This document shows, one piece after another, positions 1-64,000 of a DNA stretch of 64,000 nucleotides. The stretch comes from Escherichia coli. GTDB taxonomy: Bacteria > Pseudomonadota > Gammaproteobacteria > Enterobacterales > Enterobacteriaceae. The notes beneath the pieces were generated by a model. That model ran no database searches. It saw nothing but the letters and a program-made list of their open reading frames with translations, and had not been told where the DNA came from. The stretch lies in NCBI RefSeq assembly GCF_024298765.1, contig NZ_CP101210.1; one strand, given 5' to 3'. The number at the start of each line of letters is the position of its first letter. Positions within the stretch are counted from its first letter, which is position 1. A program made the translations under genes and the position numbers.

Positions 1-233
1 AGCAGCGGTTGAAATTAAACCTGTCCGGAAGGCTGGCGATAAAGATTATTGCAGAGCCACCGGATAAGCGCCGTCGTGACCTGGACAATATCCTGAAAGC
101 ACCACTGGATGCGCTGACGCATGCCGGACTACTCATAGACGACGAGCAGTTTGATGAAATCAATATTGTGCGCGGTCAGCTCGTTCCTGGTGGGCGGCTG
201 GGGATAAAAATCACAGAACTGGAGTGCGCATGA
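1..233 (+). CDS. rusA: RusA-family Holliday junction resolvase, C-terminal part (5' end outside window)
   Basis: Translation contains RRRDLDN..L..LDALT motif characteristic of RusA; position upstream of Q-like gene. Confidence 0.75.
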   Translation, partial: QRLKLNLSGRLAIKIIAEPPDKRRRDLDNILKAPLDALTHAGLLIDDEQFDEINIVRGQLVPGGRLGIKITELECA

Positions 234-919
234 ATAACCAGTATTTACAGTTTGTGCGTGAGCAGCTCATTATCGCCACCGCTGATTTGAGTGGGGCAAC
301 AAAAGGTCAGCTTGAAGCCTGGCAGGAGAATGCCATGTTCGATACAGGGCGTTACAGGCGAAAAAAAATCCGGTACCGCGATGAAGTGACTGGAAAAATG
401 ATAACGCGGGATAATCCACCAATCCCGGGAAAACAATCACTGGCGAATGGCTCATCAATTGCCCTGGTCAGCCCGGTTGAGTTTTCGACATCATCATGGC
501 GGCGGGCTTTGCTGTCTCTTGAAGAGCATCATAAAGCCTGGTTGTTGTGGTGTTACGGCGAGAGTATTTGTTGGGAATATCAGATCGCGATAACACAGTG
601 GGCGTGGAATGAATTTAATACTCAATCCGGTACCAGAAAAATTGCAGGGAAAACGCAGGAACGCCTGAAAAAATTAATCTGGCTGGCGGCGCAGGCAGTA
701 AAAGCAGAACTTTTTGGTGGGGAAGGTTATGAATACCAGGAGCTGGCATTACTGGCGGGAGTGACAACTAAAAACTGGTCCAAAACATTTACTCGTCACT
801 GGGTTGCAATGAAACACATTTTTCAACGACTGGATAGTGAGGCTTTATTGTTTGTAATGAGAACACGTTCAAAACAAAAGGCGGCATTTTCAAAGCAAAG
901 TGTTGCAAAAGTAGATTGA
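224..919 (+). CDS. Putative late-gene antiterminator (Q-like), 231 aa
   Basis: Positional: immediately downstream of rusA and upstream of a promoter plus short-transcript terminator; sequence family not recognised, no Cys4 zinc finger seen. Confidence 0.4.
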   Translation: MRMNNQYLQFVREQLIIATADLSGATKGQLEAWQENAMFDTGRYRRKKIRYRDEVTGKMITRDNPPIPGKQSLANGSSIALVSPVEFSTSSWRRALLSLEEHHKAWLLWCYGESICWEYQIAITQWAWNEFNTQSGTRKIAGKTQERLKKLIWLAAQAVKAELFGGEGYEYQELALLAGVTTKNWSKTFTRHWVAMKHIFQRLDSEALLFVMRTRSKQKAAFSKQSVAKVD

Positions 920-931
920 AAGGCATATATT
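903..931 (+). promoter_or_regulatory. Candidate sigma70 late promoter (pR-prime-like): -35 TTGCAA, 17-bp spacer, -10 TATATT
   Basis: Hexamers read directly; located at 3' end of Q-like ORF, about 55-80 nt upstream of a terminator. Confidence 0.4.
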
Positions 932-983
932 TCATGCAAATCTGATATTTTGCCGATTTTGTACGTGATGGCAAAAGCAAACA

Positions 984-1010
984 AAACCCGCCCACAAGCG
1001 GGTTTTTTTG
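984..1010 (+). terminator. Rho-independent terminator (tR-prime-like)
   Basis: Stem AAACCCGC / GCGGGTTT with 6-nt loop followed by T7 run. Confidence 0.6.
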
Positions 1011-1091
1011 TGCCACTTATCTCGGATAGACATGGTGAATGCGCTGGTGGAGGAGCTAAGGGTGATTTTTAACCAGGTGATTTTTGAATGC

Positions 1092-1120
1092 TTGCAACAT
1101 TGATTTCGTAACGTTATTAT
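1092..1120 (+). promoter_or_regulatory. Candidate sigma70 promoter for tRNA array: -35 TTGCAA, 17-bp spacer, -10 TATTAT
   Basis: Near-consensus hexamers ending 10 nt upstream of first tRNA 5' end. Confidence 0.45.
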
Positions 1121-1129
1121 CCTGCGCCC

Positions 1130-1205
1130 GGCCCTTTAGCTCAGTGGTGAGAGCGAGCGACTCATAATCGCCAGGTCGCTGGTTCAAATCCAGCAAGGGC
1201 CACCA
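1130..1205 (+). tRNA. tRNA with anticodon CAU (ileX/ileZ-like; Ile2-lysidine or Met)
   Basis: 76 nt, cloverleaf with CTCATAA anticodon loop, GGTTCAAATCC T-arm, CCA end; close to E. coli ileX from memory. Confidence 0.8.
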
Positions 1206-1206
1206 A

Positions 1207-1283
1207 CCGTCACCAGTTCATCAGGAAAGAGCGTCAACCCTTTAAGTTGAGTGTGCGAGGTTCGAGTCCCCGGTGGCGGTCCA
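1207..1283 (+). tRNA. tRNA-like gene, non-canonical (anticodon loop CCTTTAA, possibly UUU/Lys; C33 instead of U33)
   Basis: Acceptor stem with one G-U, T-arm GTTCGAGTCC with one A-C mismatch, CCA end; may be a degenerate or pseudo tRNA. Confidence 0.4.
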
Positions 1284-1285
1284 GT

Positions 1286-1361
<76 letters not shown>

Positions 1362-1364
1362 TAT

Positions 1365-1439
<75 letters not shown>

Positions 1440-1445
1440 GTTAGA

Positions 1446-1491
1446 GTCTTTCAGTCTGCGATGATGGGAAATCCCGGAGTGACTGAAAGAC
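1446..1491. repeat. Perfect 11-bp inverted repeat (GTCTTTCAGTC ... GACTGAAAGAC) with 24-nt loop containing GGGAAATCCC
   Basis: Read directly from sequence. Confidence 0.7.
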
Positions 1492-1498
1492 GTTTAAG

Positions 1499-1571
1499 TT
1501 ATGAATGATCGCTTTTTTTTGCAAAATTGCTGTGCAGAAATACTAACCTTCGGGCAGGCGATCATTCATAA
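1499..1571. repeat. Perfect 14-bp inverted repeat (TTATGAATGATCGC ... GCGATCATTCATAA) separated by 45 nt; T8 run follows the left arm
   Basis: Read directly from sequence. Confidence 0.7.
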
Positions 1572-1646
1572 GCACTCTGCTTTTATTCCGATTAACTGTG
1601 GGTGGTTTGTTGGATAGAGTGCTTTCCTTACTGTATATATTGTTTC

Positions 1647-1672
1647 GCCCGCTTTTGCGGGCTTTTCTTTTC
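1647..1672 (+). terminator. Rho-independent terminator upstream of holin gene
   Basis: GCCCGC-TTTT-GCGGGC hairpin followed by TTTTCTTTTC. Confidence 0.55.
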
Positions 1673-1731
1673 AAATCCCTTTCATTTCTCAGTGTAAAAC
1701 TACGCCATCCGTTATTTGCGGAGGTGAGGCT

Positions 1732-1947
1732 ATGAAATCCATGGACAAAATTTCAACGGGCATTGCCTATGGCACCTCCGCAGGCAGTGCTGGCTACTGG
1801 TTTTTACAGTGGCTTGATCAGGTCAGTCCGTCACAGTGGGCTGCGATTGGTGTACTGGGGAGTCTGGTTCTGGGCTTCCTGACTTATCTGACAAATCTGT
1901 ACTTCAAAATCAGAGAAGACAAGCGTAAGGCTGCACGGGGAGAGTAA
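1732..1947 (+). CDS. Phage 21-type pinholin S21 (71 aa, dual-start motif MKSM)
   Basis: Translation matches S21 pinholin as recalled; strong RBS GGAGGTGAGG; first gene of lysis cassette. Confidence 0.9.
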
Positions 1948-1951
1948 TTCA

Positions 1952-2302
1952 ATGACTCAAAACTATGAACTGATTGTGAAAGGGATCCGCAATTTTGAGA
2001 ATAAAGTTACGGTAACTTTAGCGTTACGGGACAAAAAACGCTTTGACGGTGAAATTTTTGACCTGGACATCTCGCTGGACCGTGTTGAAGGTGCCGCGCT
2101 GGGGTTTTATGAGGCAGCAGCCAGAAGGAGCATCAGACAGGTCTTCCTGGATGTTGCTGCCGGGTTATGTGAAGGGGATGAGCAGTCGCCGGAAAAGCGC
2201 CCCGTAATTTTAGAGGCGCAGAATGTGTGGATAACCTACAAAGGAAAGCTACCAGGAAGAATTACTGGTTCTCTGAAGACTCCTCCGGAATCACAACCTT
2301 AA
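1952..2302 (+). CDS. Hypothetical protein (116 aa) inserted between holin and endolysin
   Basis: ATG with RBS GGGGAGAG 8 nt upstream; no family recognised. Confidence 0.55.
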   Translation: MTQNYELIVKGIRNFENKVTVTLALRDKKRFDGEIFDLDISLDRVEGAALGFYEAAARRSIRQVFLDVAAGLCEGDEQSPEKRPVILEAQNVWITYKGKLPGRITGSLKTPPESQP

Positions 2303-2365
2303 GTCACTGACCGGAACAGATAAACCTGTCCGTGGGCAGAAACCGATAAATCCTGATAAATATCC

Positions 2366-2899
2366 ATGAACGCAAAAATCAGATACGGCCTGTCGGCTGC
2401 CGTTCTGGCACTGATTGCCGTCGGTGCGCCCGCGCCTGATATTCTCGACCAGTTTCTGGATGAAAAAGAAGGTAACCACACAACGGCATACCGCGATGGT
2501 TCCGGCATCTGGACCATCTGTCGGGGTGCCACGATGGTGGATGGAAAACCCGTTTTTCCCGGTATGAAACTGTCGAAGGAAAAATGCGACCAGGTCAACG
2601 CCATTGAGCGTGATAAGGCGCTGGCATGGGTGGAGCGCAATATTAAAGTACCACTGACCGAACCACAAAAAGCGGGTATCGCGTCATTTTGTCCCTATAA
2701 CATTGGCCCCGGTAAGTGTTTTCCATCGACGTTTTATAAGCGGCTGAATGCTGGTGATCGTAAGGGCGCATGCGAGGCGATTCGCTGGTGGATAAAAGAT
2801 GGTGGGCGCGATTGCCGCATACGTTCAAATAACTGCTATGGACAGGTTATTCGTCGTGACCAAGAAAGCGCATTAGCCTGTTGGGGAATAGATCAGTGA
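2366..2899 (+). CDS. SAR endolysin (T4-lysozyme-like muramidase with N-terminal signal-anchor-release domain)
   Basis: N-terminal hydrophobic Gly/Ala-rich segment [16 protein letters not shown]; catalytic E-x8-D-x5-T motif [16 protein letters not shown]. Confidence 0.9.
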
Positions 2900-3363
2900 G
2901 CAGAGTCGCCGCGATTATTTATGCTCTGGTTATCTGCATCATCGTCTGCCTGTCGTGGGCGGTCAATCATTACCGTGATAACGCCATCACCTACAAAGAA
3001 CAGCGTGATAAAAAAGTCAGTGAGCTGAAGCAGCTGACCGCCACCATCGCTGACATGCAGCAGCGTCAGCGTGATGTTGCTGCGCTCGATGCAAAGTACT
3101 CGAGAGAATTAGCCAATGCGAAAGCTGAAAATGAAACTCTGCGCGCTGATGTTGCCGCTGGTCGTAAGCGCCTGCGGGTCAATGCCAGTTGCTCCGCAGC
3201 CGTGCGTGAAGCCACCGGACCCACCAGCGTGGATAATGCAACCAGCCCCAGACTGGCAGACACCGCTGAACGGGATTATTTCACCCTCAGAGAACGGTTG
3301 ATGACGATGCAGAAGCAACTGGAAGGGGCACAGCTATACATTCGTGAGCAATGTCTCAGATAA
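2896..3363 (+). CDS. Spanin, inner-membrane subunit Rz (GTG start assumed)
   Basis: Strong similarity to lambda Rz as recalled; N-terminal TM helix then coiled coil. Confidence 0.85.
3116..3301 (+). CDS. Spanin, outer-membrane lipoprotein subunit Rz1 (embedded in Rz, +1 frame)
   Basis: Lipobox LVVSAC, proline-rich body, similar to lambda Rz1. Confidence 0.85.
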
Positions 3364-3518
3364 AAACCGGCCAAGGATAATCCGCTAAAGATTCGCCGGT
3401 GGCGAAAGAGAGCCAAGGTGTCAACCTACGCTATTACTTATGATAATGCAACAGACGAAGCGGGACATATTGGCGCATAACAAATCAGTGCAGGCTAACT
3501 GCAGGAAGAACTTAGGGC

Positions 3519-3785
3519 GTGAACGTAGAAAACCTAAGTAACGCACATTACATCTATAACGAGATGAAAGAGCTACAGCGACAGAAAGGTATACTGGAAA
3601 GTGGTGCAGGGCTTGGTGTGACAATCCAGTCTGCCTATCAATATAGTGCTTTTCTTGAGGCCATACGCCCGCATGCAGTTGCTGAACTTAACAGCCGTAT
3701 TGAGGAAAAGAAATCCGCGCTGGTTAATTTGGGTGCTTCCTTCTCTATATACGAGCATAATAAGGCGGGTTGGAAACCCGCCTAA
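3519..3785 (+). CDS. Hypothetical protein (88 aa from GTG; 73 aa from internal ATG)
   Basis: ORF only; weak RBS; convergent with downstream minus-strand gene. Confidence 0.35.
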   Translation: MNVENLSNAHYIYNEMKELQRQKGILESGAGLGVTIQSAYQYSAFLEAIRPHAVAELNSRIEEKKSALVNLGASFSIYEHNKAGWKPA

Positions 3786-3790
3786 AGCAC

Positions 3791-4330
3791 TTAGAAACTG
3801 CGTGGAGCTGTGGAAAGAATGGATGCCAGTTCTTCCTTCGATAAATCCCAGCTTCGATTTACAGCGTCAATTTTCTTAAACTCATCAAGCATTGCGTTAT
3901 AGAGATGTTCTGTACGTGAATGAGTATTGGCAATGGGCTGTTTCTGTTCGGGGAAGCGATCAATTTTCTGATATGCCTCAATGATACTGAAGTAATCGCA
4001 TTCATTATTACCGTCGAAACCTGGGAGCTGAATTGCCCCATCATGTATTTTTAGATGATGGTCACGGACTAATTCTTTTTGCTCGTCATCACTAAGTTTC
4101 CTGAAAGCATTGGAAAGTCCGCGATACATATTCAAGACAGCAGTAACAAAATCACGATCTTCTTTACTTGGTTCGTCAACATCCAAATGTGAATATTCGG
4201 CCTTGATAACCCAATCATTACCAGATGACACAGCATATTTAACAAGCTGTGGATCAATATCAGTTTCGATACCTAGGTGGATGGCAATGTCACATAACAA
4301 AATGGTATTGATTTTATCTTTAATATCCAT
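3791..4330 (-). CDS. Accessory (moron) protein, 179 aa, resembling YfbU/UPF0304 family; reverse strand at the lambda bor position
   Basis: Own RBS AGAGGG and promoter-like upstream region; motif pattern MY..L, GFD, C-terminal region reminiscent of YfbU (from memory, unverified). Confidence 0.5.
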   Translation of the reverse strand: MDIKDKINTILLCDIAIHLGIETDIDPQLVKYAVSSGNDWVIKAEYSHLDVDEPSKEDRDFVTAVLNMYRGLSNAFRKLSDDEQKELVRDHHLKIHDGAIQLPGFDGNNECDYFSIIEAYQKIDRFPEQKQPIANTHSRTEHLYNAMLDEFKKIDAVNRSWDLSKEELASILSTAPRSF

Positions 4331-4468
4331 GAGTTAACCCTCTGAAGTAAAAAGTAATATCTACACCCGTTGGCTCATGAAGTCTATTGATCTGTCTCAT
4401 ATCAGCAGCAAATCTATTCCATGGAGATACTCAATGCAGGTCACCTTTGATTTATATAAGGGCGAAAC

Positions 4469-4819
4469 ATGCCAGCACTAATCCCACGCGCCTGCCGTAA
4501 GCGTGGATGTGCAGGTACAACCACAGACAGTTCTGGTTACTGCGATAAACATCGTGGCGAAGGATGGGTACAGCATCAACGCGGACTGAGCCGCCACCAG
4601 CGTGGCTATGGCTCGAAATGGGATGCCATACGTGCGCGCATACTGAAGCGTGATAATCATCTGTGTCAGAACTGCCTGCGCAATGGGAGAGCCGTTGAAG
4701 CCAGAACTGTGGACCACATCATTCCGAAAGCTCATGGTGGCACGGATGCAGACAGTAACCTGCAGAGTCTGTGCTGGCCCTGTCATAAAGCAAAAACAGC
4801 GCGCGAACGCATCAATTGA
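4469..4819 (+). CDS. HNH endonuclease (terminase-associated)
   Basis: Cys-rich N-terminus and H-N-H signature DHIIPKAHGGTD...N...LCWPCH. Confidence 0.85.
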   Translation: MPALIPRACRKRGCAGTTTDSSGYCDKHRGEGWVQHQRGLSRHQRGYGSKWDAIRARILKRDNHLCQNCLRNGRAVEARTVDHIIPKAHGGTDADSNLQSLCWPCHKAKTARERIN

Positions 4820-4967
4820 TAACAGCTCCCATCTGCAGGGGAGGGGCGGGTCAAATCTCTGCAACCCTGGCTGTTCAGTACCGCCGCCTGACCCTTCCTC
4901 ACATCGCCGCAGGTTCGAAAACTTTTTTTTGGAAATGTGAACAAACGATTGATAGGTAAGACCGATT

Positions 4968-5450
4968 ATGTCAGGACCTCCGAAAACCCCGCCACGCCTG
5001 CATTTGATACGAGGCAACCCCTCAAAGCGCCCCGTTAAAGACCACAAAAAAACCGCTAAAAAGGATGAAAAAGGTCTTCCTAAAATTCCGCAGCATTTAG
5101 GGGCTCAGGGGAAGTACTGGTTCAGGCGAATGGCGGAAGAGCTGAATGCGGAAGGGATCATTTCTCAGCTTGATGCGCGTGCGCTCGAGTTGCTGGTGGA
5201 AGCCTACACCGAATATCGGCATCACTGCGAAACACTCGATGTTGAGGGGTATACCTACCGCACGGAAACGCAGAGCGGTGATGTACTGATTAAGGCGCAC
5301 CCCGCGGCGGCAATGAAAGCGGATGCCTGGAAGCGGATCCGGGCAATGCTTGCAGAGTTTGGTATGTCACCGGCAAGCCGGGCTAAAGTAAATATCGCCG
5401 GACCGGATGATGTTGATCCGCTGGCGGAGCTTTTAAAAGCGAGAGACTGA
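4968..5450 (+). CDS. Terminase small subunit (P27 family-like)
   Basis: Position upstream of and overlapping TerL start; typical basic N-terminus. Confidence 0.8.
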   Translation: MSGPPKTPPRLHLIRGNPSKRPVKDHKKTAKKDEKGLPKIPQHLGAQGKYWFRRMAEELNAEGIISQLDARALELLVEAYTEYRHHCETLDVEGYTYRTETQSGDVLIKAHPAAAMKADAWKRIRAMLAEFGMSPASRAKVNIAGPDDVDPLAELLKARD

Positions 5451-7207
5451 TGGCAAAAGTGGCTGACGGGATCCGCTACGCCGAACGTGTTGTTGCAGGA
5501 GAAATTGTTGCTGGCGAATTTGTCCGCCTGGCCTGCCAGCGTTTTCTTGATGATCTGAAGTACGGCGAAGAGCGGGGGATTTATTTCAGTGAACCCCGTG
5601 CGCAGCACATCCTGAATTTCTACAAATTTGTGCCTCATGTAAAAGGGGCGCTGGCAGGCCAGCCCATTGAGTTGATGGACTGGCATGTATTTATCCTCAT
5701 TAATATTTTTGGTTTTGTCATTCCGCTGGTCAATGAAGAGACCGGGGAAGTTGTCATGCGCAGCGATGGCAGCGGACGTCCGGTGATGGTGCGCCGGTTC
5801 CGGACGGCGTACAACGAAGTCGCCCGTAAAAACGCAAAATCAACTCTGTCATCGGGTATCGGCCTGTATATGACGGGGGCAGATGGTGAAGGCGGAGCTG
5901 AGGTGTATTCAGCCGCAACCACGCGTGACCAGGCCAGAATCGTGTTTGAAGACGCCAAAAATATGGTCAGAAAAGCCCGGTCGACACTCGGGCGGTTGTT
6001 TGATTTCAACAAGCTGGCGATTTACCAGGAGCAGAGCGCATCAAAATTTGAACCGCTTTCTTCGGATGCAAACAACCTAGATGGTCTGAACATCCACTGC
6101 GCCATTATTGATGAGCTGCATGCACATAAAACCCGTGACGTGTGGGACGTTCTGGAAACGGCAACCGGTGCCCGTCTGCAGTCCCTTTTATTTGGTATCA
6201 CCACGGCAGGGTTTAACAAGGAAGGGATTTGTTACGAGCAGCGTGATTACGCCATCAAGGTATTGCGTGGCTATAACAGCGACGTGGAGGGCGCGGTAAA
6301 AGACGACTCCTACTTTGCGATTATTTACACCCTCGATGAGGGAGATGATCCGTTTGATGAAACGGTCTGGCAGAAAGCGAATCCCGGCCTGGGCATCTGT
6401 AAACGCTGGGATGATCTGCGTCGCCTGGCGAAAAAAGCGAAAGAACAGGTCTCTGCGCGGGTGAATTTTTTTACCAAACACATGAATGTGTGGGTAACAG
6501 CAGAGTCTGCCTGGATGGACATGATTAAGTGGGAGAAGTGCGAATACATTGCCCCACGACATGAGCTGAAAACGTATCCCATGTGGGTCGGCGTTGACCT
6601 TGCTCATAAGATTGATATCTGTGCGGCGGCAAAACTCTGGCGAACGGATAACGGGCATGTTCATGCCGATTTTAAATTCTGGCTTCCGGAAGGACGGCTG
6701 GAACGATGCTCGCGGCAGCAGGCAGAACTTTACCGGAAGTGGGCGGAGATGGATAAGCTGATTCTGACGGATGGTGATGTTATCGATCATGCTCAGATAA
6801 AAAGTGACTTACTGGAATGGATTGGTGGTGAAAACCTCAGGGAACTGGGATTTGACCCGTGGAGCGCGATGCAGTTCAGCCTGGCACTGGCTGAAGAAGG
6901 GATACCGCTGGTGGAGGTTCCGCAGACGGTTCGCAATCTGTCAGAGGCCATGAAGGAAACGGAATCACTGGTCTATGCCGGGCGTTTCCATCACAGCAAT
7001 CATCCGGTCATGAACTGGATGATGTCTAACGTTACGGTAAAACCGGACAAAAACGACAATATCTTCCCGAATAAATCCACGCTGGAAGCCAAAATCGACG
7101 GCCCTGTTGCGATGTTTACAGCAATGAGCCGGATGCTGGTCAATGGTGGTGAACCGGAGCTGGATCTGTCTGAACATCTGGTCAGCGTGGGCATCCGCTC
7201 GCTTTAA
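5450..7207 (+). CDS. Terminase large subunit
   Basis: 585 aa, ATPase plus nuclease architecture, positional. Confidence 0.9.
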
Positions 7208-7218
7208 CCGAGGTCATT

Positions 7219-7401
7219 ATGTTTCTGATAATTCTCGCGCCACTGGTGGGCGTGCTGGGTGCGCTTTTGCTGGCGTATGGTGCCTGGCTGATTTATCCCC
7301 CGGCGGGTTTTGTTGTTGCCGGGGTGCTGTGCCTGTTCTGGTCGTGGCTGGTGGCGCGATATCTCGACCGTACACAGCCGTCTGTCGGCGGAGGTAAATA
7401 G
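7219..7401 (+). CDS. Small hydrophobic protein (60 aa, two predicted TM helices)
   Basis: ATG with GAGG RBS; between TerL and portal. Confidence 0.45.
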
Positions 7402-8642
7402 TGTTCTTTTCGGGATTATTTCAACGAAAAAGTGACGCGCCGGTGACCACGCCAGCAGAGCTGGCGGATGCCATCGGGTTGTCTTACGACACCTATACCG
7501 GAAAGCAGATCAGCAGTCAGCGGGCCATGCGACTGACGGCGGTTTTTTCCTGCGTCAGAGTGCTGGCAGAGTCGGTCGGGATGTTGCCCTGCAATCTGTA
7601 TCACCTGAACGGCAGCCTGAAACAGAGGGCCACCGGCGAACGTCTGCATAAGCTGATCTCCACGCATCCCAATGGCTATATGACGCCGCAGGAGTTCTGG
7701 GAGCTGGTGGTCACCTGTCTGTGCCTGAGGGGAAACTTTTACGCCTACAAAGTGAAAGCATTTGGCGAAGTGGCTGAACTGCTGCCCGTCGATCCCGGTT
7801 GTGTGGTACCGAAGCTTAACAGTCGCTGGGAGCCGGTCTATCAGGTCACATTCCCGGACGGTTCCACGGATGTACTGAGCCAGGAAGATATCTGGCATGT
7901 GCGCACGCTGACGCTGGACGGTCTGGTGGGACTGAATCCCATCGCCTATGCCCGCGAGGCAATATCGCTGGCAGCAGCGACCGAAGAGCACGGGGCCAGA
8001 CTGTTCAGCAATGGTGCGGTGACGTCCGGTGTGTTGCGTACAGAACAGACGCTGTCGGATCAGGCTTATGAGCGCCTGAAGAAAGATTTTGAGGAGCGTC
8101 ACACCGGGCTTGGCAATGCTCACCGCCCGATGATCCTTGAGATGGGGCTGGACTGGAAGTCGATGGCGCTGAACGCCGAGGACAGCCAGTTCCTGGAAAC
8201 CCGCAAGTTTCAGCTTGAAGAAATCTGTCGTCTGTTCCGGGTGCCGTTGCACATGGTGCAGAACACCGATCGCGCCACCTTCAACAATATCGAAGAGCTG
8301 GGGCTGGGATTTATCAACTATTCACTGGTGCCGTATCTGACCCGCATCGAACAGCGGATCAACACCGGACTGGTACGAAAAAGTAAGCAGGGCGTTTATT
8401 ACGCCAAATTTAACGCCGGGGCGTTACTGCGCGGGGATATGAAGTCCCGTTTTGAAGCCTACGCCACCGGGATCAACTGGGGAATTTACTCTCCCAATGA
8501 CTGCCGCGACCTGGAAGATATGAATCCGCGTCCCGGTGGTGATGTCTATCTCACACCGATGAACATGACCACGAAACCCTCCGATGGCAGTAAAGCCGGT
8601 AAGCAGAAGGATAACGCCAATGCAGACGAAACAACGTCTTGA
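7401..8642 (+). CDS. Portal protein (HK97 family), GTG start
   Basis: 413 aa; GGAGGT RBS; position and size. Confidence 0.85.
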   Translation: MFFSGLFQRKSDAPVTTPAELADAIGLSYDTYTGKQISSQRAMRLTAVFSCVRVLAESVGMLPCNLYHLNGSLKQRATGERLHKLISTHPNGYMTPQEFWELVVTCLCLRGNFYAYKVKAFGEVAELLPVDPGCVVPKLNSRWEPVYQVTFPDGSTDVLSQEDIWHVRTLTLDGLVGLNPIAYAREAISLAAATEEHGARLFSNGAVTSGVLRTEQTLSDQAYERLKKDFEERHTGLGNAHRPMILEMGLDWKSMALNAEDSQFLETRKFQLEEICRLFRVPLHMVQNTDRATFNNIEELGLGFINYSLVPYLTRIEQRINTGLVRKSKQGVYYAKFNAGALLRGDMKSRFEAYATGINWGIYSPNDCRDLEDMNPRPGGDVYLTPMNMTTKPSDGSKAGKQKDNANADETTS

Positions 8643-9270
8643 TGTACCGCTGAGTCTGAAATCTGTCAGTGACTCCGGTGAGTTTGAAGGGTATGGCTCC
8701 GTCTTTGGTGTAAAGGACAGCCACGATGATGTGGTGATGTCCGGGGCATTTGCTGCTTCCCTGCGGGCGTGGAGTGACAGAAAAGCGTTACCTGCGCTGC
8801 TCTGGCAGCACCGCATGGATGAACCCATCGGTGTTTACACCGAAATGAAGGAAGACGATGTCGGGCTTTACGTCAGGGGACGGTTGCTTATTGATGATGA
8901 TCCCCTCGCAAAACGCGCACATGCACACATGAAGGCCGGTTCGTTAACCGGCCTTTCTATTGGGTACGTCCTGAAAGACTGGGAATACGACCGGAGCAAA
9001 GAAGCCTTTCTGCTGAAAGAAATCGACCTCTGGGAAGTCAGCCTGGTGACGTTCCCGTCTAACGACGAGGCGCGGATCAGCGACGTCAAGAACGCACTGG
9101 CCCGCGGGGAAATCCCCGAACAGAAAAAAATCGAAAGAGTCCTGCGTGATGTCGGACTCTCCCGTACCCAGGCCAAAGCATTCATGGCCGGGGGCTATGG
9201 CGCACTGTCCCTGCGCGACGCTGAGGATGTGGGCTCTGCACTGAATGCACTGAAAAATCTAAACTTCTAA
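8620..9270 (+). CDS. Prohead protease (HK97 family; alternative upstream start at 8584)
   Basis: Positional between portal and capsid; start ambiguous. Confidence 0.8.
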   Translation: MQTKQRLDVPLSLKSVSDSGEFEGYGSVFGVKDSHDDVVMSGAFAASLRAWSDRKALPALLWQHRMDEPIGVYTEMKEDDVGLYVRGRLLIDDDPLAKRAHAHMKAGSLTGLSIGYVLKDWEYDRSKEAFLLKEIDLWEVSLVTFPSNDEARISDVKNALARGEIPEQKKIERVLRDVGLSRTQAKAFMAGGYGALSLRDAEDVGSALNALKNLNF

Positions 9271-9284
9271 TCAGGAGAAATACG

Positions 9285-10490
9285 ATGGCGGTTGATATTA
9301 AAGATGTCGAACAGGTCGCGCAGGAGCTGCAGCAGAAGTTTGACGACTTCAAAGCAAAGAACGACAAGCGCGTGGATGCGATTGAGCAGGAAAAAGGCAA
9401 ACTTGCCGGGCAGGTGGAAACCCTGAACGGGAAACTCAGCGAGCTGGAAAACCTCAAAAGCGATCTTGAAAAAGAGCTGCTTGAGCTGAAACGTCCGGCA
9501 GGTGGTGCGCAAAATAAACTGGCCACCGAGCATAAAGAAGCGTTTGTGGGCTTCCTGCGTAAAGGCCGTGAAGATGGTCTGCGCGATCTGGAGCGCAAGG
9601 CATTACAGGTGGGCACCGATGAAGACGGCGGCTATGCCGTGCCGGAAGCACTGGATCGCAACATTCTCACCCTGCTGAAAGATGAAGTGGTGATGCGCCA
9701 GGAAGCCACGGTGATCAGCGTTGGTGGTTCCGACTACAAAAAACTGGTGAATCTGGGCGGCACGGCTTCCGGATGGGTTGGCGAGACTGACGCGCGCTCC
9801 CAGACTGCCACCTCAAAACTGGGCCTGATTGAACCTTTCATGGGGGAAATCTACGGTAACCCGCAGGCCACCCAGAAAATGCTGGATGATGCCTTTTTCA
9901 ACGTGGAAGCATGGATCAACAGCGAGCTGGCAACCGAATTTGCCGAACAGGAAGAAATTGCCTTTACCACCGGCGATGGTACCAAGAAGCCGAAAGGGTT
10001 CCTGGCGTATGAGTCCACGGATGAAACAGACAAGGTCCGGGCGTTCGGCAAACTTCAGCATATTGTATCCGGCGAAGCGACGGCGGTGACCGCAGATGCC
10101 ATTATCAAACTGATTTACACGCTGCGTAAGGCACACCGCACTGGCGCGAAGTTCATGATGAACAACAACAGTCTGTTTGCCATCCGTCTGCTGAAAGACA
10201 GTGAGGGTAACTATCTGTGGCGTCCGGGGCTGGAGCTGGGGCAGCCGTCCTCTCTGGCGGGTTACGGTATCGCTGAAAACGAACAGATGCCGGATATTGC
10301 CGCTGATGCGAAAGCCATTGCATTTGGTAACTTCAAACGGGGTTACACCATCGTTGACCGTATCGGTACCCGCATTCTGCGTGACCCGTACACCAATAAA
10401 CCGTTTGTCGGTTTTTATACCACCAAGCGCACCGGCGGCATGCTGGTCGATTCGCAGGCCATCAAACTGCTGAAGATTGCAGCGGCGTAA
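9285..10490 (+). CDS. Major capsid protein (HK97 fold) with N-terminal coiled-coil delta domain
   Basis: 401 aa; N-terminal ~100 aa coiled coil then capsid domain. Confidence 0.9.
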   Translation: MAVDIKDVEQVAQELQQKFDDFKAKNDKRVDAIEQEKGKLAGQVETLNGKLSELENLKSDLEKELLELKRPAGGAQNKLATEHKEAFVGFLRKGREDGLRDLERKALQVGTDEDGGYAVPEALDRNILTLLKDEVVMRQEATVISVGGSDYKKLVNLGGTASGWVGETDARSQTATSKLGLIEPFMGEIYGNPQATQKMLDDAFFNVEAWINSELATEFAEQEEIAFTTGDGTKKPKGFLAYESTDETDKVRAFGKLQHIVSGEATAVTADAIIKLIYTLRKAHRTGAKFMMNNNSLFAIRLLKDSEGNYLWRPGLELGQPSSLAGYGIAENEQMPDIAADAKAIAFGNFKRGYTIVDRIGTRILRDPYTNKPFVGFYTTKRTGGMLVDSQAIKLLKIAAA

Positions 10491-10497
10491 TCATTCA

Positions 10498-10526
10498 GGG
10501 GGCGCAGAAGTGCGCCCCCTGTTCTG
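10498..10526 (+). terminator. GC-rich hairpin downstream of capsid gene (terminator/attenuator-like)
   Basis: GGGGGCGCA-GAAG-TGCGCCCCC perfect 9-bp stem; weak U tract. Confidence 0.4.
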
Positions 10527-10541
10527 ACAGGTGAAAGAATC

Positions 10542-10730
10542 ATGATCCTGAAACAAGATCTGAAATGGTCACCGGACGGTATGCGTGTTGAGATTATTCG
10601 GGCCGGTGAGTATGAAGATAAAGAATTACCCGAACGGGTACGCGAAATTGCCACTGCAGCTGGGATTGTCTCTGATAAGAGAACACCTGTTGCGCGGGGG
10701 GCTGATAAGTCTAAAAAACAGCATTCATAG
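10542..10730 (+). CDS. Hypothetical small protein (62 aa)
   Basis: ORF between capsid and connector genes. Confidence 0.4.
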   Translation: MILKQDLKWSPDGMRVEIIRAGEYEDKELPERVREIATAAGIVSDKRTPVARGADKSKKQHS

Positions 10731-10741
10731 AGGTTGCCCAA

Positions 10742-11047
10742 ATGATGCCCACTCTGGAAGAGCTTCGTGTTCAGTGCCGGATTGATGATGACAATGAACA
10801 GGAGAATTCTCTTCTTATGATGTATCTGGCTGCTGCCAGGGAAGAGGCTGAAAAGTTTTTAAACCGGACGCTTTACGATGAAACTGTTTCTGAGCAGGAT
10901 ACAACCGGGCTTGTAATAACACCTCTGATAAAACTGCGTCTTATGCAACTGGTTGGCTACTGGTACGAGAACAGGGAAATGCAGGATGCAGTGCCTGATT
11001 TTTTCTATACCGGACTGCGGATGTATCGATTTCATCCCGGAACATAG
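10742..11047 (+). CDS. Head-tail connector / DNA-packaging protein (gp6-like)
   Basis: Size, position and general similarity. Confidence 0.65.
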   Translation: MMPTLEELRVQCRIDDDNEQENSLLMMYLAAAREEAEKFLNRTLYDETVSEQDTTGLVITPLIKLRLMQLVGYWYENREMQDAVPDFFYTGLRMYRFHPGT

Positions 11048-11055
11048 GAGGATTC

Positions 11056-11394
11056 ATGCAGGCAGGAAGATTACGTGATCGTGTGGTTATTCTGAATGCC
11101 ACCACCGTTCGGTCTCCGTCAGGGCACCCTGTGGAAACAATGACGGAGGGGGCAACCATATGGGCAGAAGTTAAGGGGATCAGTAGCAGGGAGAGAATAT
11201 CCGGAGGCGCAGAAACTGCTCAGGCTACAGTGAGGGTCTGGATGAGATTCCGGCGAGATGTAACAGCAACTTCATGTCTGAAAGTGCTGACTGGTGCATT
11301 CAAAGGCGCGATTCTGAGTATAGACGGTCCGCCGATACCGGATGCTCGTGCCACACGGCTTGAGATACTCTGTTCTCAGAAGGGGAATGTGTGA
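11056..11394 (+). CDS. Head closure / head-tail joining protein
   Basis: Positional and size. Confidence 0.65.
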   Translation: MQAGRLRDRVVILNATTVRSPSGHPVETMTEGATIWAEVKGISSRERISGGAETAQATVRVWMRFRRDVTATSCLKVLTGAFKGAILSIDGPPIPDARATRLEILCSQKGNV

Positions 11395-11840
11395 TGGATT
11401 TCAGTCTTGATTTTTCAGGTCTGGCGGATATTGCACGGGATCTGGAGACGCTCAGCAGGGCAGAAAATAATAAGGTACTGCGCGATGCCACCCGTGCCGG
11501 TGCTGAAGTTATGCGGGATGCAGTTGTTGAACGTGCGCCGGAGCGAACCGGGAAACTGAAGAAAAATGTGGTTGTTCTCACTCAGCGTTCAAAGCGTCGC
11601 GGGGAAATTATCTCGGGTGTCCACATTCGTGGACGGAACCTGCGAACCGGAAACAGTGATAACAGCATGAAAGCCAGTGATCCCCGAAATGCGTTTTACT
11701 GGCGCTTTGTGGAGCTGGGAACGATAAACATGCCCGCGCATCCGTTCATTCGCCCGGCTTTCGATACGACAGAGGAACTGGCAGCACAGATTGCCATACA
11801 GCGAATGAATCAGGCTATTGATGAGGTCTTAAGTAAATGA
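11391..11840 (+). CDS. HK97 gp10-family tail component
   Basis: Positional and general similarity. Confidence 0.6.
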   Translation: MMDFSLDFSGLADIARDLETLSRAENNKVLRDATRAGAEVMRDAVVERAPERTGKLKKNVVVLTQRSKRRGEIISGVHIRGRNLRTGNSDNSMKASDPRNAFYWRFVELGTINMPAHPFIRPAFDTTEELAAQIAIQRMNQAIDEVLSK

Positions 11841-12181
11841 GAGAGACCACACTGTATTCCCTGCTGTCTCAACTGGCCGGAGGACAGGTTTATCCTTATG
11901 TGGTCCCGCTGACGGAGGGAAAGCCTGCGGTATCTCCGCCATGGCTGGTATTTTCTGTGGTGTCTGACACTGCGTCTGATGTGCTTGATGGTCAGGCTGA
12001 ATCCAGAATTACCGTGCAGATCGATGTCTGGGCAACAGTACCTGATGACGCAGATGATATCCGTGAGCAGGCGCTTGATGCGGTAAGGCAACTTGCACCC
12101 TCCGTTATTTCTAAAACTCAGGGTTATGATCCTGATTCCCGTCTGAGCAGAGCCACGCTTGAATTTCAGGTAATAGCCTGA
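11837..12181 (+). CDS. Tail completion protein (gp11/DUF3168-like)
   Basis: Positional. Confidence 0.6.
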   Translation: MRETTLYSLLSQLAGGQVYPYVVPLTEGKPAVSPPWLVFSVVSDTASDVLDGQAESRITVQIDVWATVPDDADDIREQALDAVRQLAPSVISKTQGYDPDSRLSRATLEFQVIA

Positions 12182-12202
12182 GGTCGTTAATGATTTTACC
12201 CA

Positions 12203-12228
12203 CCCGCCGCTGGCGGGTTTTTTATTTT
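12203..12228 (+). terminator. Hairpin plus T-run immediately upstream of major tail gene
   Basis: CCCGCC-GCT-GGCGGG followed by TTTTTTATTTT. Confidence 0.45.
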
Positions 12229-12240
12229 CAGGAGACGAGT

Positions 12241-12945
12241 ATGTCCTCTAATTTTGAGCGTTCGCAACTGACGAAAATTATGATTTCGTCTGCACCGGTA
12301 ACAGCAGAAACCCTGGATTCTGCCAGCTATCTTGGCCTGAGCTGTACAATCAAAGAGGTGCAGTTTACCGCAGGACAAAAGCAGGATATTGATGTCACCA
12401 CGCTGTGTTCTGTTGAGCAGGAAAATATTAACGGCCTTGGTGCCGCGTCAGAGATTTCCATGTCAGGCAACTTTTACCTCAATGCTGCCCAGAACGCGTT
12501 GCGCAGTGCCTATGACAATGCCACCACGTATGGCTTTAAAGTTATTTTTCCGTCAGGCAACGGATTTACCTTTATGGCAGAGGTGCGTCAGCATACCTGG
12601 TCTGCAGGAACTAATGGTGTTGTGGCTGCAACGTTTTCCCTGCGCCTGAAAGGTAAACCTGTGCTGACGACAGAGCCGCTGAAAGTGAAGGTCGATTTAA
12701 ACAGCACGCTGCAGGTTTCTGCCGGAGCGAAACTCGAAATGGTGGTTGAGGCTGCCGGTGGTGTGCCGCCTTATTCTTATGTCTGGAAGAAAGGTAGTTC
12801 TCCTGTTTCCGGACAGACGGCGGCAACATTCAGTAAGGCATCAGCAGCATCAGGTGATGCCGGTGCGTATACCTGCGAGATTTCTGATTCAGCAAGCCCT
12901 GTTAACAAGGTGACCTCCACTTCCTGCACTGTTACCGTCAGTTAA
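12241..12945 (+). CDS. Major tail tube protein with C-terminal Ig-like domain
   Basis: RBS CAGGAGACG; C-terminal beta-rich Ig-like segment; position before G/GT. Confidence 0.85.
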   Translation: MSSNFERSQLTKIMISSAPVTAETLDSASYLGLSCTIKEVQFTAGQKQDIDVTTLCSVEQENINGLGAASEISMSGNFYLNAAQNALRSAYDNATTYGFKVIFPSGNGFTFMAEVRQHTWSAGTNGVVAATFSLRLKGKPVLTTEPLKVKVDLNSTLQVSAGAKLEMVVEAAGGVPPYSYVWKKGSSPVSGQTAATFSKASAASGDAGAYTCEISDSASPVNKVTSTSCTVTVS

Positions 12946-13331
12946 TGAGGATAGATGTGATGACTAAAAATATCCGCAATCTGGCACTGGCAACGATGTC
13001 GGGGTTTCGCCATAAAACTGTTGATGTGCCTGAATGGGAAGGGGCAACGGTTGTATTACGGGAACCTTCTGCAGAAGCCTGGTTGCGCTGGCAGGAGATC
13101 GTTAAAGCAAAAGATGATGAGACACCGTTATCCGTTGCGGAGCGCGCCCGCCGAAATCTGGAGGCAGATGTTGAACTGTTCATTGATGTTCTGTGTGATA
13201 CCGGACTGCAACCTGTATTTTCAGAGGATGATCGTGAACAGGTGATTGCCGTGTATGGCCCGGTGCATGCGCGGCTTCTTCGGCAGTCTCTGGAACTGAT
13301 CAGTGATGCCGGCGAGGTTAAAAAAAAGTAG
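12945..13331 (+). CDS. Tail assembly chaperone G
   Basis: Position before tape measure; ends at slippery heptamer. Confidence 0.8.
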   Translation: MRIDVMTKNIRNLALATMSGFRHKTVDVPEWEGATVVLREPSAEAWLRWQEIVKAKDDETPLSVAERARRNLEADVELFIDVLCDTGLQPVFSEDDREQVIAVYGPVHARLLRQSLELISDAGEVKKK

Positions 13332-13633
13332 AGCTTCCGGGGATGCGTTTTCTGATGATGCTGGCGCTCAGGATGGGGCGCACATTGTCAGAGTTACGCC
13401 GGGAAATGTCCGCATCAGAAATCATGATGTGGGCAGAATTTGACAGGTTCAGCCCGCTGGGTGACGAGCGGGCTGATATCCGGGCTGCCCAGATAGTTTC
13501 TGCGGTTTACGGTGCGCAGGGTGTCAAAGTCCCACTGAATGATGCGCTTCTTCAGTGGGAACAAGAGCAGACAGAAGGCGTCTCAGATCCATTTGCCGGA
13601 CTGGAAAACGCGCTTTTAATAGTGTCTCAGTGA
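13322..13633 (+). CDS. GT extension produced by programmed -1 frameshift at A AAA AAG (13322-13328)
   Basis: Slippery heptamer at end of G; -1 frame open through ORF 13343-13633. Confidence 0.75.
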   Translation, partial: KKVELPGMRFLMMLALRMGRTLSELRREMSASEIMMWAEFDRFSPLGDERADIRAAQIVSAVYGAQGVKVPLNDALLQWEQEQTEGVSDPFAGLENALLIVSQ

Positions 13634-13641
13634 GTCAACAT

Positions 13642-13662
13642 AACCGCTTCGGCGGTTTTTTT
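13642..13662 (+). terminator. Hairpin plus T-run after G/GT
   Basis: AACCGC-TTCG-GCGGTT followed by T7. Confidence 0.5.
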
Positions 13663-13672
13663 CGTCCGGAGA

Positions 13673-16600
13673 ATGAGTGTGGCGACATTACGTGAACTGA
13701 TTATTAAAATCTCGGCAAATTCCCGGTCATTCCAGTCAGAGATCTCCCGGGCTTCGCGTATGGGGCTGGATTACTACCGTACCATGCAGAACGGAGGCCG
13801 GCAGTCCGCTGCTGCATCCCGTGAAATGCGGCGTGCACTGGCAGAAGTGACGGATCAGATAAATACAGCTAAATCTTCGGCACTGAATATGGCGGGGGCA
13901 TTTGCCGGAGCTTTTGCTACCGGTCATCTTATTTCTCTCGCCGATGAGTGGAATTCAGTAAATGCCCGTCTGAAGCAGGCTTCACAGTCCAGTGATGATT
14001 TTCAGGTATCACAACGTGAATTAATGGCAATCAGCCAGAGAACGGGAACGGCGTTTTCTGATAACGCCAGCCTTTTTGCCCGCTCTGCAGCTTCCATGCG
14101 GGAGTATGGCTACAGTTCTGAGGAGGTACTGAAAGTCACCGAGGCGATCTCCACGGGCCTGAAATTATCCGGTGCCAGTACAGCAGAAGCCAGTTCGGTG
14201 ATCACGCAGTTCAGTCAGGCACTGGCGCAGGGAGTGCTGCGCGGTGAAGAATTTAACTCTGTGAATGAGAACGGCGATCGTGTTATTCGTGCGCTGGCTG
14301 CGGGAATGGGTGTTGCCCGTAAGGATCTGAAGGCCATGGCGGATAACGGAAAACTGACCGCCGATAAGGTTGTTCCTGCACTGATTAGTCAGCTTGGGGC
14401 GTTGCGTGATGAATATGCAGCAATGCCTGATACTGTTTCATCCTCTGCAACCAAAGTTGAAAACGCCTTTATGGCCTGGGTTGGTGGTGCGAACGAGGCA
14501 AGCGGAGTGACAAAGACACTCACCGGGGTGTTGAATGGTGTTGCAGACAATATTGATACCGTGGCTGCTGCAGCTGGCGCACTGGTTGCCGTCGGGGTAG
14601 CCCGATATTTTGGCAATATGGCGTCGTCTGCTGGATCTGCAACTGCCGGATTAATTACTGCAGCCAGAAACGAAGTGGCTCTTGCTGAAGCGCAACTTCG
14701 GGGGACACAGATAGCAACCGCCAGGGCGCGTGCGGCGGTTTATCGTGCGCAACAGGCGGTTGTTGCTGCTCGCGGTACCGAAAGGCAGGCCGCAGCAGAA
14801 GCGAAGCTGACAGCTGCCCAGGCGTCACTTACCCGTAATATTGCGGCCAGAACAGCGGCACAGACAACGCTGAATACTGTCACGTCAGTGGGGAGTCGTC
14901 TGTTAAGTGGTGCGCTGGGGTTGGTTGGTGGTGTGCCGGGACTCGTCATGCTGGGGGCGACGGCCTGGTACACGATGTATCAGAATCAGGAGCAGGCCAG
15001 AGAATCTGCACGCCAGTATGCCGCAACAATCGACGAAATTCGCCAGAAAACGTCGGCAATGTCGCTTCCTGAAGCGTCAGATAATGAGGAAAAGACGCGG
15101 CAGGCACTTGATGAGCAAAACAGGTTAATTGACGAGCAGAAAAGTAAGATTAAATCCTTACAGGAAAAAATTGCTGGCTATCAGTATGTGCTGGCAAACC
15201 CGGGCTGGACAACCGATAACGGTTTTATGATTAACCACATGACGTCGGTAAAAACTGTCACAGAAGGGCTTGCAGAAGCAACAAATCAACTGGCAGTTGA
15301 ACAGTCCCGTCTCACACAAATGCAGGGCAAAGCGCAATCCATTCAGGATGTGCTTGCCGGGCTGGAGGAGCGACGGGGGGCGTTGATCCGTCAACAGGCC
15401 GCGGAACAAAACAAAGCGTATCAGTCCCTGTTGATCATGAATGGGCAGCATACCGAGTTTAATCGCCTTCTCGGGCTCGGTAATGAATTACTTCAGCAGC
15501 GACAGGGGCTGGTGAATGTACCGTTACGGCTACCACAGGCAACCCTGGATGATAAACAGCAGACCGCACTGAATAACAGCGAGCGCGAACTGGCTCTGTC
15601 CCGCCTGAAGGGGGAAGCCCGTGAGCGTGCCCGCCTGGGTTATGCTGCGGATGATCTCGGCTTTGTGGGAGAGGCGTATCAGACAGCCAGACAGAATTAT
15701 ATCAATACCTCACTGGATGCCTGGCGAAATAACCAGGTAAATAAACCCAAAGCGCATAAAAAGACCGAAGCGGAAAAAACAGAAGATATTTATAAACGGC
15801 TGATTAAACAGCAAAAAGAACAAATAGCACTGGCAGGGCAGAATACTGAACTGGCTAAGATGAAATATCAGGTCAGTCAGGGCGAATTATCAACCCTGTC
15901 AGAAGCGCAGAAAAAAACGCTTTTGCAGAATGCAGCACTCATCGACCAGAAAAAGGTTCGTGAGCAGCTTGCTGCGTATGAGAGCAGTCTGGCGGACAGT
16001 AATGCCAGTGCCCGGGCATCTGACGAAGCGCAGTTGCTGGGATATGGTGAAGGCTCACGGATGCGTGAACGACTCCAGGAAATGTGGAGTATCCGGCAGG
16101 CGTTTGAGCAGAAAAATAACGAGCTGCTGAGACAGTATCAGGCCGGAGAAATTGAAGAAGCCCTGTGGAAACAGGAGAAAGAACTGAATAAAAAATATCT
16201 GGAAGAGCGTCTCAGTGATCAGCAGGATTATTATGCAAAGGCCGATGCTTTACGTAATAACTGGAATGCCGGACTCCAGGAGGGACTGACCAACTGGGCA
16301 GACAGTGCCACCGATTATGCTTCACAGGCGGCAGATGCTGTCGTTTCCACGATGGACGGGCTGGTATCAAATATTTCCGATGCACTGGCCGGGAATGTTG
16401 TGGACTGGAGGAACTGGGGGAGTTCAGTTCTCCGGGAAGTTTCAAAAATTCTGATGAATGCAGCCATTGTTAACGGACTGAAATCACTCTCCGGTGCCGG
16501 AGGGTGGCTTGGTACGGTCGGCGGATGGATTTCGGGGGCAGTGGCAAACGCAAAAGGTGGTGTTTACACATCGGCAAATCTGAGTGCTTACAGTAACACT

Positions 16601-16906
16601 ATTGTGGATACACCGACGTATTTTGCTTTTGCGAAAGGTGCCGGGTTGATGGGCGAGGCCGGGCCTGAAGCAATCATGCCACTGACACGGGCAGCGGACG
16701 GCTCTCTTGGGGTCAGGGCCATTGGAAATGTGAATGGTGGCGGTGGATTTGTTTATTCTCCCGTGTATCACATCAGCATTCAGAATCAAGGGAGCAATGG
16801 CGAGATAGATGCGCGCTCAGCCAGGGGACTGGTGGATCTGATCGACAGCAGGGTTGTGTCAATTATGCAGTCATCGCGTCGGGATGGAGGATTGTACAGT
16901 GCCTGA
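13673..16906 (+). CDS. Tail tape measure protein
   Basis: 1077 aa, coiled-coil-rich, positional. Confidence 0.9.
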   Translation: MSVATLRELIIKISANSRSFQSEISRASRMGLDYYRTMQNGGRQSAAASREMRRALAEVTDQINTAKSSALNMAGAFAGAFATGHLISLADEWNSVNARLKQASQSSDDFQVSQRELMAISQRTGTAFSDNASLFARSAASMREYGYSSEEVLKVTEAISTGLKLSGASTAEASSVITQFSQALAQGVLRGEEFNSVNENGDRVIRALAAGMGVARKDLKAMADNGKLTADKVVPALISQLGALRDEYAAMPDTVSSSATKVENAFMAWVGGANEASGVTKTLTGVLNGVADNIDTVAAAAGALVAVGVARYFGNMASSAGSATAGLITAARNEVALAEAQLRGTQIATARARAAVYRAQQAVVAARGTERQAAAEAKLTAAQASLTRNIAARTAAQTTLNTVTSVGSRLLSGALGLVGGVPGLVMLGATAWYTMYQNQEQARESARQYAATIDEIRQKTSAMSLPEASDNEEKTRQALDEQNRLIDEQKSKIKSLQEKIAGYQYVLANPGWTTDNGFMINHMTSVKTVTEGLAEATNQLAVEQSRLTQMQGKAQSIQDVLAGLEERRGALIRQQAAEQNKAYQSLLIMNGQHTEFNRLLGLGNELLQQRQGLVNVPLRLPQATLDDKQQTALNNSERELALSRLKGEARERARLGYAADDLGFVGEAYQTARQNYINTSLDAWRNNQVNKPKAHKKTEAEKTEDIYKRLIKQQKEQIALAGQNTELAKMKYQVSQGELSTLSEAQKKTLLQNAALIDQKKVREQLAAYESSLADSNASARASDEAQLLGYGEGSRMRERLQEMWSIRQAFEQKNNELLRQYQAGEIEEALWKQEKELNKKYLEERLSDQQDYYAKADALRNNWNAGLQEGLTNWADSATDYASQAADAVVSTMDGLVSNISDALAGNVVDWRNWGSSVLREVSKILMNAAIVNGLKSLSGAGGWLGTVGGWISGAVANAKGGVYTSANLSAYSNTIVDTPTYFAFAKGAGLMGEAGPEAIMPLTRAADGSLGVRAIGNVNGGGGFVYSPVYHISIQNQGSNGEIDARSARGLVDLIDSRVVSIMQSSRRDGGLYSA

Positions 16907-17240
16907 GCCTGAAGTTTTTAACTGGATCCCCCGTGAGGGGATGGAGACGACACGAAAGCCATCAGTTATTACGGTAAAGTTTGGTGACGGATATGAACAG
17001 CGACGGGCTGGTGGTCTGAATGCGGATCTGAAAACGTTTAAACCGGTATTTCGTGTCACAGATGAATATTCCCGTGCCGCGCTGGACAGTTTTTTATCCC
17101 GTCATGCCGGGATTCGTGCTTTTTTGTGGCGTCCGCCAAAACACAACAGGACTGTCCGGGTTGTCTGCAGGGAGTGGAGCATTTCGGATAATGCCATGTA
17201 TACCGATTTTAACTGTACCTTTGAAGAGGTCACTCACTGA
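16899..17240 (+). CDS. Minor tail protein M (GTG start overlapping tape-measure stop)
   Basis: Similarity to lambda M (KVRFGDGYxQR, GLNA.LKT motifs). Confidence 0.85.
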   Translation: MPEPEVFNWIPREGMETTRKPSVITVKFGDGYEQRRAGGLNADLKTFKPVFRVTDEYSRAALDSFLSRHAGIRAFLWRPPKHNRTVRVVCREWSISDNAMYTDFNCTFEEVTH

Positions 17241-17938
17241 TGCAGGATATACAGCAGGAAACACTCAATGAGTGCACTAAAACGGAGCAATCCGCGCTGG
17301 TCGTGCTCTGGGAAATTGATCTGACAGAGGTCGGCGGAGATCGTTATTTCTTCTGTAATGAGCAGAACGAAAAAGGTGAACCAGTCACCTGGCAGGGGCG
17401 GCAGTATCAGGCTTATCCCATTCAGGGAAGCGGATTTGAGATGAACGGCAAAGGAGCCAGTGCAAGGCCAACGCTTAAAGTCTCTAATCTGTACGGCATG
17501 GTCACCGGGATGGCGGAAGATCTGCAGAGTCTGGTCGGCGGAACGGTGGTCCGGCGTAAGGTTTACGCCCGTTTTCTGGATGCGGTGAACTTCGTCAACG
17601 GAAACAGTGACGCCGATCCGGAGCAGGAGGTGATCAGCCGCTGGCGCATCGAACAGTGCAGCGAACTGAGCGCGGTCAGTGCCTCTTTTGTGCTGTCCAC
17701 ACCGACGGAAACGGATGGCGCTGTTTTTCCGGGGCGCATCATGCTGGCCAACACCTGCACCTGGATCTACCGCGGCGATGAGTGCGGTTATGATGGCCCG
17801 GCGGTCGCGGATGAATATGACCAGCCAACGTCCGATATCACGAAGGATAAGTGCAGCAAATGCCTGAGTGGTTGCAAGTTCCGCAATAACGTCGGCAATT
17901 TTGGCGGCTACCTTTCCATTAACAAACTTTCGCAGTAA
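17240..17938 (+). CDS. Minor tail protein L
   Basis: Similarity to lambda L including C-terminal Cys cluster. Confidence 0.9.
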   Translation: MQDIQQETLNECTKTEQSALVVLWEIDLTEVGGDRYFFCNEQNEKGEPVTWQGRQYQAYPIQGSGFEMNGKGASARPTLKVSNLYGMVTGMAEDLQSLVGGTVVRRKVYARFLDAVNFVNGNSDADPEQEVISRWRIEQCSELSAVSASFVLSTPTETDGAVFPGRIMLANTCTWIYRGDECGYDGPAVADEYDQPTSDITKDKCSKCLSGCKFRNNVGNFGGYLSINKLSQ

Positions 17939-17942
17939 ACCC

Positions 17943-18686
17943 ATGACAGAGACAGAATCAGCGATTCTGGCGCACGCCCGGCGATGTGCGCCAGCGGAGT
18001 CGTGCGGCTTCGTGGTGAGAACGCCGGAGGGGGACAGATATTTTCCCTGCGTGAATATCTCCGGTGAGCCGGAGGCGTATTTCCGGATGTCGCCGGAGGA
18101 CTGGCTGCGGGCAGAGATGCAGGGTGAGATTGTGGCGCTGGTCCACAGCCACCCCGGTGGTCTGCCCTGGCTGAGTGAGGCCGACCGGCGGCTGCAGGTG
18201 CAGAGTGATTTGCCGTGGTGGCTGGTCTGCCGTGGGGAGATTCATAAATTCCGCTGTGTGCCGTATCTCACCGGGCGGCGCTTTGAGCACGGGGTGACGG
18301 ACTGTTACACGCTGTTCCGGGATGCTTACCATCTGGCGGGGATTGAGATGCCGGATTTTCATCGCGAGGATGACTGGTGGCGTCACGGTCAGAATCTCTA
18401 TCTGGATAATCTGGAGGCCACAGGGCTGTATCAGGTGCCGTTGTCAGCGGCGCAGCCGGGCGATGTGCTGCTGTGCTGTTTTGGTTCATCGGTGCCGAAT
18501 CATGCCGCCATTTACTGTGGTGACGGCGAGCTGCTGCACCATATTCCTGAACAACTGAGCAAACGAGAGAGGTATACCGACAAATGGCAGCGACGCACAC
18601 ACTCCCTCTGGCGTCACCGGGCATGGCACGCATCTGCCTTTACGGGGATTTACAACGATTTGTCCGCCGCATCGATCTGCGTGTGA
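17943..18686 (+). CDS. Tail assembly protein K (JAB/MPN plus NlpC/P60 domains)
   Basis: HSHP motif and Cys/His peptidase region; lambda K-like. Confidence 0.9.
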   Translation: MTETESAILAHARRCAPAESCGFVVRTPEGDRYFPCVNISGEPEAYFRMSPEDWLRAEMQGEIVALVHSHPGGLPWLSEADRRLQVQSDLPWWLVCRGEIHKFRCVPYLTGRRFEHGVTDCYTLFRDAYHLAGIEMPDFHREDDWWRHGQNLYLDNLEATGLYQVPLSAAQPGDVLLCCFGSSVPNHAAIYCGDGELLHHIPEQLSKRERYTDKWQRRTHSLWRHRAWHASAFTGIYNDLSAASICV

Positions 18687-19225
18687 AAACGGGGGCCGAA
18701 GCCATCCGGGCGCTGGCCATGCAGATCCCGGCGTTTCGTCAGAAGCTGAGCGACGGCTGGTATCAGGTACGCATTGCCGGGCGTGATACAGGTGAAACGG
18801 AATTATCAGCCCGTCTTAATGAACCGCTGGCAAATGGTGCTGTGATCCATATCGTGCCGCGTCTGGCAGGAGCCAAAAGTGGCGGTGTGTTTCAGGCTGT
18901 GCTGGGGGCGGCTGTTATGGCGGTTGCTATATGGATGCCGGGGGTAGGAATTATGGCGAGTAATCTGCTGTTTTCTCTCGGTGCCAGTATGACGCTTGGC
19001 GGTGTTGCACAGATGCTGGCCCCTAAACCCAAACCCCCCCGCACACAGACAACGGATAACGGCAAACAGAACACCTATTTTTCTTCACTGGATAATATGG
19101 TTGCCCAGGGCAATGTTCTGCCCGTTCTGTACGGTGAAATGCGCGTGGGGTCACGGGTGGTTTCTCAGGAGATCAGCACGGCAGACGAAGGGGATGGTGG
19201 TCAGGTTGTGGTGATTGGTCGCTGA
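18584..19225 (+). CDS. Tail assembly protein I
   Basis: N-terminus MAATHTLPLASPGMARICLYGD matches lambda I; overlaps K. Confidence 0.85.
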   Translation: MAATHTLPLASPGMARICLYGDLQRFVRRIDLRVKTGAEAIRALAMQIPAFRQKLSDGWYQVRIAGRDTGETELSARLNEPLANGAVIHIVPRLAGAKSGGVFQAVLGAAVMAVAIWMPGVGIMASNLLFSLGASMTLGGVAQMLAPKPKPPRTQTTDNGKQNTYFSSLDNMVAQGNVLPVLYGEMRVGSRVVSQEISTADEGDGGQVVVIGR

Positions 19226-19244
19226 TGCAAAACATTTTATGTGA

Positions 19245-19271
19245 AACCGCCTCCGGGCGGTTTTGTCGTTT
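19245..19271 (+). terminator. Hairpin plus T-rich tract between I and J
   Basis: CCGCC-TCCG-GGCGG then TTTTGTCGTTT. Confidence 0.45.
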
Positions 19272-19285
19272 ATGGAGCGTGATGA

Positions 19286-22200
19286 ATGGGTAAAGGCAGC
19301 AGTAAGGGGCATACCCCGCGCGAAGCGAAGGACAACCTGAAATCCACGCAGTTGCTGAGTGTGATTGATGCCATCAGTGAAGGGCCGATTGAAGGTCCGG
19401 TGGATGGATTAAAAAGCGTGCTGCTGAACAGTACGCCGGTGCTGGACAGTGAGGGGAATACCAACATCGTCGGTGTCACGGTGGTGTTCCGGGCTGGTGA
19501 GCAGGAGCAGACTCCGCCGGAGGGATTTGAATCCTCCGGCTCCGAGACGGTGCTGGGTACGGAAGTGAAATACGACACGCCGATCACCCGGACCATCACG
19601 TCGGCAAACATTGACCGACTGCGTTTTACCTTCGGCGTGCAGGCACTGGTGGAAACCACCTCAAAGGGGGACAGGAATCCGTCGGAAGTCCGCCTGCTGG
19701 TTCAGATACAGCGTAATGGTGGCTGGGTGACGGAAAAAGACATCACCATTAAGGGCAAAACCACCTCGCAGTATCTGGCCTCGGTGGTGGTGGATAACCT
19801 GCCGCCGCGCCCGTTTAATATCCGGATGCGCAGGATGACGCCGGACAGCACCACAGACCAGCTGCAGAACAAAACGCTCTGGTCGTCATACACCGAAATC
19901 ATCGATGTGAAACAGTGCTACCCGAACACGGCACTGGTCGGCGTACAGGTGGATTCGGAGCAGTTCGGCAGCCAGCAGGTGAGCCGTAATTATCATCTGC
20001 GCGGGCGTATTCTGCAGGTGCCGTCGAACTATAACCCGCAGACTCGGCAATACAGCGGTATCTGGGACGGAACGTTTAAACCGGCATACAGCAACAACCC
20101 GGCCTGGTGTCTGTGGGATATGCTGACCCATCCGCGCTACGGCATGGGAAAACGTCTTGGTGCGGCGGATGTGGATAAATGGGCGCTGTATGTCATCGGC
20201 CAGTACTGCGACCAGTCAGTGCCGGACGGCTTTGGCGGCACGGAGCCGCGCATCACCTGTAATGCGTACCTGACCACACAGCGCAAGGCGTGGGATGTGC
20301 TCAGTGATTTCTGCTCGGCGATGCGCTGTATGCCGGTATGGAACGGGCAGACGCTAACGTTCGTGCAGGACCGACCGTCGGATAAGGTGTGGACCTATAA
20401 CCGCAGTAATGTGGTGATGCCGGATGATGGTGCGCCGTTCCGCTACAGCTTCAGCGCCCTGAAGGACCGCCATAATGCCGTTGAGGTGAACTGGATTGAC
20501 CCGGATAACGGCTGGGAGACGGCGACAGAGCTTGTGGAGGACACGCAGGCCATTGCCCGTTACGGTCGTAACGTCACGAAGATGGATGCCTTTGGCTGTA
20601 CCAGCCGGGGGCAGGCGCACCGCGCCGGGCTGTGGCTGATTAAAACGGAACTGCTGGAGACGCAGACCGTGGATTTCAGCGTGGGTGCCGAAGGGCTTCG
20701 CCATGTGCCGGGTGATGTCATTGAAATCTGCGATGATGACTATGCGGGGATCAGCACCAGCGGGCGCGTGCTGGCTGTGAACAGCCAGACCCGGACGCTG
20801 ACGCTCGACCGTGAAATCACGCTGCCATCCTCCGGTACCACGCTGATAAGCCTGGTTGACGGAAGTGGCAATCCGGTCAGCGTGGAGGTCCAGTCCGTCA
20901 CCGACGGCGTGAAGGTAAAAGTGAGCCGTGTTCCTGACGGCGTTGCCGGATACAGCGTATGGGGGCTGAAGCTGCCGACGCTGCGCCAGCGCCTGTTCCG
21001 CTGCGTGAGTATCCGTGAGAACGATGACGGCACGTATGCCATCACCGCCGTGCAGCATGTACCGGAAAAAGAGGCCATCGTGGATAACGGGGCGCACTTT
21101 GACGGCGACCAGAGCGGCACGGTGAATGGTGTCACGCCGCCAGCGGTGCAGCACCTGACTGCCGAAGTCACCGCAGACAGCGGGGAATACCAGGTGCTGG
21201 CCCGCTGGGACACGCCGAAGGTGGTGAAGGGCGTGAGCTTCCTGCTCCGTCTGACCGTAACAGCGGATGACGGCAGTGAGCGGCTGGTCAGCACGGCCCG
21301 GACGACGGAAACCACATACCGCTTCACGCAACTGGCGCTGGGGAACTACAGGCTGACTGTCCGGGCTGTAAATGCGTGGGGACAGCAGGGCGAGCCGGCA
21401 TCGGTATCGTTCCGGATTGCCGCACCGGCAGCGCCGTCTCGGATTGAGCTGACACCGGGCTATTTTCAGATAACCGCCACGCCGCATCTTGCGGTTTATG
21501 ATCCGACGGTACAATTTGAGTTCTGGTTCTCGGAAACGCGGATTACCGATATCAGGCAGGTTGAAACCACAGCCCGCTACCTTGGCACGGGGCTGTACTG
21601 GATAGCCGCCAGTATCAATATCAAACCGGGCCATGATTATTACTTTTATATCCGCAGTGTGAACACCGTTGGCAAATCGGCATTCGTGGAGGCCGTCGGT
21701 CGGGCGAGCGATGATGCGGAAGGTTACCTGGATTTTTTCAAAGGCAAGATAACCGAATCCCATCTTGGTAAAGAGCTGCTGGAAAAAGTCGACCTGACGG
21801 AGGATAACGCCAGCAAACTGGAGCAGTTTTCGAAAGAGTGGAAGGATGCCAACGATAAATGGAATGCCATGTGGGCTGTCAAAATTGAGCAGACCAAAGA
21901 CGGCAAACATTATGTCGCGGGTATTGGCCTCAGTATGGAGGACACGGAGGAAGGCAAACTGAGCCAGTTTCTGGTTGCCGCTAACCGTATCGCGTTTATT
22001 GACCCGGCAAACGGGAATGAAACGCCGATGTTTGTGGCGCAGGGCAATCAGATATTCATGAACGACGTGTTCCTGAAACGCCTGACGGCCCCCACCATTA
22101 CCAGTGGTGGAAATCCACCGGCATTTTCCCTGACACCGGATGGGCGGCTGACGGCGAAAAATGCCGATATCAGCGGTAACGTGAATGCGAACTCCGGGAC

Positions 22201-22681
22201 GCTCAACAACGTCACGATTAACGAGAACTGTCGGGTTCTGGGAAAACTGTCCGCGAACCAGATTGAAGGCGATCTCGTTAAAACAGTGGGCAAAGCTTTC
22301 CCCCGGGACTCCCGTGCACCGGAACGGTGGCCATCAGGGACCATTACCGTCAGGGTTTATGACGATCAGCCGTTTGACCGGCAGATTGTTATTCCTGCGG
22401 TGGCATTCAGCGGCGCTAAACATGAGAGAGAGCATACTGATATTTACTCCTCATGCCGTCTGATAGTGCGGAAAAACGGTGCTGAAATTTATAACCGTAC
22501 CGCGCTGGATAATACGCTGATTTACAGTGGCGTTATTGATATGCCTGCCGGTCACGGTCACATGACGCTGGAGTTTTCGGTGTCAGCATGGCTGATAAAT
22601 GACTGGTATCCCACAGCAAGTATCAGCGATTTGCTGGTTGTGGTGATGAAGAAAGCCACCGCAGGCATCAGTATCAGCTGA
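19286..22681 (+). CDS. Tail tip host-specificity protein J
   Basis: 1131 aa; lambda J-like N-terminus. Confidence 0.9.
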
Positions 22682-22700
22682 ATTTTATAACCCATATACG

Positions 22701-22726
22701 GGCGCCAGAAATGGCGCCTTTTTTAT
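22701..22726 (+). terminator. Rho-independent terminator after J
   Basis: GGCGCC-AGAAAT-GGCGCC followed by TTTTTTAT. Confidence 0.6.
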
Positions 22727-22748
22727 TGCAGAAAAGCGAGAGGTAATT

Positions 22749-23348
22749 ATGCGTAAAGTTTGTGCAGCCATTTTGTCCGCAGCCATCTGTCTGTCCGTAT
22801 CCGGTGCGCCTGCATGGGCATCTGAACATCAGTCCACGCTGAGCGCGGGCTATCTTCATGCCTCGACGAACGTTCCCGGCAGCGATGATCTGAACGGGAT
22901 TAACGTGAAATACCGTTATGAGTTTACGGACACACTGGGGCTGGTGACGTCATTCAGCTATGCAGGAGACAAGAATCGCCAGCTTACCCGTTACAGCGAT
23001 ACCCGCTGGCATGAAGATTCCGTGCGTAACCGCTGGTTCAGCGTGATGGCGGGGCCGTCTGTGCGCGTGAATGAATGGTTCAGCGCGTATGCGATGGCGG
23101 GTATGGCTTACAGCCGTGTGTCGACTTTCTCCGGGGATTATCTCCGCGTAACTGACAACAAGGGGAAAACGCACGACGTGCTGACCGGAAGTGATGACGG
23201 TCGCCACAGCAACACGTCTCTGGCGTGGGGAGCTGGCGTGCAGTTTAACCCGACCGAATCCGTGGCCATTGATATTGCTTATGAAGGCTCCGGCAGTGGC
23301 GACTGGCGCACTGACGGTTTCATCGTGGGTGTCGGTTATAAGTTCTGA
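22749..23348 (+). CDS. lom: Lom outer-membrane protein (Ail/Lom family)
   Basis: Signal peptide and beta-barrel pattern; lambda Lom-like. Confidence 0.9.
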
Positions 23349-23375
23349 TTAGCCAGGTAACACAGTGTTATGACA

Positions 23376-23401
23376 GCCCGCCGGTTCAGGCGGGCTTTTT
23401 T
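23376..23401 (+). terminator. Rho-independent terminator after lom
   Basis: GCCCGCC-GGTTCA-GGCGGGC followed by T6. Confidence 0.65.
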
Positions 23402-23412
23402 GTGGGGTGAAT

Positions 23413-26400
23413 ATGGCAGTAAAGATTTCAGGTGTACTGAAAGACGGCACAGGAAAACCGGTACAGAACTGCACAATCCAGCTGAAAGCAAAACGTAACA
23501 GCACCACGGTGGTGGTGAACACGCTGGCCTCAGAAAATCCGGATGAAGCCGGGCGTTACAGCATGGACGTTGAGTACGGGCAGTACAGCGTTATTCTGTT
23601 GGTGGAGGGATTCCCGCCGTCACATGCCGGGACCATCACCGTGTATGAAGATTCCCGACCCGGTACGCTGAATGATTTTCTCGGTGCCATGACGGAGGAT
23701 GATGCCCGTCCTGAGGCACTGCGCCGTTTTGAACTGATGGTGGAAGAGGTGGCGCGTAACGCGTCCGCGGTGGCACAGAACACGGCAGCCGCGAAGAAGT
23801 CAGCCAGCGATGCCAGCACATCAGCCCGTGAGGCGGCAACCCATGCGACTGATGCTGCAGGCTCAGCACGCGCAGCCAGCACGTCAGCCGGACAGGCCGC
23901 GTCGTCGGCTCAGTCAGCATCTTCCAGCGCAGGAACGGCATCAACAAAGGCCAGTGAAGCATCGAAAAGTGCTGCTGCTGCAGAGTCCTCAAAAAGCGCG
24001 GCAGCTACCAGTGCCGCTGCGGCGAAAACGTCAGAAACGAATGCGGCAGCGTCACAACAATCAGCCGCCACTTCTGCATCCGCCGCGACCACGAAGGCGT
24101 CAGAAGCAGCCACCTCAGCCCGGGATGCGGCGGCCTCAAAAGAGGCAGCGAAATCATCAGAAACGAACGCATCATCAAGCGCCAGTAGTGCCGCTTCCTC
24201 GGCAACGGCGGCAGGCAATTCCGCGAAGGCGGCAAAGACGTCTGAGACAAACGCCAGGTCTTCTGAAACGGCAGCGGGACAGAGCGCCTCGGCTGCGGCA
24301 GGCTCAAAAACAGCGGCTGCGTCGTCTGCCAGTGCCGCGTCAACAAGTGCCGGGCAGGCCTCAGCCAGTGCCACCGCCGCCGGAAAATCGGCAGAAAGTG
24401 CCGCATCGTCTGCTTCAACAGCCACAACGAAGGCTGGCGAAGCCACTGAACAGGCCAGCGCAGCAGCGAGGTCTGCTTCCGCAGCGAAGACATCCGAGAC
24501 GAACGCGAAAGCGTCGGAAACCAGCGCAGAATCCTCAAAAACGGCTGCCGCATCGTCCGTCAGTTCGGCGGCGTCATCGGCATCATCGGCGTCTGCTTCA
24601 AAAGATGAGGCGACCAGACAAGCGTCCGCAGCGAAGGGCAGCGCCACGACAGCATCCACGAAGGCGACAGAGGCAGCTGGCAGTGCGACGGCGGCAGCAC
24701 AGAGCAAAAGTACGGCGGAATCCGCGGCAACGCGCGCCGAGACAGCGGCAAAACGGGCAGAGGATATTGCATCCGCCGTGGCGCTTGAGGATGCAAGTAC
24801 GACGAAAAAGGGGATAGTACAGCTCAGCAGTGCGACCAACAGTACGTCTGAAACGCTGGCGGCAACGCCAAAGGCAGTAAAATCAGCCTATGACAATGCA
24901 GAGAAACGTCTGCAGAAAGACCAGAACGGCGCTGATATACCCGATAAGGGACGCTTCCTGAACAACATTAACGCGGTCAGTAAAACAGACTTTGCTGATA
25001 AGCGTGGTATGCGTTATGTGCGGGTTAACGCTCCTGCAGGTGCAACATCTGGAAAATATTACCCTGTTGTTGTTATGCGTTCTGCTGGCTCAGTAAGCGA
25101 ACTGGCATCAAGGGTCATTATCACCACGGCAACGCGAACCGCAGGCGATCCGATGAATAACTGCGAGTTTAACGGATTTGTTATGCCTGGTGGCTGGACT
25201 GACAGGGGGCGTTATGCTTATGGCATGTTCTGGCAATATCAAAACAATGAACGAGCCATCCACTCAATAATGATGAGTAATAAGGGCGATGATTTGCGCT
25301 CTGTGTTCTATGTTGATGGCGCTGCTTTCCCTGTTTTTGCGTTTATTGAAGATGGCCTGTCAATATCCGCACCTGGTGCTGATCTCGTTGTTAATGATAC
25401 GACCTATAAGTTTGGGGCAACAAATCCAGCGACTGAATGTATCGCGGCGGACGTTATCCTTGATTTTAAGAGTGGGCGTGGTTTTTATGAGTCCCATTCG
25501 TTAATCGTTAACGATAACTTGTCGTGCAAAAAACTTTTTGCCACAGACGAAATTGTAGCGCGTGGTGGTAATCAGATTCGAATGATAGGTGGGGAGTATG
25601 GTGCATTATGGCGTAATGATGGCGCTAAAACTTACCTGCTGCTTACCAATCAAGGTGATGTTTATGGTGGCTGGAATACATTAAGACCGTTTGCTATTGA
25701 TAACGCAACCGGCGAACTGATTATTGGAACCAAACTGTCCGCAAGTCTGAACGGTAATGCATTAACAGCAACAAAGCTGCAAACGCCAAGACTGGTTTCT
25801 GGTGTTGAGTTTGATGGTTCCAAAGATATTACTTTAACCGCCGCGCATGTGGCTGCTTTTGCCAGAAGGGCAACGGATACATATGCCGATGCGGATGGTG
25901 GCGTTCCCTGGAATGCCGAATCAGGCGCTTACAATGTCACCCGCTCTGGCGACAGCTATATTCTGGTTAACTTCTATACCGGAGTCGGAAGTTGCCGGAC
26001 CCTGCAGATGAAGGCGCATTACAGAAATGGAGGTCTGTTCTACCGTTCCTCAAGAGATGGCTATGGTTTTGAGGAAGGCTGGGCAGAAGTTTATACCTCG
26101 AAAAATCTTCCACCAGAAAGCTACCCAGTTGGCGCACCAATCCCGTGGCCATCAGATACCGTTCCGTCTGGTTATGCCCTGATGCAGGGGCAGACTTTTG
26201 ACAAATCTGCATACCCGAAACTTGCAATCGCTTACCCATCTGGTGTGATCCCTGATCTGCGTGGATGGACAATTAAGGGCAAACCCGCCAGTGGTCGCGC
26301 TGTATTGTCTCAGGAACAGGACGGTATTAAATCGCATGCCCACAGTGCCAGTGCATCCAGTACGGATTTGGGTACGAAAACCACATCGTCGTTTGATTAC

Positions 26401-26814
26401 GGCACTAAATCCACGAATAACACTGGGGCGCATACCCATAGTGTTAGCGGGACTGCAAATAGTGCCGGTGCGCACCAACACAAGAGTTCCGGTGCGTTTG
26501 GTGGCCCGAACACGAGCATTTTTCCTAATGGTTATACTGCGATTTCAAATCCAAGCCCGTGGATTATGAGCACAACAAGCGGTAGTGGCCAGACTCGTAA
26601 TGCAGGGAAGACATCATCAGATGGTGCTCATACCCACTCGCTGTCCGGCACTGCTGCAAGCGCAGGCGCACATGCACATACTGTCGGTATTGGTGCTCAT
26701 ACGCACTCCGTTACGATTGGTTCACATGGACACACCATCACCGTTAACGCTGCTGGTAACGCGGAAAACACCGTCAAAAACATCGCATTTAACTATATTG
26801 TGAGGCTTGCATAA
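23413..26814 (+). CDS. stf: Side tail fibre protein Stf (about 1130 aa; expanded Ala/Ser/Thr repeat region; His-rich C-terminal fibre domain)
   Basis: N-terminus [26 protein letters not shown] and C-terminus GAHTHS...[11 protein letters not shown] match lambda Stf as recalled. Confidence 0.9.
23760..24800 (+). repeat. In-frame imperfect tandem repeats within stf (recurring AAKTSETNA...SS.SAA units)
   Basis: Repeat units visible in translation; generates long spurious ORFs in other frames. Confidence 0.6.
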
Positions 26815-27395
26815 TGGCATTCAGAATGAGTGAACAACCACGGACCATAAAAATTTATAATCTGCTGGTCGGAACTAATGAATTTATTGGTGAAGGTGAC
26901 GCATATATTCCGCCTCATACAGGTCTGCCAGCAAACAGTACCGATATTGCACCACCAGATATTCCTGCTGGCTTTGTGGCTGTTTTCAACAGTGATGAGG
27001 CATCGTGGCATCTCGTTGAAGACCATCGGGGTAAAACGGTTTATGACGTGGCTTCCGGCGACGCGTTATTTATTTCTGAACTCGGTCCGTTACCGGAAAA
27101 TGTTACCTGGTTGTCGCCGGGAGGGGAATATCAGAAGTGGAACGGCACAGCCTGGGTGAAAGATGCAGAAGCAGAAAAACTGTTCCGGATCCGGGAGGCG
27201 GAAGAAACAAAAAACAGCCTGATGCAGGTAGCCAGTGAGCATATTGCGCCGCTTCAGGATGCTGCAGATCTGGAAATTGCAACGGAGGAAGAAACCTCGT
27301 TGCTGGAAGCCTGGAAAAAGTATCGGGTGTTGCTGAACCGTGTTGATACATCAACTGCACCGGATATTGAATGGCCAGTAGCACCTATAGGGTAA
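26814..27395 (+). CDS. tfa: Tail fibre assembly protein Tfa
   Basis: Positional immediately after stf; size 193 aa. Confidence 0.85.
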
Positions 27396-28254
27396 ATTCG
27401 TAATGATTACCTAAATACGTTATTCTTTTGTTAAAAAAGTGATTTTGCTATAGGTAGGGAGTATGTTCTTGGATTAAGAATAAAAAATCGCCATGAAAGA
27501 GCTTCATGGCGAGTACATAAACGTACAAAATGTGATGAAAGTAGAGTGGCGTAAGCCACTATATTAAGATATGACAATAGCGAAGAAAAGTAAATAACAT
27601 TTCATGGACGTTTAATTGTTAATTATAAAAACTAGAGTGCCCGATATTGTTTATCTTGCTTTAAAATAATGTACTCAAACCAAATTTTTGAGCTAAAAGC
27701 TCAAATAATATAAATGCAATAATAATGTTTAATAAGACAATTAGCTTGCTTTGTATTTTCATTTCGGAATACTGTTAAGTAACTTTGATGACCCTAACAA
27801 TAGATCGGAATTTTCTTAGAGTCAATGGTCACTGTTTTTGCTTGCAAAGCAAATGTTTTGGTGGTTATAAGTTGTCTTAATATAGTCACGCATGCAACTT
27901 GTTCCATGCGGAGATTAAAGATTGGAATATAACGCGAAGATGGAATTAAATTACATTTGCAATAATCAATTTATTATTACTCAATAATTACCGATATTAT
28001 TATTGTAAATTAATCATTAGAGTGCAAAAAGAAATGTAACGGCAAAATAAGAGGACGATAGCTGAGAAAAAAGCGTGCTTTCCCAATCTGGGGCAAATCA
28101 CGTCTGAATGACACCTGAAAACAGGTGGTAGCCTCAAGAAGGCTTGGAATATTCTTCTTTAATGTTATGTAATTCATTGATTTTTCGTGTACGATTTTAA
28201 GACATTTATTCCAAGAAAAATTTTTAACTCTTTGATTTTTCGACTCTGTATCAT

Positions 28255-28316
28255 CGGTCTCGAAAACCGGAGTAGGGGCAACTCTACCGGGGGTTCAAAT
28301 CCCCCTCTCTCCGCCA
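28255..28316 (+). other. serU: Prophage attachment core: 3' 62 nt of tRNA-Ser(CGA) serU ending in CCA, no 5' half
   Basis: Sequence CGGTCTCGAAAACCGG...CCCCCTCTCTCCGCCA matches serU 3' portion as recalled; upstream sequence is not tRNA. Confidence 0.8.
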
Positions 28317-28862
28317 CTTTATCAATGACTTATCTCCTGACTTCCCGCCTTGCTTTTCCTAAACAGAACAATCGTAGAATATTCTTGAAGGGTTAGATCG
28401 TCACTGTTTTCTGTTCGATACTGTGACATTCAGCACTTGATTCGCTATGGAGCTGACAGGAAGGTTTCGAGCGAAAATCTACAGTTATTCAGTCGTTTTC
28501 TTATCGGTCACCATTATTCTTTTAGACATTGATCCTATGAAACTGCCGCAAAGTTGCTGGCGGGAACTGAAGTTGCGTAGAGAAGGGGTCAATAATTGAG
28601 TCAAAAAAGGAACGCGGCCGTCAGATTAAAGCCGCGGGACAAAGTCCATAATTTCCAAGAGTTGTTGAATTTCCCAGCTTTTTTGAAAGCCTTTGTATCA
28701 TACTAACAAGTAAAAAAGGTTTAAACACCAAAATTAACCTATATTTCTGGTTAGCTTTACCATGACAGATGACTTGCTCCTGGAAACATTTGTGCTGCCA
28801 GTCTGTATGGCTGAGTTGTGTATTTATTGTTCGCCTTTTTCGCATTTTTTTTTCTACAGACA

Positions 28863-28898
28863 TAATAAAAAAGACACGACTCAAGTATGAGCGTGTCT
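28863..28898 (-). terminator. Rho-independent terminator downstream of zinT
   Basis: AGACACG ... CGTGTCT hairpin followed by T-run on minus strand. Confidence 0.55.
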
Positions 28899-28986
28899 GA
28901 GTTTGTCTTACTTATTTGTCTTGGCAAATTATTGTTGTTACTACCAGGCACTGTTCTGTTAAATAACTGAAGTCAGCGCAAAAAAA

Positions 28987-29637
28987 TCAATGAGACATCA
29001 TCTCCTCGACCACTTCTTCGCTACTCAACTGATAGGGATAATACGTTGGCCAGTTTTCCATTTCATTCAATAAAGACTGTTGGGAATCATTACCCATAAA
29101 AATGTGAAAATGAGATGATTTTCGTGGTGCAATTATATGATCGCTAAATTGTATATATTTAGGGGCTTTGCTTTCAGGATCTTTACATTCGAATAAGTAA
29201 CGAACGCCTTTCTTGCCTGATTTATAGGTGAGTATTTTGTATCCATCGTAATCATATTTACAGGATGTTGTTTCATTATTTCTATGGAATTCGACAATGC
29301 CGTCCTCAATGCCAATCATCTCGATGTCTGTCACATAACCTTTGCGATAATAATCTTTAATTTCAGCAAATGTTTTGGTTTTATCTGCATCCGCTTTCTT
29401 CTGAAAGACGGGGTCAAGTTTGCCACTTTGCAGTAAAGGATAAACGGATTGCCAGACTCCATCCCAGTCACTGAGCGTTCGGTTTTGTACATTGGCATCA
29501 TCAAAAACACCATTAGCAGCTTTTTGTTCGACCTCTGTTAAGGGTTTGCCGTGTGAGTGATGACCATGCGAAAAGGCAGGAGCGCTAACAATAAAGACAC
29601 CTAAAGCAACAGCCAGTTTATGAAGACGAATCGCCAA
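28987..29637 (-). CDS. zinT: Zinc/cadmium-binding periplasmic protein ZinT
   Basis: Signal peptide plus HGHHSHG metal-binding motif; matches ZinT. Confidence 0.95.
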
Positions 29638-29826
29638 AACAGTTTCCTCCAGAGTTAATGTATATGATGTGTAATGTTATATTGTAACATATAACAAAAT
29701 GCAACAACTCTTAGGAGACAAGAGAATAGTTCTCTCAGGTGTGCTTATCTATCTTATTGAAATAAAATAAATTATGTCGATGATTTGAGGTTGATGACAA
29801 ACGAAACATAACTTGATGTGATCTGC

Positions 29827-29862
29827 GTAGGCCGGATAGGGCGCTCGCGCCGCATCCGGCAG
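29827..29862. repeat. REP (repetitive extragenic palindrome) element
   Basis: GTAGGCCGGATAGGGCGCTCGCGCCGCATCCGGCAG palindromic unit. Confidence 0.8.
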
Positions 29863-29893
29863 GGATAACGCGTACTTTGTCGGCAATATGAAG

Positions 29894-30529
29894 TTATACA
29901 GATAATTTGTTGTGAACCTGCTTGCGTAAACGGTTAAAAAGGGAAAGCAACTTCTTATACCGTAAGGCTAAAAGCAGTACCGCCAGCCCAGCGTAGATGA
30001 GTGGCTGCGGTGAAATAATCTTCACTGACCACAAATAATGTATTGGGGCCAGGATCGCGACAAGATAGACGAAGTTATGCAACTGTTGCCAGTGTTTACC
30101 GAGTTTTCGCTGCATCGCCTGGGTTGAAGTGAACGCTAACGCAAGCAAAATTACCCAGCTGATAATACCTAACGTTAAATAAGGCCGGGTAATTAACTCC
30201 TTACCTAATAACGCCAGATTATTCACGCCCAGCTCCAGCAATGCGTAACTGGTTAAATGCAGTGTCGCCCAGGCAAAGCACCATAAGCCTAACAGGCGGC
30301 GAGTGCGTATCAATAACGGCTGTTTTGCGTAGCGTGCCAGAGGTGTGATTAACAAGGTCGCCAGCAAAAATTTCAGTGCAGTGCGACCAGTAAAATGCTG
30401 AATATCTTTCACCGGATCGGCACCCAATCCACCGTGATTAATCGCCCAGACCAGCCAGAGAAACGGCAACAATCCGGCAAGATGCAGGCAAACTTTCAGC
30501 CATGTCACCTGTTTTGCTGTCAGACGCAT
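29894..30529 (-). CDS. msrQ: Methionine sulfoxide reductase haem-binding subunit MsrQ (YedZ)
   Basis: 211-aa polytopic membrane protein; matches YedZ. Confidence 0.9.
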
Positions 30530-31540
<1,011 letters not shown>

Positions 31541-31642
31541 TCACACTTTTTTGTCTTTAGCCAGCAAGAGCCGTTTACTGTTAATCTGTCAGGGAGTGTC
31601 CTCCCTAACAGTAGCAGAGATCTGCTTTTACATATTTATGCA

Positions 31643-32056
31643 TTAACTGCCACGATAGGTTGAATACCCATATTGGCTAAGTAATAAAGGCACATGATAA
31701 TGCTCGTTCACTTTATTAATATGAAATTCAACGGGGATCTCAGGGAAGAAACTTTCAAGATTTTGTTTCTTGAAATAGTCCCCGGTTTTAAATACGACAC
31801 GGTAATCGCCCGTAGTTGCAGTTTGCTCGGGCCACAGTGCCTTAATTCGTCCATCCTTATCTGTTTTGGCGGTATTAAGTTGTAACCAGCCGTTGTCCGC
31901 TTTCTTTTCAAGAGTGACTGTCACGTCGGCAGCGGGTTTTCCTGTTTGCTGGTTCAAAATGTGCACACTAAGAATGTTTTGTTGTGCAGCATAGACCAAA
32001 GAAGGTAATGAAAATGCAGCCGTTACTACGGAGAGTACTAAATAACGCTTTAACAT
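31643..32056 (-). CDS. hiuH: 5-hydroxyisourate hydrolase (transthyretin-like) HiuH
   Basis: 137 aa with signal peptide; C-terminal YRGS. Confidence 0.9.
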
Positions 32057-32188
32057 GTTTATATCCTTGTCATGTGAATGAGTTTTGAGGATAGCGAAAA
32101 AGCGTCCACGGTAACCTTACAGCAGCATTACAATTTTGTAATGAACCAGGCTGTTTCTATAACATATGATTTATGGCATATTATTTTC

Positions 32189-32860
32189 ATGAAGATTTTA
32201 CTTATTGAAGATAATCAAAGGACCCAGGAGTGGGTAACGCAGGGGCTTTCCGAAGCGGGTTATGTCATTGATGCCGTTTCTGATGGCAGAGATGGGCTTT
32301 ATCTTGCGCTTAAGGATGATTATGCATTGATCATTCTGGATATTATGCTTCCGGGTATGGATGGCTGGCAGATCTTACAAACGTTAAGAACAGCAAAGCA
32401 AACTCCGGTTATTTGCCTTACTGCAAGAGATTCTGTCGATGACAGAGTCAGAGGGCTGGACAGTGGGGCAAATGATTATCTGGTAAAACCTTTTTCATTT
32501 TCTGAGTTGCTGGCAAGGGTTCGGGCACAATTAAGGCAACATCACACTCTGAATTCAACATTAGAAATCAGTGGCTTAAGAATGGACTCTGTTAGTCAAA
32601 GTGTGAGCAGGGACAATATCAGTATTACACTGACGCGCAAGGAGTTTCAGTTACTTTGGCTACTGGCCTCCAGAGCTGGCGAGATTATCCCCAGAACGGT
32701 TATTGCGAGTGAAATTTGGGGAATCAACTTTGATAGTGATACCAATACGGTGGACGTCGCCATTCGCAGGCTCCGCGCAAAAGTTGATGATCCTTTTCCT
32801 GAAAAGCTAATCGCCACAATCCGGGGGATGGGCTATTCATTCGTAGCGGTAAAAAAATAA
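32189..32860 (+). CDS. hprR: Two-component response regulator HprR (YedW)
   Basis: Receiver domain MKILLIEDN... plus winged-helix output domain. Confidence 0.9.
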   Translation: MKILLIEDNQRTQEWVTQGLSEAGYVIDAVSDGRDGLYLALKDDYALIILDIMLPGMDGWQILQTLRTAKQTPVICLTARDSVDDRVRGLDSGANDYLVKPFSFSELLARVRAQLRQHHTLNSTLEISGLRMDSVSQSVSRDNISITLTRKEFQLLWLLASRAGEIIPRTVIASEIWGINFDSDTNTVDVAIRRLRAKVDDPFPEKLIATIRGMGYSFVAVKK

Positions 32861-34218
32861 TGAAAAGATTATCTATAACCGTCCGTTTAACCTTGCTTTT
32901 TATATTGCTGCTGTCTGTTGCTGGCGCTGGAATTGTATGGACTCTCTATAATGGCCTGGCAAGTGAGTTGAAATGGCGCGATGATACAACACTCATTAAC
33001 CGGACAGCGCAGATCAAGCAGTTGTTAATTGATGGGGTAAATCCAGATACGTTACCTGTGTACTTTAACCGGATGATGGATGTTAGTCAGGATATCTTGA
33101 TCATTCATGGTGATAGCATCAACAAAATTGTTAACCGGACGAATGTCAGTGATGACATGTTAAATAACATATCTGCTACTGAGACAATCAGCGCAGCTGG
33201 CATTTACAGAAGCATTATTAATGATACAGAGATAGATGCTTTACGAATTAATATTGATGAAGTTTCGCCATCATTAACGGTTACTGTGGCTAAATTGGCT
33301 TCAGCCAGACATAACATGCTTGAACAGTATAAAATTAATAGCATTATAATTTGCATTGTCGCCATTGTACTTTGCTCAGTATTAAGTCCGCTGTTAATCA
33401 GAACGGGATTACGAGAGATCAAAAAGTTGAGTGGTGTAACGGAAGCGCTGAATTATAACGATAGCCGGGAGCCTGTTGAGGTTAGCGCATTACCGAGAGA
33501 ACTAAAACCTCTTGGGCAGGCGTTGAATAAAATGCATCATGCTTTAGTCAAAGATTTTGAGCGTCTAAGTCAGTTTGCTGACGATCTCGCTCATGAACTT
33601 AGAACGCCCATTAATGCATTACTGGGTCAGAATCAGGTTGCGCTCAGTCAAACCAGAAGTATCGCTGAATATCAAAAAACAATTGCCGGTAACATTGAAG
33701 AGCTGGAAAATATTTCGCGGTTAACAGAGAACATACTGTTTCTTGCCCGGGCAGATAAAAACAATGTTTTGGTGAAACTGGACTCACTTTTTCTCAATAA
33801 GGAAGTCGAAAATTTGTTGGATTATCTTGAATACCTTTCAGACGAGAAAGAGATTTGCTTTAAGGTCGAGTGCAATCAGCAAATCTTTGCGGATAAAATT
33901 TTACTGCAACGAATGTTATCGAATCTTATTGTTAATGCCATTAGATATTCACCAGAAAAATCGCGCATTCATATAACCAGTTTTCTTGATACCAACGGCT
34001 ATCTTAATATTGATATCGCCAGTCCTGGAACGAAAATTAATGAGCCTGAAAAACTCTTCCGTAGATTTTGGCGGGGAGATAATTCGCGTCATTCCGAAGG
34101 TCAGGGACTTGGTCTTTCTTTAGTCAAAGCGATTGCCGAATTGCATGGGGGAAGTGCTACGTATCACTATTTTAATAAGCATAATGTGTTCCGAATTACG
34201 TTACCGCAAAGAAATTAA
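32860..34218 (+). CDS. hprS: Sensor histidine kinase HprS (YedV)
   Basis: TM-periplasmic-TM, HAMP, H-box HELRTP, ATPase domain. Confidence 0.9.
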   Translation: MKRLSITVRLTLLFILLLSVAGAGIVWTLYNGLASELKWRDDTTLINRTAQIKQLLIDGVNPDTLPVYFNRMMDVSQDILIIHGDSINKIVNRTNVSDDMLNNISATETISAAGIYRSIINDTEIDALRINIDEVSPSLTVTVAKLASARHNMLEQYKINSIIICIVAIVLCSVLSPLLIRTGLREIKKLSGVTEALNYNDSREPVEVSALPRELKPLGQALNKMHHALVKDFERLSQFADDLAHELRTPINALLGQNQVALSQTRSIAEYQKTIAGNIEELENISRLTENILFLARADKNNVLVKLDSLFLNKEVENLLDYLEYLSDEKEICFKVECNQQIFADKILLQRMLSNLIVNAIRYSPEKSRIHITSFLDTNGYLNIDIASPGTKINEPEKLFRRFWRGDNSRHSEGQGLGLSLVKAIAELHGGSATYHYFNKHNVFRITLPQRN

Positions 34219-34325
34219 CATAGGGCTTCAGTACGCCATAAATCAACCATGAAAAAACGCAGCCACGTCGTGAGTATTAACGTGGCTGCGATTGATTATG
34301 CGCTTACATTCATACGTAACAGGGA

Positions 34326-35177
34326 TTAACCCGCATAAGCTGCCAGTATTTCCTGCGCCGCCAGTTTACCCAACGCATTCGCTGCGAAAGGACTGTCGCC
34401 GGTGAGAACTTTACGGTCCTTATGTACTCGCCCGGTGATGTCGTCATTAATAATGTTCATGCCCATTTTCTTCAGCTCTTCGCCGAAGTACCAGGTGAGA
34501 TGACCCGGCATATAGCCTATCTCTGGCGTTTGTTTGTCTGCGGCGTCTGGGAATGCGCAAATGGAATAACCATTCAGTGGGTTATCGCCGTGGCGAAGCG
34601 CCAGAAAAGCCGACGGGCCGTGGCAAAGGGAGATAACAAAACGGTCATTTTTGATTGCCCACTGCAAAGCAGCAGCCACGTCCTGGCTTTCTGGTAAACC
34701 AATAAGTGCGCCATGACCACCAGGAACAAAGATTGCTGCATATTCGCTGTCTGCGTTGAGGCTGACGACAACATCCGCGAGTTTTTTCGGATTGCGGAAC
34801 AACGATTTATGCTGCTCAAAGAATGGCATTACTTTTTCATCTTTGTGCGGCATAGCCCAGTATTCAAACTTGGTCATCAGACCGGAAATGGTCGCCACTT
34901 CGAATTCGAAACCTGCAGCATGGAGATGATACAACGGCAGCAACGTTTCAATCGGATGGTTACCGGTCGAGAACAGTTTTCCGTTATCGGTCGGCAAATA
35001 ACGTTCGTCCGCGGCGATCACCAGAATTTTATGTTTACCGCGATACGGTTTTGGATAGTCCACGCCATCAAGATCAGAGACAGGACTGGTATATTGGCTA
35101 AGCGAATATTCTGAAGGGAAGAATGCATTATCTTCAGCAATATCGACCTGCGGATTTTTACTTGTTTGAACAGTCAT
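34326..35177 (-). CDS. hchA: Hsp31 glyoxalase/chaperone HchA
   Basis: 283 aa DJ-1/PfpI family; matches HchA. Confidence 0.95.
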   Translation of the reverse strand: MTVQTSKNPQVDIAEDNAFFPSEYSLSQYTSPVSDLDGVDYPKPYRGKHKILVIAADERYLPTDNGKLFSTGNHPIETLLPLYHLHAAGFEFEVATISGLMTKFEYWAMPHKDEKVMPFFEQHKSLFRNPKKLADVVVSLNADSEYAAIFVPGGHGALIGLPESQDVAAALQWAIKNDRFVISLCHGPSAFLALRHGDNPLNGYSICAFPDAADKQTPEIGYMPGHLTWYFGEELKKMGMNIINDDITGRVHKDRKVLTGDSPFAANALGKLAAQEILAAYAG

Positions 35178-35768
35178 AGTGTATTCCTTATTGTTGCTTA
35201 GTTAGGGTAGTCACTATATTTGCGACTGAGCTGGTCGCTATTTTTAACCAGTCTGGAAAATTGAGTCAATATATCGAAAGCGGTAGTCTGCGGGTGTAAG
35301 TATGTAATGATGATGCTGCACTGGTGTTGAATATTATTCACGCCAAATTTTCCTTATTGAGCAACGTCGTCGCAAGTGGCCTCAATGATTTTAGACCATT
35401 ATCAGAGATGCGGGGCGGAGGGAAGAGATTTAGTGCTGTGGAATATTGTGGTGCTGATCAATATTTATATCCCGGATTGGTAGAGAAAAAGCTTATTTCA
35501 TGCACTATTTTTGCAAATATTTCTATATGGGAGGCGTGTTTGTTGCGGATTAATACATAAAGAAATGTATTTGGAGTGTTGGCTGGAAGAGTAGCTGGTA
35601 GAGATATTGTGCCAGGAGGGGCAGGGTAAGGTGCTGTATCGATATGCTTTGGCAATTGCGTGTGCCGCAGATGGAGATGAAATGCCAATAAAAAAGCCTG
35701 AGTTCGATGAGGGACGAACTCAGGCTAGTGTTATGTTTTACAGTAACACGCCGCGGCGCGTTGGCTGA

Positions 35769-36827
35769 TTAGAACTGGTAGACGATACCAAATGCGAGTT
35801 GGTCGTCGGTGTTCAGTCCATGAGCGAGAACATAATCACTCTTATCAAGCAGGTTGATCTGATAAGCGGTATATACGTTCATGTTCTTATTGAAGTAATA
35901 CCAGGTACCGATTTCAATGTAGTTCAGACGATCAGAATCTTTGTAACCTGCTACGTCCAGTGCTTTAGAATAGGAGTAACCGATGGATGGACGCAGACCG
36001 AAGTCGAACTGATATTGCAGAACAGCTTCGAAGTTTTGTGTTTTGTTCACAACATCACCGTCGTCGGAATTCATGTTGTGAGATTCACCGTACATCACAG
36101 CAGCATAGACGTTGTTGGGATCATATTTTGTTGACAGTGCCCAAACTTCTGCTTTTTCACCTTTACTATCACTAGACTGGAAATCAGTACGGTCAGAGTT
36201 TGCGTAAGCACCAGTAAATGAGAAACCGTCAATAGTGTAAGTTACAGATAAACCATGGCCATCGCCATTTGCTTTGTAGTTGCCTGTACCTTCATTTTTA
36301 CCCTGATATTGCAGAGCAAAATTTAGACCTTCAACCATGCCAAAGAAATCTGTGTTACGATAGGTTGCAACACCGTTGGTACGGTTGGTCATGAACAGGT
36401 CAGTACCAGCCCATGAATCACCGCCCCACTCAACAAACATATCAGTAAATGCTTCTGCATCATACGCGACACCGACATTACGACCATAGTCGAATGAACC
36501 AAAATCTTTGTAACTCAAACCAGCATAAGCCAAACGAGTTTGGTCAGGGTTGTGTCTGTTTGATGCTTCCAGGTCTAGTTCAAACTGACCGTAACCAGTC
36601 AATTCAGGGTTGATCTGAGTTTCACCTTTCACGCCTACACGGGCATAAGAGGTATCTTGAGAATTATCGCCTTTTTCACCATTTTCACGGTCGGTCAGAA
36701 TGCGCTCACCAACCATCTTGCCGTACAGATCCAGTTTATTGCCATCTTTATTATAAATTTCAGCCGCATTTGCTGCGCCAGCAACTAATAACGCCGGGAC
36801 CAGCATTGCCAGAACTTTTCTTTTCAT
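35769..36827 (-). CDS. yedS: OmpC-family general porin (yedS locus), apparently intact 352 aa
   Basis: Signal peptide MKRKVLAMLVPALLVAGAANA; C-terminal F; porin motifs. Confidence 0.85.
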   Translation of the reverse strand: MKRKVLAMLVPALLVAGAANAAEIYNKDGNKLDLYGKMVGERILTDRENGEKGDNSQDTSYARVGVKGETQINPELTGYGQFELDLEASNRHNPDQTRLAYAGLSYKDFGSFDYGRNVGVAYDAEAFTDMFVEWGGDSWAGTDLFMTNRTNGVATYRNTDFFGMVEGLNFALQYQGKNEGTGNYKANGDGHGLSVTYTIDGFSFTGAYANSDRTDFQSSDSKGEKAEVWALSTKYDPNNVYAAVMYGESHNMNSDDGDVVNKTQNFEAVLQYQFDFGLRPSIGYSYSKALDVAGYKDSDRLNYIEIGTWYYFNKNMNVYTAYQINLLDKSDYVLAHGLNTDDQLAFGIVYQF

Positions 36828-37135
36828 TATGTATTCCCTTGTGATTATAATCTTCATGAATATATCAATAAGTGCCGTTATCCAAAAAAAGCACATTTGG
36901 ATACTATTCTATGAAGTTCATTTTATTTTAAAGATTACATGCAACAAATATATTTAAAAGATTTCAAAATGTTTCTAATCTATTTAATATAATTCAGAAT
37001 TATGAATTCTAAACATAAGTATTCATGAAAATTATCAATTCATATCAATATATTATGAGTTTAGCGGAAAGATAGGGGGTATCAATGATTGATGCGCTAA
37101 ACGGCTGGTGTGATCACGCGCACATTAATGAAGGC

Positions 37136-37235
37136 ATAAAAAAGCCGGCATCATGCCGGCCCAAAAAATATAAACAAGACGATAAAAGGCTAATAACGGA
37201 GGCATCATGACACAGAAAAATAAAAAGGTATAATT
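37136..37235 (-). ncRNA. Candidate small RNA in yedS-yedR intergenic region (possibly RseX)
   Basis: Minus-strand hairpin GCCGGCATGATGCCGGC followed by TTTTT; CCUCC anti-SD-like stretch upstream; RseX location recalled, sequence not verified. Confidence 0.3.
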
Positions 37236-37558
37236 GTATTCAGTGCTAATATATTGATTAAATGAATTAATAAAGCCGATATCAAAGATAAATAAAATCG
37301 CTCAAAACGATTTTTCCTGTATTCACTGCCGTTGCGCAAAATTTATCTATTTTTTCAAAAAATGATTGAGTCTTGACTGGCTCATTCAATGTGGAAAAAT
37401 GTGACTTTTATCACATAATAGTACTAAGTCTGAATTTTCCGGGTTATCTCAAAATGGAATACGGTTCGACAAAGATGGAAGAGAGGCTCTCTCGCAGCCC
37501 TGGTGGCAAACTGGCTTTGTGAGCTTTCTATACATGGTGTGGCTATTTCGTCTGGGCA

Positions 37559-37756
37559 ATGGCGCGTTACATCTGGGTGATGAGCCGGATCCCCGATGCC
37601 CCCGTGTCGGGATTTGAAAGCGATTTAGGCTCTACCGCGGGAAAGTGGTTAGGGGCACTGGTCGGATTTTTATTTATGGCTCTGGTCGGGGCATTGTTAG
37701 GCAGCATTGCCTGGTACACCCGACCTCGTCCCGCACGTAGCAGACGCTATGAATAA
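37559..37756 (+). CDS. yedR: Small inner-membrane protein (yedR-like)
   Basis: Hydrophobic helix GALVGFLFMALVGALLGSIAWY; K-12 position; start site uncertain. Confidence 0.6.
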   Translation: MARYIWVMSRIPDAPVSGFESDLGSTAGKWLGALVGFLFMALVGALLGSIAWYTRPRPARSRRYE

Positions 37757-37795
37757 AAACTGCTAAGGTGGCGACTCTTTGGCAACGGAGCGCGT

Positions 37796-38491
37796 ATGGA
37801 CTTACAACACTGGCAGACACAGTTCGAAAACTGGTTGAAAAACCATCATCAGCACCAGGACGCGGCCCATGACGTGTATCATTTTCGCCGCGTCTGGGCT
37901 ACGGCACAGAAGCTGGCGGCAGATGATGACGTCGATATGCTGGTGATTTTAACCGCCTGTTATTTCCACGATATTGTGAGCCTGGCGAAAAATCATCCGC
38001 AACGGCAGCGTTCTTCAATCCTGGCGGCAGAAGAGACGCGTCGCCTGCTCCGTGAAGAGTTCGAGCAATTTCCGGCGGAGAAAATCGAGGCCGTTTGTCA
38101 TGCCATTGCCGCTCACAGTTTCAGCGCGCAAATCGCCCCCTTAACAACGGAAGCTAAAATCGTCCAGGATGCGGATCGGCTGGAAGCCCTGGGGGCGATT
38201 GGCCTGGCGCGCGTGTTTGCCGTTTCAGGGGCATTGGGCGTGGCGCTGTTTGATGGCGAAGATCCGTTCGCACAGTATCGCCCGCTTGATGATAAACGCT
38301 ACGCGCTGGATCATTTCCAGACTAAGTTGCTGAAGCTACCGCAAACCATGCAAACCGTAAGAGGCAAGCAGCTGGCGCAGCACAACGCGCAATTTTTAGT
38401 CGAGTTTATGGCGAAGCTCAGTGCCGAACTGGCGGGGGAGAATGAAGGTGTCGATCACAAGGTGATAGATGCGTTTTCACCTGCGGGCTGA
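37796..38491 (+). CDS. yedJ: HD-domain phosphohydrolase YedJ
   Basis: HD motif (YFHDI) and K-12 synteny. Confidence 0.9.
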
Positions 38492-38557
38492 GCGCGTGGC
38501 CCTAAATGGCTGTAATTATGTTAACCTGTCGGCCATCTCAGATGGCCGGTTAAATCT

Positions 38558-39976
38558 ATGCAGGAAAATATATCAGTAACCGATTCATACAGCACCGGGA
38601 ATGCCGCACAGGCAATGCTGGAGAAACTGCTGCAAATTTATGATGTTAAAACGCTGGTGGCGCAGCTTAATGGTGTGGGTGAGAATCACTGGAGCGCGGC
38701 AATTTTAAAACGTGCGCTGGCGAATGACTCGGCATGGCACCGTTTAAGTGAGAAAGAGTTCGCCCATCTGCAAACGTTGTTACCCAAACCACCGGCACAT
38801 CATCCGCATTATGCGTTTCGCTTTATCGATCTATTTGCCGGAATTGGCGGTATCCGTCGCGGTTTTGAATCGATTGGCGGACAATGCGTGTTTACCAGCG
38901 AATGGAACAAACATGCGGTACGCACTTATAAAGCCAACCATTATTGCGACCCGGCGACGCATCATTTTAATGAAGATATCCGCGACATAACCCTCAGCCA
39001 TAAAGAAGGTGTGAGTGATGAGGCGGCGGCGGAACATATTCGTCAACACATTCCTGAACACGATGTTTTACTGGCCGGTTTCCCTTGTCAGCCATTTTCG
39101 CTGGCTGGCGTATCGAAAAAGAACTCGCTCGGGCGGGCGCACGGTTTTGCCTGCGATACTCAGGGCACGCTGTTCTTTGATGTGGTGCGCATTATCGACG
39201 CGCGTCGTCCGGCGATGTTTGTGCTCGAAAACGTCAAAAACCTGAAAAGCCACGACCAGGGTAAAACGTTCCGCATCATCATGCAGACGCTGGACGAACT
39301 GGGCTATGACGTGGCTGATGCAGAAGATAACGGGCCGGACGATCCGAAAATCATCGATGGTAAACATTTTCTGCCGCAGCACCGTGAACGCATCGTGCTG
39401 GTGGGTTTTCGTCGCGATCTTAATCTGAAAGCCGATTTTACTCTGCGTGATATCAGCGGATGTTTCCCTGCGCAGCGAGTGACGCTGGCGCAGCTGCTGG
39501 ATCCGATGGTCGAGGCGAAATATATCCTGACGCCGGTACTGTGGAAGTACCTCTATCGATATGCGAAAAAACATCAGGCGCGCGGTAACGGCTTCGGTTA
39601 TGGAATGGTTTATCCGAACAATCCGCAAAGCGTCACCCGTACGCTGTCTGCGCGTTATTACAAAGATGGCGCGGAAATTTTAATCGATCGCGGATGGGAT
39701 ATGGCCACGGGTGAAAAAGACTTTGACGATCCGCTGAATCAGCAACATCGTCCACGTCGGTTAACGCCTCGGGAATGCGCGCGCTTAATGGGTTTTGAAG
39801 CGCCGGGAGAAGCGAAATTCCGCATTCCGGTTTCGGACACTCAGGCCTATCGCCAGTTCGGTAACTCGGTGGTCGTGCCGGTCTTTGCCGCGGTGGCAAA
39901 ACTGCTTGAGCCAAAAATCAAACAGGCGGTGGCGTTGCGTCAGCAAGAGGCACAACATGGCCGACGTTCACGATAA
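38558..39976 (+). CDS. dcm: DNA cytosine-5 methyltransferase Dcm
   Basis: Motif I FAGIGG, motif IV PCQPFS, ENV motif; 472 aa. Confidence 0.95.
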
Positions 39977-40427
39977 GGCCACTCGCAGCAAAAATATGCG
40001 CGCGATTGCCACGCGTGATACGGCGATAGAGAAGCGCCTCGCCAGTCTGTTAACCGGGCAGGGCCTGGCATTTCGCGTTCAGGACGCCAGTCTGCCCGGA
40101 CGTCCGGATTTTGTCGTTGATGAATATCGTTGCGTGATATTTACCCACGGCTGCTTCTGGCACCATCATCACTGCTATCTGTTTAAAGTGCCTGCGACTC
40201 GAACTGAGTTCTGGCTGGAGAAGATAGGTAAAAATGTTGAGCGCGATCGCCGCGATATCAGTCGCTTGCAGGAGCTCGGCTGGCGCGTACTGATTGTCTG
40301 GGAGTGTGCGTTACGTGGGCGCGAGAAGCTGACGGATGAAGCGCTTATCGAGCGTCTGGAAGAGTGGATCTGCGGCGAAGGTGCCAGCGCGCAGATCGAC
40401 ACGCAGGGGATTCATTTACTCGCTTGA
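39957..40427 (+). CDS. vsr: Very-short-patch repair endonuclease Vsr
   Basis: Overlaps dcm 3' end; 156 aa matching Vsr. Confidence 0.95.
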
Positions 40428-41336
40428 TGCGTCCTGAATAACTGGCGCAACTACGGGTTTTGCCGGAAAGAGATATTTTCCCAACGTGACCAGTACCACC
40501 GCGAAGACAATTACGCCGAGCGCCAGCCATTCAATCTTCGACAGCGTTTCTCCGCCCAGTCCCGTACCCAGCAAGACCGCGACCACCGGGTTAACGTAGG
40601 CGTAGCTGGTGGCGAGAGCCGGACTGACGTTGCGGATTAAATACATATAAGCGTTAATGGCGATAATCGAACCAAACAGCGCCAGATAGCCGACCGCAAG
40701 GAAGCCTGAAAGGGAAGGGAGTGCCGTCAGTTTTTCACCTGCAATCATCGACGCGATCATTAACACCACGCCTGCCGCCAGCATCTCAATCGCACCCGCC
40801 ATCATCCCTACAGGTAAGGTAATGCGCGAGCCATAAACCGAGCCAAACGCCCAGCTAATCGAGCCGATTAAAATCAGAATCGCGCCCCACGGATTGCCGC
40901 TTAAATTTCCACCGCTATTGAGCATGATGATTCCGGCAAGCCCAATGGCGATACCCACCCATTCCAGTTTGCGCGTTTTAATGCCAAACAGGCGGCTGAA
41001 GCACAGGGTAAAGAGGGGCACGGTTGCAACCACAACGGCGGCGATGCCGGAAGGAACATTTTGATGCTCGGCAACCGTCACCATGCCATTACCGACAGCC
41101 AGCAATAACAGGCCAATCACCGCGGCATTGAGCAGCGGACGTAGCGGGGGGAGTTTGTGTCCGCGCAGTAGCAAAAATGCCAGCAATAAAATACCGGCTG
41201 CCAGGAATCGAACGCCCGCCATCATTAACGGAGGCCAGCTTTCCACGCCAATCCGAATGACAAAATAGGTTGAGCCCCAAATGATATACAACGCAAACAG
41301 CGCGCCAAAAAGCGGTAACAACTGGCGGAAACGCAT
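40416..41336 (-). CDS. yedA: EamA/DMT-family transporter YedA
   Basis: 306 aa, 10 TM helices; synteny. Confidence 0.9.
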   Translation of the reverse strand: MRFRQLLPLFGALFALYIIWGSTYFVIRIGVESWPPLMMAGVRFLAAGILLLAFLLLRGHKLPPLRPLLNAAVIGLLLLAVGNGMVTVAEHQNVPSGIAAVVVATVPLFTLCFSRLFGIKTRKLEWVGIAIGLAGIIMLNSGGNLSGNPWGAILILIGSISWAFGSVYGSRITLPVGMMAGAIEMLAAGVVLMIASMIAGEKLTALPSLSGFLAVGYLALFGSIIAINAYMYLIRNVSPALATSYAYVNPVVAVLLGTGLGGETLSKIEWLALGVIVFAVVLVTLGKYLFPAKPVVAPVIQDASSE

Positions 41337-41508
41337 AATCCCTCACGGTGGAAATAAAAAGGTGGTTCATAGTAAACGTGAAAATCATTCTGCTGGCGAG
41401 AGATATAATTGCACTTGATTGTTAAAAAAATGTTGACCTGTGAAGCAAGTATCAGAGCTGCCGTTTTTGCTTCATACTTACACCCTTCAACAATAAAAAT
41501 GAGAGGGA

Positions 41509-42426
41509 ATGCTTTTGGCCGGGAGTAGTTTACTGACGTTGCTCGATGATATCGCCACACTACTGGACGATATCTCCGTGATGGGCAAACTGGCGGCGAA
41601 GAAAACCGCCGGTGTATTAGGGGATGACTTATCGCTCAATGCGCAACAAGTTTCAGGCGTGCGGGCCAACCGGGAACTTCCCGTGGTCTGGGGCGTGGCG
41701 AAAGGATCGCTGATTAATAAAGTGATTCTGGTGCCGCTGGCGCTGATCATCAGTGCGTTTATCCCGTGGGCGATTACGCCTCTGTTGATGATTGGTGGCG
41801 CGTTTCTCTGCTTTGAAGGAGTAGAGAAAGTGCTGCATATGCTGGAGGCGCGTAAACATAAAGAAGATCCGGCGCAGAGCCAGCAGCGTCTGGAGAAGCT
41901 GGCGGCGCAGGATCCGCTGAAGTTTGAAAAGGACAAAATAAAAGGGGCGATTCGTACCGATTTTATATTGTCTGCCGAAATCGTCGCCATCACGCTGGGG
42001 ATTGTGGCCGAAGCGCCGTTGCTTAATCAGGTGCTGGTGCTTTCAGGCATCGCGCTGGTAGTGACCGTGGGCGTCTACGGTCTGGTAGGGGTTATCGTTA
42101 AGATTGATGACCTGGGGTATTGGCTGGCGGAAAAATCCAGCGCGCTGATGCAGGCATTAGGTAAAGGGTTATTGATCATTGCGCCCTGGTTGATGAAGGC
42201 GTTATCGATTGTCGGCACGCTGGCGATGTTCCTCGTCGGCGGCGGTATTGTGGTACATGGTATTGCGCCGCTGCATCACGCCATTGAACATTTCGCCGGG
42301 CAGCAAAGTGCAGTGGTGGCGATGATATTACCGACTGTTTTAAATCTGATTCTTGGATTTATCATCGGCGGCATCGTGGTGCTGGGAGTGAAAGCCGTAG
42401 CGAAAATGCGCGGTCAGGCACATTAA
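41509..42426 (+). CDS. yedI: Inner-membrane protein YedI (DUF808)
   Basis: 305 aa; synteny. Confidence 0.9.
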
Positions 42427-42504
42427 TACTCGCACAGGCTATTATGCAAAATTCGCCATCTTCAACTAAGGTGAACAAGTTTCACTCGAAAAAAGGAGGC
42501 GAGT

Positions 42505-42687
42505 ATGAGCTTTATGGTTAGTGAGGAAGTTACGGTTAAAGAGGGCGGCCCGCGGATGATTGTCACTGGATACTCCAGCGGTATGGTTGAGTGTCGTTGG
42601 TATGACGGTTACGGGGTCAAGCGGGAAGCTTTTCATGAAACCGAGCTTGTTCCGGGGGAGGGGAGTCGTTCTGCGGAAGAAGTTTGA
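42505..42687 (+). CDS. yodC: Small protein YodC
   Basis: 60 aa; synteny. Confidence 0.85.
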   Translation: MSFMVSEEVTVKEGGPRMIVTGYSSGMVECRWYDGYGVKREAFHETELVPGEGSRSAEEV

Positions 42688-42857
42688 AAGGGTATCATTA
42701 ACACCAGGCCGGATCACTTCCGGCCTGGTGTGCCAATGCCTGCAATGAATGATAGTCGCGTCTTATCATGCCACCATTATAAAATTATCGCTGTTTTGCG
42801 GTACGCTATCGCCAGGTTATGCCAGAATCATAAAAAAGCAGGTGGGGAGTCGTCAGG

Positions 42858-45382
<2,525 letters not shown>

Positions 45383-45562
45383 TTACCAGGATGATTCTCA
45401 AAACAGCACAAATTATCAAAGATGATTTTGTTCGGGAGCGATCCCGCTGACGCCAGAGCCACCAAGGGGTGACGTGCGTCACATTTCTATTCATAAGTAG
45501 CGTTAATCATTCATATAGCGAATATTTTCTTGTCAGCGAAAAAAATTGCGGATAAGGTGATG

Positions 45563-45649
45563 AACACATCAGATTTCCTGGTGTAACGAATTTTTTAAGT
45601 GCTTCTTGCTTAAGCAAGTTTCATCCCGACCCCCTCAGGGTCGGGATTT
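45563..45649 (+). ncRNA. dsrA: DsrA small regulatory RNA
   Basis: Sequence AACACATCAGATTTCCTGGTGTAACG...CCCGACCCCCTCAGGGTCGGGATTT matches DsrA as recalled, including terminator. Confidence 0.9.
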
Positions 45650-45662
45650 TTTTATTGTGCAT

Positions 45663-45890
45663 TCAACGATTCACCTCAGAGACGCTGAAGTCATGAATAT
45701 CCAGTTCGAAGGCATCCGCCAATTCACGCCATGTATGATATTCACGTCCATCGACGCTAACGTGTTCAGAATCGTTCTGGCTGCGATGAACTTCGCTTTC
45801 GCTAATTTCATTGATCGCCGCCAGCAGGGCATCGACATCGACGCTGACCTCACGTTTTGCGGTATCGCTGTACTCTTTTGCGGTTTTCAT
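45663..45890 (-). CDS. yodD: Small protein YodD
   Basis: 75 aa MKTAKEYSDTAK...; synteny. Confidence 0.85.
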   Translation of the reverse strand: MKTAKEYSDTAKREVSVDVDALLAAINEISESEVHRSQNDSEHVSVDGREYHTWRELADAFELDIHDFSVSEVNR

Positions 45891-45962
45891 CATCTTTCCT
45901 CGCAACCGTTACTCTGTTGTTGCCGCCAGTCGTTAAGTCCGCCTGGCATCACTTAAGTATAG

Positions 45963-46241
<279 letters not shown>

Positions 46242-46284
46242 TCTTATTCAGCCTGACTGGTGGGAAACCACCAGTCAGAATGTG

Positions 46285-46908
46285 TTAGCGCATGTTGACA
46301 AAAATACCATTAGTCACATTATCCGTCAGTCGGACGACATGGTAGATAACCTGTTTATTATGCGTTTTGATCTTACGTTTAATATTACCTTTATGCGATG
46401 AAACGGTCTTGGCTTTGATATTCATTTGGTCAGAGATTTGAATGGTTCCCTGACCTGCCATCCACATTCGCAACATACTCGATTCGGTTCGGCTCAATGA
46501 TAACGTCGGCATATTTAAAAACGAGGTTATCGTTGTCTCTTTTTTCAGAATATCGCCAAGGATATCGTCGAGAGATTCCGGTTTAATCGATTTAGAACTT
46601 ATCAATAAATTTTTTCTGACCAATAGATATTCATCAAAATGAACATTGGCAATTGCCATAAAAACGATAAATAACGTATTGGGATGTTGATTAATGATGT
46701 GCTTGATGTGCTGACTGTTAGAAGCATCATGGATGAAACAGTCCTCATTAATAAACACCACTGAAGGGCGCTGTGAATCACAAGCTATGGCAAGGTCATC
46801 AACGGTTTCAATGTCGTTGATTTCTCTTTTTTTAACCCCTCTACTCAACAGATACCCGGTTAAACCTAGTCGGGTGTAACTACATAAATCCATAATAATC
46901 GTTGACAT
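46285..46908 (-). CDS. rcsA: Capsule synthesis co-regulator RcsA (LuxR-type HTH)
   Basis: 207 aa; C-terminal HTH; synteny with dsrA/dsrB. Confidence 0.95.
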
Positions 46909-47197
46909 GGCATACCCTCACTCAATGCGTAACGATAATTCCCCTTACCTGAATATTTCATCATGACTAAACGGAACAACATGGGTCACCTAATGCGCCA
47001 CTCTCGCGATTTTTCAGGCGGACTTACTATCCCGTAAAGTGTTGTATAATTTGCCTGGAATTGTCTTAAAGTAAAGTAAATGTTGCGATATGTGAGTGAG
47101 CTTAAAACAAATATTTCGCTGCAGGAGTATCTTGGAAGATGTTCGTAGGTATTATTTTTCGGATAATCCTTAGGATAACATGATAAACGTTACGGAA

Positions 47198-47983
47198 TTA
47201 TATTAATGGCAATTCACTAATAATATCAGCCAGCAAATTAAAAATTTCACTGAATAAATGTTCGCAAAAAGGCGCAATTAACGGCATTAATGCCGCCATT
47301 AAAGAGATACCGACAGTCAGAGTTAATGGAAATCCAATAACAAAAATGGATAATTGCGGGGCCATACGATTCAGTAAACCTAATGCCAGATTCAGGGTCA
47401 GCAGCAGAGTAATGAGCGGTAACGCCAGCATCAGCCCGTTAAGGAAAATCAAACTCCCTGCTTTGGTGAGTGCCAGAAACGCATTGCTGTTCAACGGTTC
47501 GCCACCAATAGGCAGGGTGTGAAAGGTATCGACCAGCAGTGAAATCAACCATAAATGACCGTTAAATGTCAGGAACAGCAGTAACGCCAGCATATCCATG
47601 ATACGCGCTAAAACGGGCATATTGAGATGGCTGGCCGGATCGACAAACGTCGCAAATGACAGCCCCATTTGCAGACCGATAATTTCGCCAGCGGTTCGCA
47701 CAGCGGCAAAGGCAAATTGCATGGTAAAACCAAGCGCAATGCCGATCAGGATCTGCTGCACGGCCAGCCACAGAGCAAAGAACGAAAAAACAGGAACATC
47801 GTTGGCAGGTAATGATGGGGCAATGGCGAACGTGATCATCATTGCCAGCCCCAGTTTTACCCGTTTCGGCACGCTGCGTTCGCTCAGAATTGGTGCGGTA
47901 GAAATGAGCGCCAGCACGCGCAGTAACGGCCAGAAGTACAGGCTTAACCAGGAAAGCCATTGATCGCTTGTCACCTGCATCAT
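47198..47983 (-). CDS. fliR: Flagellar export apparatus protein FliR
   Basis: 261 aa polytopic; operon position. Confidence 0.95.
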
Positions 47984-47991
47984 TGTACGGC

Positions 47992-48261
47992 CTACCCGAT
48001 GATATACGGCAGGTTAGTGAACAAGGTGCGGACGTAATCCAGCAACAGATTGAGCATCCACGGTCCGGCAATAATAATGGCGATAAATACGGCGATGATT
48101 TTCGGAATAAACGACAGCGTCATTTCGTTAATCTGGGTGGCGGCCTGCAAAATACTGATGATAAGACCCGTGACCAGCGCCACCAGCAACAGCGGGGCAG
48201 CCAGTGCCAGCGCGACTTTCATCGCTTCAGTCCCCATCATCATGACCGATTCAGGTGTCAT
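47992..48261 (-). CDS. fliQ: Flagellar export apparatus protein FliQ
   Basis: 89 aa; operon position. Confidence 0.95.
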
Positions 48262-48270
48262 TTTGCCTCT

Positions 48271-49008
48271 CTAGCTGTAAAAGCTCTGCGCCAGCGAACC
48301 GACCAGCAATTGCCAACCATCCACCAGTACAAACAGCATCAGTTTAAAGGGCAGAGCAATGGTGGCTGGGGGAACCATCATCATCCCCAATGCCATCAAC
48401 ACGCTGGCAATCACCAGGTCGATAATCAAAAAAGGAATGAAAATCGTGAAGCCTATCTGAAATGCGGTTTTCAACTCGCTGGTCACGTAGGCCGGGAGCA
48501 AAATGCGCATCGGCACGGCTTCAGGTCCCTGCAACGGGCCGGTATTCGCCAGTCTGGCAAACAACCCTAAATCCGCCTCGCGGGTCTGACGCAGCATAAA
48601 CTCACGCAGCGGCTGCGCCCCTTTTTCCAGCGCCTCCTGCATTGAGATTTTCTCTTCGCTAAATGGCTGGTACGCATCGACATAAATTTTGTCGATCACC
48701 GGTGACATAATAAAAAAGGTCAAAAACAGTGCCAGCCCCAGCAATACCTGGTTAGGTGGCGCGGAGGGTGTTCCCAGCGCGTTACGCAATAAACCAAAAA
48801 CAATGATGATGCGGGTGAAACTGGTCATCATCAGTAAAATTGCCGGAATAAACGTCAACGAGGTGATGAACACCAGCGTCTGCACCGGGAGCGACCAGCT
48901 TTGTCCACCGCCAGGCAGCGGCTGGCTGGTGATACCCGGCAGTTGCGCGAAGGCGAGGGGCGTAATCAGCCAGAGAAGGACAGGTGCGACAGACAATAAA
49001 CGACGCAT
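48271..49008 (-). CDS. fliP: Flagellar export apparatus protein FliP
   Basis: 245 aa with signal peptide; operon position. Confidence 0.95.
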
Positions 49009-49376
49009 CAGGATCTCCCGCTACGCTTAAGCAAATTTTTCATGACCGACTGAAAATCGGTCTGCGGTATCTCTTCTGTTGGTGCTGAAGGGGGAAGTTT
49101 ATGCAGCAGATTGATTTGCCCTGCGGTAACGCCGAGCACCAGCCGTGCATCTTCCACATCGACCACCACAACCCGTTCACGCGCGCCCAGCGAAGCACTG
49201 GCGCTAATTTTCAGACCGTTAACGCCAGTGCGTTTAGGGGCAAATCCCAGCCGTTTTATCAGCCAGGCAGCAGCGAGGATCAGGGCAATAATGGTGATGA
49301 GTGCGCCGCTCACCTGCAGCAGTGGCGCAGCAGAAACCGGCGCGGAAGATTGCACAGTAGCGTGGTTATTCATCAC
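49008..49376 (-). CDS. fliO: Flagellar protein FliO
   Basis: Single TM; operon position. Confidence 0.9.
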
Positions 49377-49789
49377 TAACGGCTCAGGCGACGCATTCGC
49401 TCAGACGGAGTAATGATATCGGTGATCCGCACGCCATATTTATCGGCAACGACCACCACTTCGCCCTGGGCGATTAAATAACCGTTGATCAGAATATCCA
49501 GTGGTTCGCCCGCCAGACCGTCCAGCGCCACGACGGACCCTTGCGTCAGACGCAACAGCTCTTTGATGGTCATCCGCGTACGGCCCAGTTCGACGGTCAG
49601 CTTGACCGGAATATCCATAATCAGGTCGATATCCTGCAACGTTCCGCTGACATCACCACCGCCAAATTGCTGGAACACCGCGTCGGCAGCGCTTTTGCTG
49701 CTGGTTGATTTTTGTTCGCTCAACGCTTCAGCCCACAGATCGTCCATTGCGCCGTTGTTGTCATCGGCCGGATTATTCATGTCACTCAT
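49376..49789 (-). CDS. fliN: Flagellar motor switch protein FliN
   Basis: 137 aa; operon position. Confidence 0.95.
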   Translation of the reverse strand: MSDMNNPADDNNGAMDDLWAEALSEQKSTSSKSAADAVFQQFGGGDVSGTLQDIDLIMDIPVKLTVELGRTRMTIKELLRLTQGSVVALDGLAGEPLDILINGYLIAQGEVVVVADKYGVRITDIITPSERMRRLSR

Positions 49790-50790
49790 TTGGGCTGTTC
49801 CTCGTTCAGAGAATTTAAAATCGGGTTAATCAAATGTTCTATCCGTAACGCATACTGACCGTTGAGAGTGCCGTACTGACTGGTCAGCACCGGGACGCCG
49901 TCAACATGGGCGATGATGCGGTCGGGTTTTTCTATCGGCAGGACGTCGCCGGGTTTCAGTTTTAAAATCTGCGACAGGCGTAGCGAGATATCGGCAAAGT
50001 TGGCGACCAACTCCAGCTGTGAATGCTGCACCTGGCGCACCAGGTTATCGCGCCAGTTCTGATCTTCATTACGCGAGTTTTCCAGCGGCGGGTTAACCAA
50101 CAATTCCCGTAGCGGCTCGATCATGCTGAATGGCAGGCAGATATTAAATTCGCCGGTCAGGTTGCCAATCTCCACATGGAACGGCGTGTTAACCACAATG
50201 TCGTTCGGCGAGGTGGTGATATTGGTAAATTTCACCTGCATTTCCGAACGCACGTACTCAACTTCCAGCGGATTAATCGCCTTCCAGGCGTCGCTATAGC
50301 CTTCAAGCGCCAGCTTTAACATGCGGTTGATGACGCGCTGTTCGGTATGGGTAAACTCGCGACCTTCCACTTTGGTCGGGAAGCGTCCATCGCCGCCAAA
50401 CAGGTTATCCACGGCGATAAACACCAGACTCGGTGAAAACACCACCAGCCCTGTGCCGCGCAGCGGTTTCAGATGGATAAGGTTCAGGTTGGTCGGCACC
50501 GGCAGGTTGCGGGCAAATTCATGGTACGGCTGAATGCGGATGGCCCCGACGGTTATATCCGGGCTACGACGCAGCAGGTTGAACAGCCCCATACGAAAAT
50601 GGCGGGCAAAGCGCTCATTAATGATTTCCAGCGCCTGCAAACGTTCGCGCACAACCCGTCGTTGGGTATTCGGATCGTACGGACGAATGTCACTTTCGCC
50701 GCTAACACTGGCTGTCGGTTCGTCTTTGACTTCGCTGTCACCATTCAACAGCGCATCAATTTCAGCTTGAGAAAGAATACTATCGCCCAT
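49786..50790 (-). CDS. fliM: Flagellar motor switch protein FliM
   Basis: 334 aa from MGDSILSQAEIDALL; upstream in-frame extension in ORF track not used. Confidence 0.95.
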   Translation of the reverse strand: MGDSILSQAEIDALLNGDSEVKDEPTASVSGESDIRPYDPNTQRRVVRERLQALEIINERFARHFRMGLFNLLRRSPDITVGAIRIQPYHEFARNLPVPTNLNLIHLKPLRGTGLVVFSPSLVFIAVDNLFGGDGRFPTKVEGREFTHTEQRVINRMLKLALEGYSDAWKAINPLEVEYVRSEMQVKFTNITTSPNDIVVNTPFHVEIGNLTGEFNICLPFSMIEPLRELLVNPPLENSRNEDQNWRDNLVRQVQHSQLELVANFADISLRLSQILKLKPGDVLPIEKPDRIIAHVDGVPVLTSQYGTLNGQYALRIEHLINPILNSLNEEQPK

Positions 50791-50794
50791 GTCG

Positions 50795-51259
50795 TTATCG
50801 CAGAATAAAAGCGGTATACAGCACGTCGGTGACATCCTGTTTCGGTTGCCCGGCAACAAGCGGGGTGGAAAGCGTGGTTTTAATCTCGGCAATCAGGTTT
50901 TTCTTGCCTTCTTCTGTCGCCAGTACGGCAGCATCCTGACGCGAAAACAGTAACAGCAAACGGCTACGGACTTCCGGCAAATACTCACTCAGCCGCGAGC
51001 GGGTAGCTTCATCTTTCAGGCGCAGGGTTATGCCGATATAAAGTACGCGATCTGCATCGCCCAGATTGACCGTAAAGGTATCCAGCGCATAGAAGACCGG
51101 GGAGGGCACGACGCGTTGCTGCGCTTTGTCGTCAGCGGCAACCTGATGCGAATGCCAGTAGCTGTAACCTGCGCTGGCACAGGCCGCGAGGGTAATGAAT
51201 ACCAGAATCGGGATCCAAAGCGATCGCTTGCTTTTCTTGCTTATCGCGTAATCAGTCAT
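50795..51259 (-). CDS. fliL: Flagellar basal-body-associated protein FliL
   Basis: 154 aa single TM; operon position. Confidence 0.95.
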
Positions 51260-51363
51260 GTGTTGCGGTCTTCCTGTGTCGCTACTGCTTATCGGCTAAT
51301 TATCCTGCGTCTTGAGCGCAACAAAGCGGGGAAAAGACGCGGATTACGGTGCTACCTCTGACG

Positions 51364-52491
51364 TTAGGCGAAAATATCAACGCCGCTGTTGCCTGTTACA
51401 CGTACTTGTAAAGAGACGGGAACCGGAAGCGTATCGTCGTCTTCCCCCGCCAGAGGTTCATGGTTTGCTGTGCGTTGGCTTTGCTGTTGCTGGGAAGCGG
51501 CCTGCTGCTGACCACTAAAGCTTTCGCCACTGATGTTGCTTTGCCCTAACTGAATGCCACTTTCGGCCAGCTGCGTTCGCAGTACCGGAAGCGCTGCTTC
51601 CAGGGCGGCGCGTACGTGTTGATGCGGTGAAACCATCTGGATTTGCGCCTGGTTATCATCCACTTTGAGGGAGATTTGCACTTCACCTAAATCCTGCGGG
51701 TGCAGACGCAACTCTGCACTTTGTTGCCCCTGGCGGGTGAACAGCGAAATATGCTGGCTTAATGATTGTTGCCATTCGTGAGAACCCAGCGGTGCACTCA
51801 ACACAGGCGCGGCGACGGTGGGCAGTGGCTGTGTCTGGTGTGGAGTGATTAGCGGGCTGGCGGCAGCGGTCACCGGTGAAGGTGTGCTGATGACTTCCGC
51901 TTTACTCTGGGCTTCTGCTACCAGCGGTGTTAATGGCTGAGCTGGCGTGCCGGGGGCATCATCAGGCTGTGCTGTTGTGAGTTGCGCAGAAGTCAGTTTT
52001 GTGAAGAGCGTTGGTTTCTCTGCCGGTAACACGGTTGACGGCACATCAGTCACTTTGGGCGTATTGTCAAAACCCGGCAACATCGCAAAAAGGGCGCTCA
52101 GGCTTGCGGTGACGTCTTCATTCAGATCATCCGCTTTTTCGTCTTTTGCCGTATTGTTGCCAGCCACCGCAGCCAACGTCATCGTTTGAGCGGTGGTTAA
52201 TGGTGTTGATGTGGATTGTTCGTCGTTGATGACAGGCGGTGTTTCATCCACAGGGATCAGTAAATCCGCTTGTTGCGCATCGGCAAGAATCTCGCTGACC
52301 AGCGGCTCGCCTTTTGTCGTGGGCTTATCTGTTGCCACCAGCAACTGGGGGGCCGCTTTGTCGGTAGTTGTCTCGCCTGCTAATGCTTCGCTCAACAACG
52401 CGAGAAAATCTTGTGCAGCATCGCTGGCTTTGCCGCCAGGCAATGTGGTGGTGTCAACGTCGGCGGTAATCAAGGGCGCTAAGCGAATCAT
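51364..52491 (-). CDS. fliK: Flagellar hook-length control protein FliK
   Basis: 375 aa Pro/Gln-rich; operon position. Confidence 0.95.
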
Positions 52492-52931
52492 TCAGGTTTC
52501 CTCATGGCGGCGCGCTGGGCGAACTCATCCATCTTTTTCTGATCGAGGCGGTTTTCTGCAAGCAGTGCCGCCGTGGATTGCCGTTCCTGCAGTGTCTGCC
52601 AGGCCTGCAAACGTTGTTTCTTTTCTCGCCAGCTGTTCAGGGCAATGTCAACTTTCTGCGTCCACTGATTAAGTTGCTGGCGATGCTGAGTAATGGCTTT
52701 TTCCAACGTCTGGATAAACTGCTGATAGTTGATCCAGCGGTTGCTGGTCATCCCGGCACTCATATCGCTATTGAGGTTATTGCGATATTCATTCTGATAA
52801 TCGATCAGCATTTTGAGCTGTTCTTCCGCCTGCTGACATCCGCGACGCATTTCACCCAGCAGGCGCGCGGCATCCTCTACCTCTTTTTCTGCCAGATCTT
52901 TCAGGGTCGCCAGCGCACCATGTTCTGCCAT
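52488..52931 (-). CDS. fliJ: Flagellar export chaperone FliJ
   Basis: 147 aa coiled coil; operon position. Confidence 0.95.
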
Positions 52932-52949
52932 CTGCCGTTATCTCCTGGG

Positions 52950-54322
52950 TTATGACACTGTCGGGAAAATACGCTCCAGCCCCTGGAGAGACGCTTCCCA
53001 GTCCGCGCGTTCAAAAATGCCTTGTTGCAAATAGCCCTCCAGCTGCGGCCACAGGGCGATGGCTTTATCGAGCATCGGATCGCTGCCTTTGGCATACGCG
53101 CCGACGCTAACCAGATCTCGGTTACGCTGAAAACTCGACAACAGCTGTTTGAAGGTGCGCACTCGCGCGTAATGTTGCTCGCTGATCAACGCCGTCATTG
53201 CGCGGCTGATCGACGCTTCAATATCGATAGCCGGATAGTGCCCGGCTTCCGCCAGTCGGCGAGACAGCACAATGTGACCGTCGAGGATTGCCCGCGCGGA
53301 GTCGGCAATGGGGTCCTGCTGGTCATCGCCCTCGGTGAGCACGGTATAAAACGCGGTAATCGATCCGCCGCCGCTAATGCCATTTCCGGCACGCTCGACC
53401 AGTGCAGGTAATTTGGCAAACACCGACGGGGGATAACCTTTGGTGGCGGGTGGTTCGCCAATCGCCAGCGCAATTTCACGCTGGGCCATCGCGTAGCGGG
53501 TGAGGGAGTCCATAATCAGCAACACATGCTGACCACGATCGCGAAAATCTTCGGCAATGCGCGTGGCATAGGCGGCACCTTGCATTCGCAGAAGCGGAGA
53601 GACATCCGCCGGAGCGGCAATCACCACGGAGCGTGCACGCCCTTCGGCACCGAGGATATTCTCAATAAAATCTTTTACTTCGCGCCCACGTTCACCAATC
53701 AAACCCACGACAATGACATCGGCGCGGGTGTAACGTGCCATCATCCCCAGCAGCACACTTTTACCAACGCCGGACCCGGCAAACAGCCCCATACGCTGCC
53801 CGCGCCCAACGGTAAGCAGGGCATTGATTGGGCGCACGCCGGTGTCCAGCACATGTTCAATCGGTGTACGTTGCAACGGGTTAAATGGCGGGGTAATCAG
53901 CGCACCGGTTTCCGTCGTATCGGGGGAGGGCAGGCCATCGAGCGGCTTACCGCTGCCGTCCAGAACGCGACCTAATAACGCCGGACCGAGCGGCAACTGC
54001 TTGCCGCTTTGCAGTCCTTCAGCCGAAATGTTTTTGGCATAAACCCGCGCGCCGGGCAGGACACCTTCCACTTCCTCCAGCGGCATTAAAAACAGCCGTT
54101 GACCGTTAAAGCCAACGACTTCGCTTTCTACTTCGTGCGTTTCGCTGCCGTTCTGGCGTTCAATGACACAGGTTGCGCCGAGCGGCAATTGTAATCCGGT
54201 GGCTTCCAGCACCAGCCCGGTAGCGCGGGTTAATCGCCCATAGCGACGTACCGCAGGCAACTGCGCCATTTTGGCTTCAAAGTTATCCAGCGTGGTTAGC
54301 CAGCGAGTCAGGCGCGTGGTCA

Positions 54323-54323
<1 letters not shown>
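52950..54323 (-). CDS. fliI: Flagellum-specific ATPase FliI
   Basis: Walker A GSGVGKS; 457 aa. Confidence 0.95.
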
Positions 54324-57648
<3,325 letters not shown>

Positions 57649-57862
57649 CGCGCACCTCGTGGCTGATTATGGACGGCGTTATTGGCAAAGTGGAACAAGA
57701 CTCACTCCCGGGTCAGCAAACTCGAAAAATTGACGCTCCCATTATTTGTGCTTTCGTTTTTTTCTATCCGCCAATAAACCCGTTTTTTTGTTGCTATTTA
57801 GCGCCTTTGTCTTATTGACTTACTGGTAGGCTTTGCTACCAGAAATTATCCGGGAGATGAAA

Positions 57863-58177
57863 ATGTCAGCGATACAGGGGATTGAAGGGGTTATCAGCCA
57901 GTTACAGACCACGGCGATGAGTGCGCGTGCGCAGGAATCACTGCCGCAACCGACAATTAGTTTTGCCGGGCAGCTGCACGCCGCGCTCGATCGCATAAGC
58001 GATACACAAACAGCCGCCCGCACGCAGGCAGAAAAATTCACCCTCGGTGAGCCCGGCGTGGCGCTAAACGATGTGATGACCGATATGCAAAAAGCCTCAG
58101 TTTCTATGCAAATGGGGATTCAGGTGCGTAATAAGCTGGTGGCGGCGTATCAGGAAGTGATGTCCATGCAGGTGTAG
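57863..58177 (+). CDS. fliE: Flagellar hook-basal body protein FliE
   Basis: 104 aa from [15 protein letters not shown]; divergent from fliF. Confidence 0.95.
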
Positions 58178-58520
58178 GTTTTGTAACCTGTTGACTATGC
58201 TTGTTTATTATATCCGATCCCACAGCGTGGGGCATGGATGGGGCAAACTCACTCAATTTCTGGTTTAAAATGGATACCTGATCCTGAAAGTTTTCTGCCA
58301 TCCACGATCCGTAAACGCGATAACATGTTTTGTCTTCGCTTTGCTCCCAGGAAGAGTGAACTCATTCGTTAGCCTGGGGTTCCTTCTGATCATTATTGTT
58401 CCTGCCTTTATCTCTTGCCACGCCAGAGCCCCCTGGATACACATACACCAGGATGAAAACGGTGAGTTGTGTTCAAACTGTAGTACAATTCTCTCCAGTA
58501 TGAACAGGAAAGAATATGCT

Positions 58521-58853
58521 ATGAACCCTTATATTTATCTTGGTGGCGCAATACTTGCAGAGGTCATTGGTACAACCTTAATGAAGTTTTCAGAGGGGTT
58601 TACACGGTTATGGCCCTCTGTTGGCACAATTATTTGCTATTGTGCATCATTCTGGTTATTAGCTCAGACGCTGGCTTATATACCTACAGGGATTGCTTAT
58701 GCTATCTGGTCAGGCGTCGGTATCGTTCTGATTAGTTTGCTTTCCTGGGGATTTTTTGGTCAACGACTGGACCTGCCAGCTATCATAGGCATGATGTTGA
58801 TTTGTGCCGGTGTGTTAGTCATTAACTTGTTGTCACGAAGTGCACCGCATTAA
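58521..58853 (+). CDS. emrE: Small multidrug resistance efflux protein EmrE
   Basis: 110 aa, near-identical to K-12 EmrE as recalled (MNPYIYLGGAILAEVIGTTLMKFSEG...). Confidence 0.9.
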   Translation: MNPYIYLGGAILAEVIGTTLMKFSEGFTRLWPSVGTIICYCASFWLLAQTLAYIPTGIAYAIWSGVGIVLISLLSWGFFGQRLDLPAIIGMMLICAGVLVINLLSRSAPH

Positions 58854-59021
58854 AAAATAATTATCCTTGAGATAACAGGAATCTGATTTGTGCATATTAT
58901 GGCTAATGTTCGGGGCACCTTTATAATTATGATTGCATTTGCGCGATCATTGCGCCTTTATGCATAATGAGATCAAGGCACATCAAATAAAATAACGATA
59001 GGTCACAACAATGAGGTTTTT

Positions 59022-59573
59022 ATGAAAAAACTTATCGTTTCAAGTGTATTGGCATTCATAACATTTTCTGCGCAGGCCGCAGCATTTCAGGTCACTAGTA
59101 ATGAAATAAAAACAGGAGAGCAACTTACAACGTCTCATGTATTTTCTGGATTTGGGTGTGAAGGTGGTAATACATCGCCCTCATTAACCTGGTCTGGTGC
59201 TCCTGAAGGCACCAAAAGCTTTGCCGTAACTGTGTATGATCCAGATGCTCCTACAGGCAGTGGATGGTGGCACTGGACTGTTGCTAATATTCCAGCAACT
59301 GTAACATATTTGCCCGCTGATGCAGGAAGACGTGATGGTACAAAACTTCCGACTGGTGCTGTTCAAGGCCGAAATGATTTTGGTTATGCAGGATTTGGTG
59401 GAGCATGTCCTCCCAAAGGAGATAAACCCCATCATTACCAGTTTAAAGTATGGGCTCTAAAAACTGATAAAATTCCTGTGGATTCTAATTCCAGCGGAGC
59501 GTTAGTTGGTTATATGCTTAATGCCAATAAAATTGCAACCGCTGAGATAACACCAGTTTATGAGATAAAGTAG
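59022..59573 (+). CDS. ybcL: PEBP/YbcL-family periplasmic protein
   Basis: Signal peptide; near-identical to DLP12 YbcL as recalled. Confidence 0.85.
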   Translation: MKKLIVSSVLAFITFSAQAAAFQVTSNEIKTGEQLTTSHVFSGFGCEGGNTSPSLTWSGAPEGTKSFAVTVYDPDAPTGSGWWHWTVANIPATVTYLPADAGRRDGTKLPTGAVQGRNDFGYAGFGGACPPKGDKPHHYQFKVWALKTDKIPVDSNSSGALVGYMLNANKIATAEITPVYEIK

Positions 59574-59582
59574 GGTAAGAGT

Positions 59583-60380
59583 ATGCTGGCAAAAGATAAG
59601 ACTAACCTAAAGATTGAAGAAATACGGATGCATAAACATCATGAGATTCACAGGGTTAAGCCTCTTATGCCAGCTTTATGTCGTATCCGTCAGGGAAAAA
59701 AAGTTATCAATTGGGAGACGCATAGTCTAACTGTTGATAATAATCAGATAATATTATTTCCCTGTGGATATGAATTTTATATTGCGAATTATCCAGAAGC
59801 AGGTCTTTATCTTGCAGAAATGCTTTATTATCCCATTGATCTAATTGAAAAGTTTCAAAAATTTTATGCGATAACTGATCAAATTCGTAACACGACAGGT
59901 TTCTGCTTACCTCAGAACCCCGAGTTAATATATTGTTGGGAGCAACTAAAAACATCTATTTCCCGAGGCTTCTCAACGCAAATTCAGGAACACTTAGCAA
60001 TGGGCGTTCTACTTTCATTAGGAGCACATCATGTTAATTGTTTACTTTTATCAGATAGTAAACAATCATTAATAAGTCGTTGTTATAACCTAATGCTATC
60101 CGAACCTGGAACAAAATGGACAGCAAACAAGGTAGCGAGATATCTCTACATTTCTGTTTCCACATTGCATCGCCGTCTGGCAAGCGAGGGAGTAAGTTTT
60201 CAAAGTATATTGGACGACGTGAGGTTAAATAATGCGTTGTCTGCTATACAAACGACAGTAAAACCCATCAGCGAGATTGCCAGGGAAAATGGTTACAAGT
60301 GTCCTTCTCGTTTTACTGAAAGGTTCCATAATCGTTTTAAGATAACACCAAGAGAGCTAAGAAAAGCGTCCAGAGAGTAA
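59583..60380 (+). CDS. ybcM: AraC-family transcriptional regulator (DLP12 YbcM-like)
   Basis: C-terminal AraC-type HTH; position after ybcL. Confidence 0.8.
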
Positions 60381-60536
60381 AAGTATTTTATGAAGGAGCA
60401 ACAGCATCGATTTTTATTTTGGAAAATAAATACGGCATACTCAACCTATTGGAGTCTGAACAATCCGGTGACTTCTGCGCTAATCGGGGACGTTTCTAAG
60501 CACATATAATTGATACTATCTTCCTCCATCACAATT

Positions 60537-60890
60537 TCAGAAATGCACGTGTGATTTTTTTGCATCCGGCGTTTGGACTATGTGGAGCTCAAGAGTGGGA
60601 AAGTTACAAGAGGTTGAGGGGATAATTAAAGGGATGCTTATGACATTAGATATCCGGTTAGGTGCGGATATCGTTGTTATTAAATCTAGTTGATACGTTA
60701 AGATGCAGCTACTGACAAAATAGCCAGGACTCCACAAAACGCCTTTGTCGTAATACCTGACTGCAATATCTGGTCGATCTCGTCGCAGTAACCTACTCGA
60801 TACGCCTTTGAGGCTGTTTACCAGACTGGATATCGCCAGTTTGGGAGGATAGTTAATTAACAAATGGACGTGATCTGGTCCGCCATCCAT
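60537..60890 (-). pseudogene. IS200/IS605-family TnpA (HUH transposase) remnant, 5'-truncated
   Basis: HVHLL HUH motif and KGxSSR segment present; N-terminal ~55 aa missing; divergent C-terminus. Confidence 0.65.
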
Positions 60891-60991
60891 TTCAACCCGT
60901 TCAGCTTCAAAATCAGCACATACATTTGAAAAGTAAGTGCGTAGTTTTTCTGTCGCGTCATGGTCAAAAATCTGACGTCGGTATTTAGAGC

Positions 60992-61797
60992 CTATCCCAA
61001 TAGGGTTTTGTTCCAGACAATGACACCACAGGCAAAATGCAGCATCGCCTCATAATTCTCGACCTTCTTCTCCCAACGAGTCAGGACACGGCGGTAGCGA
61101 TTCATCCAACTGTGTGTTCTCTCTACAACCCAGCGGTGAGCCTTAAAATCCGTGTATTTGATGGCCTCTGACTCATCCTTTCGTGACTGGATATGAGGTT
61201 CATAGCGACGACTTTTCAGATACGATTCCAGCCATTCCGCTTCATACCCTTTGTCCATGCACAACCGGAGCCTCTTGCCCGGTCTGCCCGTCTGGAGGGC
61301 ATCGAGCGTATCCGTAACCAACTTTATGTCGTGCGTATTTGCTCCGGCAACAACCAGTGCAAGCGGTAGCCCGTTCCCGTCAGTCATCAGACTGCGCTTT
61401 ACGCCCTGTTTCCCCCGGTCTGTAGGGTTCTTGCCTGTTTTTTTGAGCCTGCCAGCGGTGATTTGGTTATACAACCATCCATCGACAGCCACGACCAGTC
61501 AATAGAGTCCAACTGTTCGCAAGCAAGCAACCCATTTTACCAGAAGCGTTCAAATACTCCGGCATCTCGCCACTCCTGAAATCGGCGATGAGCAGAGCTT
61601 GACGAGCATATACCGGTGGCATTCAGCGCATTCCATTGGCAGCCCGTCCTGAGTACGAAGAAAATGGCGTTCATTGCAGCGCGATTATCAACCCGCTTGC
61701 GGTGCGTACCCAGCGGGTGTTGAGTTTTATGCTCCGGGATGAGTGGAGCCATTTTCTCCCAGAGTCCATCACTGATCTGCCACTTGTTGCCCGCCAC
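60992..61797 (-). mobile_element. IS5-family insertion sequence transposase, split into two ORFs (61537-61797 N-terminal HTH part; 60992-61492 DDE part)
   Basis: N-terminal ...LRTGCQWNAL...RFQEWRDAGVFERFW and C-terminal HRWVVERTHSWMN motifs typical of IS5 family; the two ORFs are separated by an in-frame stop, not a simple slippery-site overlap. Confidence 0.7.
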
Positions 61798-61943
61798 ACT
61801 TCGCCCTCAGAAATTATCATATTGTATTATCTGACAATTCCTTTTGGGATAGGTTCTTAGTAACGAAGACTAGGTGAACATGCTTCAGGAAAACACAATG
61901 CCTTCCGCGTCGGATATCGGTTTCTTTTTTCATAGGCCAAAGT

Positions 61944-62285
61944 ATGATTTGGCCCATGAAACGACTACAGGCATTCAAATTCCGGTTAAGACCAGGTGGT
62001 CAACAGGAGCGTGAAATGAGGCGCTTCGCAGGCGCATGTCGTTTCGTTTTCAATCGTGCTCTGGCGCTTCAGAATGAGAATCATGAGGCCGGTAATAAAT
62101 ACATCCCTTACGGGAAAATGGCTTCCTGGTTGGTTGAGTGGAAAAATGCCACTGAAACGCAATGGCTTAAAGATTCGCCCTCACAGCCATTGCAACAGTC
62201 ACTGAAAGACCCTGAGCGGGCTTACAAAAACTTCTTCCGGCTTCGTCACCACGCTCAAACGGTGTGCTACCTATCGCGGCTATAA
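61944..62285 (+). pseudogene. IS200/IS605-family TnpB N-terminal fragment (about 98 aa of roughly 400)
   Basis: MKRLQAFKFRLRP...RFVFNRALA...AYKNFF signature then loss of similarity. Confidence 0.65.
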
Positions 62286-62664
62286 AAACAGCTTGTCCAT
62301 CAGCACGATAGATAAAATAAGGCTGCTTTTTGTCGCCTTCTTTTTTCCACTCAAACCAGCCATCGGCAAAACAGATTGCCCGACCATGTTGCCAGAGCGG
62401 TTTAAACATGTGACTGGTTGCGGCAGTTTCTACGCGGGCGTTAATCAGCGGCGGTTTATCCCACCATCCGGGAGCATATCCCCAGAAAACCGGATCCAGA
62501 TGAAGGTGTTCATCACGTTCACTGAGCAGAAGGACTTTGGTTCCCGGCGCGACGTTGTATCTGCCAATAGGTTCGGGATCGTAGGGAATATCGCGTTCAA
62601 TATCTTCCGCGAGAAGCGCAAGGTAATCTTCACGCGTTTGGGATTGGGCAAAGCGTCCACACAT
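62167..62664 (-). pseudogene. yedK: SOS-response-associated peptidase YedK (SRAP/HMCES-like), 3'-truncated at about 62238 by IS remnant
   Basis: N-terminal MCGRFAQ (Cys2 nucleophile) and first ~142 aa YedK-like; ORF then reads into IS sequence and stops at 165 aa (K-12 YedK about 222 aa as recalled). Confidence 0.7.
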
Positions 62665-62772
62665 AGAAACCTCCTGAGGTCACACTGAAAAGAATAGGAG
62701 AGGGGGCGGGTTAAATCTATGTGATAGAGAGGCAACGATATTCCCGCTGTGGGCCACAGCGGGAATGAGGGA

Positions 62773-63006
62773 TTACTTCTGAATTAAATAACGAATGGTC
62801 GGCCCGTCTTGCTGAATATCCAGCACCGTATAGCCGTGATTACGCGCATCCAGTGGAATATTATTGATCGACTGCGGACAGTCGCTCACCACTTCCAGGA
62901 TCTCCCCTTTTTTTAACTGCGGCATCGCCTCAAGGGTTGCGACTGCCGGATAAGGGCAGGGTTCACCCACCATATCAAGACGGTAATCAGGAACGATATT
63001 TTTCAT
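62773..63006 (-). CDS. yedF: TusA-like sulfurtransferase YedF
   Basis: 77 aa with CPxP motif. Confidence 0.9.
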   Translation of the reverse strand: MKNIVPDYRLDMVGEPCPYPAVATLEAMPQLKKGEILEVVSDCPQSINNIPLDARNHGYTVLDIQQDGPTIRYLIQK

Positions 63007-64000
63007 GCGATCTCCTTAGCAGTCTGCGGTGCCGCACGGCGGAAGAAGCGTTTTTCCCAGCCAATAATCAACATTAGAGCAGCAAACAACAGCAAATATG
63101 TCACCAGCAGGCCGCCCATCGGGCCAAAGGTTTTCAGCAGGTTGATTTTGTCCCAGTCGGTGGCCAGCGCCGGAGCGAAATCATCCCAGTAGTACGCCAG
63201 AATCGTTGAGCCGATCACGTTGCCCAGACCGACCCACCAGTAGTGCACCTGGCCTTCTACCGCGCGGTACATCCAGCCGGTTTCGCAGCCGCCTGCCAGC
63301 ACGATGCCAAAACCAAACAGTAAACCACCAATTACCGCGTTTGGTCCCGCCCACATGATTTTGGGTTCAACGCCTAACTGTACGTAACTGAAGATCCCGA
63401 TGGCACTTACCGCCATACCGATAATGATTGCTTTCGCCATATGGGTACGTCCGGTGATCCACATATCGCGGAACGCCGAAGTAAAGCAGATTTGCGCACG
63501 TTCAATCAGTAAACCAAAGCCGACGCCAAACAGCATTGCCAGCCCCAGTTTGGGCTGGTTCATCGCCGTCAGCAGCGCCCAGCCCAGCAGGCCGAAAAAG
63601 ACCAGCATCCCGAGACGAAAACGACGCCGCGCCTGATCCGGTTTTTGCGTCAACGGTGAGGCAGCAGAAACTTTCTGCATTTTCACGGGAATACGGAAGA
63701 TGGGCAGAAGGGTAAAGCGCGCGCCAAACCATGAACCAATGGCAGTGGCGATGGCAAAGAACCAGGCGTGCAGCGAGAACTGTGGAATTCCGGTAAAGAA
63801 CGCCGCCAGGTTACAGCCCATTGCCAGACGTGCGCCAAAACCGGCGATAATACCGCCAATGATGGCCTGCATAATGCGGATACGGCTGCGCGGCATGCGC
63901 AGTTTGACATTGTTGGCCCACAGCGCTGCGGCAAAACAGCCGCCAAACATACCGAGGATCATCATTCCGTCGATGCGGGTTAATGGCGATCCTTCCAGAT
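63003..64000 (-). CDS. yedE: Selenium/sulfur-compound transporter YedE (5' end beyond window)
   Basis: Polytopic membrane protein overlapping yedF start; extends past window end. Confidence 0.85.
   Translation of the reverse strand, partial: LEGSPLTRIDGMMILGMFGGCFAAALWANNVKLRMPRSRIRIMQAIIGGIIAGFGARLAMGCNLAAFFTGIPQFSLHAWFFAIATAIGSWFGARFTLLPIFRIPVKMQKVSAASPLTQKPDQARRRFRLGMLVFFGLLGWALLTAMNQPKLGLAMLFGVGFGLLIERAQICFTSAFRDMWITGRTHMAKAIIIGMAVSAIGIFSYVQLGVEPKIMWAGPNAVIGGLLFGFGIVLAGGCETGWMYRAVEGQVHYWWVGLGNVIGSTILAYYWDDFAPALATDWDKINLLKTFGPMGGLLVTYLLLFAALMLIIGWEKRFFRRAAPQTAKEIA

Follow-up and report, generated by a model that had tools for sequence, protein, structure and literature searches.

A one-phase Ala/Ser heptad tract in a lambda-type side tail fibre gene of Escherichia coli probably encodes the proximal coiled-coil shaft

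The closest described counterpart of the locus reported here is the side tail fibre (Stf) of Ur-lambda, a trimeric fibre characterized by cryo-EM, cryo-ET and AlphaFold3, in which residues 1–91 form a collar domain, residues 92–101 a linker and residues 102–393 the 'proximal coiled-coil domain' (PMC12617516). Resolution was reached only for residues 1–94 and for about 120 residues at the start of the bundle, the remainder being an AlphaFold3 model fitted to tomograms, and the lambda side fibres are described as rod-shaped and extended, with a defined hinge (PMC12617516). Coiled-coil regions of tail fibre classes vary in length between relatives (PMC12143355), and residues 1–393 of lambda STF serve experimentally as an N-terminal adapter for chimeric fibres built with P2, K1F, K5, KL106 and phiV10 modules (PMC11338833; bioRxiv 10.1101/2025.02.28.640725).

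The window analysed here is a 64,000-nucleotide stretch of E. coli DNA (contig NZ_CP101210.1) that carries a lambdoid tail module in the order J (19286–22681), lom (22749–23348), stf and tfa (26814–27395), identical to the order in lambda; the lom product matches Pfam Ail_Lom (E 1e-121). The true start of stf is the ATG at 23413, the start that PGAP also chose for the gene in strain CH4799, to which stf is 99.9% identical, and the Ur-lambda Stf in PDB 9e7m, used for comparison, begins MAVKISG. The ORF finder gives a GTG start at 23407, which falls within the ribosome-binding site GGGGTGA. Depending on the start, the product lies between lom and tfa as a protein of 1133–1135 residues, in keeping with the approximately 1130 residues given in an earlier note on this DNA. 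The gene and its parts are as follows.

23413..26814, + strand: stf, encoding a side tail fibre of 1133 aa with start ATG 23413
23413..23745, + strand: N-terminal collar/attachment domain and linker, aa 1–111 (Pfam phage_tail_N)
23746..24795, + strand: heptad tract, aa 112–461, 50 uninterrupted heptads of the form x-A-x-x-S-A-x in one phase
24322..24636, + strand: 15 heptads (aa 304–408, 105 aa) without lambda counterpart by alignment, present in K-12 StfR too
24811..24885, + strand: post-tract conserved motif, a Phage_fiber_2-type unit (PF03406, precomputed for homologues)
24922..26112, + strand: central module, aa 504–900, unrelated to lambda aa 399–526
26113..26811, + strand: predicted C-terminal receptor-binding tip, aa 901–1133, T4 gp37 needle-like with HxH repeats
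26814..27395, + strand: tfa, putative tail fibre assembly chaperone (Pfam Caudo_TAP, E 1.9e-43)

The N-terminal domain matches Pfam PF08400 (phage_tail_N; E 1.6e-71, residues 3–136) and residues 1–94 of PDB 9e7m (E 2e-51). The central module contains a T4 gp34-like trimerisation domain (Pfam Gp34_trimer at 665–764) together with Mu S-like segments, and has structural matches in PDB entries 5yvq, 8ju3, 4uxe and 5nxf. The tip aligns with PDB 2xgf (E 7.7e-83 over aa 902–1133) and with Pfam Collar, and blocks of it are 68–93% identical to lambda residues 527–774; its dependence on Tfa, encoded directly 3' of stf, is predicted by family membership. With its predicted collar domain, gene order, Ala/Ser shaft and gp37-like tip, the protein is by sequence a member of the lambda Stf/StfR side tail fibre family.

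Global alignment to a reconstructed 774-aa Ur-lambda Stf shows the two proteins to be alike in their J-lom-stf-tfa position, collar domain, homologous heptad tract, post-tract motif, gp37-like tip and Tfa, with identities of 86% over aa 1–303 and 76% over aa 409–503; the conservation of both ends claimed by the earlier note is borne out. The tract corresponds by this alignment to the published proximal coiled-coil domain of lambda-type side fibres, and is as such already known and ordinary. The two proteins differ in the variable loops of the tip, in the 15 additional heptads at aa 304–408 and in the central module, where the 397 residues with the gp34-like trimerisation domain replace 128 unrelated residues in lambda (aa 399–526). 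Between the same anchors the spacing is 358 aa here and 253 aa in lambda, or 51 vs 36 heptads, and in terms of the long form the lambda junction heptad AAAGSAS can be written as AAA|SSAS joined to AAK|GSAT. The earlier note had assigned the extra length to the repeat array, and this does not hold: of the 359 residues by which Stf exceeds lambda Stf, only 105, exactly 15 heptads (29%), lie in the tract, and 269 come from the central module.

The Ala/Ser/Thr-rich, imperfect in-frame repeat that the note placed at 23760–24800 is real and extends over 23746–24795. A position-specific heptad scan finds a single tract in one phase (aa 112–461) and no second tract within the window. Ala occupies heptad position 2 in 47/51 units, Ser position 5 in 38/51 and Ala position 6 in 34/51, and A+S+T make up 73% of the residues. 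Bulky hydrophobics amount to 1 Leu, 1 Ile, 4 Val and 0 Met, and aa 112–461 contain no Pro, Cys or aromatic residue. Protein autocorrelation gives z = 8–10 at lags 7, 14 … 56, and DNA autocorrelation, measured against codon shuffles, gives z = 2.5–6.6 at lags 21, 42 … 126. No convincing period above the heptad emerged when heptad-lag identity was compared with heptad-order shuffles, the best signals being lag 11 (z 2.8) and lag 22 (z 1.7). Heptad periodicity and an extended helical rod are features shared with canonical trimeric coiled-coil shafts such as that of T4 fibritin, whereas the canonical Leu/Ile/Val a/d core is absent from the tract, which instead has the conserved stripe Ala 2, Ser 5, Ala 6, 0 stutters in 50 heptads and unusually low complexity. 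The core of the tract is a small-residue variant of the coiled-coil core.

We consider it highly probable (roughly 90%) that this tract codes for the proximal part of the shaft in a lambda-type side tail fibre, an alpha-helical coiled coil that is a conserved structural rod and not a hypervariable repeat. The observations behind this reading are the 50-heptad phase, the homology to the lambda domain, a helical prediction, purifying selection, and the preservation of heptad register at junctions and indels. An AF2 monomer model is helical over aa 99–306 and 319–462 (mean pLDDT 68), and the break at aa 307–318 is probably a fold-back artefact of modelling a single chain. The tract is under purifying selection, with dN/dS of 0.10–0.16 against close alleles, similar to the N-domain.

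By analogy with the Ur-lambda literature, from which the trimeric state and the rod/hinge architecture of the present allele are carried over, three Stf chains would each contribute one continuous alpha-helix of ∼350 residues. Because the Ala/Ser core differs from the canonical hydrophobic a/d core, the packing geometry is one we infer, namely a parallel trimeric coiled coil with Ala 2, Ser 5 and Ala 6 as the inward stripe. At 0.148 nm per residue such a rod would measure ∼52 nm, whereas the 245 residues of the tract in lambda give ∼36 nm. At one end it would join the collar domain, by which the fibre is clamped to the tail tip, and at the other it would lead to the hinge, distal module and gp37-like tip. 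Its role would be mechanical, setting the stiffness and reach of the fibre, with reach expected to change with length, and the rod could act as a universal adapter for different distal modules.

The tract is far from unique to this allele. K-12 Rac StfR (1120 aa) also has 51 heptads between the anchors, is 96.5% identical in DNA over 23650–24950, and remains similar in ungapped alignment up to about aa 1007; against StfR and the E. coli 'prophage tail fiber N-terminal domain-containing protein' family, the tract differs by point substitutions only, and the receptor-binding loops differ from ∼aa 1005. The 51-heptad form is found at ≥80% coverage in 3585/5426 complete E. coli genomes; prophage stf alleles number 2 per E. 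coli genome at the median and up to 13. The whole gene recurs at 97–98% identity in phages mEp332, ev099, PhiR34_1 and Kati, and strain CH4799 is 99.9% identical across the tract region; with genes 97–99.9% identical to it known from numerous phage and E. coli genome sequences, the discovery value of the locus is little. Of modest practical value is that the StfR-type 51-heptad shaft is the common E. coli form and the 36-heptad shaft of lambda a minority. The word 'expanded' in the earlier note is therefore right in that the tract is longer than that of lambda, but its polarity is probably wrong, as the long form is that of StfR and most E. coli.

We next weigh a rival reading: recent expansion of a tandem repeat that is prone to recombination, with a copy number that would shift readily by slippage or unequal crossing-over and so vary fibre length within and between phage populations. 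Allele length does vary: anchor-to-anchor lengths among homologues are 358, 344, 330, 253, 246 and 138 aa, plus variants of ±3 aa, and heptad numbers are 51, 49, 47, 36, 35 and others. It varies rarely, however, since the 358-aa spacing is kept in 99/103 top protein matches and in 43/51 IMG/VR loci that have both anchors, and of 12,909 matches in E. coli genomes the best 60 (≥99.7% identity) have one and the same length, 1301 nt in a single piece. The motif AAK(T/S)SETNA, whose recurrence the note had correctly seen, occurs four times in the tract, and these copies, together with the one DNA-level tandem repeat, are located as follows.

24019..24045, + strand: AAKTSETNA copy 1
24145..24171, + strand: AAKSSETNA copy 2, left-hand junction of a natural deletion of 16 heptads (homologue L074)
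24229..24255, + strand: AAKTSETNA copy 3, main mosaic junction inside the tract
24481..24507, + strand: AAKTSETNA copy 4, right junction of the L074 deletion
24569..24590, + strand: 9-nt micro-repeat CGGCATCAT, 2.4 copies, encoding AASSASSAS (TRF), the sole DNA tandem repeat of the tract

In favour of a recombination-prone repeat, the L074 deletion (−112 aa) joins two AAK(S/T)SETNA copies in register, two further deletions (P0096 and L030) have short repeated peptides on their flanks, the micro-repeat coincides with the site of natural −3 aa variants (P0009 and P0080, which lack aa 387–389), and there is the weak extra similarity at the 11-heptad lag. Against it, TRF at a minimum score of 30 reports no array in the tract and only the micro-repeat, and the motif copies have diverged at synonymous sites. 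Heptad-to-heptad DNA identity is 41–46%, and the longest exact repeat in the tract DNA is 12 nt, the length expected from codon shuffles (12.1 ± 1.3) and below what homologous recombination normally needs. Thus, neither an array, nor long exact repeats, nor copy-number change among the 60 best genome matches was found, and the tract is not a DNA tandem-repeat or variable-number repeat locus. With dN/dS of ∼0.1 and with less than a third of the length gain over lambda residing in the tract, we regard recent, ready expansion as improbable. The proposal that the repeats drive length variation by recombination accordingly survives in part: homologues do differ in length, one deletion does join motif copies and a 21-nt periodicity is detectable, but the DNA repeats are short and the 60 closest relatives uniform. 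Two related candidates were set aside. A recent duplication as the source of the 15 extra heptads, suggested by the recurrence of AASTSAG and AAKTSET 154 aa apart, gains at most z 2.8 in the heptad-lag test. As to codon choice that avoids DNA repeats, codon redraws of the same protein give a longest repeat of 13.3 ± 2.0 nt, with 85% reaching ≥12 nt; the 12 nt observed are no shorter than this expectation, and the redraws speak neither for nor against selection on DNA repeats.

Coiled coils tolerate indels of 0 or ±3 mod 7. The 7 distinct indel events among the homologues, a small sample, are of −14, −28, −105 and −112 aa (0 mod 7) and of −3, +3 and −220 aa (±3 mod 7), and we know of no earlier quantification of such a rule in fibre evolution. 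Register is also kept where alleles are mosaic. Just past AAKTSETNA copy 3, 18 IMG/VR loci diverge from the query with the heptad register kept, and megablast matches stop at ∼24250 in both sets, namely at query nt 842 for phages and, with the query based at 23650, at nt 605 for E. coli genomes. All examined allele types except L075 hold one heptad phase up to their differing distal junctions, the commonest of which is the post-tract motif at 24811..24885. Some alleles carry this post-tract unit twice (+44 aa), which accounts for E. coli variants of +132 nt that were tried as tract expansions; their increment is not divisible by 7 and lies outside the heptads. No Chi site is present in J-lom-stf-tfa, and Chi was rejected as an explanation of the junctions.

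The same tract is found in other fibre contexts. The P1 S-type fibre of phage Cyrano has 41 largely identical heptads followed by a similar post-tract motif, and differs in its P1 S-type N-terminus, its virion type and a tract that is shorter at the N-terminal end; Mu S structures match Stf aa 441–521 and 813–907. A cross-species peptide-pattern scan of genome contigs returned 8 loci only, its exact-peptide patterns being too specific. P1 S, Mu S and P2 H fibres are said, in work by Haggard-Ljungquist and by Sandmeier in 1992, to share segments with lambda Stf through horizontal module exchange. We tentatively suggest, as a possibility that we would not favour over its negation, that the small-residue heptad rod also serves as a scaffold for recombination that keeps the register. 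AAK(T/S)SETNA-like motifs would then act as in-phase crossovers between the stf alleles of prophages resident in one genome, exchange of distal modules and of rod length would proceed without a break of phase, and the synonymous divergence of the copies would guard a single gene against self-recombination. If this were so, the restriction of indels to 0 or ±3 mod 7 would count as a selectable signature in the evolution of fibres. For the engineering of chimeric Stf on the lambda 1–393 adapter, it is a useful guide that length changes found in nature, like the junctions between modules, keep the heptad register.

A flexible tether, in which the tract would be an intrinsically disordered, low-complexity Ala/Ser/Thr linker, would fit the 73% A+S+T, the near absence of bulky hydrophobics, the failure to find a Pfam family covering the tract and the moderate AF2 confidence. 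It is very unlikely given the strict heptad phase over 350 residues that lack proline, the helix predicted throughout, the strong purifying selection on the exact sequence, the quantised indels and the extended, hinged rods of lambda side fibres (PMC12617516).

The 300-codon ORFs in other frames that the earlier note called spurious were likewise judged so here.

23810..24817, + strand: 335-codon shadow ORF (+1 frame), considered spurious
23910..24839, − strand: 309-codon antisense shadow ORF, counterpart of lambda 'orf206b', judged spurious
24005..24553, − strand: 182-aa shadow ORF

That one of these, especially the antisense 309-codon frame, is a real overlapping gene constraining the tract, as the annotation of orf206b antisense to the same region in the lambda record might suggest, is hardly credible, because PGAP annotates nothing there, the + ORF varies mostly at its own codon position 2 and the openness of the antisense frame has a compositional explanation. 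Among 50 distinct homologous tracts, variable sites at stf codon positions 1/2/3 number 66/58/217, a third-position excess that also speaks for selection on stf; the third stf position is the second of the 335-codon ORF. The antisense ORF shares its wobble positions with stf and so lies beyond the reach of this codon-position test; a stop-codon census was used instead, in which 34/52 homologues show 2 or 3 stops of this frame inside the tract, compared with 1 here. Read antisense, GCN, TCN and ACN become Ala, Asp/Glu and Val codons, and a stop arises only from Tyr, or from Gln/His where the preceding codon ends in T; the frame is open because the tract lacks Tyr and has few Gln/His codons. Annotators should accordingly treat 300-codon ORFs in the other frames of such tracts, lambda orf206b among them, with caution, as compositional shadows.

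The window, from an Escherichia coli chromosome, includes the late gene region of a lambdoid prophage, where the side tail fibre gene stf stands in the order J-lom-stf-tfa:

19286-22681, J
22749-23348, lom, between J and stf
from ATG 23413, stf
26814-27395, tfa, after stf and followed by chromosomal zinT and msrQP

An ORF finder begins stf at GTG 23407 (1135 aa). Because ATG 23413 is preceded by GGGGTGA and the lom terminator, is where PGAP places the start of a gene 99.9% identical to this one, and corresponds to the start of the solved Ur-lambda protein, we take the product to be 1133 aa and number its residues from this Met. Laid out in sevens, the protein runs through 50 consecutive heptads without a register shift, from EVARNAS (aa 112, nt 23746) to aa 461 (nt 24795), in agreement with the 23760-24800 proposed in the earlier note. 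Of the 51 rows, 47 have Ala at heptad position 2, 38 have Ser at position 5 and 34 have Ala at position 6. The tract is 73% Ala, Ser and Thr, and is devoid of Pro, Cys, Phe, Trp, Tyr and Met. At all lags of 7n residues up to 56, protein self-identity is 0.39-0.44 where shuffled sequences give 0.22 (z 8-10); it does not exceed expectation at other lags, and DNA self-identity is raised at lags of 21n nt (z 2.5-6.6 versus codon shuffles). In a position-specific scan that took in the whole window in six frames, this tract was the only match. The array is thus a real and statistically solid feature, and its description as imperfect in-frame repeats was apt.

The tract is homologous to lambda Stf 112-356 plus 15 heptads that lambda lacks, and therefore corresponds to the proximal coiled coil of the lambda fibre. 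In Ur-lambda, which carries four side fibres, each a trimer, gpStf comprises a collar domain (1-91), a linker (92-101), the proximal coiled-coil domain (102-393), a hinge (394-422) and a distal domain (423-525) followed by the receptor-binding domain (PMC12617516). We consider it highly probable (about 0.9) that the feature is the already known proximal coiled-coil shaft of lambda/StfR-type side tail fibres, in its common long form. Modelled by AlphaFold2 as a monomer, aa 95-520 come out helical at aa 99-306 and 319-462, and the lone low-confidence break looks like the monomer folded back on itself. At 0.148 nm per residue, the 350 residues would form a rod of about 52 nm, versus about 36 nm for the 245 residues of lambda. 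The inward stripe is Ala/Ser/Ala, not Leu/Ile/Val, from which we infer that the trimer packs as a small-residue variant of the coiled coil.

The tract had been held to explain the extra length of this Stf, an account that is only about 29% true (105 of 359 residues). For comparison, Ur-lambda Stf (774 aa) was reconstructed from the J02459 frames orf-401 and orf-314 and aligned globally with the window protein.

Global alignment of the window Stf (query) with Ur-lambda Stf
Query aa 1-303; lambda aa 1-303; 86% identity
Query aa 304-408; no lambda counterpart; 105 aa, exactly 15 heptads
Query aa 409-503; lambda aa 304-398; 76% identity
Query aa 504-900 (397 aa); lambda aa 399-526 (128 aa); replaced, no real similarity
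Query aa 901-1133; lambda aa 527-774; homologous, query 15 aa shorter

To the net 359 extra residues the tract thus contributes +105, the central module +269 and the tip -15. A T4 gp34-type trimerisation domain and Mu S-like segments lie in the central module, and the C-terminal tip is a homologue of the T4 gp37 needle (2xgf, E 8e-83). Short direct repeats at 26424-26708 (+) encode GAHTHS/GAHAHT-type His-x-His motifs of the tip that match the needle domain of T4 gp37, which is metal-binding. The tip ceases to resemble other alleles near aa 1005, the expected place of receptor-binding loops.

Of 5426 complete E. coli genomes, 4747 contain a match to the segment 23650-24950, 3585 of them with at least 80% coverage; copies per genome have a median of 2 and a maximum of 13. 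StfR of the K-12 Rac prophage has the same 51-heptad spacing as the query, and the whole stf of phages mEp332, ev099, PhiR34_1 and Kati is 97-98% identical to it; thus the long form is common and the lambda form the exception. In phage Cyrano (L094, 108 kb), positions 2466-6491 encode a 1341-aa fibre whose N-terminus is of the P1 S type and which contains 41 heptads of this Ala/Ser tract and a post-tract motif like the one here; the rod is therefore common to fibres with different attachment domains. The lambda junction heptad AAAGSAS can be read as AAA(SSAS) fused to (AAK)GSAT of the long form. From this junction and the long sequence on the Cyrano fibre we consider it more likely that the lambda lineage lost 15 heptads than that the query gained them, with the polarity unproven.

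In its DNA the tract does not qualify as an ordinary tandem repeat. The only repeat that Tandem Repeats Finder reported within it is one of 9 nt and 2.4 copies at 24569-24590, the longest exact repeat (12 nt) equals that of codon-shuffled controls, and the four copies of AAK(T/S)SETNA have diverged at the majority of their synonymous sites. Direct-repeat families in the tract are 60-85% identical, with spacings mostly multiples of 21, and no convincing period above the heptad was found in it. Variable sites in a set of 50 distinct, ungapped homologues of the tract number 66/58/217 at stf codon positions 1/2/3. Comparison with close alleles gives a dN/dS of 0.10-0.16 and comparison with lambda 0.26, close to that of the folded N-domain; exact sequence, not composition alone, is conserved.

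Tract length, measured between the anchors MVEEVARNA and the post-tract motif (24811..24885), varies rarely and in quanta. Both anchors were present in 103 of the best 120 protein matches (358 aa in 99, 355 in two, 361 and 330 in one each) and in 51 of 80 IMG/VR loci (358 aa in 43, 253 in five, 344, 246 and 138 in one each); the other 29 have different distal junctions. Deletions of 14, 28, 105 and 112 aa are multiples of 7, the last bounded exactly by AAKSSETNA and the fourth AAKTSETNA. The -3 aa variant sits in the 9-nt micro-repeat, the +3 aa variant is a duplicated AAG, and one large deletion (-220 aa) is -3 modulo 7. Four of seven events are thus 0 modulo 7 (binomial probability of at least four about 0.01 by our own arithmetic, for a small sample of n = 7) and three are ±3, kinds of change that a coiled coil can absorb as a stutter or stammer. 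No indel occurs in the best 60 E. coli matches listed (at least 99.7% identity), a listing that favours ungapped matches. The suggestion that recombination at the repeats drives fibre-length variation survives only in a weak form, that of rare in-register events and one slippage-prone 9-nt repeat; its strong form is contradicted by the lack of a DNA repeat substrate, the stable length among close relatives and strong purifying selection. In E. coli ECO20 and R10 (L082 and L083), a 44-aa unit directly after the heptads, including (S/T)LAATPKAVK, is tandemly duplicated (stf aa ~462-550, +132 nt), a true difference in unit number, yet outside the tract.

Ungapped likeness to the query ends at about aa 112 in 3 loci, just past the third AAKTSETNA (~aa 281) in 18, at aa 304 (lambda type) in 3, just past the post-tract motif (~aa 480-495) in 31, at aa 505-517 in 6 and in the tip (aa 1005-1009) in 12. 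Alleles that diverge within the tract go on with other heptads in unchanged phase (for example NADNSAQ AAADSQT ..., ending KAKEYLD or DALNYRN); the tract therefore acts as a conserved handle with register-keeping exchange points. Such a handle fits the engineering use of lambda STF 1-393, the standard N-terminal adapter of chimeric fibres (PMC11338833; bioRxiv 10.1101/2025.02.28.640725).

Two long ORFs overlapping the tract are best regarded as spurious, as the earlier note had judged. In the 335-codon plus-strand ORF most natural variation falls at its own codon position 2. The 309-codon antisense ORF, the counterpart of lambda's annotated orf206b, shares its wobble positions with stf and therefore escapes the codon-position test; in 34 of 52 homologues its frame is interrupted by 2 or 3 stops inside the tract, versus 1 in the query, and the frame owes its openness to the codon composition of the tract. 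Another long shadow ORF of the tail region (518 codons) lies antisense inside J at 20354-21910 (-).

The Chi sequence GCTGGTGG occurs 20 times in the whole window versus 2.2 expected, with 9 copies in the prophage head and tail genes; the scan found none in J-lom-stf-tfa, which falls in a Chi-free gap at 17015-31018. To our knowledge, lambda itself has no Chi. A full-length match to Rfam IS009 (RF02111; 27157-27355 (+), 226 bits versus a gathering score of 117) falls completely inside the tfa coding sequence, in its 3' half; the 'sRNA' family thus seems to have been modelled on part of a tail-fibre-assembly gene. Four tRNA genes (Met-CAT, Lys-TTT, Thr-TGT and Gly-TCC) stand back to back at 1130-1439 (+), upstream of the lysis and terminase genes of the prophage, and form a quartet that differs from the ileZ-argN-argO set of Stx phages. 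A fragment at 28262-28313 (-) resembles a tRNA 3' end, to judge from weak matches to Rfam and an artefactual ORF that reads ERGGFEPP, and is probably a remnant of the prophage attachment site. The unannotated 1.6-kb stretch from tfa to zinT (27395-28987) that contains it falls about 770 nt short of the corresponding gap in strain CH4799, in which yodB lies.

Follow-up and report, generated by a model that had tools for sequence, protein, structure and literature searches.

A tfa-linked cargo unit with an intact YncL-like small gene probably adjoins the integrase P arm at the serU end of an Escherichia coli prophage

The P arm of the lambda attachment site attP is laid out in the order P1-H1-P2-X/F-H2-core, and the late region of lambda carries morons, such as lom and bor, following the concept of Hendrix and colleagues. 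The small membrane protein YncL, which in K-12 is located in the inner membrane, is produced on heat shock and in stationary phase, with dependence on sigma-S in Salmonella, where YncL (STM14_1932, within STnc1110) initially entered the catalogue as a non-coding sRNA (PMC5437024), and it is cleaved by RseP (PMC10470546). Production of YncL, which is induced by heat shock, leads to partial membrane depolarisation and nucleoid condensation; its effects are sublethal, with lowered viability on early production, and no antitoxin for it is known (PMC12542507). A further described class, the Hfq-dependent sRNAs derived from 3' UTRs, includes KilS of the Rac prophage (PMC8175672).

The window analysed here is a 64-kb stretch of E. 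coli DNA, in which the segment 27396-28254 lies between the tail-fibre assembly gene tfa and a tRNA-derived attachment core. As a sequence-only reading had noted, the segment is AT-rich (GC 0.265-0.375, where tfa and the tail-fibre gene have about 0.50), has no ORF of at least 60 codons wholly inside it, and is longer than an arm-site region. Partial matches to the segment form two blocks, query positions 1-578 and 665-859, and because these blocks differ in their genomic distribution we read the segment as a mosaic, which we consider fairly probable, composed of a tfa-linked cargo unit with an intact YncL-like gene, filler, and the integrase P arm at serU:

26814-27395, plus strand: tfa, tail-fibre assembly gene, an ORF named 'tail fiber assembly protein' by PGAP in the identical locus of strain EBJ003
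27396-27973, minus strand: module A, the tfa-linked cargo unit (moron), beginning at the tfa stop codon
27974-28059: linker, AT-only junction sequence restricted to the arrangement of the window
28060-28254, plus strand: module B, the P-arm side of a serU-type attachment site, with a minimal conserved arm at 28136-28254
28255-28305, plus strand: host serU 3' fragment, from the anticodon stem to CCA, identical to K-12 serU; att core and displaced tRNA end

Over the query segment, strain EBJ003 shows 100% identity. Beyond 27973, the other carriers of module A run on into remnants of a tfa 3' end or into different DNA, and the other carriers of module B begin at 28060; by this distribution the linker 27974-28059 is junction filler. 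The small RNA, toxin/antitoxin, and arm plus decayed cargo had all been proposed for this segment, and the third comes closest: the arm and the cargo are both present, and what fails is the decay.

The serU-derived att core proved genuine. The serU 3' fragment begins at 28255 and is followed by the K-12 sequence normally found downstream of serU; in strain EBJ003 the opposite prophage end has a complete serU and an integrase gene, and the phage-borne serU copy there has two compensatory changes in its variable arm. Query positions 665-859 are common to many serU prophages that lack module A (96-99% identity), and divergent serU phages share only positions 739/741-859, with a sharp onset of homology at about 28136 in their alignment (A3). 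Comparison with related serU phages, suggested earlier as the way to delimit the arm, places it at 28136-28254 (about 120 bp) and at most at 28060-28254. The proposed recombination arm thus corresponds to the last 120-195 bp of the segment, where conservation from about 28136 onwards coincides with arm-type repeats and IHF-consensus sites:

28143-28153, plus strand: candidate arm-type site P1, CTTGGAATATT, an exact 11-mer, invariant in A3
28170-28182, minus strand: IHF-consensus site 1, AATCAATGAATTA, part of an 18-nt direct repeat (D2)
28205-28214, minus strand: candidate arm-type site P2, TTGGAATAAA, inverted with respect to P1 (inverted repeat I3), invariant in A3
28225-28237, minus strand: IHF-consensus site 2, AATCAAAGAGTTA, with its core TTTGATTTT invariant in A3

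The two candidate arm-type sites (CTTGGAATATT and the inverted TTGGAATAAA) alternate with the two IHF-consensus sites and are followed by the tRNA-derived core. The IHF consensus WATCAANNNNTTR occurs at 28170 and 28225, and four of the seven IHF-consensus matches in the 64-kb window fall within 27964-28332. Exact CTTGGAATATT is also found twice on the integrase side, about 60-80 bp from serU (positions 13834-13857 of a 49-kb locus, L006); no further match with up to one mismatch was found in that locus, the exact copies being confined to the neighbourhoods of the two att junctions, and a variant copy, TTGGAATTAC, was recognised by eye at L006 13825. With its tRNA core, arm repeats on both sides, IHF sites and conservation, 28136-28254 has the sequence features of a tyrosine-integrase attP arm. 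By analogy with lambda, integrase and IHF would assemble the excision and integration complex on these arm and core sites.

As in the lambda P arm, two candidate arm-type sites alternate with two IHF-consensus sites within about 120 bp of the core, and the tandem arm-type repeats on the integrase side (here two exact and one variant) also recall lambda attP, while the location of the serU core in the 3' half of the tRNA gene is shared with many tyrosine-integrase phages. In contrast to lambda, the putative arm-site consensus is CTTGGAATATT, and P1 and P2 are mutually inverted. No Xis or Fis sites were identified in the serU arm, and nothing relevant was found in the literature on mEp332 and serU attP.

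Three of the longer ORFs of the segment and its edge were considered as possible genes; the first two are the largest wholly within it:

28010-28177, minus strand: 55-codon ORF, which starts inside the arm and overlaps P1 and the first IHF-like site
27431-27577, minus strand: 48-aa ORF
28187-28396: 69-codon GTG ORF, crossing the segment edge and running through the tRNA fragment

The 55-codon ORF, flagged earlier as one of the short ORFs present, is probably spurious and was rejected as a gene, given its overlap with the arm sites and the lack of most of its sequence in other arm carriers, its distal part lying in the linker. PHROGs and NCBIfam hold no family for its 55-aa product, which is named 'hypothetical' only, in some records, and is left unannotated by PGAP. 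The 69-codon GTG ORF is almost certainly spurious. The 48-codon ORF, together with others of 37 and 35 codons, was discarded for lack of conservation among the variants.

In all contexts inspected (the ydfJ/Qin site, sitABCD, argW/intS and lambda-att phages), module A comes directly behind the 3' end of a tfa. Of 5426 complete E. coli genomes, about 830 (about 15%) carry it, and so do the isolated phages ev099, mEp332 and PhiR70_1, all three with the small ORF intact. There are serU prophages that share the arm but are without module A, and it is found at other att sites; this distribution fits a moron, present in some related phages and missing at the same position in others. Its own transcription signals consist of a clear conserved terminator and, as promoter, a conserved consensus match only. 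Like the lambda morons, module A is self-contained, has its own terminator and a probable promoter, sits among or after tail genes, is patchy in relatives and is plausibly expressed from the prophage; unlike them, it has a much smaller gene, of 33 codons, which runs on the opposite strand and is missing from the annotation, and its prophage expression is putative. PGAP annotates no gene in module A among the RefSeq genomes listed, and the records of ev099, mEp332 and PhiR70_1 have either nothing there or other ORFs, which are probably spurious. A scan of viral contigs returned 13 loci, all 97-100% identical; a scan of species-representative genomes returned one locus, on a contig that resembles E. 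coli but was binned into a Collinsella MAG; and among 1.84 billion representative proteins a profile search recovered the 33-aa protein itself and one frameshifted copy only. These three collections added no diversity to the two deep lineages of module A, all of them in E. coli prophages.

The gene proposed for module A and its signals are the following:

27478-27512, minus strand: predicted intrinsic terminator for the small gene, made up of a 10-11 bp stem (27488-27512) and, after it, UUUUUUAUUC
27661-27762, minus strand: yncL-like small ORF, 33 codons and a stop, MKIQSKLIVLLNIIIAFILFELLAQKFGLSTLF, recognised by conservation and similarity to YncL
27797-27825, minus strand: putative sigma-70 promoter from a promoter scan, TTGACT-17-TATTGT, which lies about 28 nt before the ATG
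27837-27853: perfect palindrome TTTGCTT-GCA-AAGCAAA directly upstream of the -35 element, kept only partly in the PCP lineage

The ORF at 27661-27762 is the sole one with the same ends in all five variants, which span about 21% DNA divergence. Between the deep lineages it differs at 18 nucleotides (7, 1 and 10 at the first, second and third codon positions), which change five residues; seven of the changed codons are synonymous and five non-synonymous with respect to the PCP lineage, and five and one, respectively, with respect to LI60C3. A simulation using the local substitution spectrum predicted a mean of 11.8 residue changes, with P = 4e-5 for five or fewer changes and an intact ORF, a value drawn from two deep lineages and few independent substitutions. 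This pattern shows purifying selection on the predicted protein, and the cargo gene, for which decay had been suggested as one option, is intact with mostly synonymous change. The 33-codon ORF had not been singled out in the sequence-only reading. On the plus strand, a 24-codon ORF (27493-27567) was rejected as a gene, since it overlies the terminator and has non-synonymous differences only.

The terminator was detected both by a terminator scan and as perfect inverted repeat I19, and all its stem pairs are kept in the five variants. In the promoter, the -35 element and its flanks are invariant across the variants, and the -10 element reads TATTGT or TATCGT. Promoter-like matches overall were not enriched (7 found, 5.2 expected), and on the promoter scan alone the call at 27797-27825 would be no better than chance. 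The order and spacing of promoter, ORF and terminator are the same in both lineages, with intervening spacers that are 35-40% diverged. No Shine-Dalgarno sequence precedes the ATG (TTAACAGTATTCCGAA-ATG) in any variant, whereas K-12 yncL has AAGGTGG in this role.

The 33-aa protein is hydrophobic (GRAVY 1.51), with a predicted single helix whose core spans residues 7-24. The NCBIfam model for YncL, NF000537, matches it in both lineages (E = 1.3e-5 and 3.7e-5) over model positions 1-28 of 30; as the scores, 25.0 and 23.5 bits, lie below the curated family cut-off of 35 bits, the protein is not an equivalog. BLASTP against K-12 YncL gave 11 identical residues out of 28 (39%) and 18 positive (64%), ungapped and start to start, with E = 2e-7. 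The score of the alignment to YncL was reached by none of 20000 composition-preserving shuffles, and none of 10 shuffled sequences matched YncL in NCBIfam. No match to the protein was found in Pfam, PHROGs or PADLOC. These comparisons show that the predicted protein is a distant paralogue of YncL.

Both YncL (E. coli K-12 b4598) and the prophage protein have about 30 residues and one hydrophobic helix, align without gaps from Met1 to Gly28 and share the polar landmarks S5, K/R6, N12, K/R26, F27 and G28; both genes are tiny and were overlooked by annotation. On the other hand, the prophage protein is two residues longer and ends in LSTLF where YncL ends in WFI, its gene is linked to tfa whereas yncL is chromosomal, in a patD-ortT context, and the flanks of the prophage gene have no DNA similarity to those of yncL and no Shine-Dalgarno sequence.

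The five perfect hairpins described earlier are all present, with positions offset by 0-2 nt:

27488-27512: hairpin 1, TCGCCATGAA/TTCATGGCGA
27545-27560: hairpin 2, AGTGGC/GCCACT
27688-27704: hairpin 3, TTGAGC/GCTCAA, 8 bp if extended to 27687-27705
27890-27909: hairpin 4, GCATG/CATGC, or 6 bp as CGCATG/CATGCG at 27889-27910
28112-28127: hairpin 5, CACCTG/CAGGTG

Counting perfect stems of at least 6 bp with loops of 3-10 nt, nested variants included, the segment has 16, against a mean of 4.3 (sd 2.7) in 1000 dinucleotide-preserving shuffles (P about 0.001), and a 10-bp stem arises in about 3% of such shuffles. The excess of hairpins over shuffled sequence is real, in line with the earlier description of the segment as rich in them, although a clear role can be given to hairpin 1 only, which serves the small gene as its intrinsic terminator. 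Hairpin 3 falls within the 33 codons of that gene and is disrupted in the second lineage, the majority of the 6-bp hairpins are not conserved, and no covariation was available for any hairpin in the variant alignment.

The conservation of the region around the terminator bears on whether the product of module A might be an RNA, either instead of the peptide or beside it:

27478-27566, minus strand: conserved, sRNA-like transcript 3' end, with a 5' hairpin, an 18-nt single strand, a small hairpin and the terminator

Here a 3'-UTR-derived Hfq-type sRNA of about 85 nt (27566-27478, minus strand) would use its 18-nt single-stranded stretch, CUACUUUCAUCACAUUUU, to act on mRNAs of the host or the phage. 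Nowhere in module A is divergence lower than in this block: the deep lineages differ here at 1-2 positions per 32 nt, against 10-13 per 32 in the neighbouring spacers, and the block is more conserved than the 33-codon ORF; its predicted fold (-27.1 kcal/mol, z = -6.3, terminator with six U) is kept in all variants. This putative sRNA resembles the class of CpxQ and KilS in its hairpin, open stretch, U-run terminator and unusually conserved sequence, but differs from that class in having no Rfam family. However, none of its 21 pairs has a compensatory change, and its low divergence is equally explicable as a short recombination patch. Farther right, at 27869-27932, the PCP lineage has clearly recombined with the 042 type (0-1 differences per 32 nt), and in the block its U-run is interrupted (UUUCUU). 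Rfam gave no support to the small-RNA option either: in a permissive scan of 26500-29500 against Rfam 15 no family matched 27396-28254, the matches being ceN44 within the segment (E = 9.7, noise), IS009 in tfa and the remainder on the tRNA fragment. Independent mobility of the conserved 3' block was also considered and rejected, as it was never found apart from the rest of module A. An sRNA product would moreover leave the synonymous bias of the ORF substitutions unexplained, and we regard it as unlikely. Similarly doubtful is a dual-function locus in which the mRNA for the YncL-like peptide also releases the Hfq-type sRNA (27566-27478, minus strand), which would then rewire host expression in about 15% of E. 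coli strains.

A type I toxin-antitoxin system, with the hydrophobic peptide as a membrane toxin held in check by a plus-strand antisense or divergent sRNA and stabilising the prophage end, is a still less probable identity for module A. The peptide is indeed small, hydrophobic and single-helix, its relative YncL depolarises the membrane and cuts viability if produced early (PMC12542507), and tight control of translation could account for the lack of a Shine-Dalgarno sequence. A weak promoter-like site on the plus strand (27571-27600) and a weak hairpin with T-run (27837-27860) could bracket an antisense RNA, but both are poorly conserved in the PCP lineage, and with the TTGACT promoter a long structured 5' UTR is not evident. 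The toxin/antitoxin option found no backing in family models: no NCBIfam type I toxin model matched even at E up to 10, YncL being the only match, and PADLOC and Pfam were negative for the peptide, although NCBIfam does hold curated type I toxin models, as PGAP names HokD elsewhere in the same prophage. In addition, the effects of YncL are sublethal, and it has no known antitoxin (PMC12542507).

Least probable, by a small margin, is that nothing is expressed and the segment comprises arm sites and neutral, AT-rich, H-NS-bound junk left by tail-fibre recombination, with the ORF and its resemblance to YncL due to chance, since the blank PGAP annotation in all genomes listed, the missing Shine-Dalgarno sequence, the poor conservation of most 6-bp hairpins and the module boundaries that coincide with tfa remnants, as recombination scars would, are set against an ORF kept with mainly synonymous change (P = 4e-5), a full-length and composition-controlled similarity to YncL, and a promoter-ORF-terminator layout retained in both lineages despite spacer divergence of 35-40%.

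For module A as a unit with an intact YncL-like gene, we propose that the promoter at 27825-27797 drives a minus-strand mRNA of about 310 nt, opposite to the strand of the late operon, which would end at the hairpin and U-run terminator (27512-27478) and encode the predicted 33-residue, single-helix hydrophobic protein related to YncL. By analogy with YncL, the protein may insert into the lysogen's inner membrane and lower the membrane potential, leading to a stress-tolerant, low-activity state; we carry this function over from a paralogue with 39% identity, itself studied by overproduction. Its role would be one of lysogenic conversion and not a virion function.

Comparing phages that share a tail-fibre module or an integration site splits such "empty" prophage ends into arm and cargo. 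In serU-integrating phages, the attP arm is thereby confined to about 120 bp, and candidate sites within it can be named. For E. coli, it points to an unannotated gene carried by about 15% of complete genomes and by three isolated lambdoid phages. If the peptide is made, module A would equip the phage with its own version of a small membrane protein of the stress response, the chromosomal relative of which lowers the membrane potential, and it would be a candidate lysogenic-conversion factor for stress tolerance, antimicrobial-peptide sensitivity or superinfection.

The window is E. coli chromosome in which a lambdoid prophage ends at 28254. The last prophage genes include that for the tail fibre (23407-26814), the final one being tfa (26814-27395), and the plus strand at 28255-28305 is the 3' part of serU, tRNA-Ser(CGA), from the anticodon stem to CCA; the att core assigned there by the sequence-only reading is correct. 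After 28305 the sequence is that found downstream of serU in K-12, followed by zinT, msrQ and msrP. Strain EBJ003 is 100% identical over 27396-28254; about 40 kb leftward it has a complete serU together with an integrase gene bearing a frameshift. In that serU, the 3' half supplied by the phage has two variable-arm changes that compensate each other, which places the crossover in or near the anticodon stem-loop. The window excludes that prophage end. As the integrase beside the complete serU (EBJ003 locus, 13806-14856) is annotated as frameshifted, the prophage may be excision-deficient in that strain. On the chromosomal side, the gene yodB, found between serU and zinT in K-12 and O103:H2 12009, is missing from 28306-28986 and from EBJ003, and similarity to K-12 ends near 28762. 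The prophage also bears a cluster of four tRNA genes (1130-1439), the first of which is called tRNA-Met(CAT) by ARAGORN and, at the corresponding EBJ003 position, tRNA-Ile by PGAP, presumably a lysidine-modified tRNA.

The segment 27396-28254 had been described as ORF-less, AT-rich and rich in hairpins, and the observation as a whole was confirmed. No ORF of at least 60 codons lies wholly inside it (a 69-codon GTG ORF begins at 28187 and runs across the tRNA fragment), and its GC content is 0.27-0.38 versus about 0.5 in neighbouring genes. Perfect stems of at least 6 bp with loops of 3-10 nt gave 16 entries versus 4.3 +/- 2.7 in 1000 dinucleotide shuffles (P ~0.001), and a 10-bp stem is present in about 3% of such shuffles. 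All five hairpins reported earlier were found, with offsets of 0-2 nt:

Hairpins of the segment
27512-27488, minus: hairpin 1, stem of an intrinsic terminator
27545-27560: hairpin 2, inside a conserved 3' UTR
27687-27705: hairpin 3, within coding sequence, broken in the PCP lineage (the second deep lineage, PCP06235 and TUM12355)
Hairpin 4: weak and unconserved
28112-28127: hairpin 5, in a part of module B absent from divergent serU phages

BLAST against 5426 complete E. coli genomes found the whole 859 bp in 271 of them and only part of it in many more, and no PGAP annotation lies under the listed matches. The segment is modular:

Parts of the segment (query positions 1-859)
27396-27973, query 1-578: module A, in about 830 genomes
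27974-28059, query 579-664: linker, in the window-type arrangement only
28060-28254, query 665-859: module B, in other genomes without module A
28134/28136-28254, query 739/741-859: minimal arm; more distant serU prophages and phage SerU-LTIIb match this part alone (84-90%)

A conservation screen of all ORFs of at least 20 codons across five variants left 27661-27762 (minus strand; MKIQSKLIVLLNIIIAFILFELLAQKFGLSTLF) as the sole ORF with the same start and stop in every variant. Compared with the PCP lineage, 18 of its 102 nt differ (7/1/10 by codon position), affecting only 5 of 33 residues through 5 conservative non-synonymous codon changes beside 7 synonymous ones. When 18 substitutions were placed by simulation, using the spectrum observed in the rest of module A, a mean of 11.8 residue changes was expected; the chance of 5 or fewer was 1.2e-4, or 4e-5 with an intact frame too, and P stays below 1e-3 after correction for the roughly 10-20 ORFs examined. 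The LI60C3 branch adds 5 synonymous changes and 1 non-synonymous change, and the ORF is intact in three isolated phages (ev099, mEp332 and PhiR70_1) and 13 IMG/VR contigs. Divergence between the deep lineages is 10-13 per 32 nt in spacers, 5-7 per 32 nt across the ORF, 5' leader and promoter (27679-27806) and 1-2 per 32 nt at 27492-27555. These substitution patterns argue that 27661-27762 is a real gene. Searches of 1.84 billion representative proteins, IMG/VR and one genome per species yielded no further diversity and, on the evidence of these collections, the gene occurs only in lambdoid prophages of E. coli.

For the products of both lineages NCBIfam returned one family only, NF000537 ("stress response membrane protein YncL"), at E = 1.3e-5 and 3.7e-5 over model positions 1-28 of 30, the scores (25 and 23.5 bits) lying below the curated cut-off of 35 bits. 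The protein aligns without gaps from Met1 to K-12 YncL (MNVSSRTVVLINFFAAVGLFTLISMRFGWFI) with 39% identity and 64% positives (E = 2e-7); the Smith-Waterman score of 60 was reached by none of 20000 query shuffles (mean 20, max 54), nor was the observed score reached by shuffles of YncL. In NCBIfam none of ten shuffles matched YncL, and Pfam, PHROGs and PADLOC gave no match to the protein itself. Given these statistics but a score below the cut-off, we treat it as a distant, prophage-borne YncL paralogue outside the NCBI equivalog criterion. YncL is a 31-residue inner-membrane protein induced in heat shock, minimal medium and stationary phase, whose production leads to sublethal depolarisation, a phage-shock response, nucleoid condensation and magainin-2 hypersensitivity (PMC12542507). 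In Salmonella it lies inside the "sRNA" STnc1110 and is sigma-S-dependent (PMC5437024), and it is an in vivo RseP substrate (PMC10470546). Chromosomal K-12 yncL mRNA is a reported RNA-RNA partner of RprA and of KilS, a 3'-UTR sRNA of the Rac prophage (PMC8175672; bioRxiv 10.1101/2025.09.11.675593), so that prophage-YncL cross-talk already has a precedent.

The minus strand carries TTGACT-17-TATTGT (27825-27797) about 28 nt ahead of the ATG, with the -35 and its flanks invariant and the -10 TATTGT or TATCGT in every variant. Since the region has no excess of promoter-like matches (7 versus 5.2 expected), we only infer that this element is the promoter of the small gene. No Shine-Dalgarno sequence precedes the ATG, which in the predicted fold lies in an unpaired AU-rich stretch. 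About 150 nt past the stop codon, the hairpin 27512-27488 and the UUUUUUAUUC that follows it make up an intrinsic terminator; it is present on the minus strand alone and kept in all variants. Separately, a perfect 7-3-7 palindrome (TTTGCTTGCAAAGCAAA, 27837-27853), only partly kept in the second lineage, sits 12 nt before the putative -35 and could be a regulator-binding site.

The fold of the conserved 3' block (27566-27478, minus) comprises a hairpin at the 5' end, 18 nt of open sequence, a small hairpin and the terminator (-27.1 kcal/mol, z = -6.3), and the block has diverged far less than either flanking spacer. Structure and low divergence would fit a functional RNA such as an sRNA derived from the 3' UTR, but we consider this improbable: a recombination patch accounts equally well for the low divergence, the PCP lineage clearly having recombined with the 042 type over 27869-27932, no compensatory change occurs in any pair, and the block is never found without module A.

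Module A travels with tfa, independently of the attachment site, and was directly 3' of a complete or partial tfa in every context inspected. These comprised a ydfJ/Qin-type site in strain 042 (95.5% identity), a position beside sitABCD in LI60C3 (93.6%), positions near intS/argW and near a sit island in the 78.5%-identical lineage of PCP06235 and TUM12355, a position beside an IS1, and phages ev099, PhiR70_1 and mEp332. Carriers of the 042 and PCP types have a further tfa 3' remnant after the module, in the same orientation, leaving module A between two direct-orientation fragments (loci L008, 3824-4686, and L011, 2824-3686); scars of this kind are typical of recombination that exchanges tail-fibre modules. 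A 226-bit match to the Rfam family IS009 (RF02111) at 27157-27355 falls wholly within tfa coding sequence; what this "RNA family" describes may be no more than conserved coding sequence of the tfa 3' end, or remnants of it.

Alignment of the window with the O26, SerU-LTIIb, O103:H2 and O158 prophage ends showed unrelated sequence to about 28135 and near-invariance from GGCTTGGAATATTCTT to the core, over which the following elements were recognized:

Candidate elements of the arm
28143-28153: arm-type site P1, CTTGGAATATT
28170-28182, minus: IHF-consensus match, AATCAATGAATTA
28205-28214: inverted arm-type site P2, TTGGAATAAA
28225-28237, minus: second IHF-consensus match, AATCAAAGAGTTA
From 28255: att core

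Both IHF-like sites lie inside an 18-nt direct repeat (D2) at a spacing of 55 nt, and 4 of the 7 IHF-consensus matches of the 64-kb window fall within 27964-28332. On the integrase side of the EBJ003 prophage the 11-mer of P1 occurs twice, exactly and in tandem (13834-13857), with a third, variant copy at 13825, and no other match with at most one mismatch was found in that 49-kb locus. In lambda attP the arm order is P1-H1-P2-H2-core, which the candidate arm and IHF-like sites parallel. Module B is the P arm, with candidate integrase and IHF sites. The 55-codon ORF flagged earlier (28010-28177, minus) has its start in the arm, where it overlaps P1 and the first IHF-like site, and its end in the linker that other arm carriers lack; it is named hypothetical in some records, has no family match in NCBIfam or PHROGs, and is regarded as spurious.

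In O26:H11 FWSEC0001 the same P arm (97.5% identity) adjoins a non-serU site near uspF/ompN (locus L009, 3001-3250), where identity to serU ends after CGGTCTCGAAA, suggesting that a secondary site was used, its core being only some 11-13 nt long. Phages ev099, mEp332 and PhiR70_1 carry, inside the b region, a host-type serU 3' fragment with about 290 bp of serU-downstream chromosomal DNA (4860-5197 in the ev099 locus, equivalent to 28255-28595), followed by an AraC-family regulator gene and IS2 fragments, while themselves having a genuine lambda attP and int. This stretch is a fossil attR junction that originated in a serU prophage and was taken up by a phage now integrating at another site.

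The segment 27396-28254 is not gene-free and appears to hold an unannotated small-protein moron beside a conventional attachment-site arm. It offers a useful lead for annotation and for work on small proteins, with a possible associated sRNA.

What the first reader, a model, noticed from the sequence alone, without database searches (positions are those of the whole stretch)
27661..27762. Minus-strand 33-codon ORF encoding a hydrophobic peptide within the AT-rich prophage arm
ATG at 27762 (minus strand) opens a 33-codon frame translating to MKIQSKLIVLLNIIIAFILFELLAQKFGLSTLF: a basic N-terminus followed by one predicted transmembrane helix, the architecture of type I toxin or small membrane-regulator peptides. 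The upstream RBS is weak and AT-rich DNA generates such frames by chance, so this is speculative.
Basis: inference. Interest (0 to 1): 0.3.

Follow-up and report, generated by a model that had tools for sequence, protein, structure and literature searches.

The report
Phage-borne YncL-like small membrane protein
The 33-codon frame is very probably a real gene that no listed annotation includes: a prophage-carried, distant copy of the E. coli stress-induced small membrane protein YncL, found in about 15% of complete E. coli genomes.

Summary
The ORF exists exactly as described (27762..27661, minus strand, 33 codons, no Shine-Dalgarno). It is not a chance frame. The peptide aligns from Met1, without gaps, to E. 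coli YncL, a verified 31-aa stress-induced inner-membrane protein. Scores are NCBIfam NF000537 E=1.3e-5, BLASTP 2e-7 and hhalign 94%, and none of 20,000 architecture-preserving shuffles reaches the observed score.

Three alleles were found. The deepest (76% DNA identity, retrieved through a non-coding anchor) keeps all 33 codons, with 11 synonymous and 7 non-synonymous differences (dN/dS about 0.1, p=3e-5). Neighbouring small ORFs decay in the same lineages. The -35 and -10 hexamers and a strong intrinsic terminator are conserved around the ORF, and the module survives in degraded prophage remnants. It sits about 500 bp inside attR of a serU-integrated lambdoid prophage, in the usual cargo position.

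The best reading is a moron encoding a YncL-like single-pass membrane peptide, parallel to HK97 gp15, a diverged copy of host YebO. The type I toxin reading is not supported, because no antisense RNA was found and the leader is short and unstructured. Expression and function are untested. An 82-nt, highly conserved, sRNA-like 3' end remains unexplained. Interest is moderate.

The parts
27797..27825 (-). Predicted sigma70/sigmaS-type promoter: -35 TTGACT (27825-27820), 17-nt spacer, -10 TATTGT (27802-27797) preceded by C
   Evidence: Consensus scan. On its own this is not above chance for the region. However, both hexamers are kept (TTGACT; TATTGT or TATCGT) in alleles B and C while the sequence upstream of -35 diverges. 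Activity was not tested.
27763..27796 (-). Sequence between the -10 hexamer and the ATG (34 nt; the transcribed leader is about 28-30 nt), A/U-rich, with no Shine-Dalgarno
   Evidence: Anti-SD duplex is -0.4 kcal/mol. The segment is unpaired in the centroid fold of the predicted transcript. Its length has no indels between alleles A and C despite 10 substitutions.
27661..27762 (-). 33-codon ORF (including stop) encoding a YncL-like single-pass membrane peptide
   Evidence: ORF. YncL similarity. Purifying selection: dN/dS 0.04-0.10. The frame is intact in 41 of 42 loci sampled without reference to the ORF.
27562..27660 (-). Proximal 3'UTR, poorly conserved
   Evidence: 66% identity with 8 gap columns between the window and allele C.
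27480..27561 (-). Conserved distal 3'UTR island: hairpin GUGGCUUACGCCAC (27558-27545), single-stranded U/C-rich stretch, small hairpin, and intrinsic terminator (stem 27512-27488) with a U-run
   Evidence: Terminator scan: 11-bp stem followed by TTTTTTATTC. The island is 94% identical between the window and allele C while both flanks are about 65%. The 3'UTR folds with z=-4.75, and 0 of 200 shuffles fold as well. The island occurs in 826 genomes, essentially the same number as carry the 361-nt module (827), and no ORF-less copy was seen in the loci examined.
26814..27395 (+). Tail fibre assembly gene tfa, the last late gene, convergent with the sORF (context)
   Evidence: ORF. RefSeq annotation of identical DNA.
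28255..28316 (+). Displaced 3' 62 nt of tRNA-Ser serU, marking attR, the right end of the prophage (context)
   Evidence: K-12 comparison. Partial tRNA-like Rfam hits. ARAGORN finds no complete tRNA.

Best explanation
The frame is a genuine protein-coding gene. It is a phage-carried, strongly diverged homologue of the enterobacterial small membrane protein YncL, organised as a moron. That means an independent, AT-rich transcription unit with its own promoter and terminator, placed between the last tail gene and attR of a lambdoid prophage and transcribed against the late operon.

Shown: the ORF, its YncL-like sequence, its protein-level conservation across three alleles, and conserved flanking promoter-like and terminator signals.

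Inferred: the mRNA is made in the lysogen from the conserved TTGACT-17-TATTGT promoter, and probably also from leftward early (pL-type) read-through after excision, since the gene shares the int strand. Translation would start without a Shine-Dalgarno on an unstructured A/U-rich leader. The 33-aa product would insert as a single helix (residues 7-24) into the inner membrane, with the K2/K6 end in the cytoplasm.

By analogy with YncL, which on production causes sublethal depolarisation, the phage-shock response and nucleoid condensation (PMC12542507), it would act on the membrane itself. The outcome could be a change in membrane energetics and stress state. Alternatively, as with HK97 gp15, a diverged copy of host YebO (PMC3594210), it could block the entry of other phages.
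For: 1) Homology to YncL.
- NCBIfam NF000537: E=1.3e-5, residues 1-28 on model positions 1-28 of 30.
- Precomputed Pfam PF28073 YncL hit, marked weak, on the exact product.
- BLASTP against K-12 YncL: 11/28 identities, ungapped from Met1, E=2e-7.
- hhalign of the three-allele profile against 12 canonical YncL: probability 93.8%, E=1.7e-7, columns 1-30 on 1-30.
- Of 20,000 architecture-preserving shuffles, none reaches the observed score. This ORF scores 60, and the next best of 947 window ORFs scores 40.
- My own HMM of canonical YncL: 19.7 bits, against 6.8 for the next of 2,299 window segments and 14.6 for the best of 5,000 shuffles.
- Ten shuffles give no YncL hit in NCBIfam.

2) Coding constraint.
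- Window against allele C: 18 nucleotide differences, Sd=11, Nd=7, dN/dS=0.095, Fisher p=3e-5. Random placement of the same substitutions gives an open frame with at most 5 aa changes in 0.015% of trials.
- Window against allele B: 5 synonymous and 1 non-synonymous difference.
- Within allele C, haplotypes that are 98.2-98.4% identical over 441 nt (about 7-8 differences) show one synonymous change or none in the ORF.
- Allele C was also retrieved through a non-coding anchor.
- The residues shared with YncL (S5, L10, N12, A16, L19, F20, L22, F27, G28, and K/R at 6 and 26) are invariant among the phage alleles.

3) Controls. Five neighbouring small ORFs show start loss, stops, frameshifts or mostly non-synonymous change in the same lineages.

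4) Transcription-unit signals. The -35 and -10 hexamers are conserved and a strong terminator follows the ORF.

5) Distribution. The module is in 827 of 5,426 complete E. coli genomes and in three sequenced temperate phages. It persists in decayed prophage remnants next to sitABCD.
Against: - There is no Shine-Dalgarno in any allele, whereas canonical yncL has AAAGGUGG.
- The NCBIfam score of 25 bits is below the 35-bit equivalog cut-off, and the Pfam hit is only 'weak'.
- One metagenomic locus has ATA in place of ATG.
- Two +1 frameshift variants and one 5'-replaced variant exist in public assemblies.
- No annotation covers the ORF: none in the 120 RefSeq rows listed and none in the three phage records.
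- No expression data were found.
- Only three deep lineages exist, all in Escherichia, so the selection tests rest on about 25 substitutions.
- For TM peptides this short, convergence cannot be formally excluded.
Confidence: 0.65

Rival explanations
1. The gene is real, but its role is superinfection exclusion. The membrane peptide would block DNA injection by other phages, as HK97 gp15 does, rather than acting like YncL on membrane energetics.
For: There is a close precedent. HK97 gp15 is a moron-encoded small inner-membrane protein that is a diverged copy of the host small membrane protein YebO and has acquired an exclusion function (PMC3594210). The gene sits in a prophage cargo position with its own promoter-like and terminator signals. 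It has diverged strongly from a tightly conserved host family: 37-39% identity, against 84-97% to the K-12 protein among canonical YncL from Escherichia, Citrobacter and Intestinirhabdus.
Against: There is no functional data. The module is retained in decayed remnants and next to sitABCD, where any benefit could equally be a stress phenotype. The PADLOC defence library was not searched, and PHROGs gave no hit.
Confidence: 0.2
2. The locus is a type I toxin-antitoxin. The peptide would be a membrane toxin whose translation is held in check by a cis- or nearby-encoded antisense RNA.
For: The product is a small hydrophobic peptide with a basic N-terminus. Its homologue YncL depolarises the membrane and lowers viability when produced (PMC12542507). 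The absence of an SD could mean that translation is kept low. Weak inverted repeats link the ORF to 27996-28022 (74% complementary over 27 nt).
Against: The plus-strand scan finds no terminator and only a generic promoter-like site. Rfam shows no antitoxin or any plus-strand RNA above noise. The leader from the predicted promoter is about 28-30 nt and unstructured (z=-0.46), not a long SD-sequestering 5'UTR. The inverted repeats are AT-rich and at chance level. Canonical YncL is not known to have an RNA antitoxin.
Confidence: 0.08
3. The functional product is an RNA, for example an Hfq-type sRNA ending at the 27512-27488 terminator. The ORF would then be incidental, or the locus would be dual-function.
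For: The most conserved piece of the module is the 82-nt 3' end: 94% identity against about 65% in both flanks. The 3'UTR is far more structured than shuffles (z=-4.75). Sub-threshold, full-length, minus-strand Rfam matches to MicC, Aar and Esr41 end at the terminator. In Salmonella the yncL mRNA was first catalogued as the sRNA STnc1110 (PMC5437024).
Against: An RNA-only model does not explain the third-codon-position bias or the indel-free 33 codons at 80% identity. There is too little variation to test covariation. The single-stranded stretch has no significant complementarity to its own leader or to K-12 yncL mRNA. The island could instead be a convergent terminator shared with the late operon. 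A dual-function locus remains possible and is compatible with the best explanation.
Confidence: 0.1
4. The ORF is a chance open frame in AT-rich DNA with no function, conserved only because the copies are recent.
For: There is no SD and no listed annotation. Most copies are at least 95% identical. Hydrophobic frames are favoured by T-rich codons.
Against: Allele C is only 80% identical in the ORF yet keeps the frame, length and start, with dN/dS about 0.1. Neighbouring ORFs decay. The similarity to YncL is significant. Only 1.2% of shuffles of the arm give a comparable frame.
Confidence: 0.04

Closest known systems
YncL (E. coli b4598; NCBIfam NF000537, Pfam PF28073): 31-aa stress-induced inner-membrane protein
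   Same: Nearly the same length (33 against 31 aa). The alignment runs from Met1 without gaps. Shared residues are S5, K/R6, V9, L10, N12, A16, L19, F20, L22, K/R26, F27 and G28. Both are single-TM peptides. Scores: E=1.3e-5 (HMM), 2e-7 (BLASTP) and hhalign 94%.
   Different: Identity is only 37-39%, whereas the canonical orthologues are 84-97% identical to the K-12 protein. The score is below the equivalog cut-off. The gene is prophage-borne rather than at patD-yncL-ortT. There is no SD, against AAAGGUGG in canonical yncL. The 3'UTR is about 150 nt and structured, against a short one. A charged residue sits at TM position 21 (E or K), where canonical YncL has T, S, A or G.
HK97 gp15 / host YebO (moron-encoded small inner-membrane superinfection-exclusion protein)
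   Same: Both are small single-pass membrane proteins carried by a lambdoid phage as an independent transcription unit near the tail genes. Both are diverged homologues of a host small membrane protein (PMC3594210).
   Different: No sequence relationship is claimed. gp15 lies inside the tail operon, not at the att-proximal end. Exclusion activity has not been tested here.
Type I toxins of E. coli (Hok, Ldr, TisB, Ibs, ShoB, ZorO, DinQ)
   Same: Size, hydrophobic helix and membrane target. The homologue YncL depolarises the membrane when produced.
   Different: No antisense or divergent antitoxin RNA was found, there is no long structured 5'UTR, and no family HMM hit was obtained.
YohP and other stress-induced small membrane proteins of E. 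coli
   Same: The same class (under 50 aa, single TM, no catalytic domain). YohP and YncL share the depolarisation and nucleoid-condensation phenotype.
   Different: No sequence similarity to YohP was detected. The regulation of the phage copy is unknown.

Membership tests
YncL family (NCBIfam NF000537 equivalog / Pfam PF28073) | Score at or above the curated family cut-off | tested here: not met
   NF000537 gives 25 bits against a 35-bit cut-off, E=1.3e-5. The precomputed PF28073 hit is marked 'weak'. The local Pfam copy lacks PF28073, since YncL itself gets no hit.
YncL family (NCBIfam NF000537 equivalog / Pfam PF28073) | Statistically significant, full-length sequence similarity to canonical YncL | tested here: met
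   BLASTP E=2e-7. None of 20,000 shuffles reaches the score, and the ORF ranks first of 947 window ORFs. It is the top hit against my own HMM. hhalign gives 93.8% over columns 1-30 on 1-30. Ten shuffles give no hit.
YncL family (NCBIfam NF000537 equivalog / Pfam PF28073) | Peptide of about 31 aa with one TM helix and a polar Asn at position 12 | tested here: met
   33 aa, hydrophobic window at residues 7-24, and N12 invariant in all phage alleles and all canonical sequences.
YncL family (NCBIfam NF000537 equivalog / Pfam PF28073) | Conserved chromosomal locus (patD-yncL-ortT) and a strong SD | tested here: not met
   The gene lies in a prophage arm next to tfa and attR. The anti-SD duplex is -0.4 against -7.2 kcal/mol. 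K-12 context.
YncL family (NCBIfam NF000537 equivalog / Pfam PF28073) | Membrane localisation, stress or sigmaS-dependent synthesis, and depolarisation on production | not testable with these tools
   These properties are known for YncL from PMC12542507 and PMC5437024. There are no data for the phage copy.
Type I toxin-antitoxin system | RNA antitoxin (antisense or divergent) complementary to the toxin mRNA | tested here: not met
   No plus-strand terminator was found and only one generic plus-strand promoter-like site. There is no Rfam antitoxin. Only AT-rich inverted repeats of 74-76% complementarity were found. The test is computational only.
Type I toxin-antitoxin system | Long structured 5'UTR that occludes the ribosome binding site | tested here: not met
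   The predicted leader is about 28-30 nt. The leader plus ORF folds with z=-0.46, and the start codon is unpaired in the centroid structure. The TSS is predicted, not mapped.
Type I toxin-antitoxin system | Toxicity of the peptide | not testable with these tools
   An expression experiment is required.
Phage moron | Base composition different from neighbouring phage genes | tested here: met
   38% GC over 27001-29000, against 47-60% in the tail region.
Phage moron | Own promoter and terminator, independent of the surrounding operon | tested here: inconclusive
   A strong terminator and a promoter-like site flank the ORF on the strand opposite to the late genes, and both are conserved across alleles. 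Promoter activity was not measured.
Phage moron | Present in some and absent from other related phages | tested here: met
   A query of tfa 3' end, module and chromosomal flank matches 5,425 genomes, with a median of 3 places per genome. The module itself occurs in only 827 genomes. It is found with different tfa alleles and different right-hand neighbours: attR, AraC/IS, sitABCD or an MFS gene.

The most novel reading that the evidence does not exclude
The module would be a domesticated, dual-function phage cassette. Its mRNA would encode a host-derived YncL paralogue re-tooled for a phage purpose, such as exclusion of other phages or a controlled depolarisation and dormancy switch in the lysogen. 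Its ultra-conserved 82-nt 3' end would be released as an Hfq-type 3'UTR sRNA acting on host targets. This would explain why the cassette outlives the prophage around it.
Probability: 0.12. Interest if true: 0.65.

Novelty: new variant of a known kind. Interest (0 to 1): 0.42.

Why it matters
Small membrane proteins are routinely missed by annotation. This one is present in roughly one in seven complete E. coli genomes and in sequenced temperate phages, yet it is absent from every annotation examined. If it is expressed, those strains carry a second, divergent YncL-type peptide under phage control.

YncL was recently shown to depolarise the membrane and condense the nucleoid, but its physiological role is still unclear. 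A natural, diverged paralogue shows which residues matter: the N12/A16/L19-F20/L22/K-F-G pattern is invariant in both lineages. It also offers a second example, after HK97 gp15/YebO, of phages capturing host small membrane stress proteins.

Practically, the NF000537 cut-off could be complemented by a subfamily model so that pipelines annotate the gene.

Tried and rejected
- tblastn of the peptide and of YncL against the phage collection returned nothing, even for phages known to carry the DNA. The low-complexity filter masks the peptide, so the result is uninformative.
- The search for homologous proteins and the search for related loci refuse queries under 40 aa. A concatenated peptide+YncL query returned only proteins of 43-82 aa, which were read-through, frameshift or 5'-replaced variants.
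- The exhaustive representative search found only the peptide itself and a frameshift variant at E<=0.001. The phage type therefore has no other close family among 1.84 billion representatives.
- The local Pfam copy lacks the YncL model. PHROGs gave no hit.
- A relaxed degenerate pattern in IMG/VR produced chance hits in T-rich frames. One candidate from a 33% GC phage (L084) scores 11.8 bits against the YncL HMM, within the range of shuffles, and was rejected.
- The hairpin inside the ORF (27705-27687), flagged as terminator-like, is destroyed in allele C and was rejected as a feature.
- The annotated neighbours (the 37-aa ORF in PhiR70_1 and the 55-aa ORF in ev099) are not conserved. The 37-aa ORF loses its start and gains a stop in other lineages.
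- DNA-level alignment of the phage locus to K-12 yncL shows no convincing homology outside the ORF.
- Covariation in the 3'UTR could not be tested, because the 11 haplotypes are 98% identical.
- Seed-like complementarity of the 3' single-stranded stretch to its own leader or to host yncL mRNA is not above shuffles.
- The literature search found no paper containing the peptide sequence or describing this region of these phages.

Full report
**Observation**

An in-frame stop lies four codons upstream, so no longer version exists. Residues 7-24 form an 18-residue hydrophobic window with a mean Kyte-Doolittle value of 2.87. K2 and K6 precede it.

The 25-nt leader has essentially no complementarity to the anti-Shine-Dalgarno (-0.4 kcal/mol, against -7.2 for chromosomal yncL). 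Only 1.2% of mononucleotide shuffles of the 855-nt AT-rich arm produce an ATG ORF of at least 30 aa with a comparably hydrophobic 18-mer.

**Setting**

The window is E. coli. A lambdoid prophage runs head genes, tail genes, lom, stf (23407-26814) and tfa (26814-27395) on the plus strand. A 38% GC stretch follows.

Comparison with K-12 places the right prophage end at about 28255. Window 28255-28316 is the displaced 3' 62 nt of serU, followed by K-12-like DNA, zinT, msrQ and msrP. ARAGORN finds no complete tRNA. The sORF is therefore about 500 bp inside attR, in the position where lambdoid prophages carry cargo.

The same DNA occurs in the sequenced temperate phages mEp332, PhiR70_1 and ev099, and none of them annotates this ORF. 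RefSeq shows nothing between tfa and zinT.

**What the peptide resembles**

- NCBIfam returned one hit: NF000537, 'stress response membrane protein YncL'. It gave E=1.3e-5 and 25 bits (cut-off 35), with residues 1-28 on model positions 1-28 of 30.
- The exact product carries a precomputed Pfam PF28073 (YncL) hit, marked weak, in the public gene catalogue.
- BLASTP against K-12 YncL (MNVSSRTVVLINFFAAVGLFTLISMRFGWFI, sequence confirmed) gives 11/28 identities, ungapped and starting at Met1 of both, with E=2e-7.

Controls:
- None of 20,000 full shuffles and none of 20,000 architecture-preserving shuffles reaches the observed score.
- Among 947 window ORFs of at least 20 aa, this one scores 60 and the next best 40.
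- Ten shuffles scanned against NCBIfam give no YncL hit.
- An HMM I built only from canonical YncL of Escherichia, Citrobacter and Intestinirhabdus scores the ORF at 19.7 bits. The next of 2,299 window segments scores 6.8, and the best of 5,000 shuffles scores 14.6.
- A profile-profile comparison of the phage alleles against 12 canonical sequences gives probability 93.8% and E=1.7e-7, with columns 1-30 on 1-30.

The canonical family is very tight, at 84-97% identity to the K-12 protein across three genera. The phage peptide is an outlier at 37-39%. I read it as a distant homologue, not an equivalog.

**Is it under selection as a protein?**

Loci were collected through anchors that do not involve the ORF:
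- the terminator;
- the 5' leader, in metagenomes;
- the distal 3'UTR;
- plain DNA similarity in complete E. coli genomes and phages.

Of the 42 loci that cover the ORF, 41 keep it intact and one has ATA for ATG.

Three protein alleles exist:
- A, the window type, by far the most common;
- B, with A24D, in about 19 genomes;
- C, MKIQSKLIILLNIIFALILFKLLAQKFGLYTLF, in about 30 genomes.

A and B differ by five synonymous changes and one non-synonymous change (dN/dS 0.04).

Allele C is only 76% identical to the window over the module and 80% in the ORF, yet it has the same 33 codons and no indel. Nei-Gojobori counts are Sd=11 and Nd=7, giving dN/dS=0.095 and Fisher p=3e-5. Placing the same 18 substitutions at random gives an open frame with at most 5 amino-acid changes in 0.015% of trials. 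Within allele C, haplotypes that are 98.2-98.4% identical over 441 nt (about 7-8 differences) carry one synonymous change or none in the ORF.

The residues shared with YncL (S5, L10, N12, A16, L19, F20, L22, F27, G28, and K/R at 6 and 26) are invariant in all phage alleles.

As a control, five neighbouring small ORFs were followed in the same lineages. They include the 37-aa frame annotated in PhiR70_1. They show start loss, stop codons, frameshifts or mainly non-synonymous change.

Two +1 frameshift variants (each a single base added in a homopolymer run, affecting only the C-terminal tail) and one 5'-replaced variant occur in one or two public contigs each. I consider these rare or artefactual, but they are recorded.

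**Transcription unit**

On the minus strand, a TTGACT-17-TATTGT promoter-like site ends 34 nt before the ATG. An 11-bp GC-rich hairpin followed by a U-run lies about 150 nt after the stop.

The promoter match alone is not above chance for this region. However, both hexamers are retained in alleles B and C while the sequence immediately upstream diverges. The spacing from -10 to the ATG has no indel. The leader and the first codons are unpaired in the centroid fold.

Segment identities between the window and allele C:

| Segment | Identity |
|---|---|
| Far upstream | 81% |
| Promoter and leader | 74% |
| ORF | 80% |
| Proximal 3'UTR | 66% (8 gaps) |
| Distal 3'UTR and terminator | 94% |
| Beyond the terminator | 65% |

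The gene shares the int strand. In the excised phage it would therefore also lie downstream of leftward early transcription. This is an inference from lambda gene order, not something shown here.

**Mechanism**

What is known for YncL:
- It is synthesised in minimal medium, heat shock and stationary phase.
- Its Salmonella mRNA was first listed as the sRNA STnc1110, and its translation is sigmaS-dependent (PMC5437024).
- Producing it causes sublethal membrane depolarisation, the phage-shock response, reduced protein synthesis and nucleoid condensation (PMC12542507).
- It is an in vivo substrate of RseP (PMC10470546).

The closest conceptual precedent is HK97 gp15. It is a moron-encoded small inner-membrane protein, a diverged copy of host YebO, and it excludes superinfecting phages (PMC3594210).

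I therefore propose the following. The product is a single-pass inner-membrane peptide made from its own promoter in lysogens. It acts within the membrane, either as YncL does or as an exclusion factor. All of this is inference, because no expression or phenotype data exist for this gene.

The type I toxin reading is not supported. No antisense transcription signals were found, there is no antitoxin RNA family hit, the leader is short and unstructured, and the inverted repeats are at chance level.

**Distribution and mobility**

The 361-nt module is in 827 of 5,426 complete E. coli genomes, always chromosomal, in one to four copies. No feature is annotated under it in any of the 120 rows listed.

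It occurs in several contexts:
- at the serU attR (this window);
- next to an AraC-family regulator and IS remnants (IAI1 and the free phages);
- next to sitABCD or an MFS transporter, in remnants where tfa is already a pseudogene.

It is combined with at least two very different tfa 3' ends.

One scan of 100,044 species-representative genomes with a pattern fitting both lineages returned 25 canonical yncL genes and one phage-type copy, with no false positives and no intermediates. The exhaustive protein search found no other relatives.

**Unexplained**

The 82-nt 3' end (27561-27480) is the best-conserved part of the module. It comprises a hairpin, a single-stranded U/C-rich stretch, a small hairpin and the terminator. 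The 3'UTR folds with z=-4.75. Only sub-threshold, full-length, minus-strand Rfam matches to Hfq-type sRNAs were seen.

It may be a 3'UTR-derived sRNA, a stability element, or a terminator shared with the convergent late operon. Variation is too low for covariation analysis, and simple target tests were negative.

**Verdict**

The chance-frame reading is rejected and the type I toxin reading is not supported.

The best-supported identity is a gene absent from every annotation examined, selectively maintained and phage-borne, encoding a YncL-like small membrane protein. I class it as a new variant of a known kind, of moderate interest. Expression and function still need experiments.

Noticed in passing
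window 27480-27561 (minus strand): An 82-nt distal 3'UTR island (hairpin, single-stranded stretch, small hairpin, terminator) is 94% identical between deeply diverged alleles, while both flanks are about 65%. It has an sRNA-like architecture with only sub-threshold Rfam hits (MicC, Aar, Esr41).
   Followed up: partly
window 28764-28986, versus K-12 L030 6027-7021: yodB (cytochrome b561 homologue), which lies between zinT and serU in K-12, has no counterpart here. About 1 kb of K-12 sequence is replaced by 223 nt.
   Followed up: no
window 28255-28594; L002-L004 up to locus position 4195: The free phages ev099, mEp332 and PhiR70_1 stay homologous to the window for 278 nt beyond the serU 3' fragment, into DNA that K-12 also has. 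The phage attP region therefore carries a long host-like segment. AraC and IS2 remnants lie between it and int.
   Followed up: partly
L089 7061-7165; L092/L093 2337-2436; L013/L014/L022/L025 second matches: In allele-C and L014-type contexts, a second, roughly 75-105-nt copy of the tfa 3' end (about 78% identical) lies upstream of the module. The module is thus bracketed by direct tfa-end repeats, a possible route for cassette exchange by recombination.
   Followed up: no
window 27157-27355 (+): The Rfam family IS009 (RF02111) matches at 226 bits entirely inside the tfa coding sequence. In this window the match to this 'RNA gene' family lies entirely within the 3' part of a tail fibre assembly gene.
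   Followed up: no
window 23700-24800 (stf, about aa 100-470): The side tail fibre protein has a very long Ala/Ser/Thr-rich, low-complexity repeat region. The GC-rich overlapping ORFs on both strands there are by-products of it. Weak isrG-like Rfam hits fall in the same stretch.
   Followed up: no
P0018, P0022, P0023 (public assemblies); L065: Rare variant alleles were seen: two +1 insertions in homopolymer runs (A5 to A6, T3 to T4) that change only the C-terminal tail, one allele with the first six codons replaced, and one ATG to ATA start mutant.
   Followed up: partly
L040 (JAIJJM010000739.1, 'Collinsella sp.' MAG, 1,552-nt contig): An exact copy of the E. coli phage module sits in a contig binned as Collinsella. 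This is almost certainly a binning contaminant.
   Followed up: no

Follow-up and report, generated by a model that had tools for sequence, protein, structure and literature searches.

The attR junction of a lambdoid prophage in serU and the yodB-less serU-zinT interval of Escherichia coli

Positions 28255-28316 of the window (the whole stretch of Escherichia coli DNA that was analysed, 64,000 nucleotides long) are the distal (attR) junction of a lambdoid prophage in serU. The region as a whole can be read with high confidence as the attR of a prophage of about 41 kb, followed by the unmodified serU-zinT region of a common haplotype that lacks yodB. The absence of yodB is unrelated to the prophage, and the feature is ordinary and already known in kind; it is mildly instructive in that the yodB-less state looks ancestral, in that it is tightly linked to the yersiniabactin island, and in that some phages carry a fossil of the junction. 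The features to the left of the junction, and the junction itself, are:

23407-26814, plus strand: side tail-fibre gene, 1135 aa (open reading frame; the same gene is annotated in 13P477T and phage mEp332)
26814-27395, plus strand: tail-fibre assembly gene (open reading frame; likewise annotated in 13P477T and phage mEp332)
27396..28254, no strand: gene-less prophage arm, the P arm of attR, 859 bp with 31% GC
28255..28316, plus strand: att core, the 3' 62 nt of serU in the displaced chromosomal copy, with 100% identity to serU 29-90

The core matches positions 29-90 of the 90-nt tRNA-Ser(CGA) gene serU at 62 of 62 nucleotides, and blastn aligns it to serU of K-12 and of AR_0015 at 100% identity (E = 4e-30); ARAGORN finds no complete tRNA at 28255-28316, and no further copy of the 62-nt core occurs in the whole window. 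The original prediction that only the 3' 62 nt of this tRNA are left is thus borne out. K-12 and AR_0015, in which serU is intact, represent empty sites, and their match to the window begins exactly at 28255, the position at which non-lysogen genomes start to align. In AR_0015 the order is mtfA, serU, 669 bp, zinT, with nothing integrated at serU, and identity to the window is 99.8% across 846 bp, running through zinT. On the other side of the core, the genes at 23407..27395 (plus strand) form the right end of a lambdoid prophage, and the arm that follows them is missing from non-lysogens and 99% identical in the free phages mEp332, PhiR70_1 and ev099. With tail-fibre genes to its left and the empty-site alignment starting at 28255, the serU fragment does mark the distal prophage junction, as was originally proposed; to the right, zinT, msrQ and msrP show that the DNA is native chromosome.

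Some further elements of the prophage part are recorded here as side observations. The tail-fibre assembly gene contains a full-length match to Rfam IS009 at 27157-27355 (plus strand; 226 bits, E = 1e-56). The arm at 27396-28254, in which no gene is annotated in E. coli genomes, has a strong minus-strand terminator at 27488-27512 plus a T-run, and two short open reading frames, both on the minus strand: a hydrophobic one of 33 aa at 27661-27762, and one of 37 aa at 27794-27907, which is "hypothetical" in the PhiR70_1 annotation; a small toxin or sRNA locus in this arm is possible. Downstream of the Q antiterminator region, at 1130-1439 (plus strand), the prophage has a cluster of four tRNA genes, assigned by ARAGORN to Met(CAT), Lys, Thr and Gly; in 13P477T, PGAP annotates the first of them as tRNA-Ile.

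The other prophage end (attL) lies beyond the window and is described from the near-identical 13P477T, not from this genome. 13P477T is 99.9% identical to the window across the junction and, judged by the offsets of the tRNA cluster and of attR, is colinear with it over 27 kb to within 22 bp. An intact serU lies 41 kb upstream of its attR junction, with a tyrosine integrase gene directly behind it; after the integrase come DUF4224, an exonuclease, early lambdoid genes and the remainder of the prophage. Scaled from this arrangement, attL and the integrase gene of the window prophage would lie about 12.8 kb before window position 1. The attL core of 13P477T is identical to the attR core at 60 of 62 positions, the differences being A48G and T59C; these two positions of serU form a base pair of the variable arm, and the changes are compensating, with the phage-type pair G48/C59 in the attL copy and the chromosomal pair A48/T59 in the attR copy. 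Since the rebuilt tRNA thus has phage bases and attR has chromosomal ones, strand exchange would have taken place in the anticodon stem-loop, no further than 19 nt into the core. In the mechanism proposed here, the phage tyrosine integrase would have recombined an attP containing a 62-nt copy of the 3' half of serU with serU itself; an intact tRNA would have been rebuilt at attL from a chromosomal 5' part and a phage 3' part, and the original chromosomal 3' 62 nt would have been moved to attR, at 28255-28316. The integrase gene of 13P477T (20395-21445 of the stretch retrieved from that genome) is annotated as frameshifted, so that this copy of the prophage may no longer excise.

From the core into the chromosome, the features are:

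28317..28763, no strand: native chromosomal DNA downstream of serU, 447 bp, common to both E. coli haplotypes
28601..28636, minus strand: weak terminator-like hairpin with a U-run (fold -14.9 kcal/mol, z = -2.1)
28764..28986, no strand: segment specific to the yodB-less haplotype, 223 bp, in place of the 995-bp yodB segment of K-12
28867-28898, minus strand: intrinsic terminator of zinT, a hairpin then UUUUUU (-17.9 kcal/mol, z = -3.6)
28987-29637, minus strand: zinT (yodA), periplasmic metal-binding protein (PF09223, E = 3e-85)
29894-30529, minus strand: msrQ (open reading frame, and annotation in other genomes)
30530-31534, minus strand: msrP (open reading frame, and annotation in other genomes)

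The spacer between core and zinT (28317-28986, 670 bp) is AT-rich (37-40% GC) and gene-less, in agreement with the original prediction: its longest open reading frame has 87 aa, the four longest ones have no Pfam match, and the PGAP annotations of AR_0015 and 13P477T show no gene in the corresponding interval. Rfam, searched at E <= 1, returned only sub-threshold chance matches from the tRNA fragment (Plastid-psbl-rps4, the 3' end of tmRNA, and sX4). The terminator that had been ascribed to zinT is present, as the minus-strand hairpin with U-run around 28867-28898. The weaker hairpin at 28601-28636, which has its K-12 counterpart about 250 nt downstream of yodB, may also function as a terminator, to judge from its predicted fold and U-run. 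Within the spacer, 28317-28763 is 96.5% identical to K-12 and 99.8% to AR_0015, and the spacer is present over at least 80% of the query in 2279 genomes. Beyond zinT, a REP-like element lies at 29830-29895, between zinT and msrQ, with a sub-threshold match to naRNA4 (35.8 bits, where the gathering score is 59.5); the 100 bp around it are the part most divergent from K-12, at 87% identity.

In K-12 the order is zinT, yodB, serU (b1973-b1975), as the original prediction stated and as the K-12 annotation has it, and the zinT-serU interval measures 1442 bp. The window resembles K-12 at 95-97% in zinT, in the 3' end of serU and in the 447 bp downstream of serU, with the zinT hairpin kept; it differs in that K-12 has 995 bp with a 176-aa cytochrome b561 homologue, YodB (PF01292), where the window has 223 bp. 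The replacement is clean, its breakpoints lying at 28763/28764 on the left and exactly at the zinT stop codon on the right. The K-12 segment consists of yodB and flanks of 122 and 342 bp, and is unrelated to the 223 bp except for the hairpin; a search of the 223-bp segment for a yodB remnant (blastn at a word size of 7, and shuffle-controlled Smith-Waterman alignment) yielded only this 39-nt hairpin in common with K-12. A tblastn search with YodB found no homologue in the whole window (best E = 0.57), so that yodB is absent from this strain, as one of the originally proposed alternatives had it.

Both forms are widespread. Of 5426 complete E. coli genomes, 2304 (about 42%) have the 223-bp haplotype and 3114 (57%) the yodB haplotype with its 995-bp segment, each essentially in single copy, and jointly they cover nearly every one of these genomes. 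An interval without yodB, which the original prediction called unexpected, is thus the normal state in 2304 of these genomes, and the spacer is the ordinary chromosomal intergenic region, 99.8% identical in the non-lysogen AR_0015, which is the outcome that the original prediction had given as its own refutation. Since yodB is accessory and missing in about 42% of complete genomes, its absence beside a serU prophage is no sign of rearrangement, and K-12 gene order is an unsafe reference for the serU-zinT interval.

A literature search found no paper that mentions both zinT and yodB; the presence or absence of yodB is already a clone marker in ST410, where it distinguishes B4 from B5 (PMC10786849). 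In an even sample of genomes, with phylogroup and population structure uncontrolled, those that carry the yersiniabactin island (at asnT, 2 kb away) divide into 14 yodB-less and 1 with yodB, those that lack it into 2 yodB-less and 25 with yodB. This association agrees with the two ST410 clones, of which one is fyuA-positive and yodB-negative, the other fyuA-negative and yodB-positive (PMC10786849).

The yodB-less form is likely to be the ancestral one, yodB having reached part of E. coli by horizontal transfer; the yodB of K-12 is accordingly seen as a probable accessory insertion or replacement of horizontal origin. E. albertii has zinT, 567 bp and serU, without yodB. Its alignment with the window runs 34 nt beyond the left breakpoint, with 24 of 32 positions identical in the haplotype-specific part and an identity near the breakpoint of only 54-76%; its alignment with K-12 ends exactly at this breakpoint. 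E. albertii also matches 28860-28986, within an HSP of 84%. In Escherichia sp. MOD1-EC7003 the zinT-serU interval is shorter still and again without yodB, and no YodB homologue was found within 4 kb of zinT in 80 Enterobacterales loci (78 besides the two Escherichia); as this set left out the E. coli and E. fergusonii reference loci, the outgroup evidence is that of E. albertii and Escherichia sp. MOD1-EC7003. Because the yodB-less form is common in E. coli, is present in a non-lysogen and is colinear with E. albertii, it looks ancestral, and not the product of a deletion.

The opposite polarity, offered as one alternative in the original prediction, would make yodB ancestral and deleted in this lineage, with the 670-bp spacer as the scar of the deletion. 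In keeping with this, K-12 and the other genomes of the yodB haplotype have the gene at this very position, the terminator hairpin of zinT is common to both haplotypes, and mismatches between the haplotypes are concentrated near the breakpoints, in the 40 bp or so next to the left one and in the final 100 bp of zinT, a pattern to be expected of old, linked haplotypes. Against it, the yodB-less form has 223 bp that are missing from the yodB form, which makes this a replacement rather than a simple deletion, and the diversity of these 223 bp within E. coli (up to 8%) shows the segment to be old. With E. albertii colinear with the yodB-less form across the breakpoint, with yodB missing from a second Escherichia species, from the 78 other Enterobacterales zinT loci and from 2304 E. 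coli genomes, the deletion is unlikely.

With the yodB-less form taken as ancestral, the history may still be more complex than one insertion. The 39-nt zinT hairpin, located some 90-125 nt beyond the stop codon of zinT, is homologous in the two haplotypes (z = 7.2 against shuffles), so that the yodB segment is not wholly foreign; it is homologous in E. albertii as well, and its U-run is present in E. albertii and in the yodB-less haplotype. In K-12 the hairpin (3876-3912 of the retrieved K-12 stretch) is kept and the U-run is replaced by AUAUUAAUAA; by this loss, read-through from zinT into yodB becomes possible in K-12, which is offered as speculation. The ends of the yodB segment show no terminal inverted repeats or target duplication on inspection.

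As to the source of yodB, its nearest relatives outside E. coli are 72-77% identical and scattered in Citrobacter, Hafnia and Salmonella. The homologue of Citrobacter portucalensis (76% identical; 4001-4540 of the retrieved stretch, opposite strand) is in a prophage, with the lysis cassette on one side and the HNH/terminase genes on the other, which is the position of a typical phage moron; in Salmonella the gene lies on the chromosome in unrelated surroundings. When K-12 yodB and its flanks are compared with the Citrobacter prophage, homology is confined to the coding sequence (71.6%), and in the phage collection the only closer YodB is in flanking host DNA of the SerU-LTIIb record; these comparisons yielded no donor. 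That yodB of K-12 is itself a horizontally acquired, moron-like gene is a tentative idea and on balance a doubtful one. It is suggested by the prophage location of the closest non-E. coli relative checked, by the place of yodB directly behind zinT and beside the serU phage hotspot, and by the removal of the terminator U-run with the insertion, through which yodB might be reached from the zinc-regulated zinT promoter. A further pointer is the zinT-yodB pair itself, which joins a cytochrome b561 to a periplasmic protein of lipocalin-like type and so recalls the YceI-type lipocalin/cytochrome b561 operons bcnA/lcoA (PMC9113575). If the idea were true, strains with and without yodB would differ functionally in their zinc or oxidative-stress response, and linkage to the yersiniabactin island at asnT would be part of what keeps the two haplotypes separate.

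Part of the spacer is found in phages as well:

28317..28594, no strand: spacer sub-part, 278 bp, also internal to mEp332-type lambdoid phages, where it lies beside a fossil serU core

The phages mEp332, PhiR70_1 and ev099 resemble the window at 99% over 27396-28316 (phage arm and serU core) and at 96.5% over 28317-28594. They differ in that the junction is internal and non-functional, with an AraC-family regulator and IS remnants coming after it, and in that their own integration takes place at the lambda site near ybhB-bioA; in strain 537-20, the block 27396-28594 is the right end of a prophage at the lambda site beside ybhB-bioA. At least 80% of a query holding the arm-core-spacer block is carried by 168 E. 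coli genomes. The 278 bp adjoin a fossil serU core that has the same phage arm on its other side, an arrangement typical of capture from the chromosome and not of donation to it. The phage block is a fossil attR, probably captured by imprecise excision of a serU-integrating ancestor, and would have been carried along after a swap of the integration module.

Integration into serU is documented for Sp14 of O157 Sakai, for an Stx1d prophage and for the LT-IIb phage (PMC8190617, PMC9729726). When complete E. coli genomes are sampled at even spacing, the alignment is cut at the end of serU in 17 of 59 chromosomal rows, so that an element is integrated there in roughly 29% of genomes. A second class of elements at this site has a core of only the last 14 or so nucleotides (window 28303-28316); examples are an island of E. 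coli BH100 that encodes a tyrosine integrase and a PilV shufflon adhesin, and an element in Escherichia sp. MOD1-EC7003.

That serU is used by at least two element classes (with the 62-nt core and with the core of about 14 nt), that the spacer has a low GC content, and that its first 278 bp are also inside free lambdoid phage genomes could suggest that it is, wholly or in part, leftover mobile-element DNA from earlier serU integrations, as the original prediction had considered; this is most improbable, since non-lysogens have the same spacer, 28255-28763 is found in 5422 of 5426 complete E. coli genomes, prophage or not, the first 130 bp of 28317-28763 are conserved at 85% in E. albertii and at 85-93% across E. 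albertii and Escherichia sp. MOD1-EC7003, zinT itself has the same GC content (39.5%), the phage copies show the marks of capture from the chromosome, and the spacer is without a second att core. Such a core, in degenerate form, had been proposed as something to look for, and nothing above chance was obtained from ungapped k-mer scans with shuffled controls, blastn-short and a repeat search of 28317-28986, the best 15-, 20- and 30-mer matches not rising above the shuffled controls.

The reading as an attR beside an unmodified, yodB-less interval places the junction among known systems. Sakai Sp14, the Stx1d prophage of O121:H7 RM8082 and SerU-LTIIb have the same serU target as the window prophage (PMC8190617, PMC9729726); in these, the prophage is located between serU and the yodB/zinT side, with the 3' part of the tRNA duplicated distally, as here. 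The comparison with serU-integrating lambdoid prophages covers the target and the junction. The window prophage differs from them in its chromosomal background: it resides on a yodB-less chromosome, and its distal neighbour is therefore zinT, not yodB.

Follow-up and report, generated by a model that had tools for sequence, protein, structure and literature searches.

The yedS slot of the E. coli DNA analysed here, a stretch of 64,000 nucleotides called the window below, contains an intact allele that is probably functional, a reading to which a probability of roughly 85% is attached. The slot is equated by some authors with that of Salmonella ompS1. The gene looks functional because its pore-lining residues are conserved, because dN/dS between alleles of its own type is 0.13–0.19 and because the predicted fold matches that of OmpK35. 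The protein itself is already known and the finding is to that extent ordinary, since the exact sequence is in RefSeq, in a cluster of 2,356 members, and active yedS has been tied to carbapenem resistance since 2013. The modestly novel remainder is a two-lineage, cassette-like polymorphism at the locus, of which no description was found in the literature searched; this is weak evidence for novelty.

Coding sequence and start site

The gene is a single open reading frame on the minus strand, 352 aa plus stop in 1059 nt, reading from an ATG at 36827..36825 to a TAA at 35771..35769 and ending in GIVYQF. The program-made list of open reading frames gave a longer version of 375 aa from an upstream ATG at 36896. 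The start at MKRKV is the correct one, because an AGGGA Shine-Dalgarno sequence lies 8–12 nt upstream of it, because RefSeq annotates it in a genome with 100% identity here and because the starts of OmpF, OmpC and OmpK35 align with it. The genome in question is E. coli AR_452, whose locus is identical in DNA sequence over its whole length and carries the RefSeq protein WP_000824345.1, annotated as ‘porin’. Equating the whole window with AR_452 was rejected, the identity holding only from 28255 onward. The protein cluster that is 100% identical to the window protein (P0001) is the one with 2356 member sequences. The features of the gene are as follows.

35769..36827, minus strand: CDS of the porin in the yedS slot, 352 aa + TAA (open reading frame; Porin_1; RefSeq WP_000824345.1 in AR_452)
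36765..36827, minus strand: signal-peptide segment of 21 aa, MKRKVLAMLVPALLVAGAANA, with predicted cleavage before AEIYNK (alignment to OmpF, OmpC and OmpK35)
35695..35726, minus strand: intrinsic terminator, a 12-bp stem with 7 GC pairs, then TTTTTATT (terminator scan)

The terminator lies 43 nt past the stop codon and the K-12 sequence is identical there. An earlier sequence-only reading of this DNA had described an uninterrupted 352-aa porin gene with a signal peptide and a C-terminal Phe, and had named an internal frameshift as what would overturn that description. No frameshift or stop interrupts the frame; it is a single one, with the porin family profile matching along its full length, and both ends are as described (MKRKVLAMLVPALLVAGAANA/AEIYNK at the start and YQF at the finish). 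By alignment with the OmpF/OmpC cleavage site the protein has a cleavable Sec signal peptide, and its C-terminal Phe is typical of porins assembled by BAM. The signal peptide is 100% identical in alignments of all E. coli yedS allele classes.

Protein family and predicted pore

The Pfam profile PF00267 (Porin_1) matches residues 27–352 over all 337 of its positions (1–337) with 366.9 bits (cut-off 23.7) and an E-value of 1.6e-109; the reading frame is therefore far beyond chance. The window protein fails every NCBIfam porin equivalog and subfamily cut-off. Its best NCBIfam match, to the OmpF equivalog NF007446, reaches 413.9 bits yet stays below the cut-off of 583; the PhoE equivalog NF007544 gives 407.3 bits, under 599, and the OmpC subfamily NF007841 gives 390.9 bits, under 484. 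The label ‘OmpC-family’ given to the protein in the sequence-only reading is hence right at the level of Pfam Porin_1 and wrong at that of the OmpC subfamily, the best matches being OmpF in NCBIfam and OmpK35 among solved structures. The nearest of these is OmpK35 9hn1 (E 5e-131, full length).

An AlphaFold (AF2) model was made from an alignment of 30 sequences. With a pLDDT of 75.7 and a pTM of 0.75, it shows the signal peptide as an N-terminal helix, 16 strands and a helical L3 consisting of two short helices. Foldseek superposed it on OmpK35 (5o77) with TM scores of 0.83/0.86 and on OmpF with about 0.82. The predicted fold is that of a general porin, an antiparallel beta-barrel of 16 strands whose loop L3 is folded into the lumen.

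36426..36443, minus strand: L3 motif VEWGGD, codons 129–134, coordinates approximate (alignment, OmpF numbering)

Numbered as in OmpF, the eyelet residues K16, R42, R82, R132, D113 and E117 are all conserved, as are G119, G120 and D121 of L3. The motif VEWGGD is a variant of PEFGGD in which P116 is replaced by V and F118 by W, as in OmpK35. Replacement of Y102 by V at the eyelet was seen only in the window allele among the sequences compared. Judged from these residues, the eyelet is a complete one of OmpF type, with D113 and E117 of L3 opposite the basic cluster K16/R42/R82/R132.

The yedS slot and K-12 yedS

The window gene lies between hchA and rseX-drpB-yedJ-dcm, with flanks homologous to those of K-12, and is thus the positional ortholog of b4496; the order in MG1655 is dcm-yedJ-drpB-rseX-[yedS]-hchA-hprS. 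The small RNA gene rseX is on the same strand as yedS, directly upstream of its regulatory region, with a terminator at 37162-37142, an arrangement found also in K-12.

37137..37226, minus strand: rseX small RNA (Rfam RF01401, 96.9 bits, gathering score 50)
35778..36725, minus strand: allele-specific body, codons ~36-346 (sharp divergence from K-12)

The sequence-only reading took K-12 yedS for a disrupted pseudogene and named an intact K-12 gene as fatal to the contrast. K-12 yedS is indeed disrupted. In MG1655 the gene (b4496, formerly b1964-b1966) is annotated as a pseudogene, and it is broken into three open reading frame pieces by a TAG (amber) that stands at codon 162 in place of the CAG of O157 and, after it, by a frameshift. 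The alignment proposed as a check puts these lesions in K-12 and none in the window copy.

A DNA alignment divides the gene sharply. The upstream region is 96.3% identical to K-12, the first 35 codons 96.2%, and the last 18 nt with the 3' flank 94.4%, whereas the intervening ~950 nt are 64.3% identical with 164 gap columns. Once its lesions are conceptually repaired, K-12 YedS has 397 aa and is 60% identical to the window protein. The K-12-type protein is 72% identical to OmpN and 68% to OmpC, passes the NCBIfam OmpC subfamily cut-off (541.6 > 484), has PEFGGD in L3 and has long surface loops. By identity (64% nt, 60% aa) and by its place in another clade of the neighbour-joining tree, the coding body is not orthologous to that of K-12 yedS. 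The claim that yedS is intact here thus stands as to slot and integrity, but the window gene is no counterpart of the K-12 pseudogene; it belongs to a distinct lineage.

The neighbour-joining (NJ) tree places the window type with two other E. coli alleles, one of 357 aa (SCU-113) and one of 371 aa (VCSW8, UTI89), and with OmpK35/OmpF-like porins of Klebsiella oxytoca, Enterobacter hormaechei, Citrobacter and E. fergusonii. The nearest proteins outside E. coli are 69% identical to the window protein. A porin occupies the slot vsr-dcm-yedJ-(drpB)-porin in E. hormaechei, K. oxytoca and Citrobacter. In E. fergusonii it follows vsr-yedJ-drpB, no dcm gene being called, and the interval from drpB to hchA contains a tandem pair of porin genes; the second has a signal peptide of NmpC/OmpD type and is 63% identical to K-12-type YedS. 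The E. albertii slot is occupied by the K-12 type. Each of these sister species is represented here by one lineage, E. fergusonii the OmpK35/OmpF-like and E. albertii the OmpN/OmpS1-like.

Upstream region

The sequence-only reading had also pointed to a long AT-rich region in front of the gene, and this was confirmed. The 309 bp from the 3' end of rseX to the ATG have a GC content of 27.8%, and the proximal 173 bp one of 22.5%, against ~49% in the surrounding chromosome.

36828..36975, minus strand: conserved proximal promoter/5'UTR block of 148 nt, with the AGGGA Shine-Dalgarno sequence at 36835-36839 (cross-species alignment)
36962..36972, minus strand: candidate OmpR half-site ACATTTTGAAA, an 11-mer identical to the ompC C1 box core
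36976..37136, no strand assigned: distal AT-rich region from the rseX terminator to the conserved block (GC 23-36% in 200-bp windows)
37109..37124, no strand assigned: CRP-type palindrome TGTGATCACGCGCACA (pattern match)

The proximal 148 nt are nearly invariant in both E. coli lineages, E. albertii and E. fergusonii, and the distal part diverges. Near-invariance of this block suggests a constrained promoter and 5'UTR. The 11-mer ACATTTTGAAA recurs in the K-12 ompC promoter, inside TTTACATTTTGAAACATCTA; as some 11-mer was shared in 5.9% of shuffles, the candidate OmpR half-site is a suggestive lead of weak significance. At the K-12 site homologous to the CRP-type palindrome (2033766), Footprint-seq showed binding of CRP in vitro, and the site was attributed to yedS (PMC12871828). 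Sigma-70-like hexamers were in no excess upstream (8 sites, 7.3 expected from shuffles), and the H-NS high-affinity motif TCGATAAATT was not enriched and had no copy upstream of yedS.

A paper by Warner et al. (2013, Antimicrob Agents Chemother 57:1935) is said to deal with control of YedS by MicF. Pairing of small RNAs with the translation-initiation region only was assessed with ViennaRNA duplex energies relative to 500 dinucleotide shuffles. MicF nucleotides 1-33 gave E = -7.7 and z = +1.3 with yedS -40..+30, and RseX showed no pairing with the yedS initiation region (z = +1.2). The positive controls, ompF for MicF (E = -27.1, z = -4.7) and ompC for RseX (z = -3.3), both scored while yedS stayed at chance. 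Control of yedS by either RNA through its initiation region is therefore unsupported.

Reports from related systems bear on expression. H-NS/StpA is reported to silence the neighbouring rseX (PMC8313858), the mRNA of K-12 yedS (called ompS1 there) drops upon sigma-E induction like that of other porins (PMC2731931), and Salmonella ompS1 is a quiescent porin gene silenced by H-NS/StpA and de-repressed by LeuO, which acts against H-NS (PMC4264507).

Allele families and their prevalence

Approximate counts come from 5,426 complete E. coli genomes, searched by megablast with cores specific to each allele. The 901-bp core of the window type was found at at least 95% identity in ~1,165 of the 5,426 (~21%), 1,142 of them at a coverage of at least 80%, and UPEC 536 is included. 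The 357-aa type occurs in ~740 genomes and the related 371-aa type in ~600 more; the K-12/OmpS1-like family is present in ~1,660, at 83-100% identity, and the locus was unmatched in ~390.

Intact yedS is the rule in E. coli and K-12 the exception, most of the sampled copies being intact. Of the K-12 type, the alleles sampled (94, 89, 86 and 83.5% identity) each encode an intact protein of 393-404 aa, and intact K-12-type proteins of 395-397 aa are plentiful in the protein database. The four window-type alleles compared are each intact, with exactly 1059 nt, and ~2% of window-type cores are truncated. Broken copies comprise those of K-12, O157:H7 (a frameshift), strains with IS3 insertions and a deletion that takes hchA too. 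The intact copy in the window is accordingly real; as a peculiarity of this strain it does not survive, since intact alleles are the norm.

The locus is highly polymorphic, with at least four allele families. These share promoter, 5'UTR, signal peptide and terminator and differ in the mature protein, most of all in the surface loops, which are 25-37% identical between families as compared with 64-77% for barrel and turns. Such loop divergence is the pattern that would be expected of surface-exposed receptor or antigen regions. Mosaic proteins were also found (P0008 and P0015). Within E. coli the window type has itself diversified, with a dS of ~0.09 and two sub-clusters. Pairwise dN/dS among the four window-type alleles is 0.13-0.19 at that dS, which indicates purifying selection.

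Origin of the two lineages

The sharp breakpoints in the conserved end codons suggest that homologous exchange swapped porin bodies in and out of a regulatory socket that stayed fixed. The socket would comprise the conserved promoter, 5'UTR, signal peptide and terminator, with exchange inside the first ~35 and last ~6 codons. Our tentative interpretation, put forward at distinctly less than even confidence, is a long-lived polymorphism of two lineages that share this one socket, an OmpK35/OmpF-like lineage (352/357/371 aa) and an OmpN/OmpS1-like one (393-404 aa). The locus would then be a cassette-like, balanced switch of antigen or phage receptor and not a decaying pseudogene locus.

An account that is on balance unlikely is that the window-type body is a foreign cassette, recombined from another enterobacterial genus in place of a native OmpS1/OmpN-like yedS. 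The coding sequence has 43% GC where its neighbourhood has 49%, identity to K-12 breaks sharply inside the conserved ends of the gene (35 codons at the start, 6 at the finish), the body shares a clade with same-slot porins of Klebsiella, Enterobacter, Citrobacter and E. fergusonii, and the mosaics P0008 and P0015 suggest recombination among allele types. However, with the nearest proteins outside E. coli at 69% identity no recent donor has been identified, and the type has itself diversified inside E. coli (dS ~0.09, two sub-clusters). Moreover, the clade of the window type sits in the slot of several genera and could equally be ancestral, with the K-12 type as the newcomer.

It is improbable that the intact reading frame is a silent relic, unexpressed, drifting towards a pseudogene and without phenotype. 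A relic would be in keeping with the AT-richness of the upstream DNA, the reported silencing of neighbouring rseX by H-NS/StpA and repeated inactivation of the locus in some lineages (K-12, O157, IS3 insertions, deletions), as well as with the detection of antibodies to a YedS antigen in only 1 of 141 healthy humans on the array of one study (PMC11242715). It is difficult to reconcile with the dN/dS of 0.13-0.19, the conservation of every eyelet residue, the integrity of four out of four window-type alleles with truncation in ~2% of cores, and the retention of the regulatory block across species. The link of active yedS to carbapenem resistance, as given in passages of PMC4048246 and PMC11267920, also counts against it.

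Differential deletion from an ancestral tandem porin pair is very unlikely as the source of both lineages with identical flanks. The two tandem genes of E. fergusonii provide a precedent, and deletion through the conserved 5' or 3' codons would leave the same flanks around a different body, but the second E. fergusonii gene, of NmpC/OmpD type and 63% identical to K-12-type YedS, is not of that lineage, and the tandem origin was rejected on this ground. Scarcely credible at all is the simplest idea, that the window gene is the un-mutated ancestor of the K-12 pseudogene, minus amber codon and frameshift: it accounts for the common slot and for promoter, 5'UTR, signal peptide, last codons and terminator being ~96% identical, but is refuted by alignments of the body (64% DNA with 164 gap columns, 60% protein, 352 vs 397 aa), by the OmpC-subfamily, OmpN-like nature of the K-12 type as against a window type below that cut-off and grouped with OmpK35-like porins, and by the true intact K-12-type proteins of 393-404 aa in other strains.

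Proposed role and implications

The YedS product would be a trimeric, non-specific channel for small hydrophilic solutes, including beta-lactams and carbapenems. It is probably expressed at a low or conditional level, as suggested by the AT-rich upstream DNA, the H-NS/StpA silencing of rseX and the quiescence of Salmonella ompS1. Its weight would be greatest once OmpC and OmpF had been lost, and the diversity of its surface loops probably stems from selection by phage, colicin or antibody.

The ‘yedS pseudogene’ of K-12 is a poor guide to the species, as the porin in the slot is mostly intact and its lineage may differ. Models of porin loss in carbapenem and cephalosporin resistance usually take in OmpC and OmpF only; an additional OmpF/OmpK35-like channel could sustain drug entry or be a further target for loss. 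The names assigned by PGAP, ‘OmpC’ for K-type alleles and plain ‘porin’ for the others, can confuse pipelines that call resistance genotypes. Divergent surface loops among the allele families could alter recognition by phage, colicin and antibody.

Comparison with known systems

K-12 b4496 occupies the same slot as the window gene, from rseX/drpB to hchA, and is ~96% identical to it in promoter, 5'UTR, signal peptide, terminator and final codons. OmpF, OmpC, PhoE and OmpN of E. coli agree with the window protein in Pfam family, fold, signal peptide and the chemistry of the eyelet, but they are 55-58% identical to it, lie at other loci and have NCBIfam cut-offs that it misses.

The YedS of clinical E. 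coli described by Warner in 2013 comes from the same locus and is an intact, non-K-12 yedS, linked there to carbapenem entry and resistance; passages of PMC4048246 and PMC11267920 that cite this work name inactivation of marR combined with an active yedS porin gene as a mode of carbapenem resistance. The clinical YedS of 2013 may belong to another allele family, and its phenotype may not carry over to the window allele. Outer-membrane proteomics of STEC reported a ‘putative porin with 50% homology to K-12 YedS’ (PMC9731836). This is possibly a YedS protein of non-K-12 type; taking it for the window allele was rejected, K4Y655 being a fragment that is not tied to that allele.

Salmonella ompS1 is most likely, by analogy, the closest regulatory counterpart of yedS. 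The two have been equated (PMC2731931) and both have low-GC upstream DNA. OmpS1 differs in resembling the K-12-type lineage, judged by source names (‘outer membrane protein S1’), and not the window type.

The OmpK35 of Klebsiella pneumoniae (9hn1, 5o77) is alike in protein, with 61% identity, the motifs GKMVGE and VEWGGD, the same eyelet residues and TM scores of 0.83-0.86. K-12 ompF sits between aspC and asnS, not at the yedS locus, and OmpK35 is presumably the product of the ompF ortholog at the asnS-aspC locus. It differs from the window protein in its loops, which are 33% identical, and in position, the window gene lying in the yedS slot.

The pore eyelet and related porins

approx. 36503-36505, the position of OmpF Y102 in the window porin (precursor codon 108)

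Among the 10 porins compared, the window allele of yedS was the only one with valine at the eyelet position that is tyrosine Y102 in OmpF, OmpC and OmpK35. This substitution could alter the size or the polarity of the pore.

Two rare E. coli porins, P0008 (352 aa) and P0015 (353 aa), fall between the allele families. P0008 shares 85% identity with the window type and 81% with the 357-aa type, another intact family from the yedS slot; for P0015 the figures are 78% with the window type and 72% with the NmpC-like porin of E. fergusonii. Both proteins look like recombinant mosaics. In E. fergusonii itself (locus L027, 4001-8688) a second porin and a TrkH-family gene are inserted in the interval from the yedS-slot porin to hchA; this second porin has 369 aa and a signal peptide of the NmpC/OmpD type.

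Small RNAs and neighbouring genes

37109-37124, CRP-type palindrome
37137-37226, - strand, rseX small RNA gene
37475-37756, + strand, drpB (yedR), cell-division gene
42858-44552, + strand, dgcQ (yedQ), diguanylate cyclase regulating cellulose, with an internal stop
45563-45649, + strand, DsrA small RNA (Rfam match)

The palindrome and rseX adjoin the regulatory region of yedS on its upstream side. Pairing of RseX with ompC was good in silico (z = -3.3), and the same kind of prediction gave no good match between RseX and the adjoining yedS. DsrA is in its usual location beside yedP and rcsA.

Codon 16 of drpB, which adjoins rseX, is an in-frame TGA (37520-37522) where K-12 has Trp, and an internal Met restarts an ORF of 65 aa. 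The annotation of AR_452, a strain identical to the window over the yedS locus, also flags drpB with an internal stop. The internal stop in dgcQ is at codon 312, and the AR_452 annotation lists this gene as a pseudogene.

The prophage at the start of the window

1-28317, late arm of a lambdoid prophage (first ~28 kb)
1130-1439, tRNA cluster Met-Lys-Thr-Gly, inside the late arm
27157-27355, + strand, IS009 (Rfam match, 226 bits), close to the prophage end
28255-28317, 3' fragment of tRNA-Ser, the prophage end

The late-arm genes include those for the Q antiterminator, terminase, portal, major head and tape measure proteins, the J-type central fibre and a side tail fibre of 1135 aa. From 28255 onward the window and AR_452 are 99.986% identical, whereas in place of the prophage AR_452 carries an intact tRNA-Ser, mtfA, tRNA-Asn and the yersiniabactin island.

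Follow-up and report, generated by a model that had tools for sequence, protein, structure and literature searches.

Introduction

RseX of Escherichia coli K-12 came to light as an RNA that, in multicopy, suppresses the essentiality of RseP. According to a later report, it needs Hfq to repress ompA and ompC (PMC8313858, citing Douchin 2006), and fimB and ihfB are further repressed targets (PMC8313858). In that report, 5' RACE identifies RseX as a primary transcript, Northern blots fail to detect it in wild-type K-12 and reveal an RNA of ~91 nt together with a form of ~75 nt in hns mutants, and RNA-seq of hns mutants finds RseX "and surrounding areas" up; the RseX-ompA binding site is described there by the authors as not mapped (PMC8313858). 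The curated record of K-12 MG1655 lists rseX as b4603 (2033649..2033739, 91 nt) on the strand of yedS, flanked by drpB (as yedR is now called) and by a yedS pseudogene, with hchA beyond.

Like MicA, MicC, MicF, RybB and OmrA/B, RseX is a short trans-acting RNA with a Rho-independent terminator whose target omp mRNAs are repressed through pairing at the ribosome-binding site or close to it, and it has the targets ompA (MicA) and ompC (MicC, RybB) in common with them (PMC1804206, PMC8313858). It differs from these porin regulators in lying outside the sigma-E regulon, as judged by Salmonella tests (PMC1804206), in being silenced by H-NS and undetectable in the wild type, and in its distribution, which in our exact-core scan covered Escherichia and one Citrobacter species and which is variable within E. 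coli. Consistent with the latter, rseX has been classed as a variable sRNA that was lost in several lineages (PMC3318445). With SgrS and RyhB, RseX shares the Hfq-binding module, i.e. a moderate GC hairpin, a preceding U-rich stretch (UAUAUUUUUU) and a following U-tail. In the genes of Hfq-binding sRNAs this tail usually counts at least seven T, and with shortened poly(U) tails Hfq binding and target repression are lost, the former as demonstrated at 4 U (PMC5558911, PMC4509938).

Identity and genomic position of rseX

The window analysed here is a stretch of 64,000 nucleotides of E. coli contig NZ_CP101210.1. Scanning the whole window with Rfam returned an RF01401 match on the minus strand at 37226..37137 (96.9 bits, the gathering score being 50; E = 4.6e-12), which spans model positions 1-94 of 94 and is thus untruncated. 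Alignment with the K-12 b4603 region gave a mean column identity of 97% over 225 columns. With the bounds drawn from the equivalent of the K-12 start at 2033649 to the final T of the terminator tail, the gene occupies 37138..37226 (minus strand, 89 nt). It shares locus, strand and start with b4603, belongs to the same length class and has the same terminator hairpin and 21-nt core. The RNAs align end to end with 2 substitutions in 89 nt (nt 9 is U here and A in K-12; nt 26 is C here and U in K-12) and with a T-run that is 2 shorter (6 vs 8).

The gene order was checked by tblastn with DrpB, YedS, HchA and YedJ. Reversed relative to K-12, the window holds hchA (34326..35177, minus strand), yedS (minus strand), rseX, drpB (plus strand), yedJ and dcm. 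On the combined evidence of K-12 annotation, alignment and tblastn, rseX lies at its orthologous position, between drpB and yedS on the yedS strand.

These results bear out the original prediction that RseX is encoded between yedR and yedS on the minus strand and ends at an intrinsic terminator: RF01401 and the K-12 record agree with it, and the interval to which it had been assigned (37136-37235) contains the entire gene. Of the checks proposed at the time, the Rfam scan gave a full-length match on the minus strand, and the alignment placed the annotated rseX neither elsewhere nor on the opposite strand. The accompanying statement that no ORF lies upstream holds as well, in that just mechanical ORFs touch the interval.

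The segment 37226..37138 on the minus strand is therefore rseX, an already described E. coli sRNA gene and nothing fundamentally new. For its Hfq dependence, its targets and its silencing by H-NS we draw on the literature on the K-12 allele. We assign a probability of about 0.95 to the reading that the locus is an rseX sRNA gene silenced by H-NS, with its own weak sigma-70 promoter and the terminator GCCGGCAUGAUGCCGGC-U6, and that its RNA pairs with ompA and ompC. PGAP annotation is blank at this place in the listed E. coli genomes (no feature among the 25 matches listed), and the curated K-12 record alone marks rseX; naming the gene thus fills an annotation gap. Beyond correct annotation its importance is small. 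For those working on RseX, nt 29-49 as a likely seed, a polymorphic CCUCC loop and a conserved candidate promoter running divergently over the 5' end may be of use.

The minus strand of the window reads GGGCCGGCATGATGCCGGC, then TTTTTT, then A. The perfect hairpin GCCGGCAUGAUGCCGGC with its T-run, on which the original prediction was built, is found in its place, the T-run being TTTTTT at 37143..37138. The hairpin (37144..37160, minus strand) appears in the sequence, in the terminator scan and in the fold as GCCGGCA-UGA-UGCCGGC, with a perfect 7-bp stem and a 3-nt loop; in the terminator scan the stem lengthens to 9 pairs (6 GC; 37162..37142). With a GC-rich stem of 7-9 bp and a loop of 3 nt, it has the makeup of a Rho-independent terminator. 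The number of terminator-like sites (1 found vs 0.8 expected in shuffles) is by itself not beyond chance, unlike the match to the Rfam covariance model (E = 4.6e-12). Across 11 sequences the terminator pairs were kept to 100%, with 1 compensatory change from G-C to A-U in C. amalonaticus.

Conservation and structure of the RNA

We aligned eleven rseX copies and, for ten lineages, the whole drpB-porin intergenic region (626 nt). Conservation of the RNA is sharply modular. Invariant columns make up 36% of nt 1-11, 92% of nt 12-23, 17% of the hairpin loop (nt 24-29), 100% of nt 30-49, 14% of the U-rich linker (nt 50-64), where indels also occur, and 70% of terminator and tail. The linker (UUGUUUAUAUUUUUU; 37163..37177, minus strand) runs ahead of the terminator and is variable, with indels. 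The invariant 21-nt block CGUUAUUAGCCUUUUAUCGUC (RNA nt 29-49; 37178..37198, minus strand) is the longest invariant run of the 626-nt intergenic alignment, from C. amalonaticus to E. coli. It is also largely single-stranded: the minimum-free-energy fold leaves nt 39-49 unpaired, and the centroid fold the whole block, as would be expected of a seed, the role that we propose for it from the alignment and the predicted pairings.

The 5' hairpin of the Rfam model (nt 14-38; 37189..37213, minus strand), with a 5-bp stem AUGAU/GUUAU and 2 outer pairs, is seen in the Rfam structure and in the minimum-free-energy fold. Covariation in this hairpin was sought in the 11 sequences and none was found; the sole pair that varies is disrupted in 2 of the 11 without compensation. 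The RNA as a whole folds no better than shuffled sequences (z-score -1.41).

The loop of this hairpin holds the CCUCC stretch (RNA nt 25-29; 37198..37202, minus strand) which the original prediction had singled out as resembling an anti-Shine-Dalgarno sequence. The stretch is indeed there (37202..37198), but the role suggested for it did not hold up, as it is a variable loop allele outside the conserved element. CCUCC is created by the C at nt 26, where K-12 has U. Counted with 35-mers centred on the variant, the CCUCC allele was present in 1275 and the CUUCC allele in 1916 of ~4900 E. coli carriers; K-12 and O157 have CUUCC, and other lineages ACCCC, ACUCC, ACCGC, UUAC and so on. Judged from this alignment and these counts, CCUCC is one allele of the six most variable bases of the RNA and not a conserved functional element.

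Predicted pairing with ompA and ompC

Duplexes were predicted by a windowed, accessibility-corrected search, using ompA and ompC sequences from K-12 and not from the window strain. An unrestricted RNAduplex run of RseX against its targets had told nothing, since it paired the RNAs over their full length, and the windowed search took its place. For ompA, RseX nt 37-50 are predicted to form 13 bp with -21..-7, interrupted by one bulge, and for ompC, nt 30-44 to form 14 bp with -15..+1, each at a hybridisation energy of -16.6 kcal/mol. Both predicted duplexes cover the Shine-Dalgarno sequence and lie almost wholly inside the invariant block (nt 30-50); the conserved stretch expected to lie across the targets' Shine-Dalgarno sequences is the pyrimidine-rich GCCUUUU inside nt 29-49. 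The C at nt 26 opens alternative predicted registers, in which CCUC faces GAGG of the target (nt 25-43 with ompC, nt 20-40 with ompA). The registers differ by 1-2 kcal/mol, and which of them is preferred shifts with the length of target supplied.

As background we used 54 unrelated initiation regions of the window (mean -6.9, sd 2.5, minimum -11.8 kcal/mol). The value for ompA (-11.9 kcal/mol) barely beats the best of them, and that for ompC (-9.2 kcal/mol) is unremarkable. Energy-based target prediction thus discriminates weakly, and with energies so near the background the argument for a seed rests on conservation and on the published genetics, not on energies. On those grounds the invariant nt 29-49 are the likely seed covering the Shine-Dalgarno sequences of ompA and ompC.

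A course of events that would fit these data and the K-12 literature is as follows. The gene would be transcribed from its own weak sigma-70 promoter, within a very AT-rich intergenic region silenced by H-NS, and the transcript would end at the GCCGGCAUGAUGCCGGC-U6 intrinsic terminator. Once expressed, RseX would pair with ompA and ompC mRNAs at their ribosome-binding regions (and, per later work, act on fimB and ihfB), most likely via the invariant single-stranded nt 29-49, and this pairing would block translation and lower the mRNA level.

Candidate promoters and the drpB gene

The GC content of the intergenic region is 29.7%, compared with 50.4% for the window, and falls to 23-25% just downstream of rseX, which fits silencing by H-NS. 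For rseX, the sequence offers a putative, properly spaced -10 element TACAAT at positions -12..-7 (37233..37238, minus strand), which by lineage reads TACAAT, TTCAAT, TAAAAT, TACCAT, TACGAT or TACGAA. With a 17-nt spacer, a weak and poorly conserved -35 candidate, TTAATC (37256..37261, minus strand), can be placed ahead of it. This best -35 matches the consensus in 3 of 6 positions, which is why the rseX promoter was not called in the consensus scan.

On the opposite strand, a candidate sigma-70-like promoter directed toward drpB, ATGACA-16-TATAAT (37207..37234, plus strand; 11/12 matches), overlaps rseX nt 1-20, and its -10 shares 2 bp with the -10 of rseX. Its -35, ATGACA, corresponds to RseX nt 15-20 in reverse complement, and these lie within the invariant run CTGTGTCAT. 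Of 1000 shuffles of the intergenic region, 6.8% contained a site as good. All Escherichia copies retain both hexamers and the 16-nt spacer, which are conserved more strictly than the -10 of rseX; in C. amalonaticus the drpB-facing -10 is poor (AACATT) and the complement of the -35 is retained. This arrangement suggests a bidirectional rseX/drpB promoter, and the opposite-strand promoter may explain the invariance of nt 12-20. In the Cappable-seq supplement, no start site for either promoter was present at the K-12 coordinates searched.

A different account of the locus follows from the same observations, namely that the conserved 5' part (nt 12-20 and the start region) is promoter DNA of drpB, with rseX as one arm and the drpB mRNA as the main product. 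The near-consensus match, its retention beyond that of the rseX -10 in all Escherichia copies and the position of its -35 opposite an invariant run of the RNA all speak for such a promoter, so that we consider this account possible, if on balance we would not choose it. The invariant block at nt 29-49 and the conserved terminator lie outside the promoter and are left unexplained by it, the -10 is poor in C. amalonaticus, and the Cappable-seq supplement has no start-site entry at the coordinates searched. Moreover, a promoter for drpB would complement the sRNA gene and not replace it.

In the window, drpB (formerly yedR; 37454..37756, plus strand), the divergent upstream neighbour, has a stop at codon 23 in its translation. 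This codon is Trp in K-12, and in AR_452, whose locus is identical, the gene is annotated with 'internal stop'. Together with the drpB frameshift of O157:H7, the stop at codon 23 indicates that drpB decays repeatedly.

Distribution and the short U-tail

Of 5426 complete E. coli genomes, 4898 carry one copy each of a 201-nt region containing the gene, and 528 (~10%) lack it. A single scan across species, which required an exact match to the core, retrieved six genomes, representing E. coli, E. albertii, E. whittamii, two further Escherichia species and Citrobacter amalonaticus. All six carry a full-length rseX by Rfam (70.9-95.2 bits) and a porin gene downstream of it, and drpB lies upstream wherever the locus reaches far enough; that of E. 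coli E69 ends just upstream of rseX, with drpB outside it. In an E. coli isolate derived from EC0026B (NZ_OX460316.1, 2552-3322), IS1A replaces rseX, yedS and the 5' part of hchA. This IS1-associated deletion in a lab-evolved strain indicates that the locus is dispensable.

The T-run of the window allele (37138..37143, minus strand), with 6 T, is the shortest of the 11 copies compared, the remaining ten having 7-8 T, and 135 of 5426 E. coli genomes share the exact 6-T context. The window rseX thereby departs from the module that it otherwise shares with SgrS and RyhB: it falls below the at least 7 T of Hfq-dependent sRNA genes, a typical feature and not an absolute requirement. Since the run is below the usual seven or more, Hfq binding may be weakened.

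The gene could accordingly be rseX by descent and yet be weakened or decaying in this strain, with a 6-T tail that binds Hfq poorly and, given silencing by H-NS, little or no activity. A tail shorter than in the ten other copies and rare among genomes would fit this, as would the loss of binding reported for shortened tails (PMC5558911, PMC4509938), the variable occurrence of rseX (PMC3318445; 528 of 5426 genomes without it), its deletion in the laboratory and the pseudogene state of the neighbouring drpB. However, it was with 4 U, not 6, that Hfq binding was shown to be lost, and this allele has an intact seed, terminator stem and -10, all three the same as in the functional K-12 gene. As 135 genomes have the 6-T context, it is neither a sequencing error nor a very recent lesion. 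We therefore regard a largely inactive allele as unlikely, and infer that the rseX gene of the window is functional.

More specific than the rseX reading itself is the proposition that nt 29-49 form the ompA/ompC seed, that a promoter shared with drpB couples silencing to drpB expression and that 6 U weaken the allele, all at once; in this combination it is tentative and rather doubtful. If true, it would be of modest interest, and to sRNA specialists only.

The downstream porin gene

The downstream neighbour of rseX is an intact yedS-type porin gene (35769..36827, minus strand; 352 aa), recognised by its ORF, by tblastn and by the annotation of the identical AR_452 locus, where it is named 'porin'. 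yedS is a pseudogene in K-12 and O157 and intact in the window. Compared with the porins that other Escherichia lineages carry at this locus, YedS of the window reaches only 53-64% identity, whereas the porin leader from -30 to +12 and the distance of 310-312 nt from the rseX terminator are fixed across Escherichia. From these comparisons, yedS is a hypervariable coding region behind a frozen regulatory region. Between 40 and 110 nt upstream of the porin start lies a conserved block (36868-36937, minus strand; 82% invariant columns), which includes a 17-nt invariant run, ATAGAATAGTATCCAAA (36912..36896). This block probably serves as the yedS promoter or as a site where a regulator binds.

The constant arrangement raises the question of whether rseX is a leader or attenuator of the porin gene, acting by read-through into yedS or by pairing with it. 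Both genes stand in tandem on one strand in every lineage, with 310-312 nt between them in Escherichia and 316 nt in Citrobacter; read-through of sRNA terminators amounts to 20-50% (PMC4509938), and the areas surrounding RseX were up along with it in the hns-mutant RNA-seq (PMC8313858). Against a leader stand the discrete ~91-nt species on Northern blots and the 5' RACE result indicating a primary transcript (same source), as well as the promoter-like sites and the highly conserved 110-nt block directly upstream of the porin gene. Pairing of RseX with the initiation region of its own porin was considered and rejected, being at background level in each lineage (-5.0 to -7.6 kcal/mol vs -6.9 +/- 2.5). 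A role as porin leader thus seems improbable to us, and a separate sRNA gene with its own terminator remains the preferred reading.

A small protein in place of an RNA regulator, for which one could invoke the AUG-AUG at RNA nt 19 that opens a 27-codon frame, or a 44-aa TTG ORF (37205..37339) that overlaps the promoter, was rejected and deserves practically no credence, because the U-rich linker differs between strains by 1-nt indels that break the frame and, as the frame continues through the terminator, the transcript would have no stop codon; in addition, the sequence has no Shine-Dalgarno-like purine run ahead of the AUG, and the codons following this AUG fall in the hypervariable loop.

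Other features of the window

Four tRNA genes lie at 1130-1439 (plus strand), in the order Met-CAT, Lys-TTT, Thr-TGT and Gly-TCC and with gaps of 1-3 nt; ARAGORN called all four and Rfam three of them. The cluster may be borne by a phage or an island. The Rfam scan also matched DsrA at 45563-45649 (plus strand, 102.5 bits) and IS009 at 27157-27355 (plus strand, 226.1 bits).
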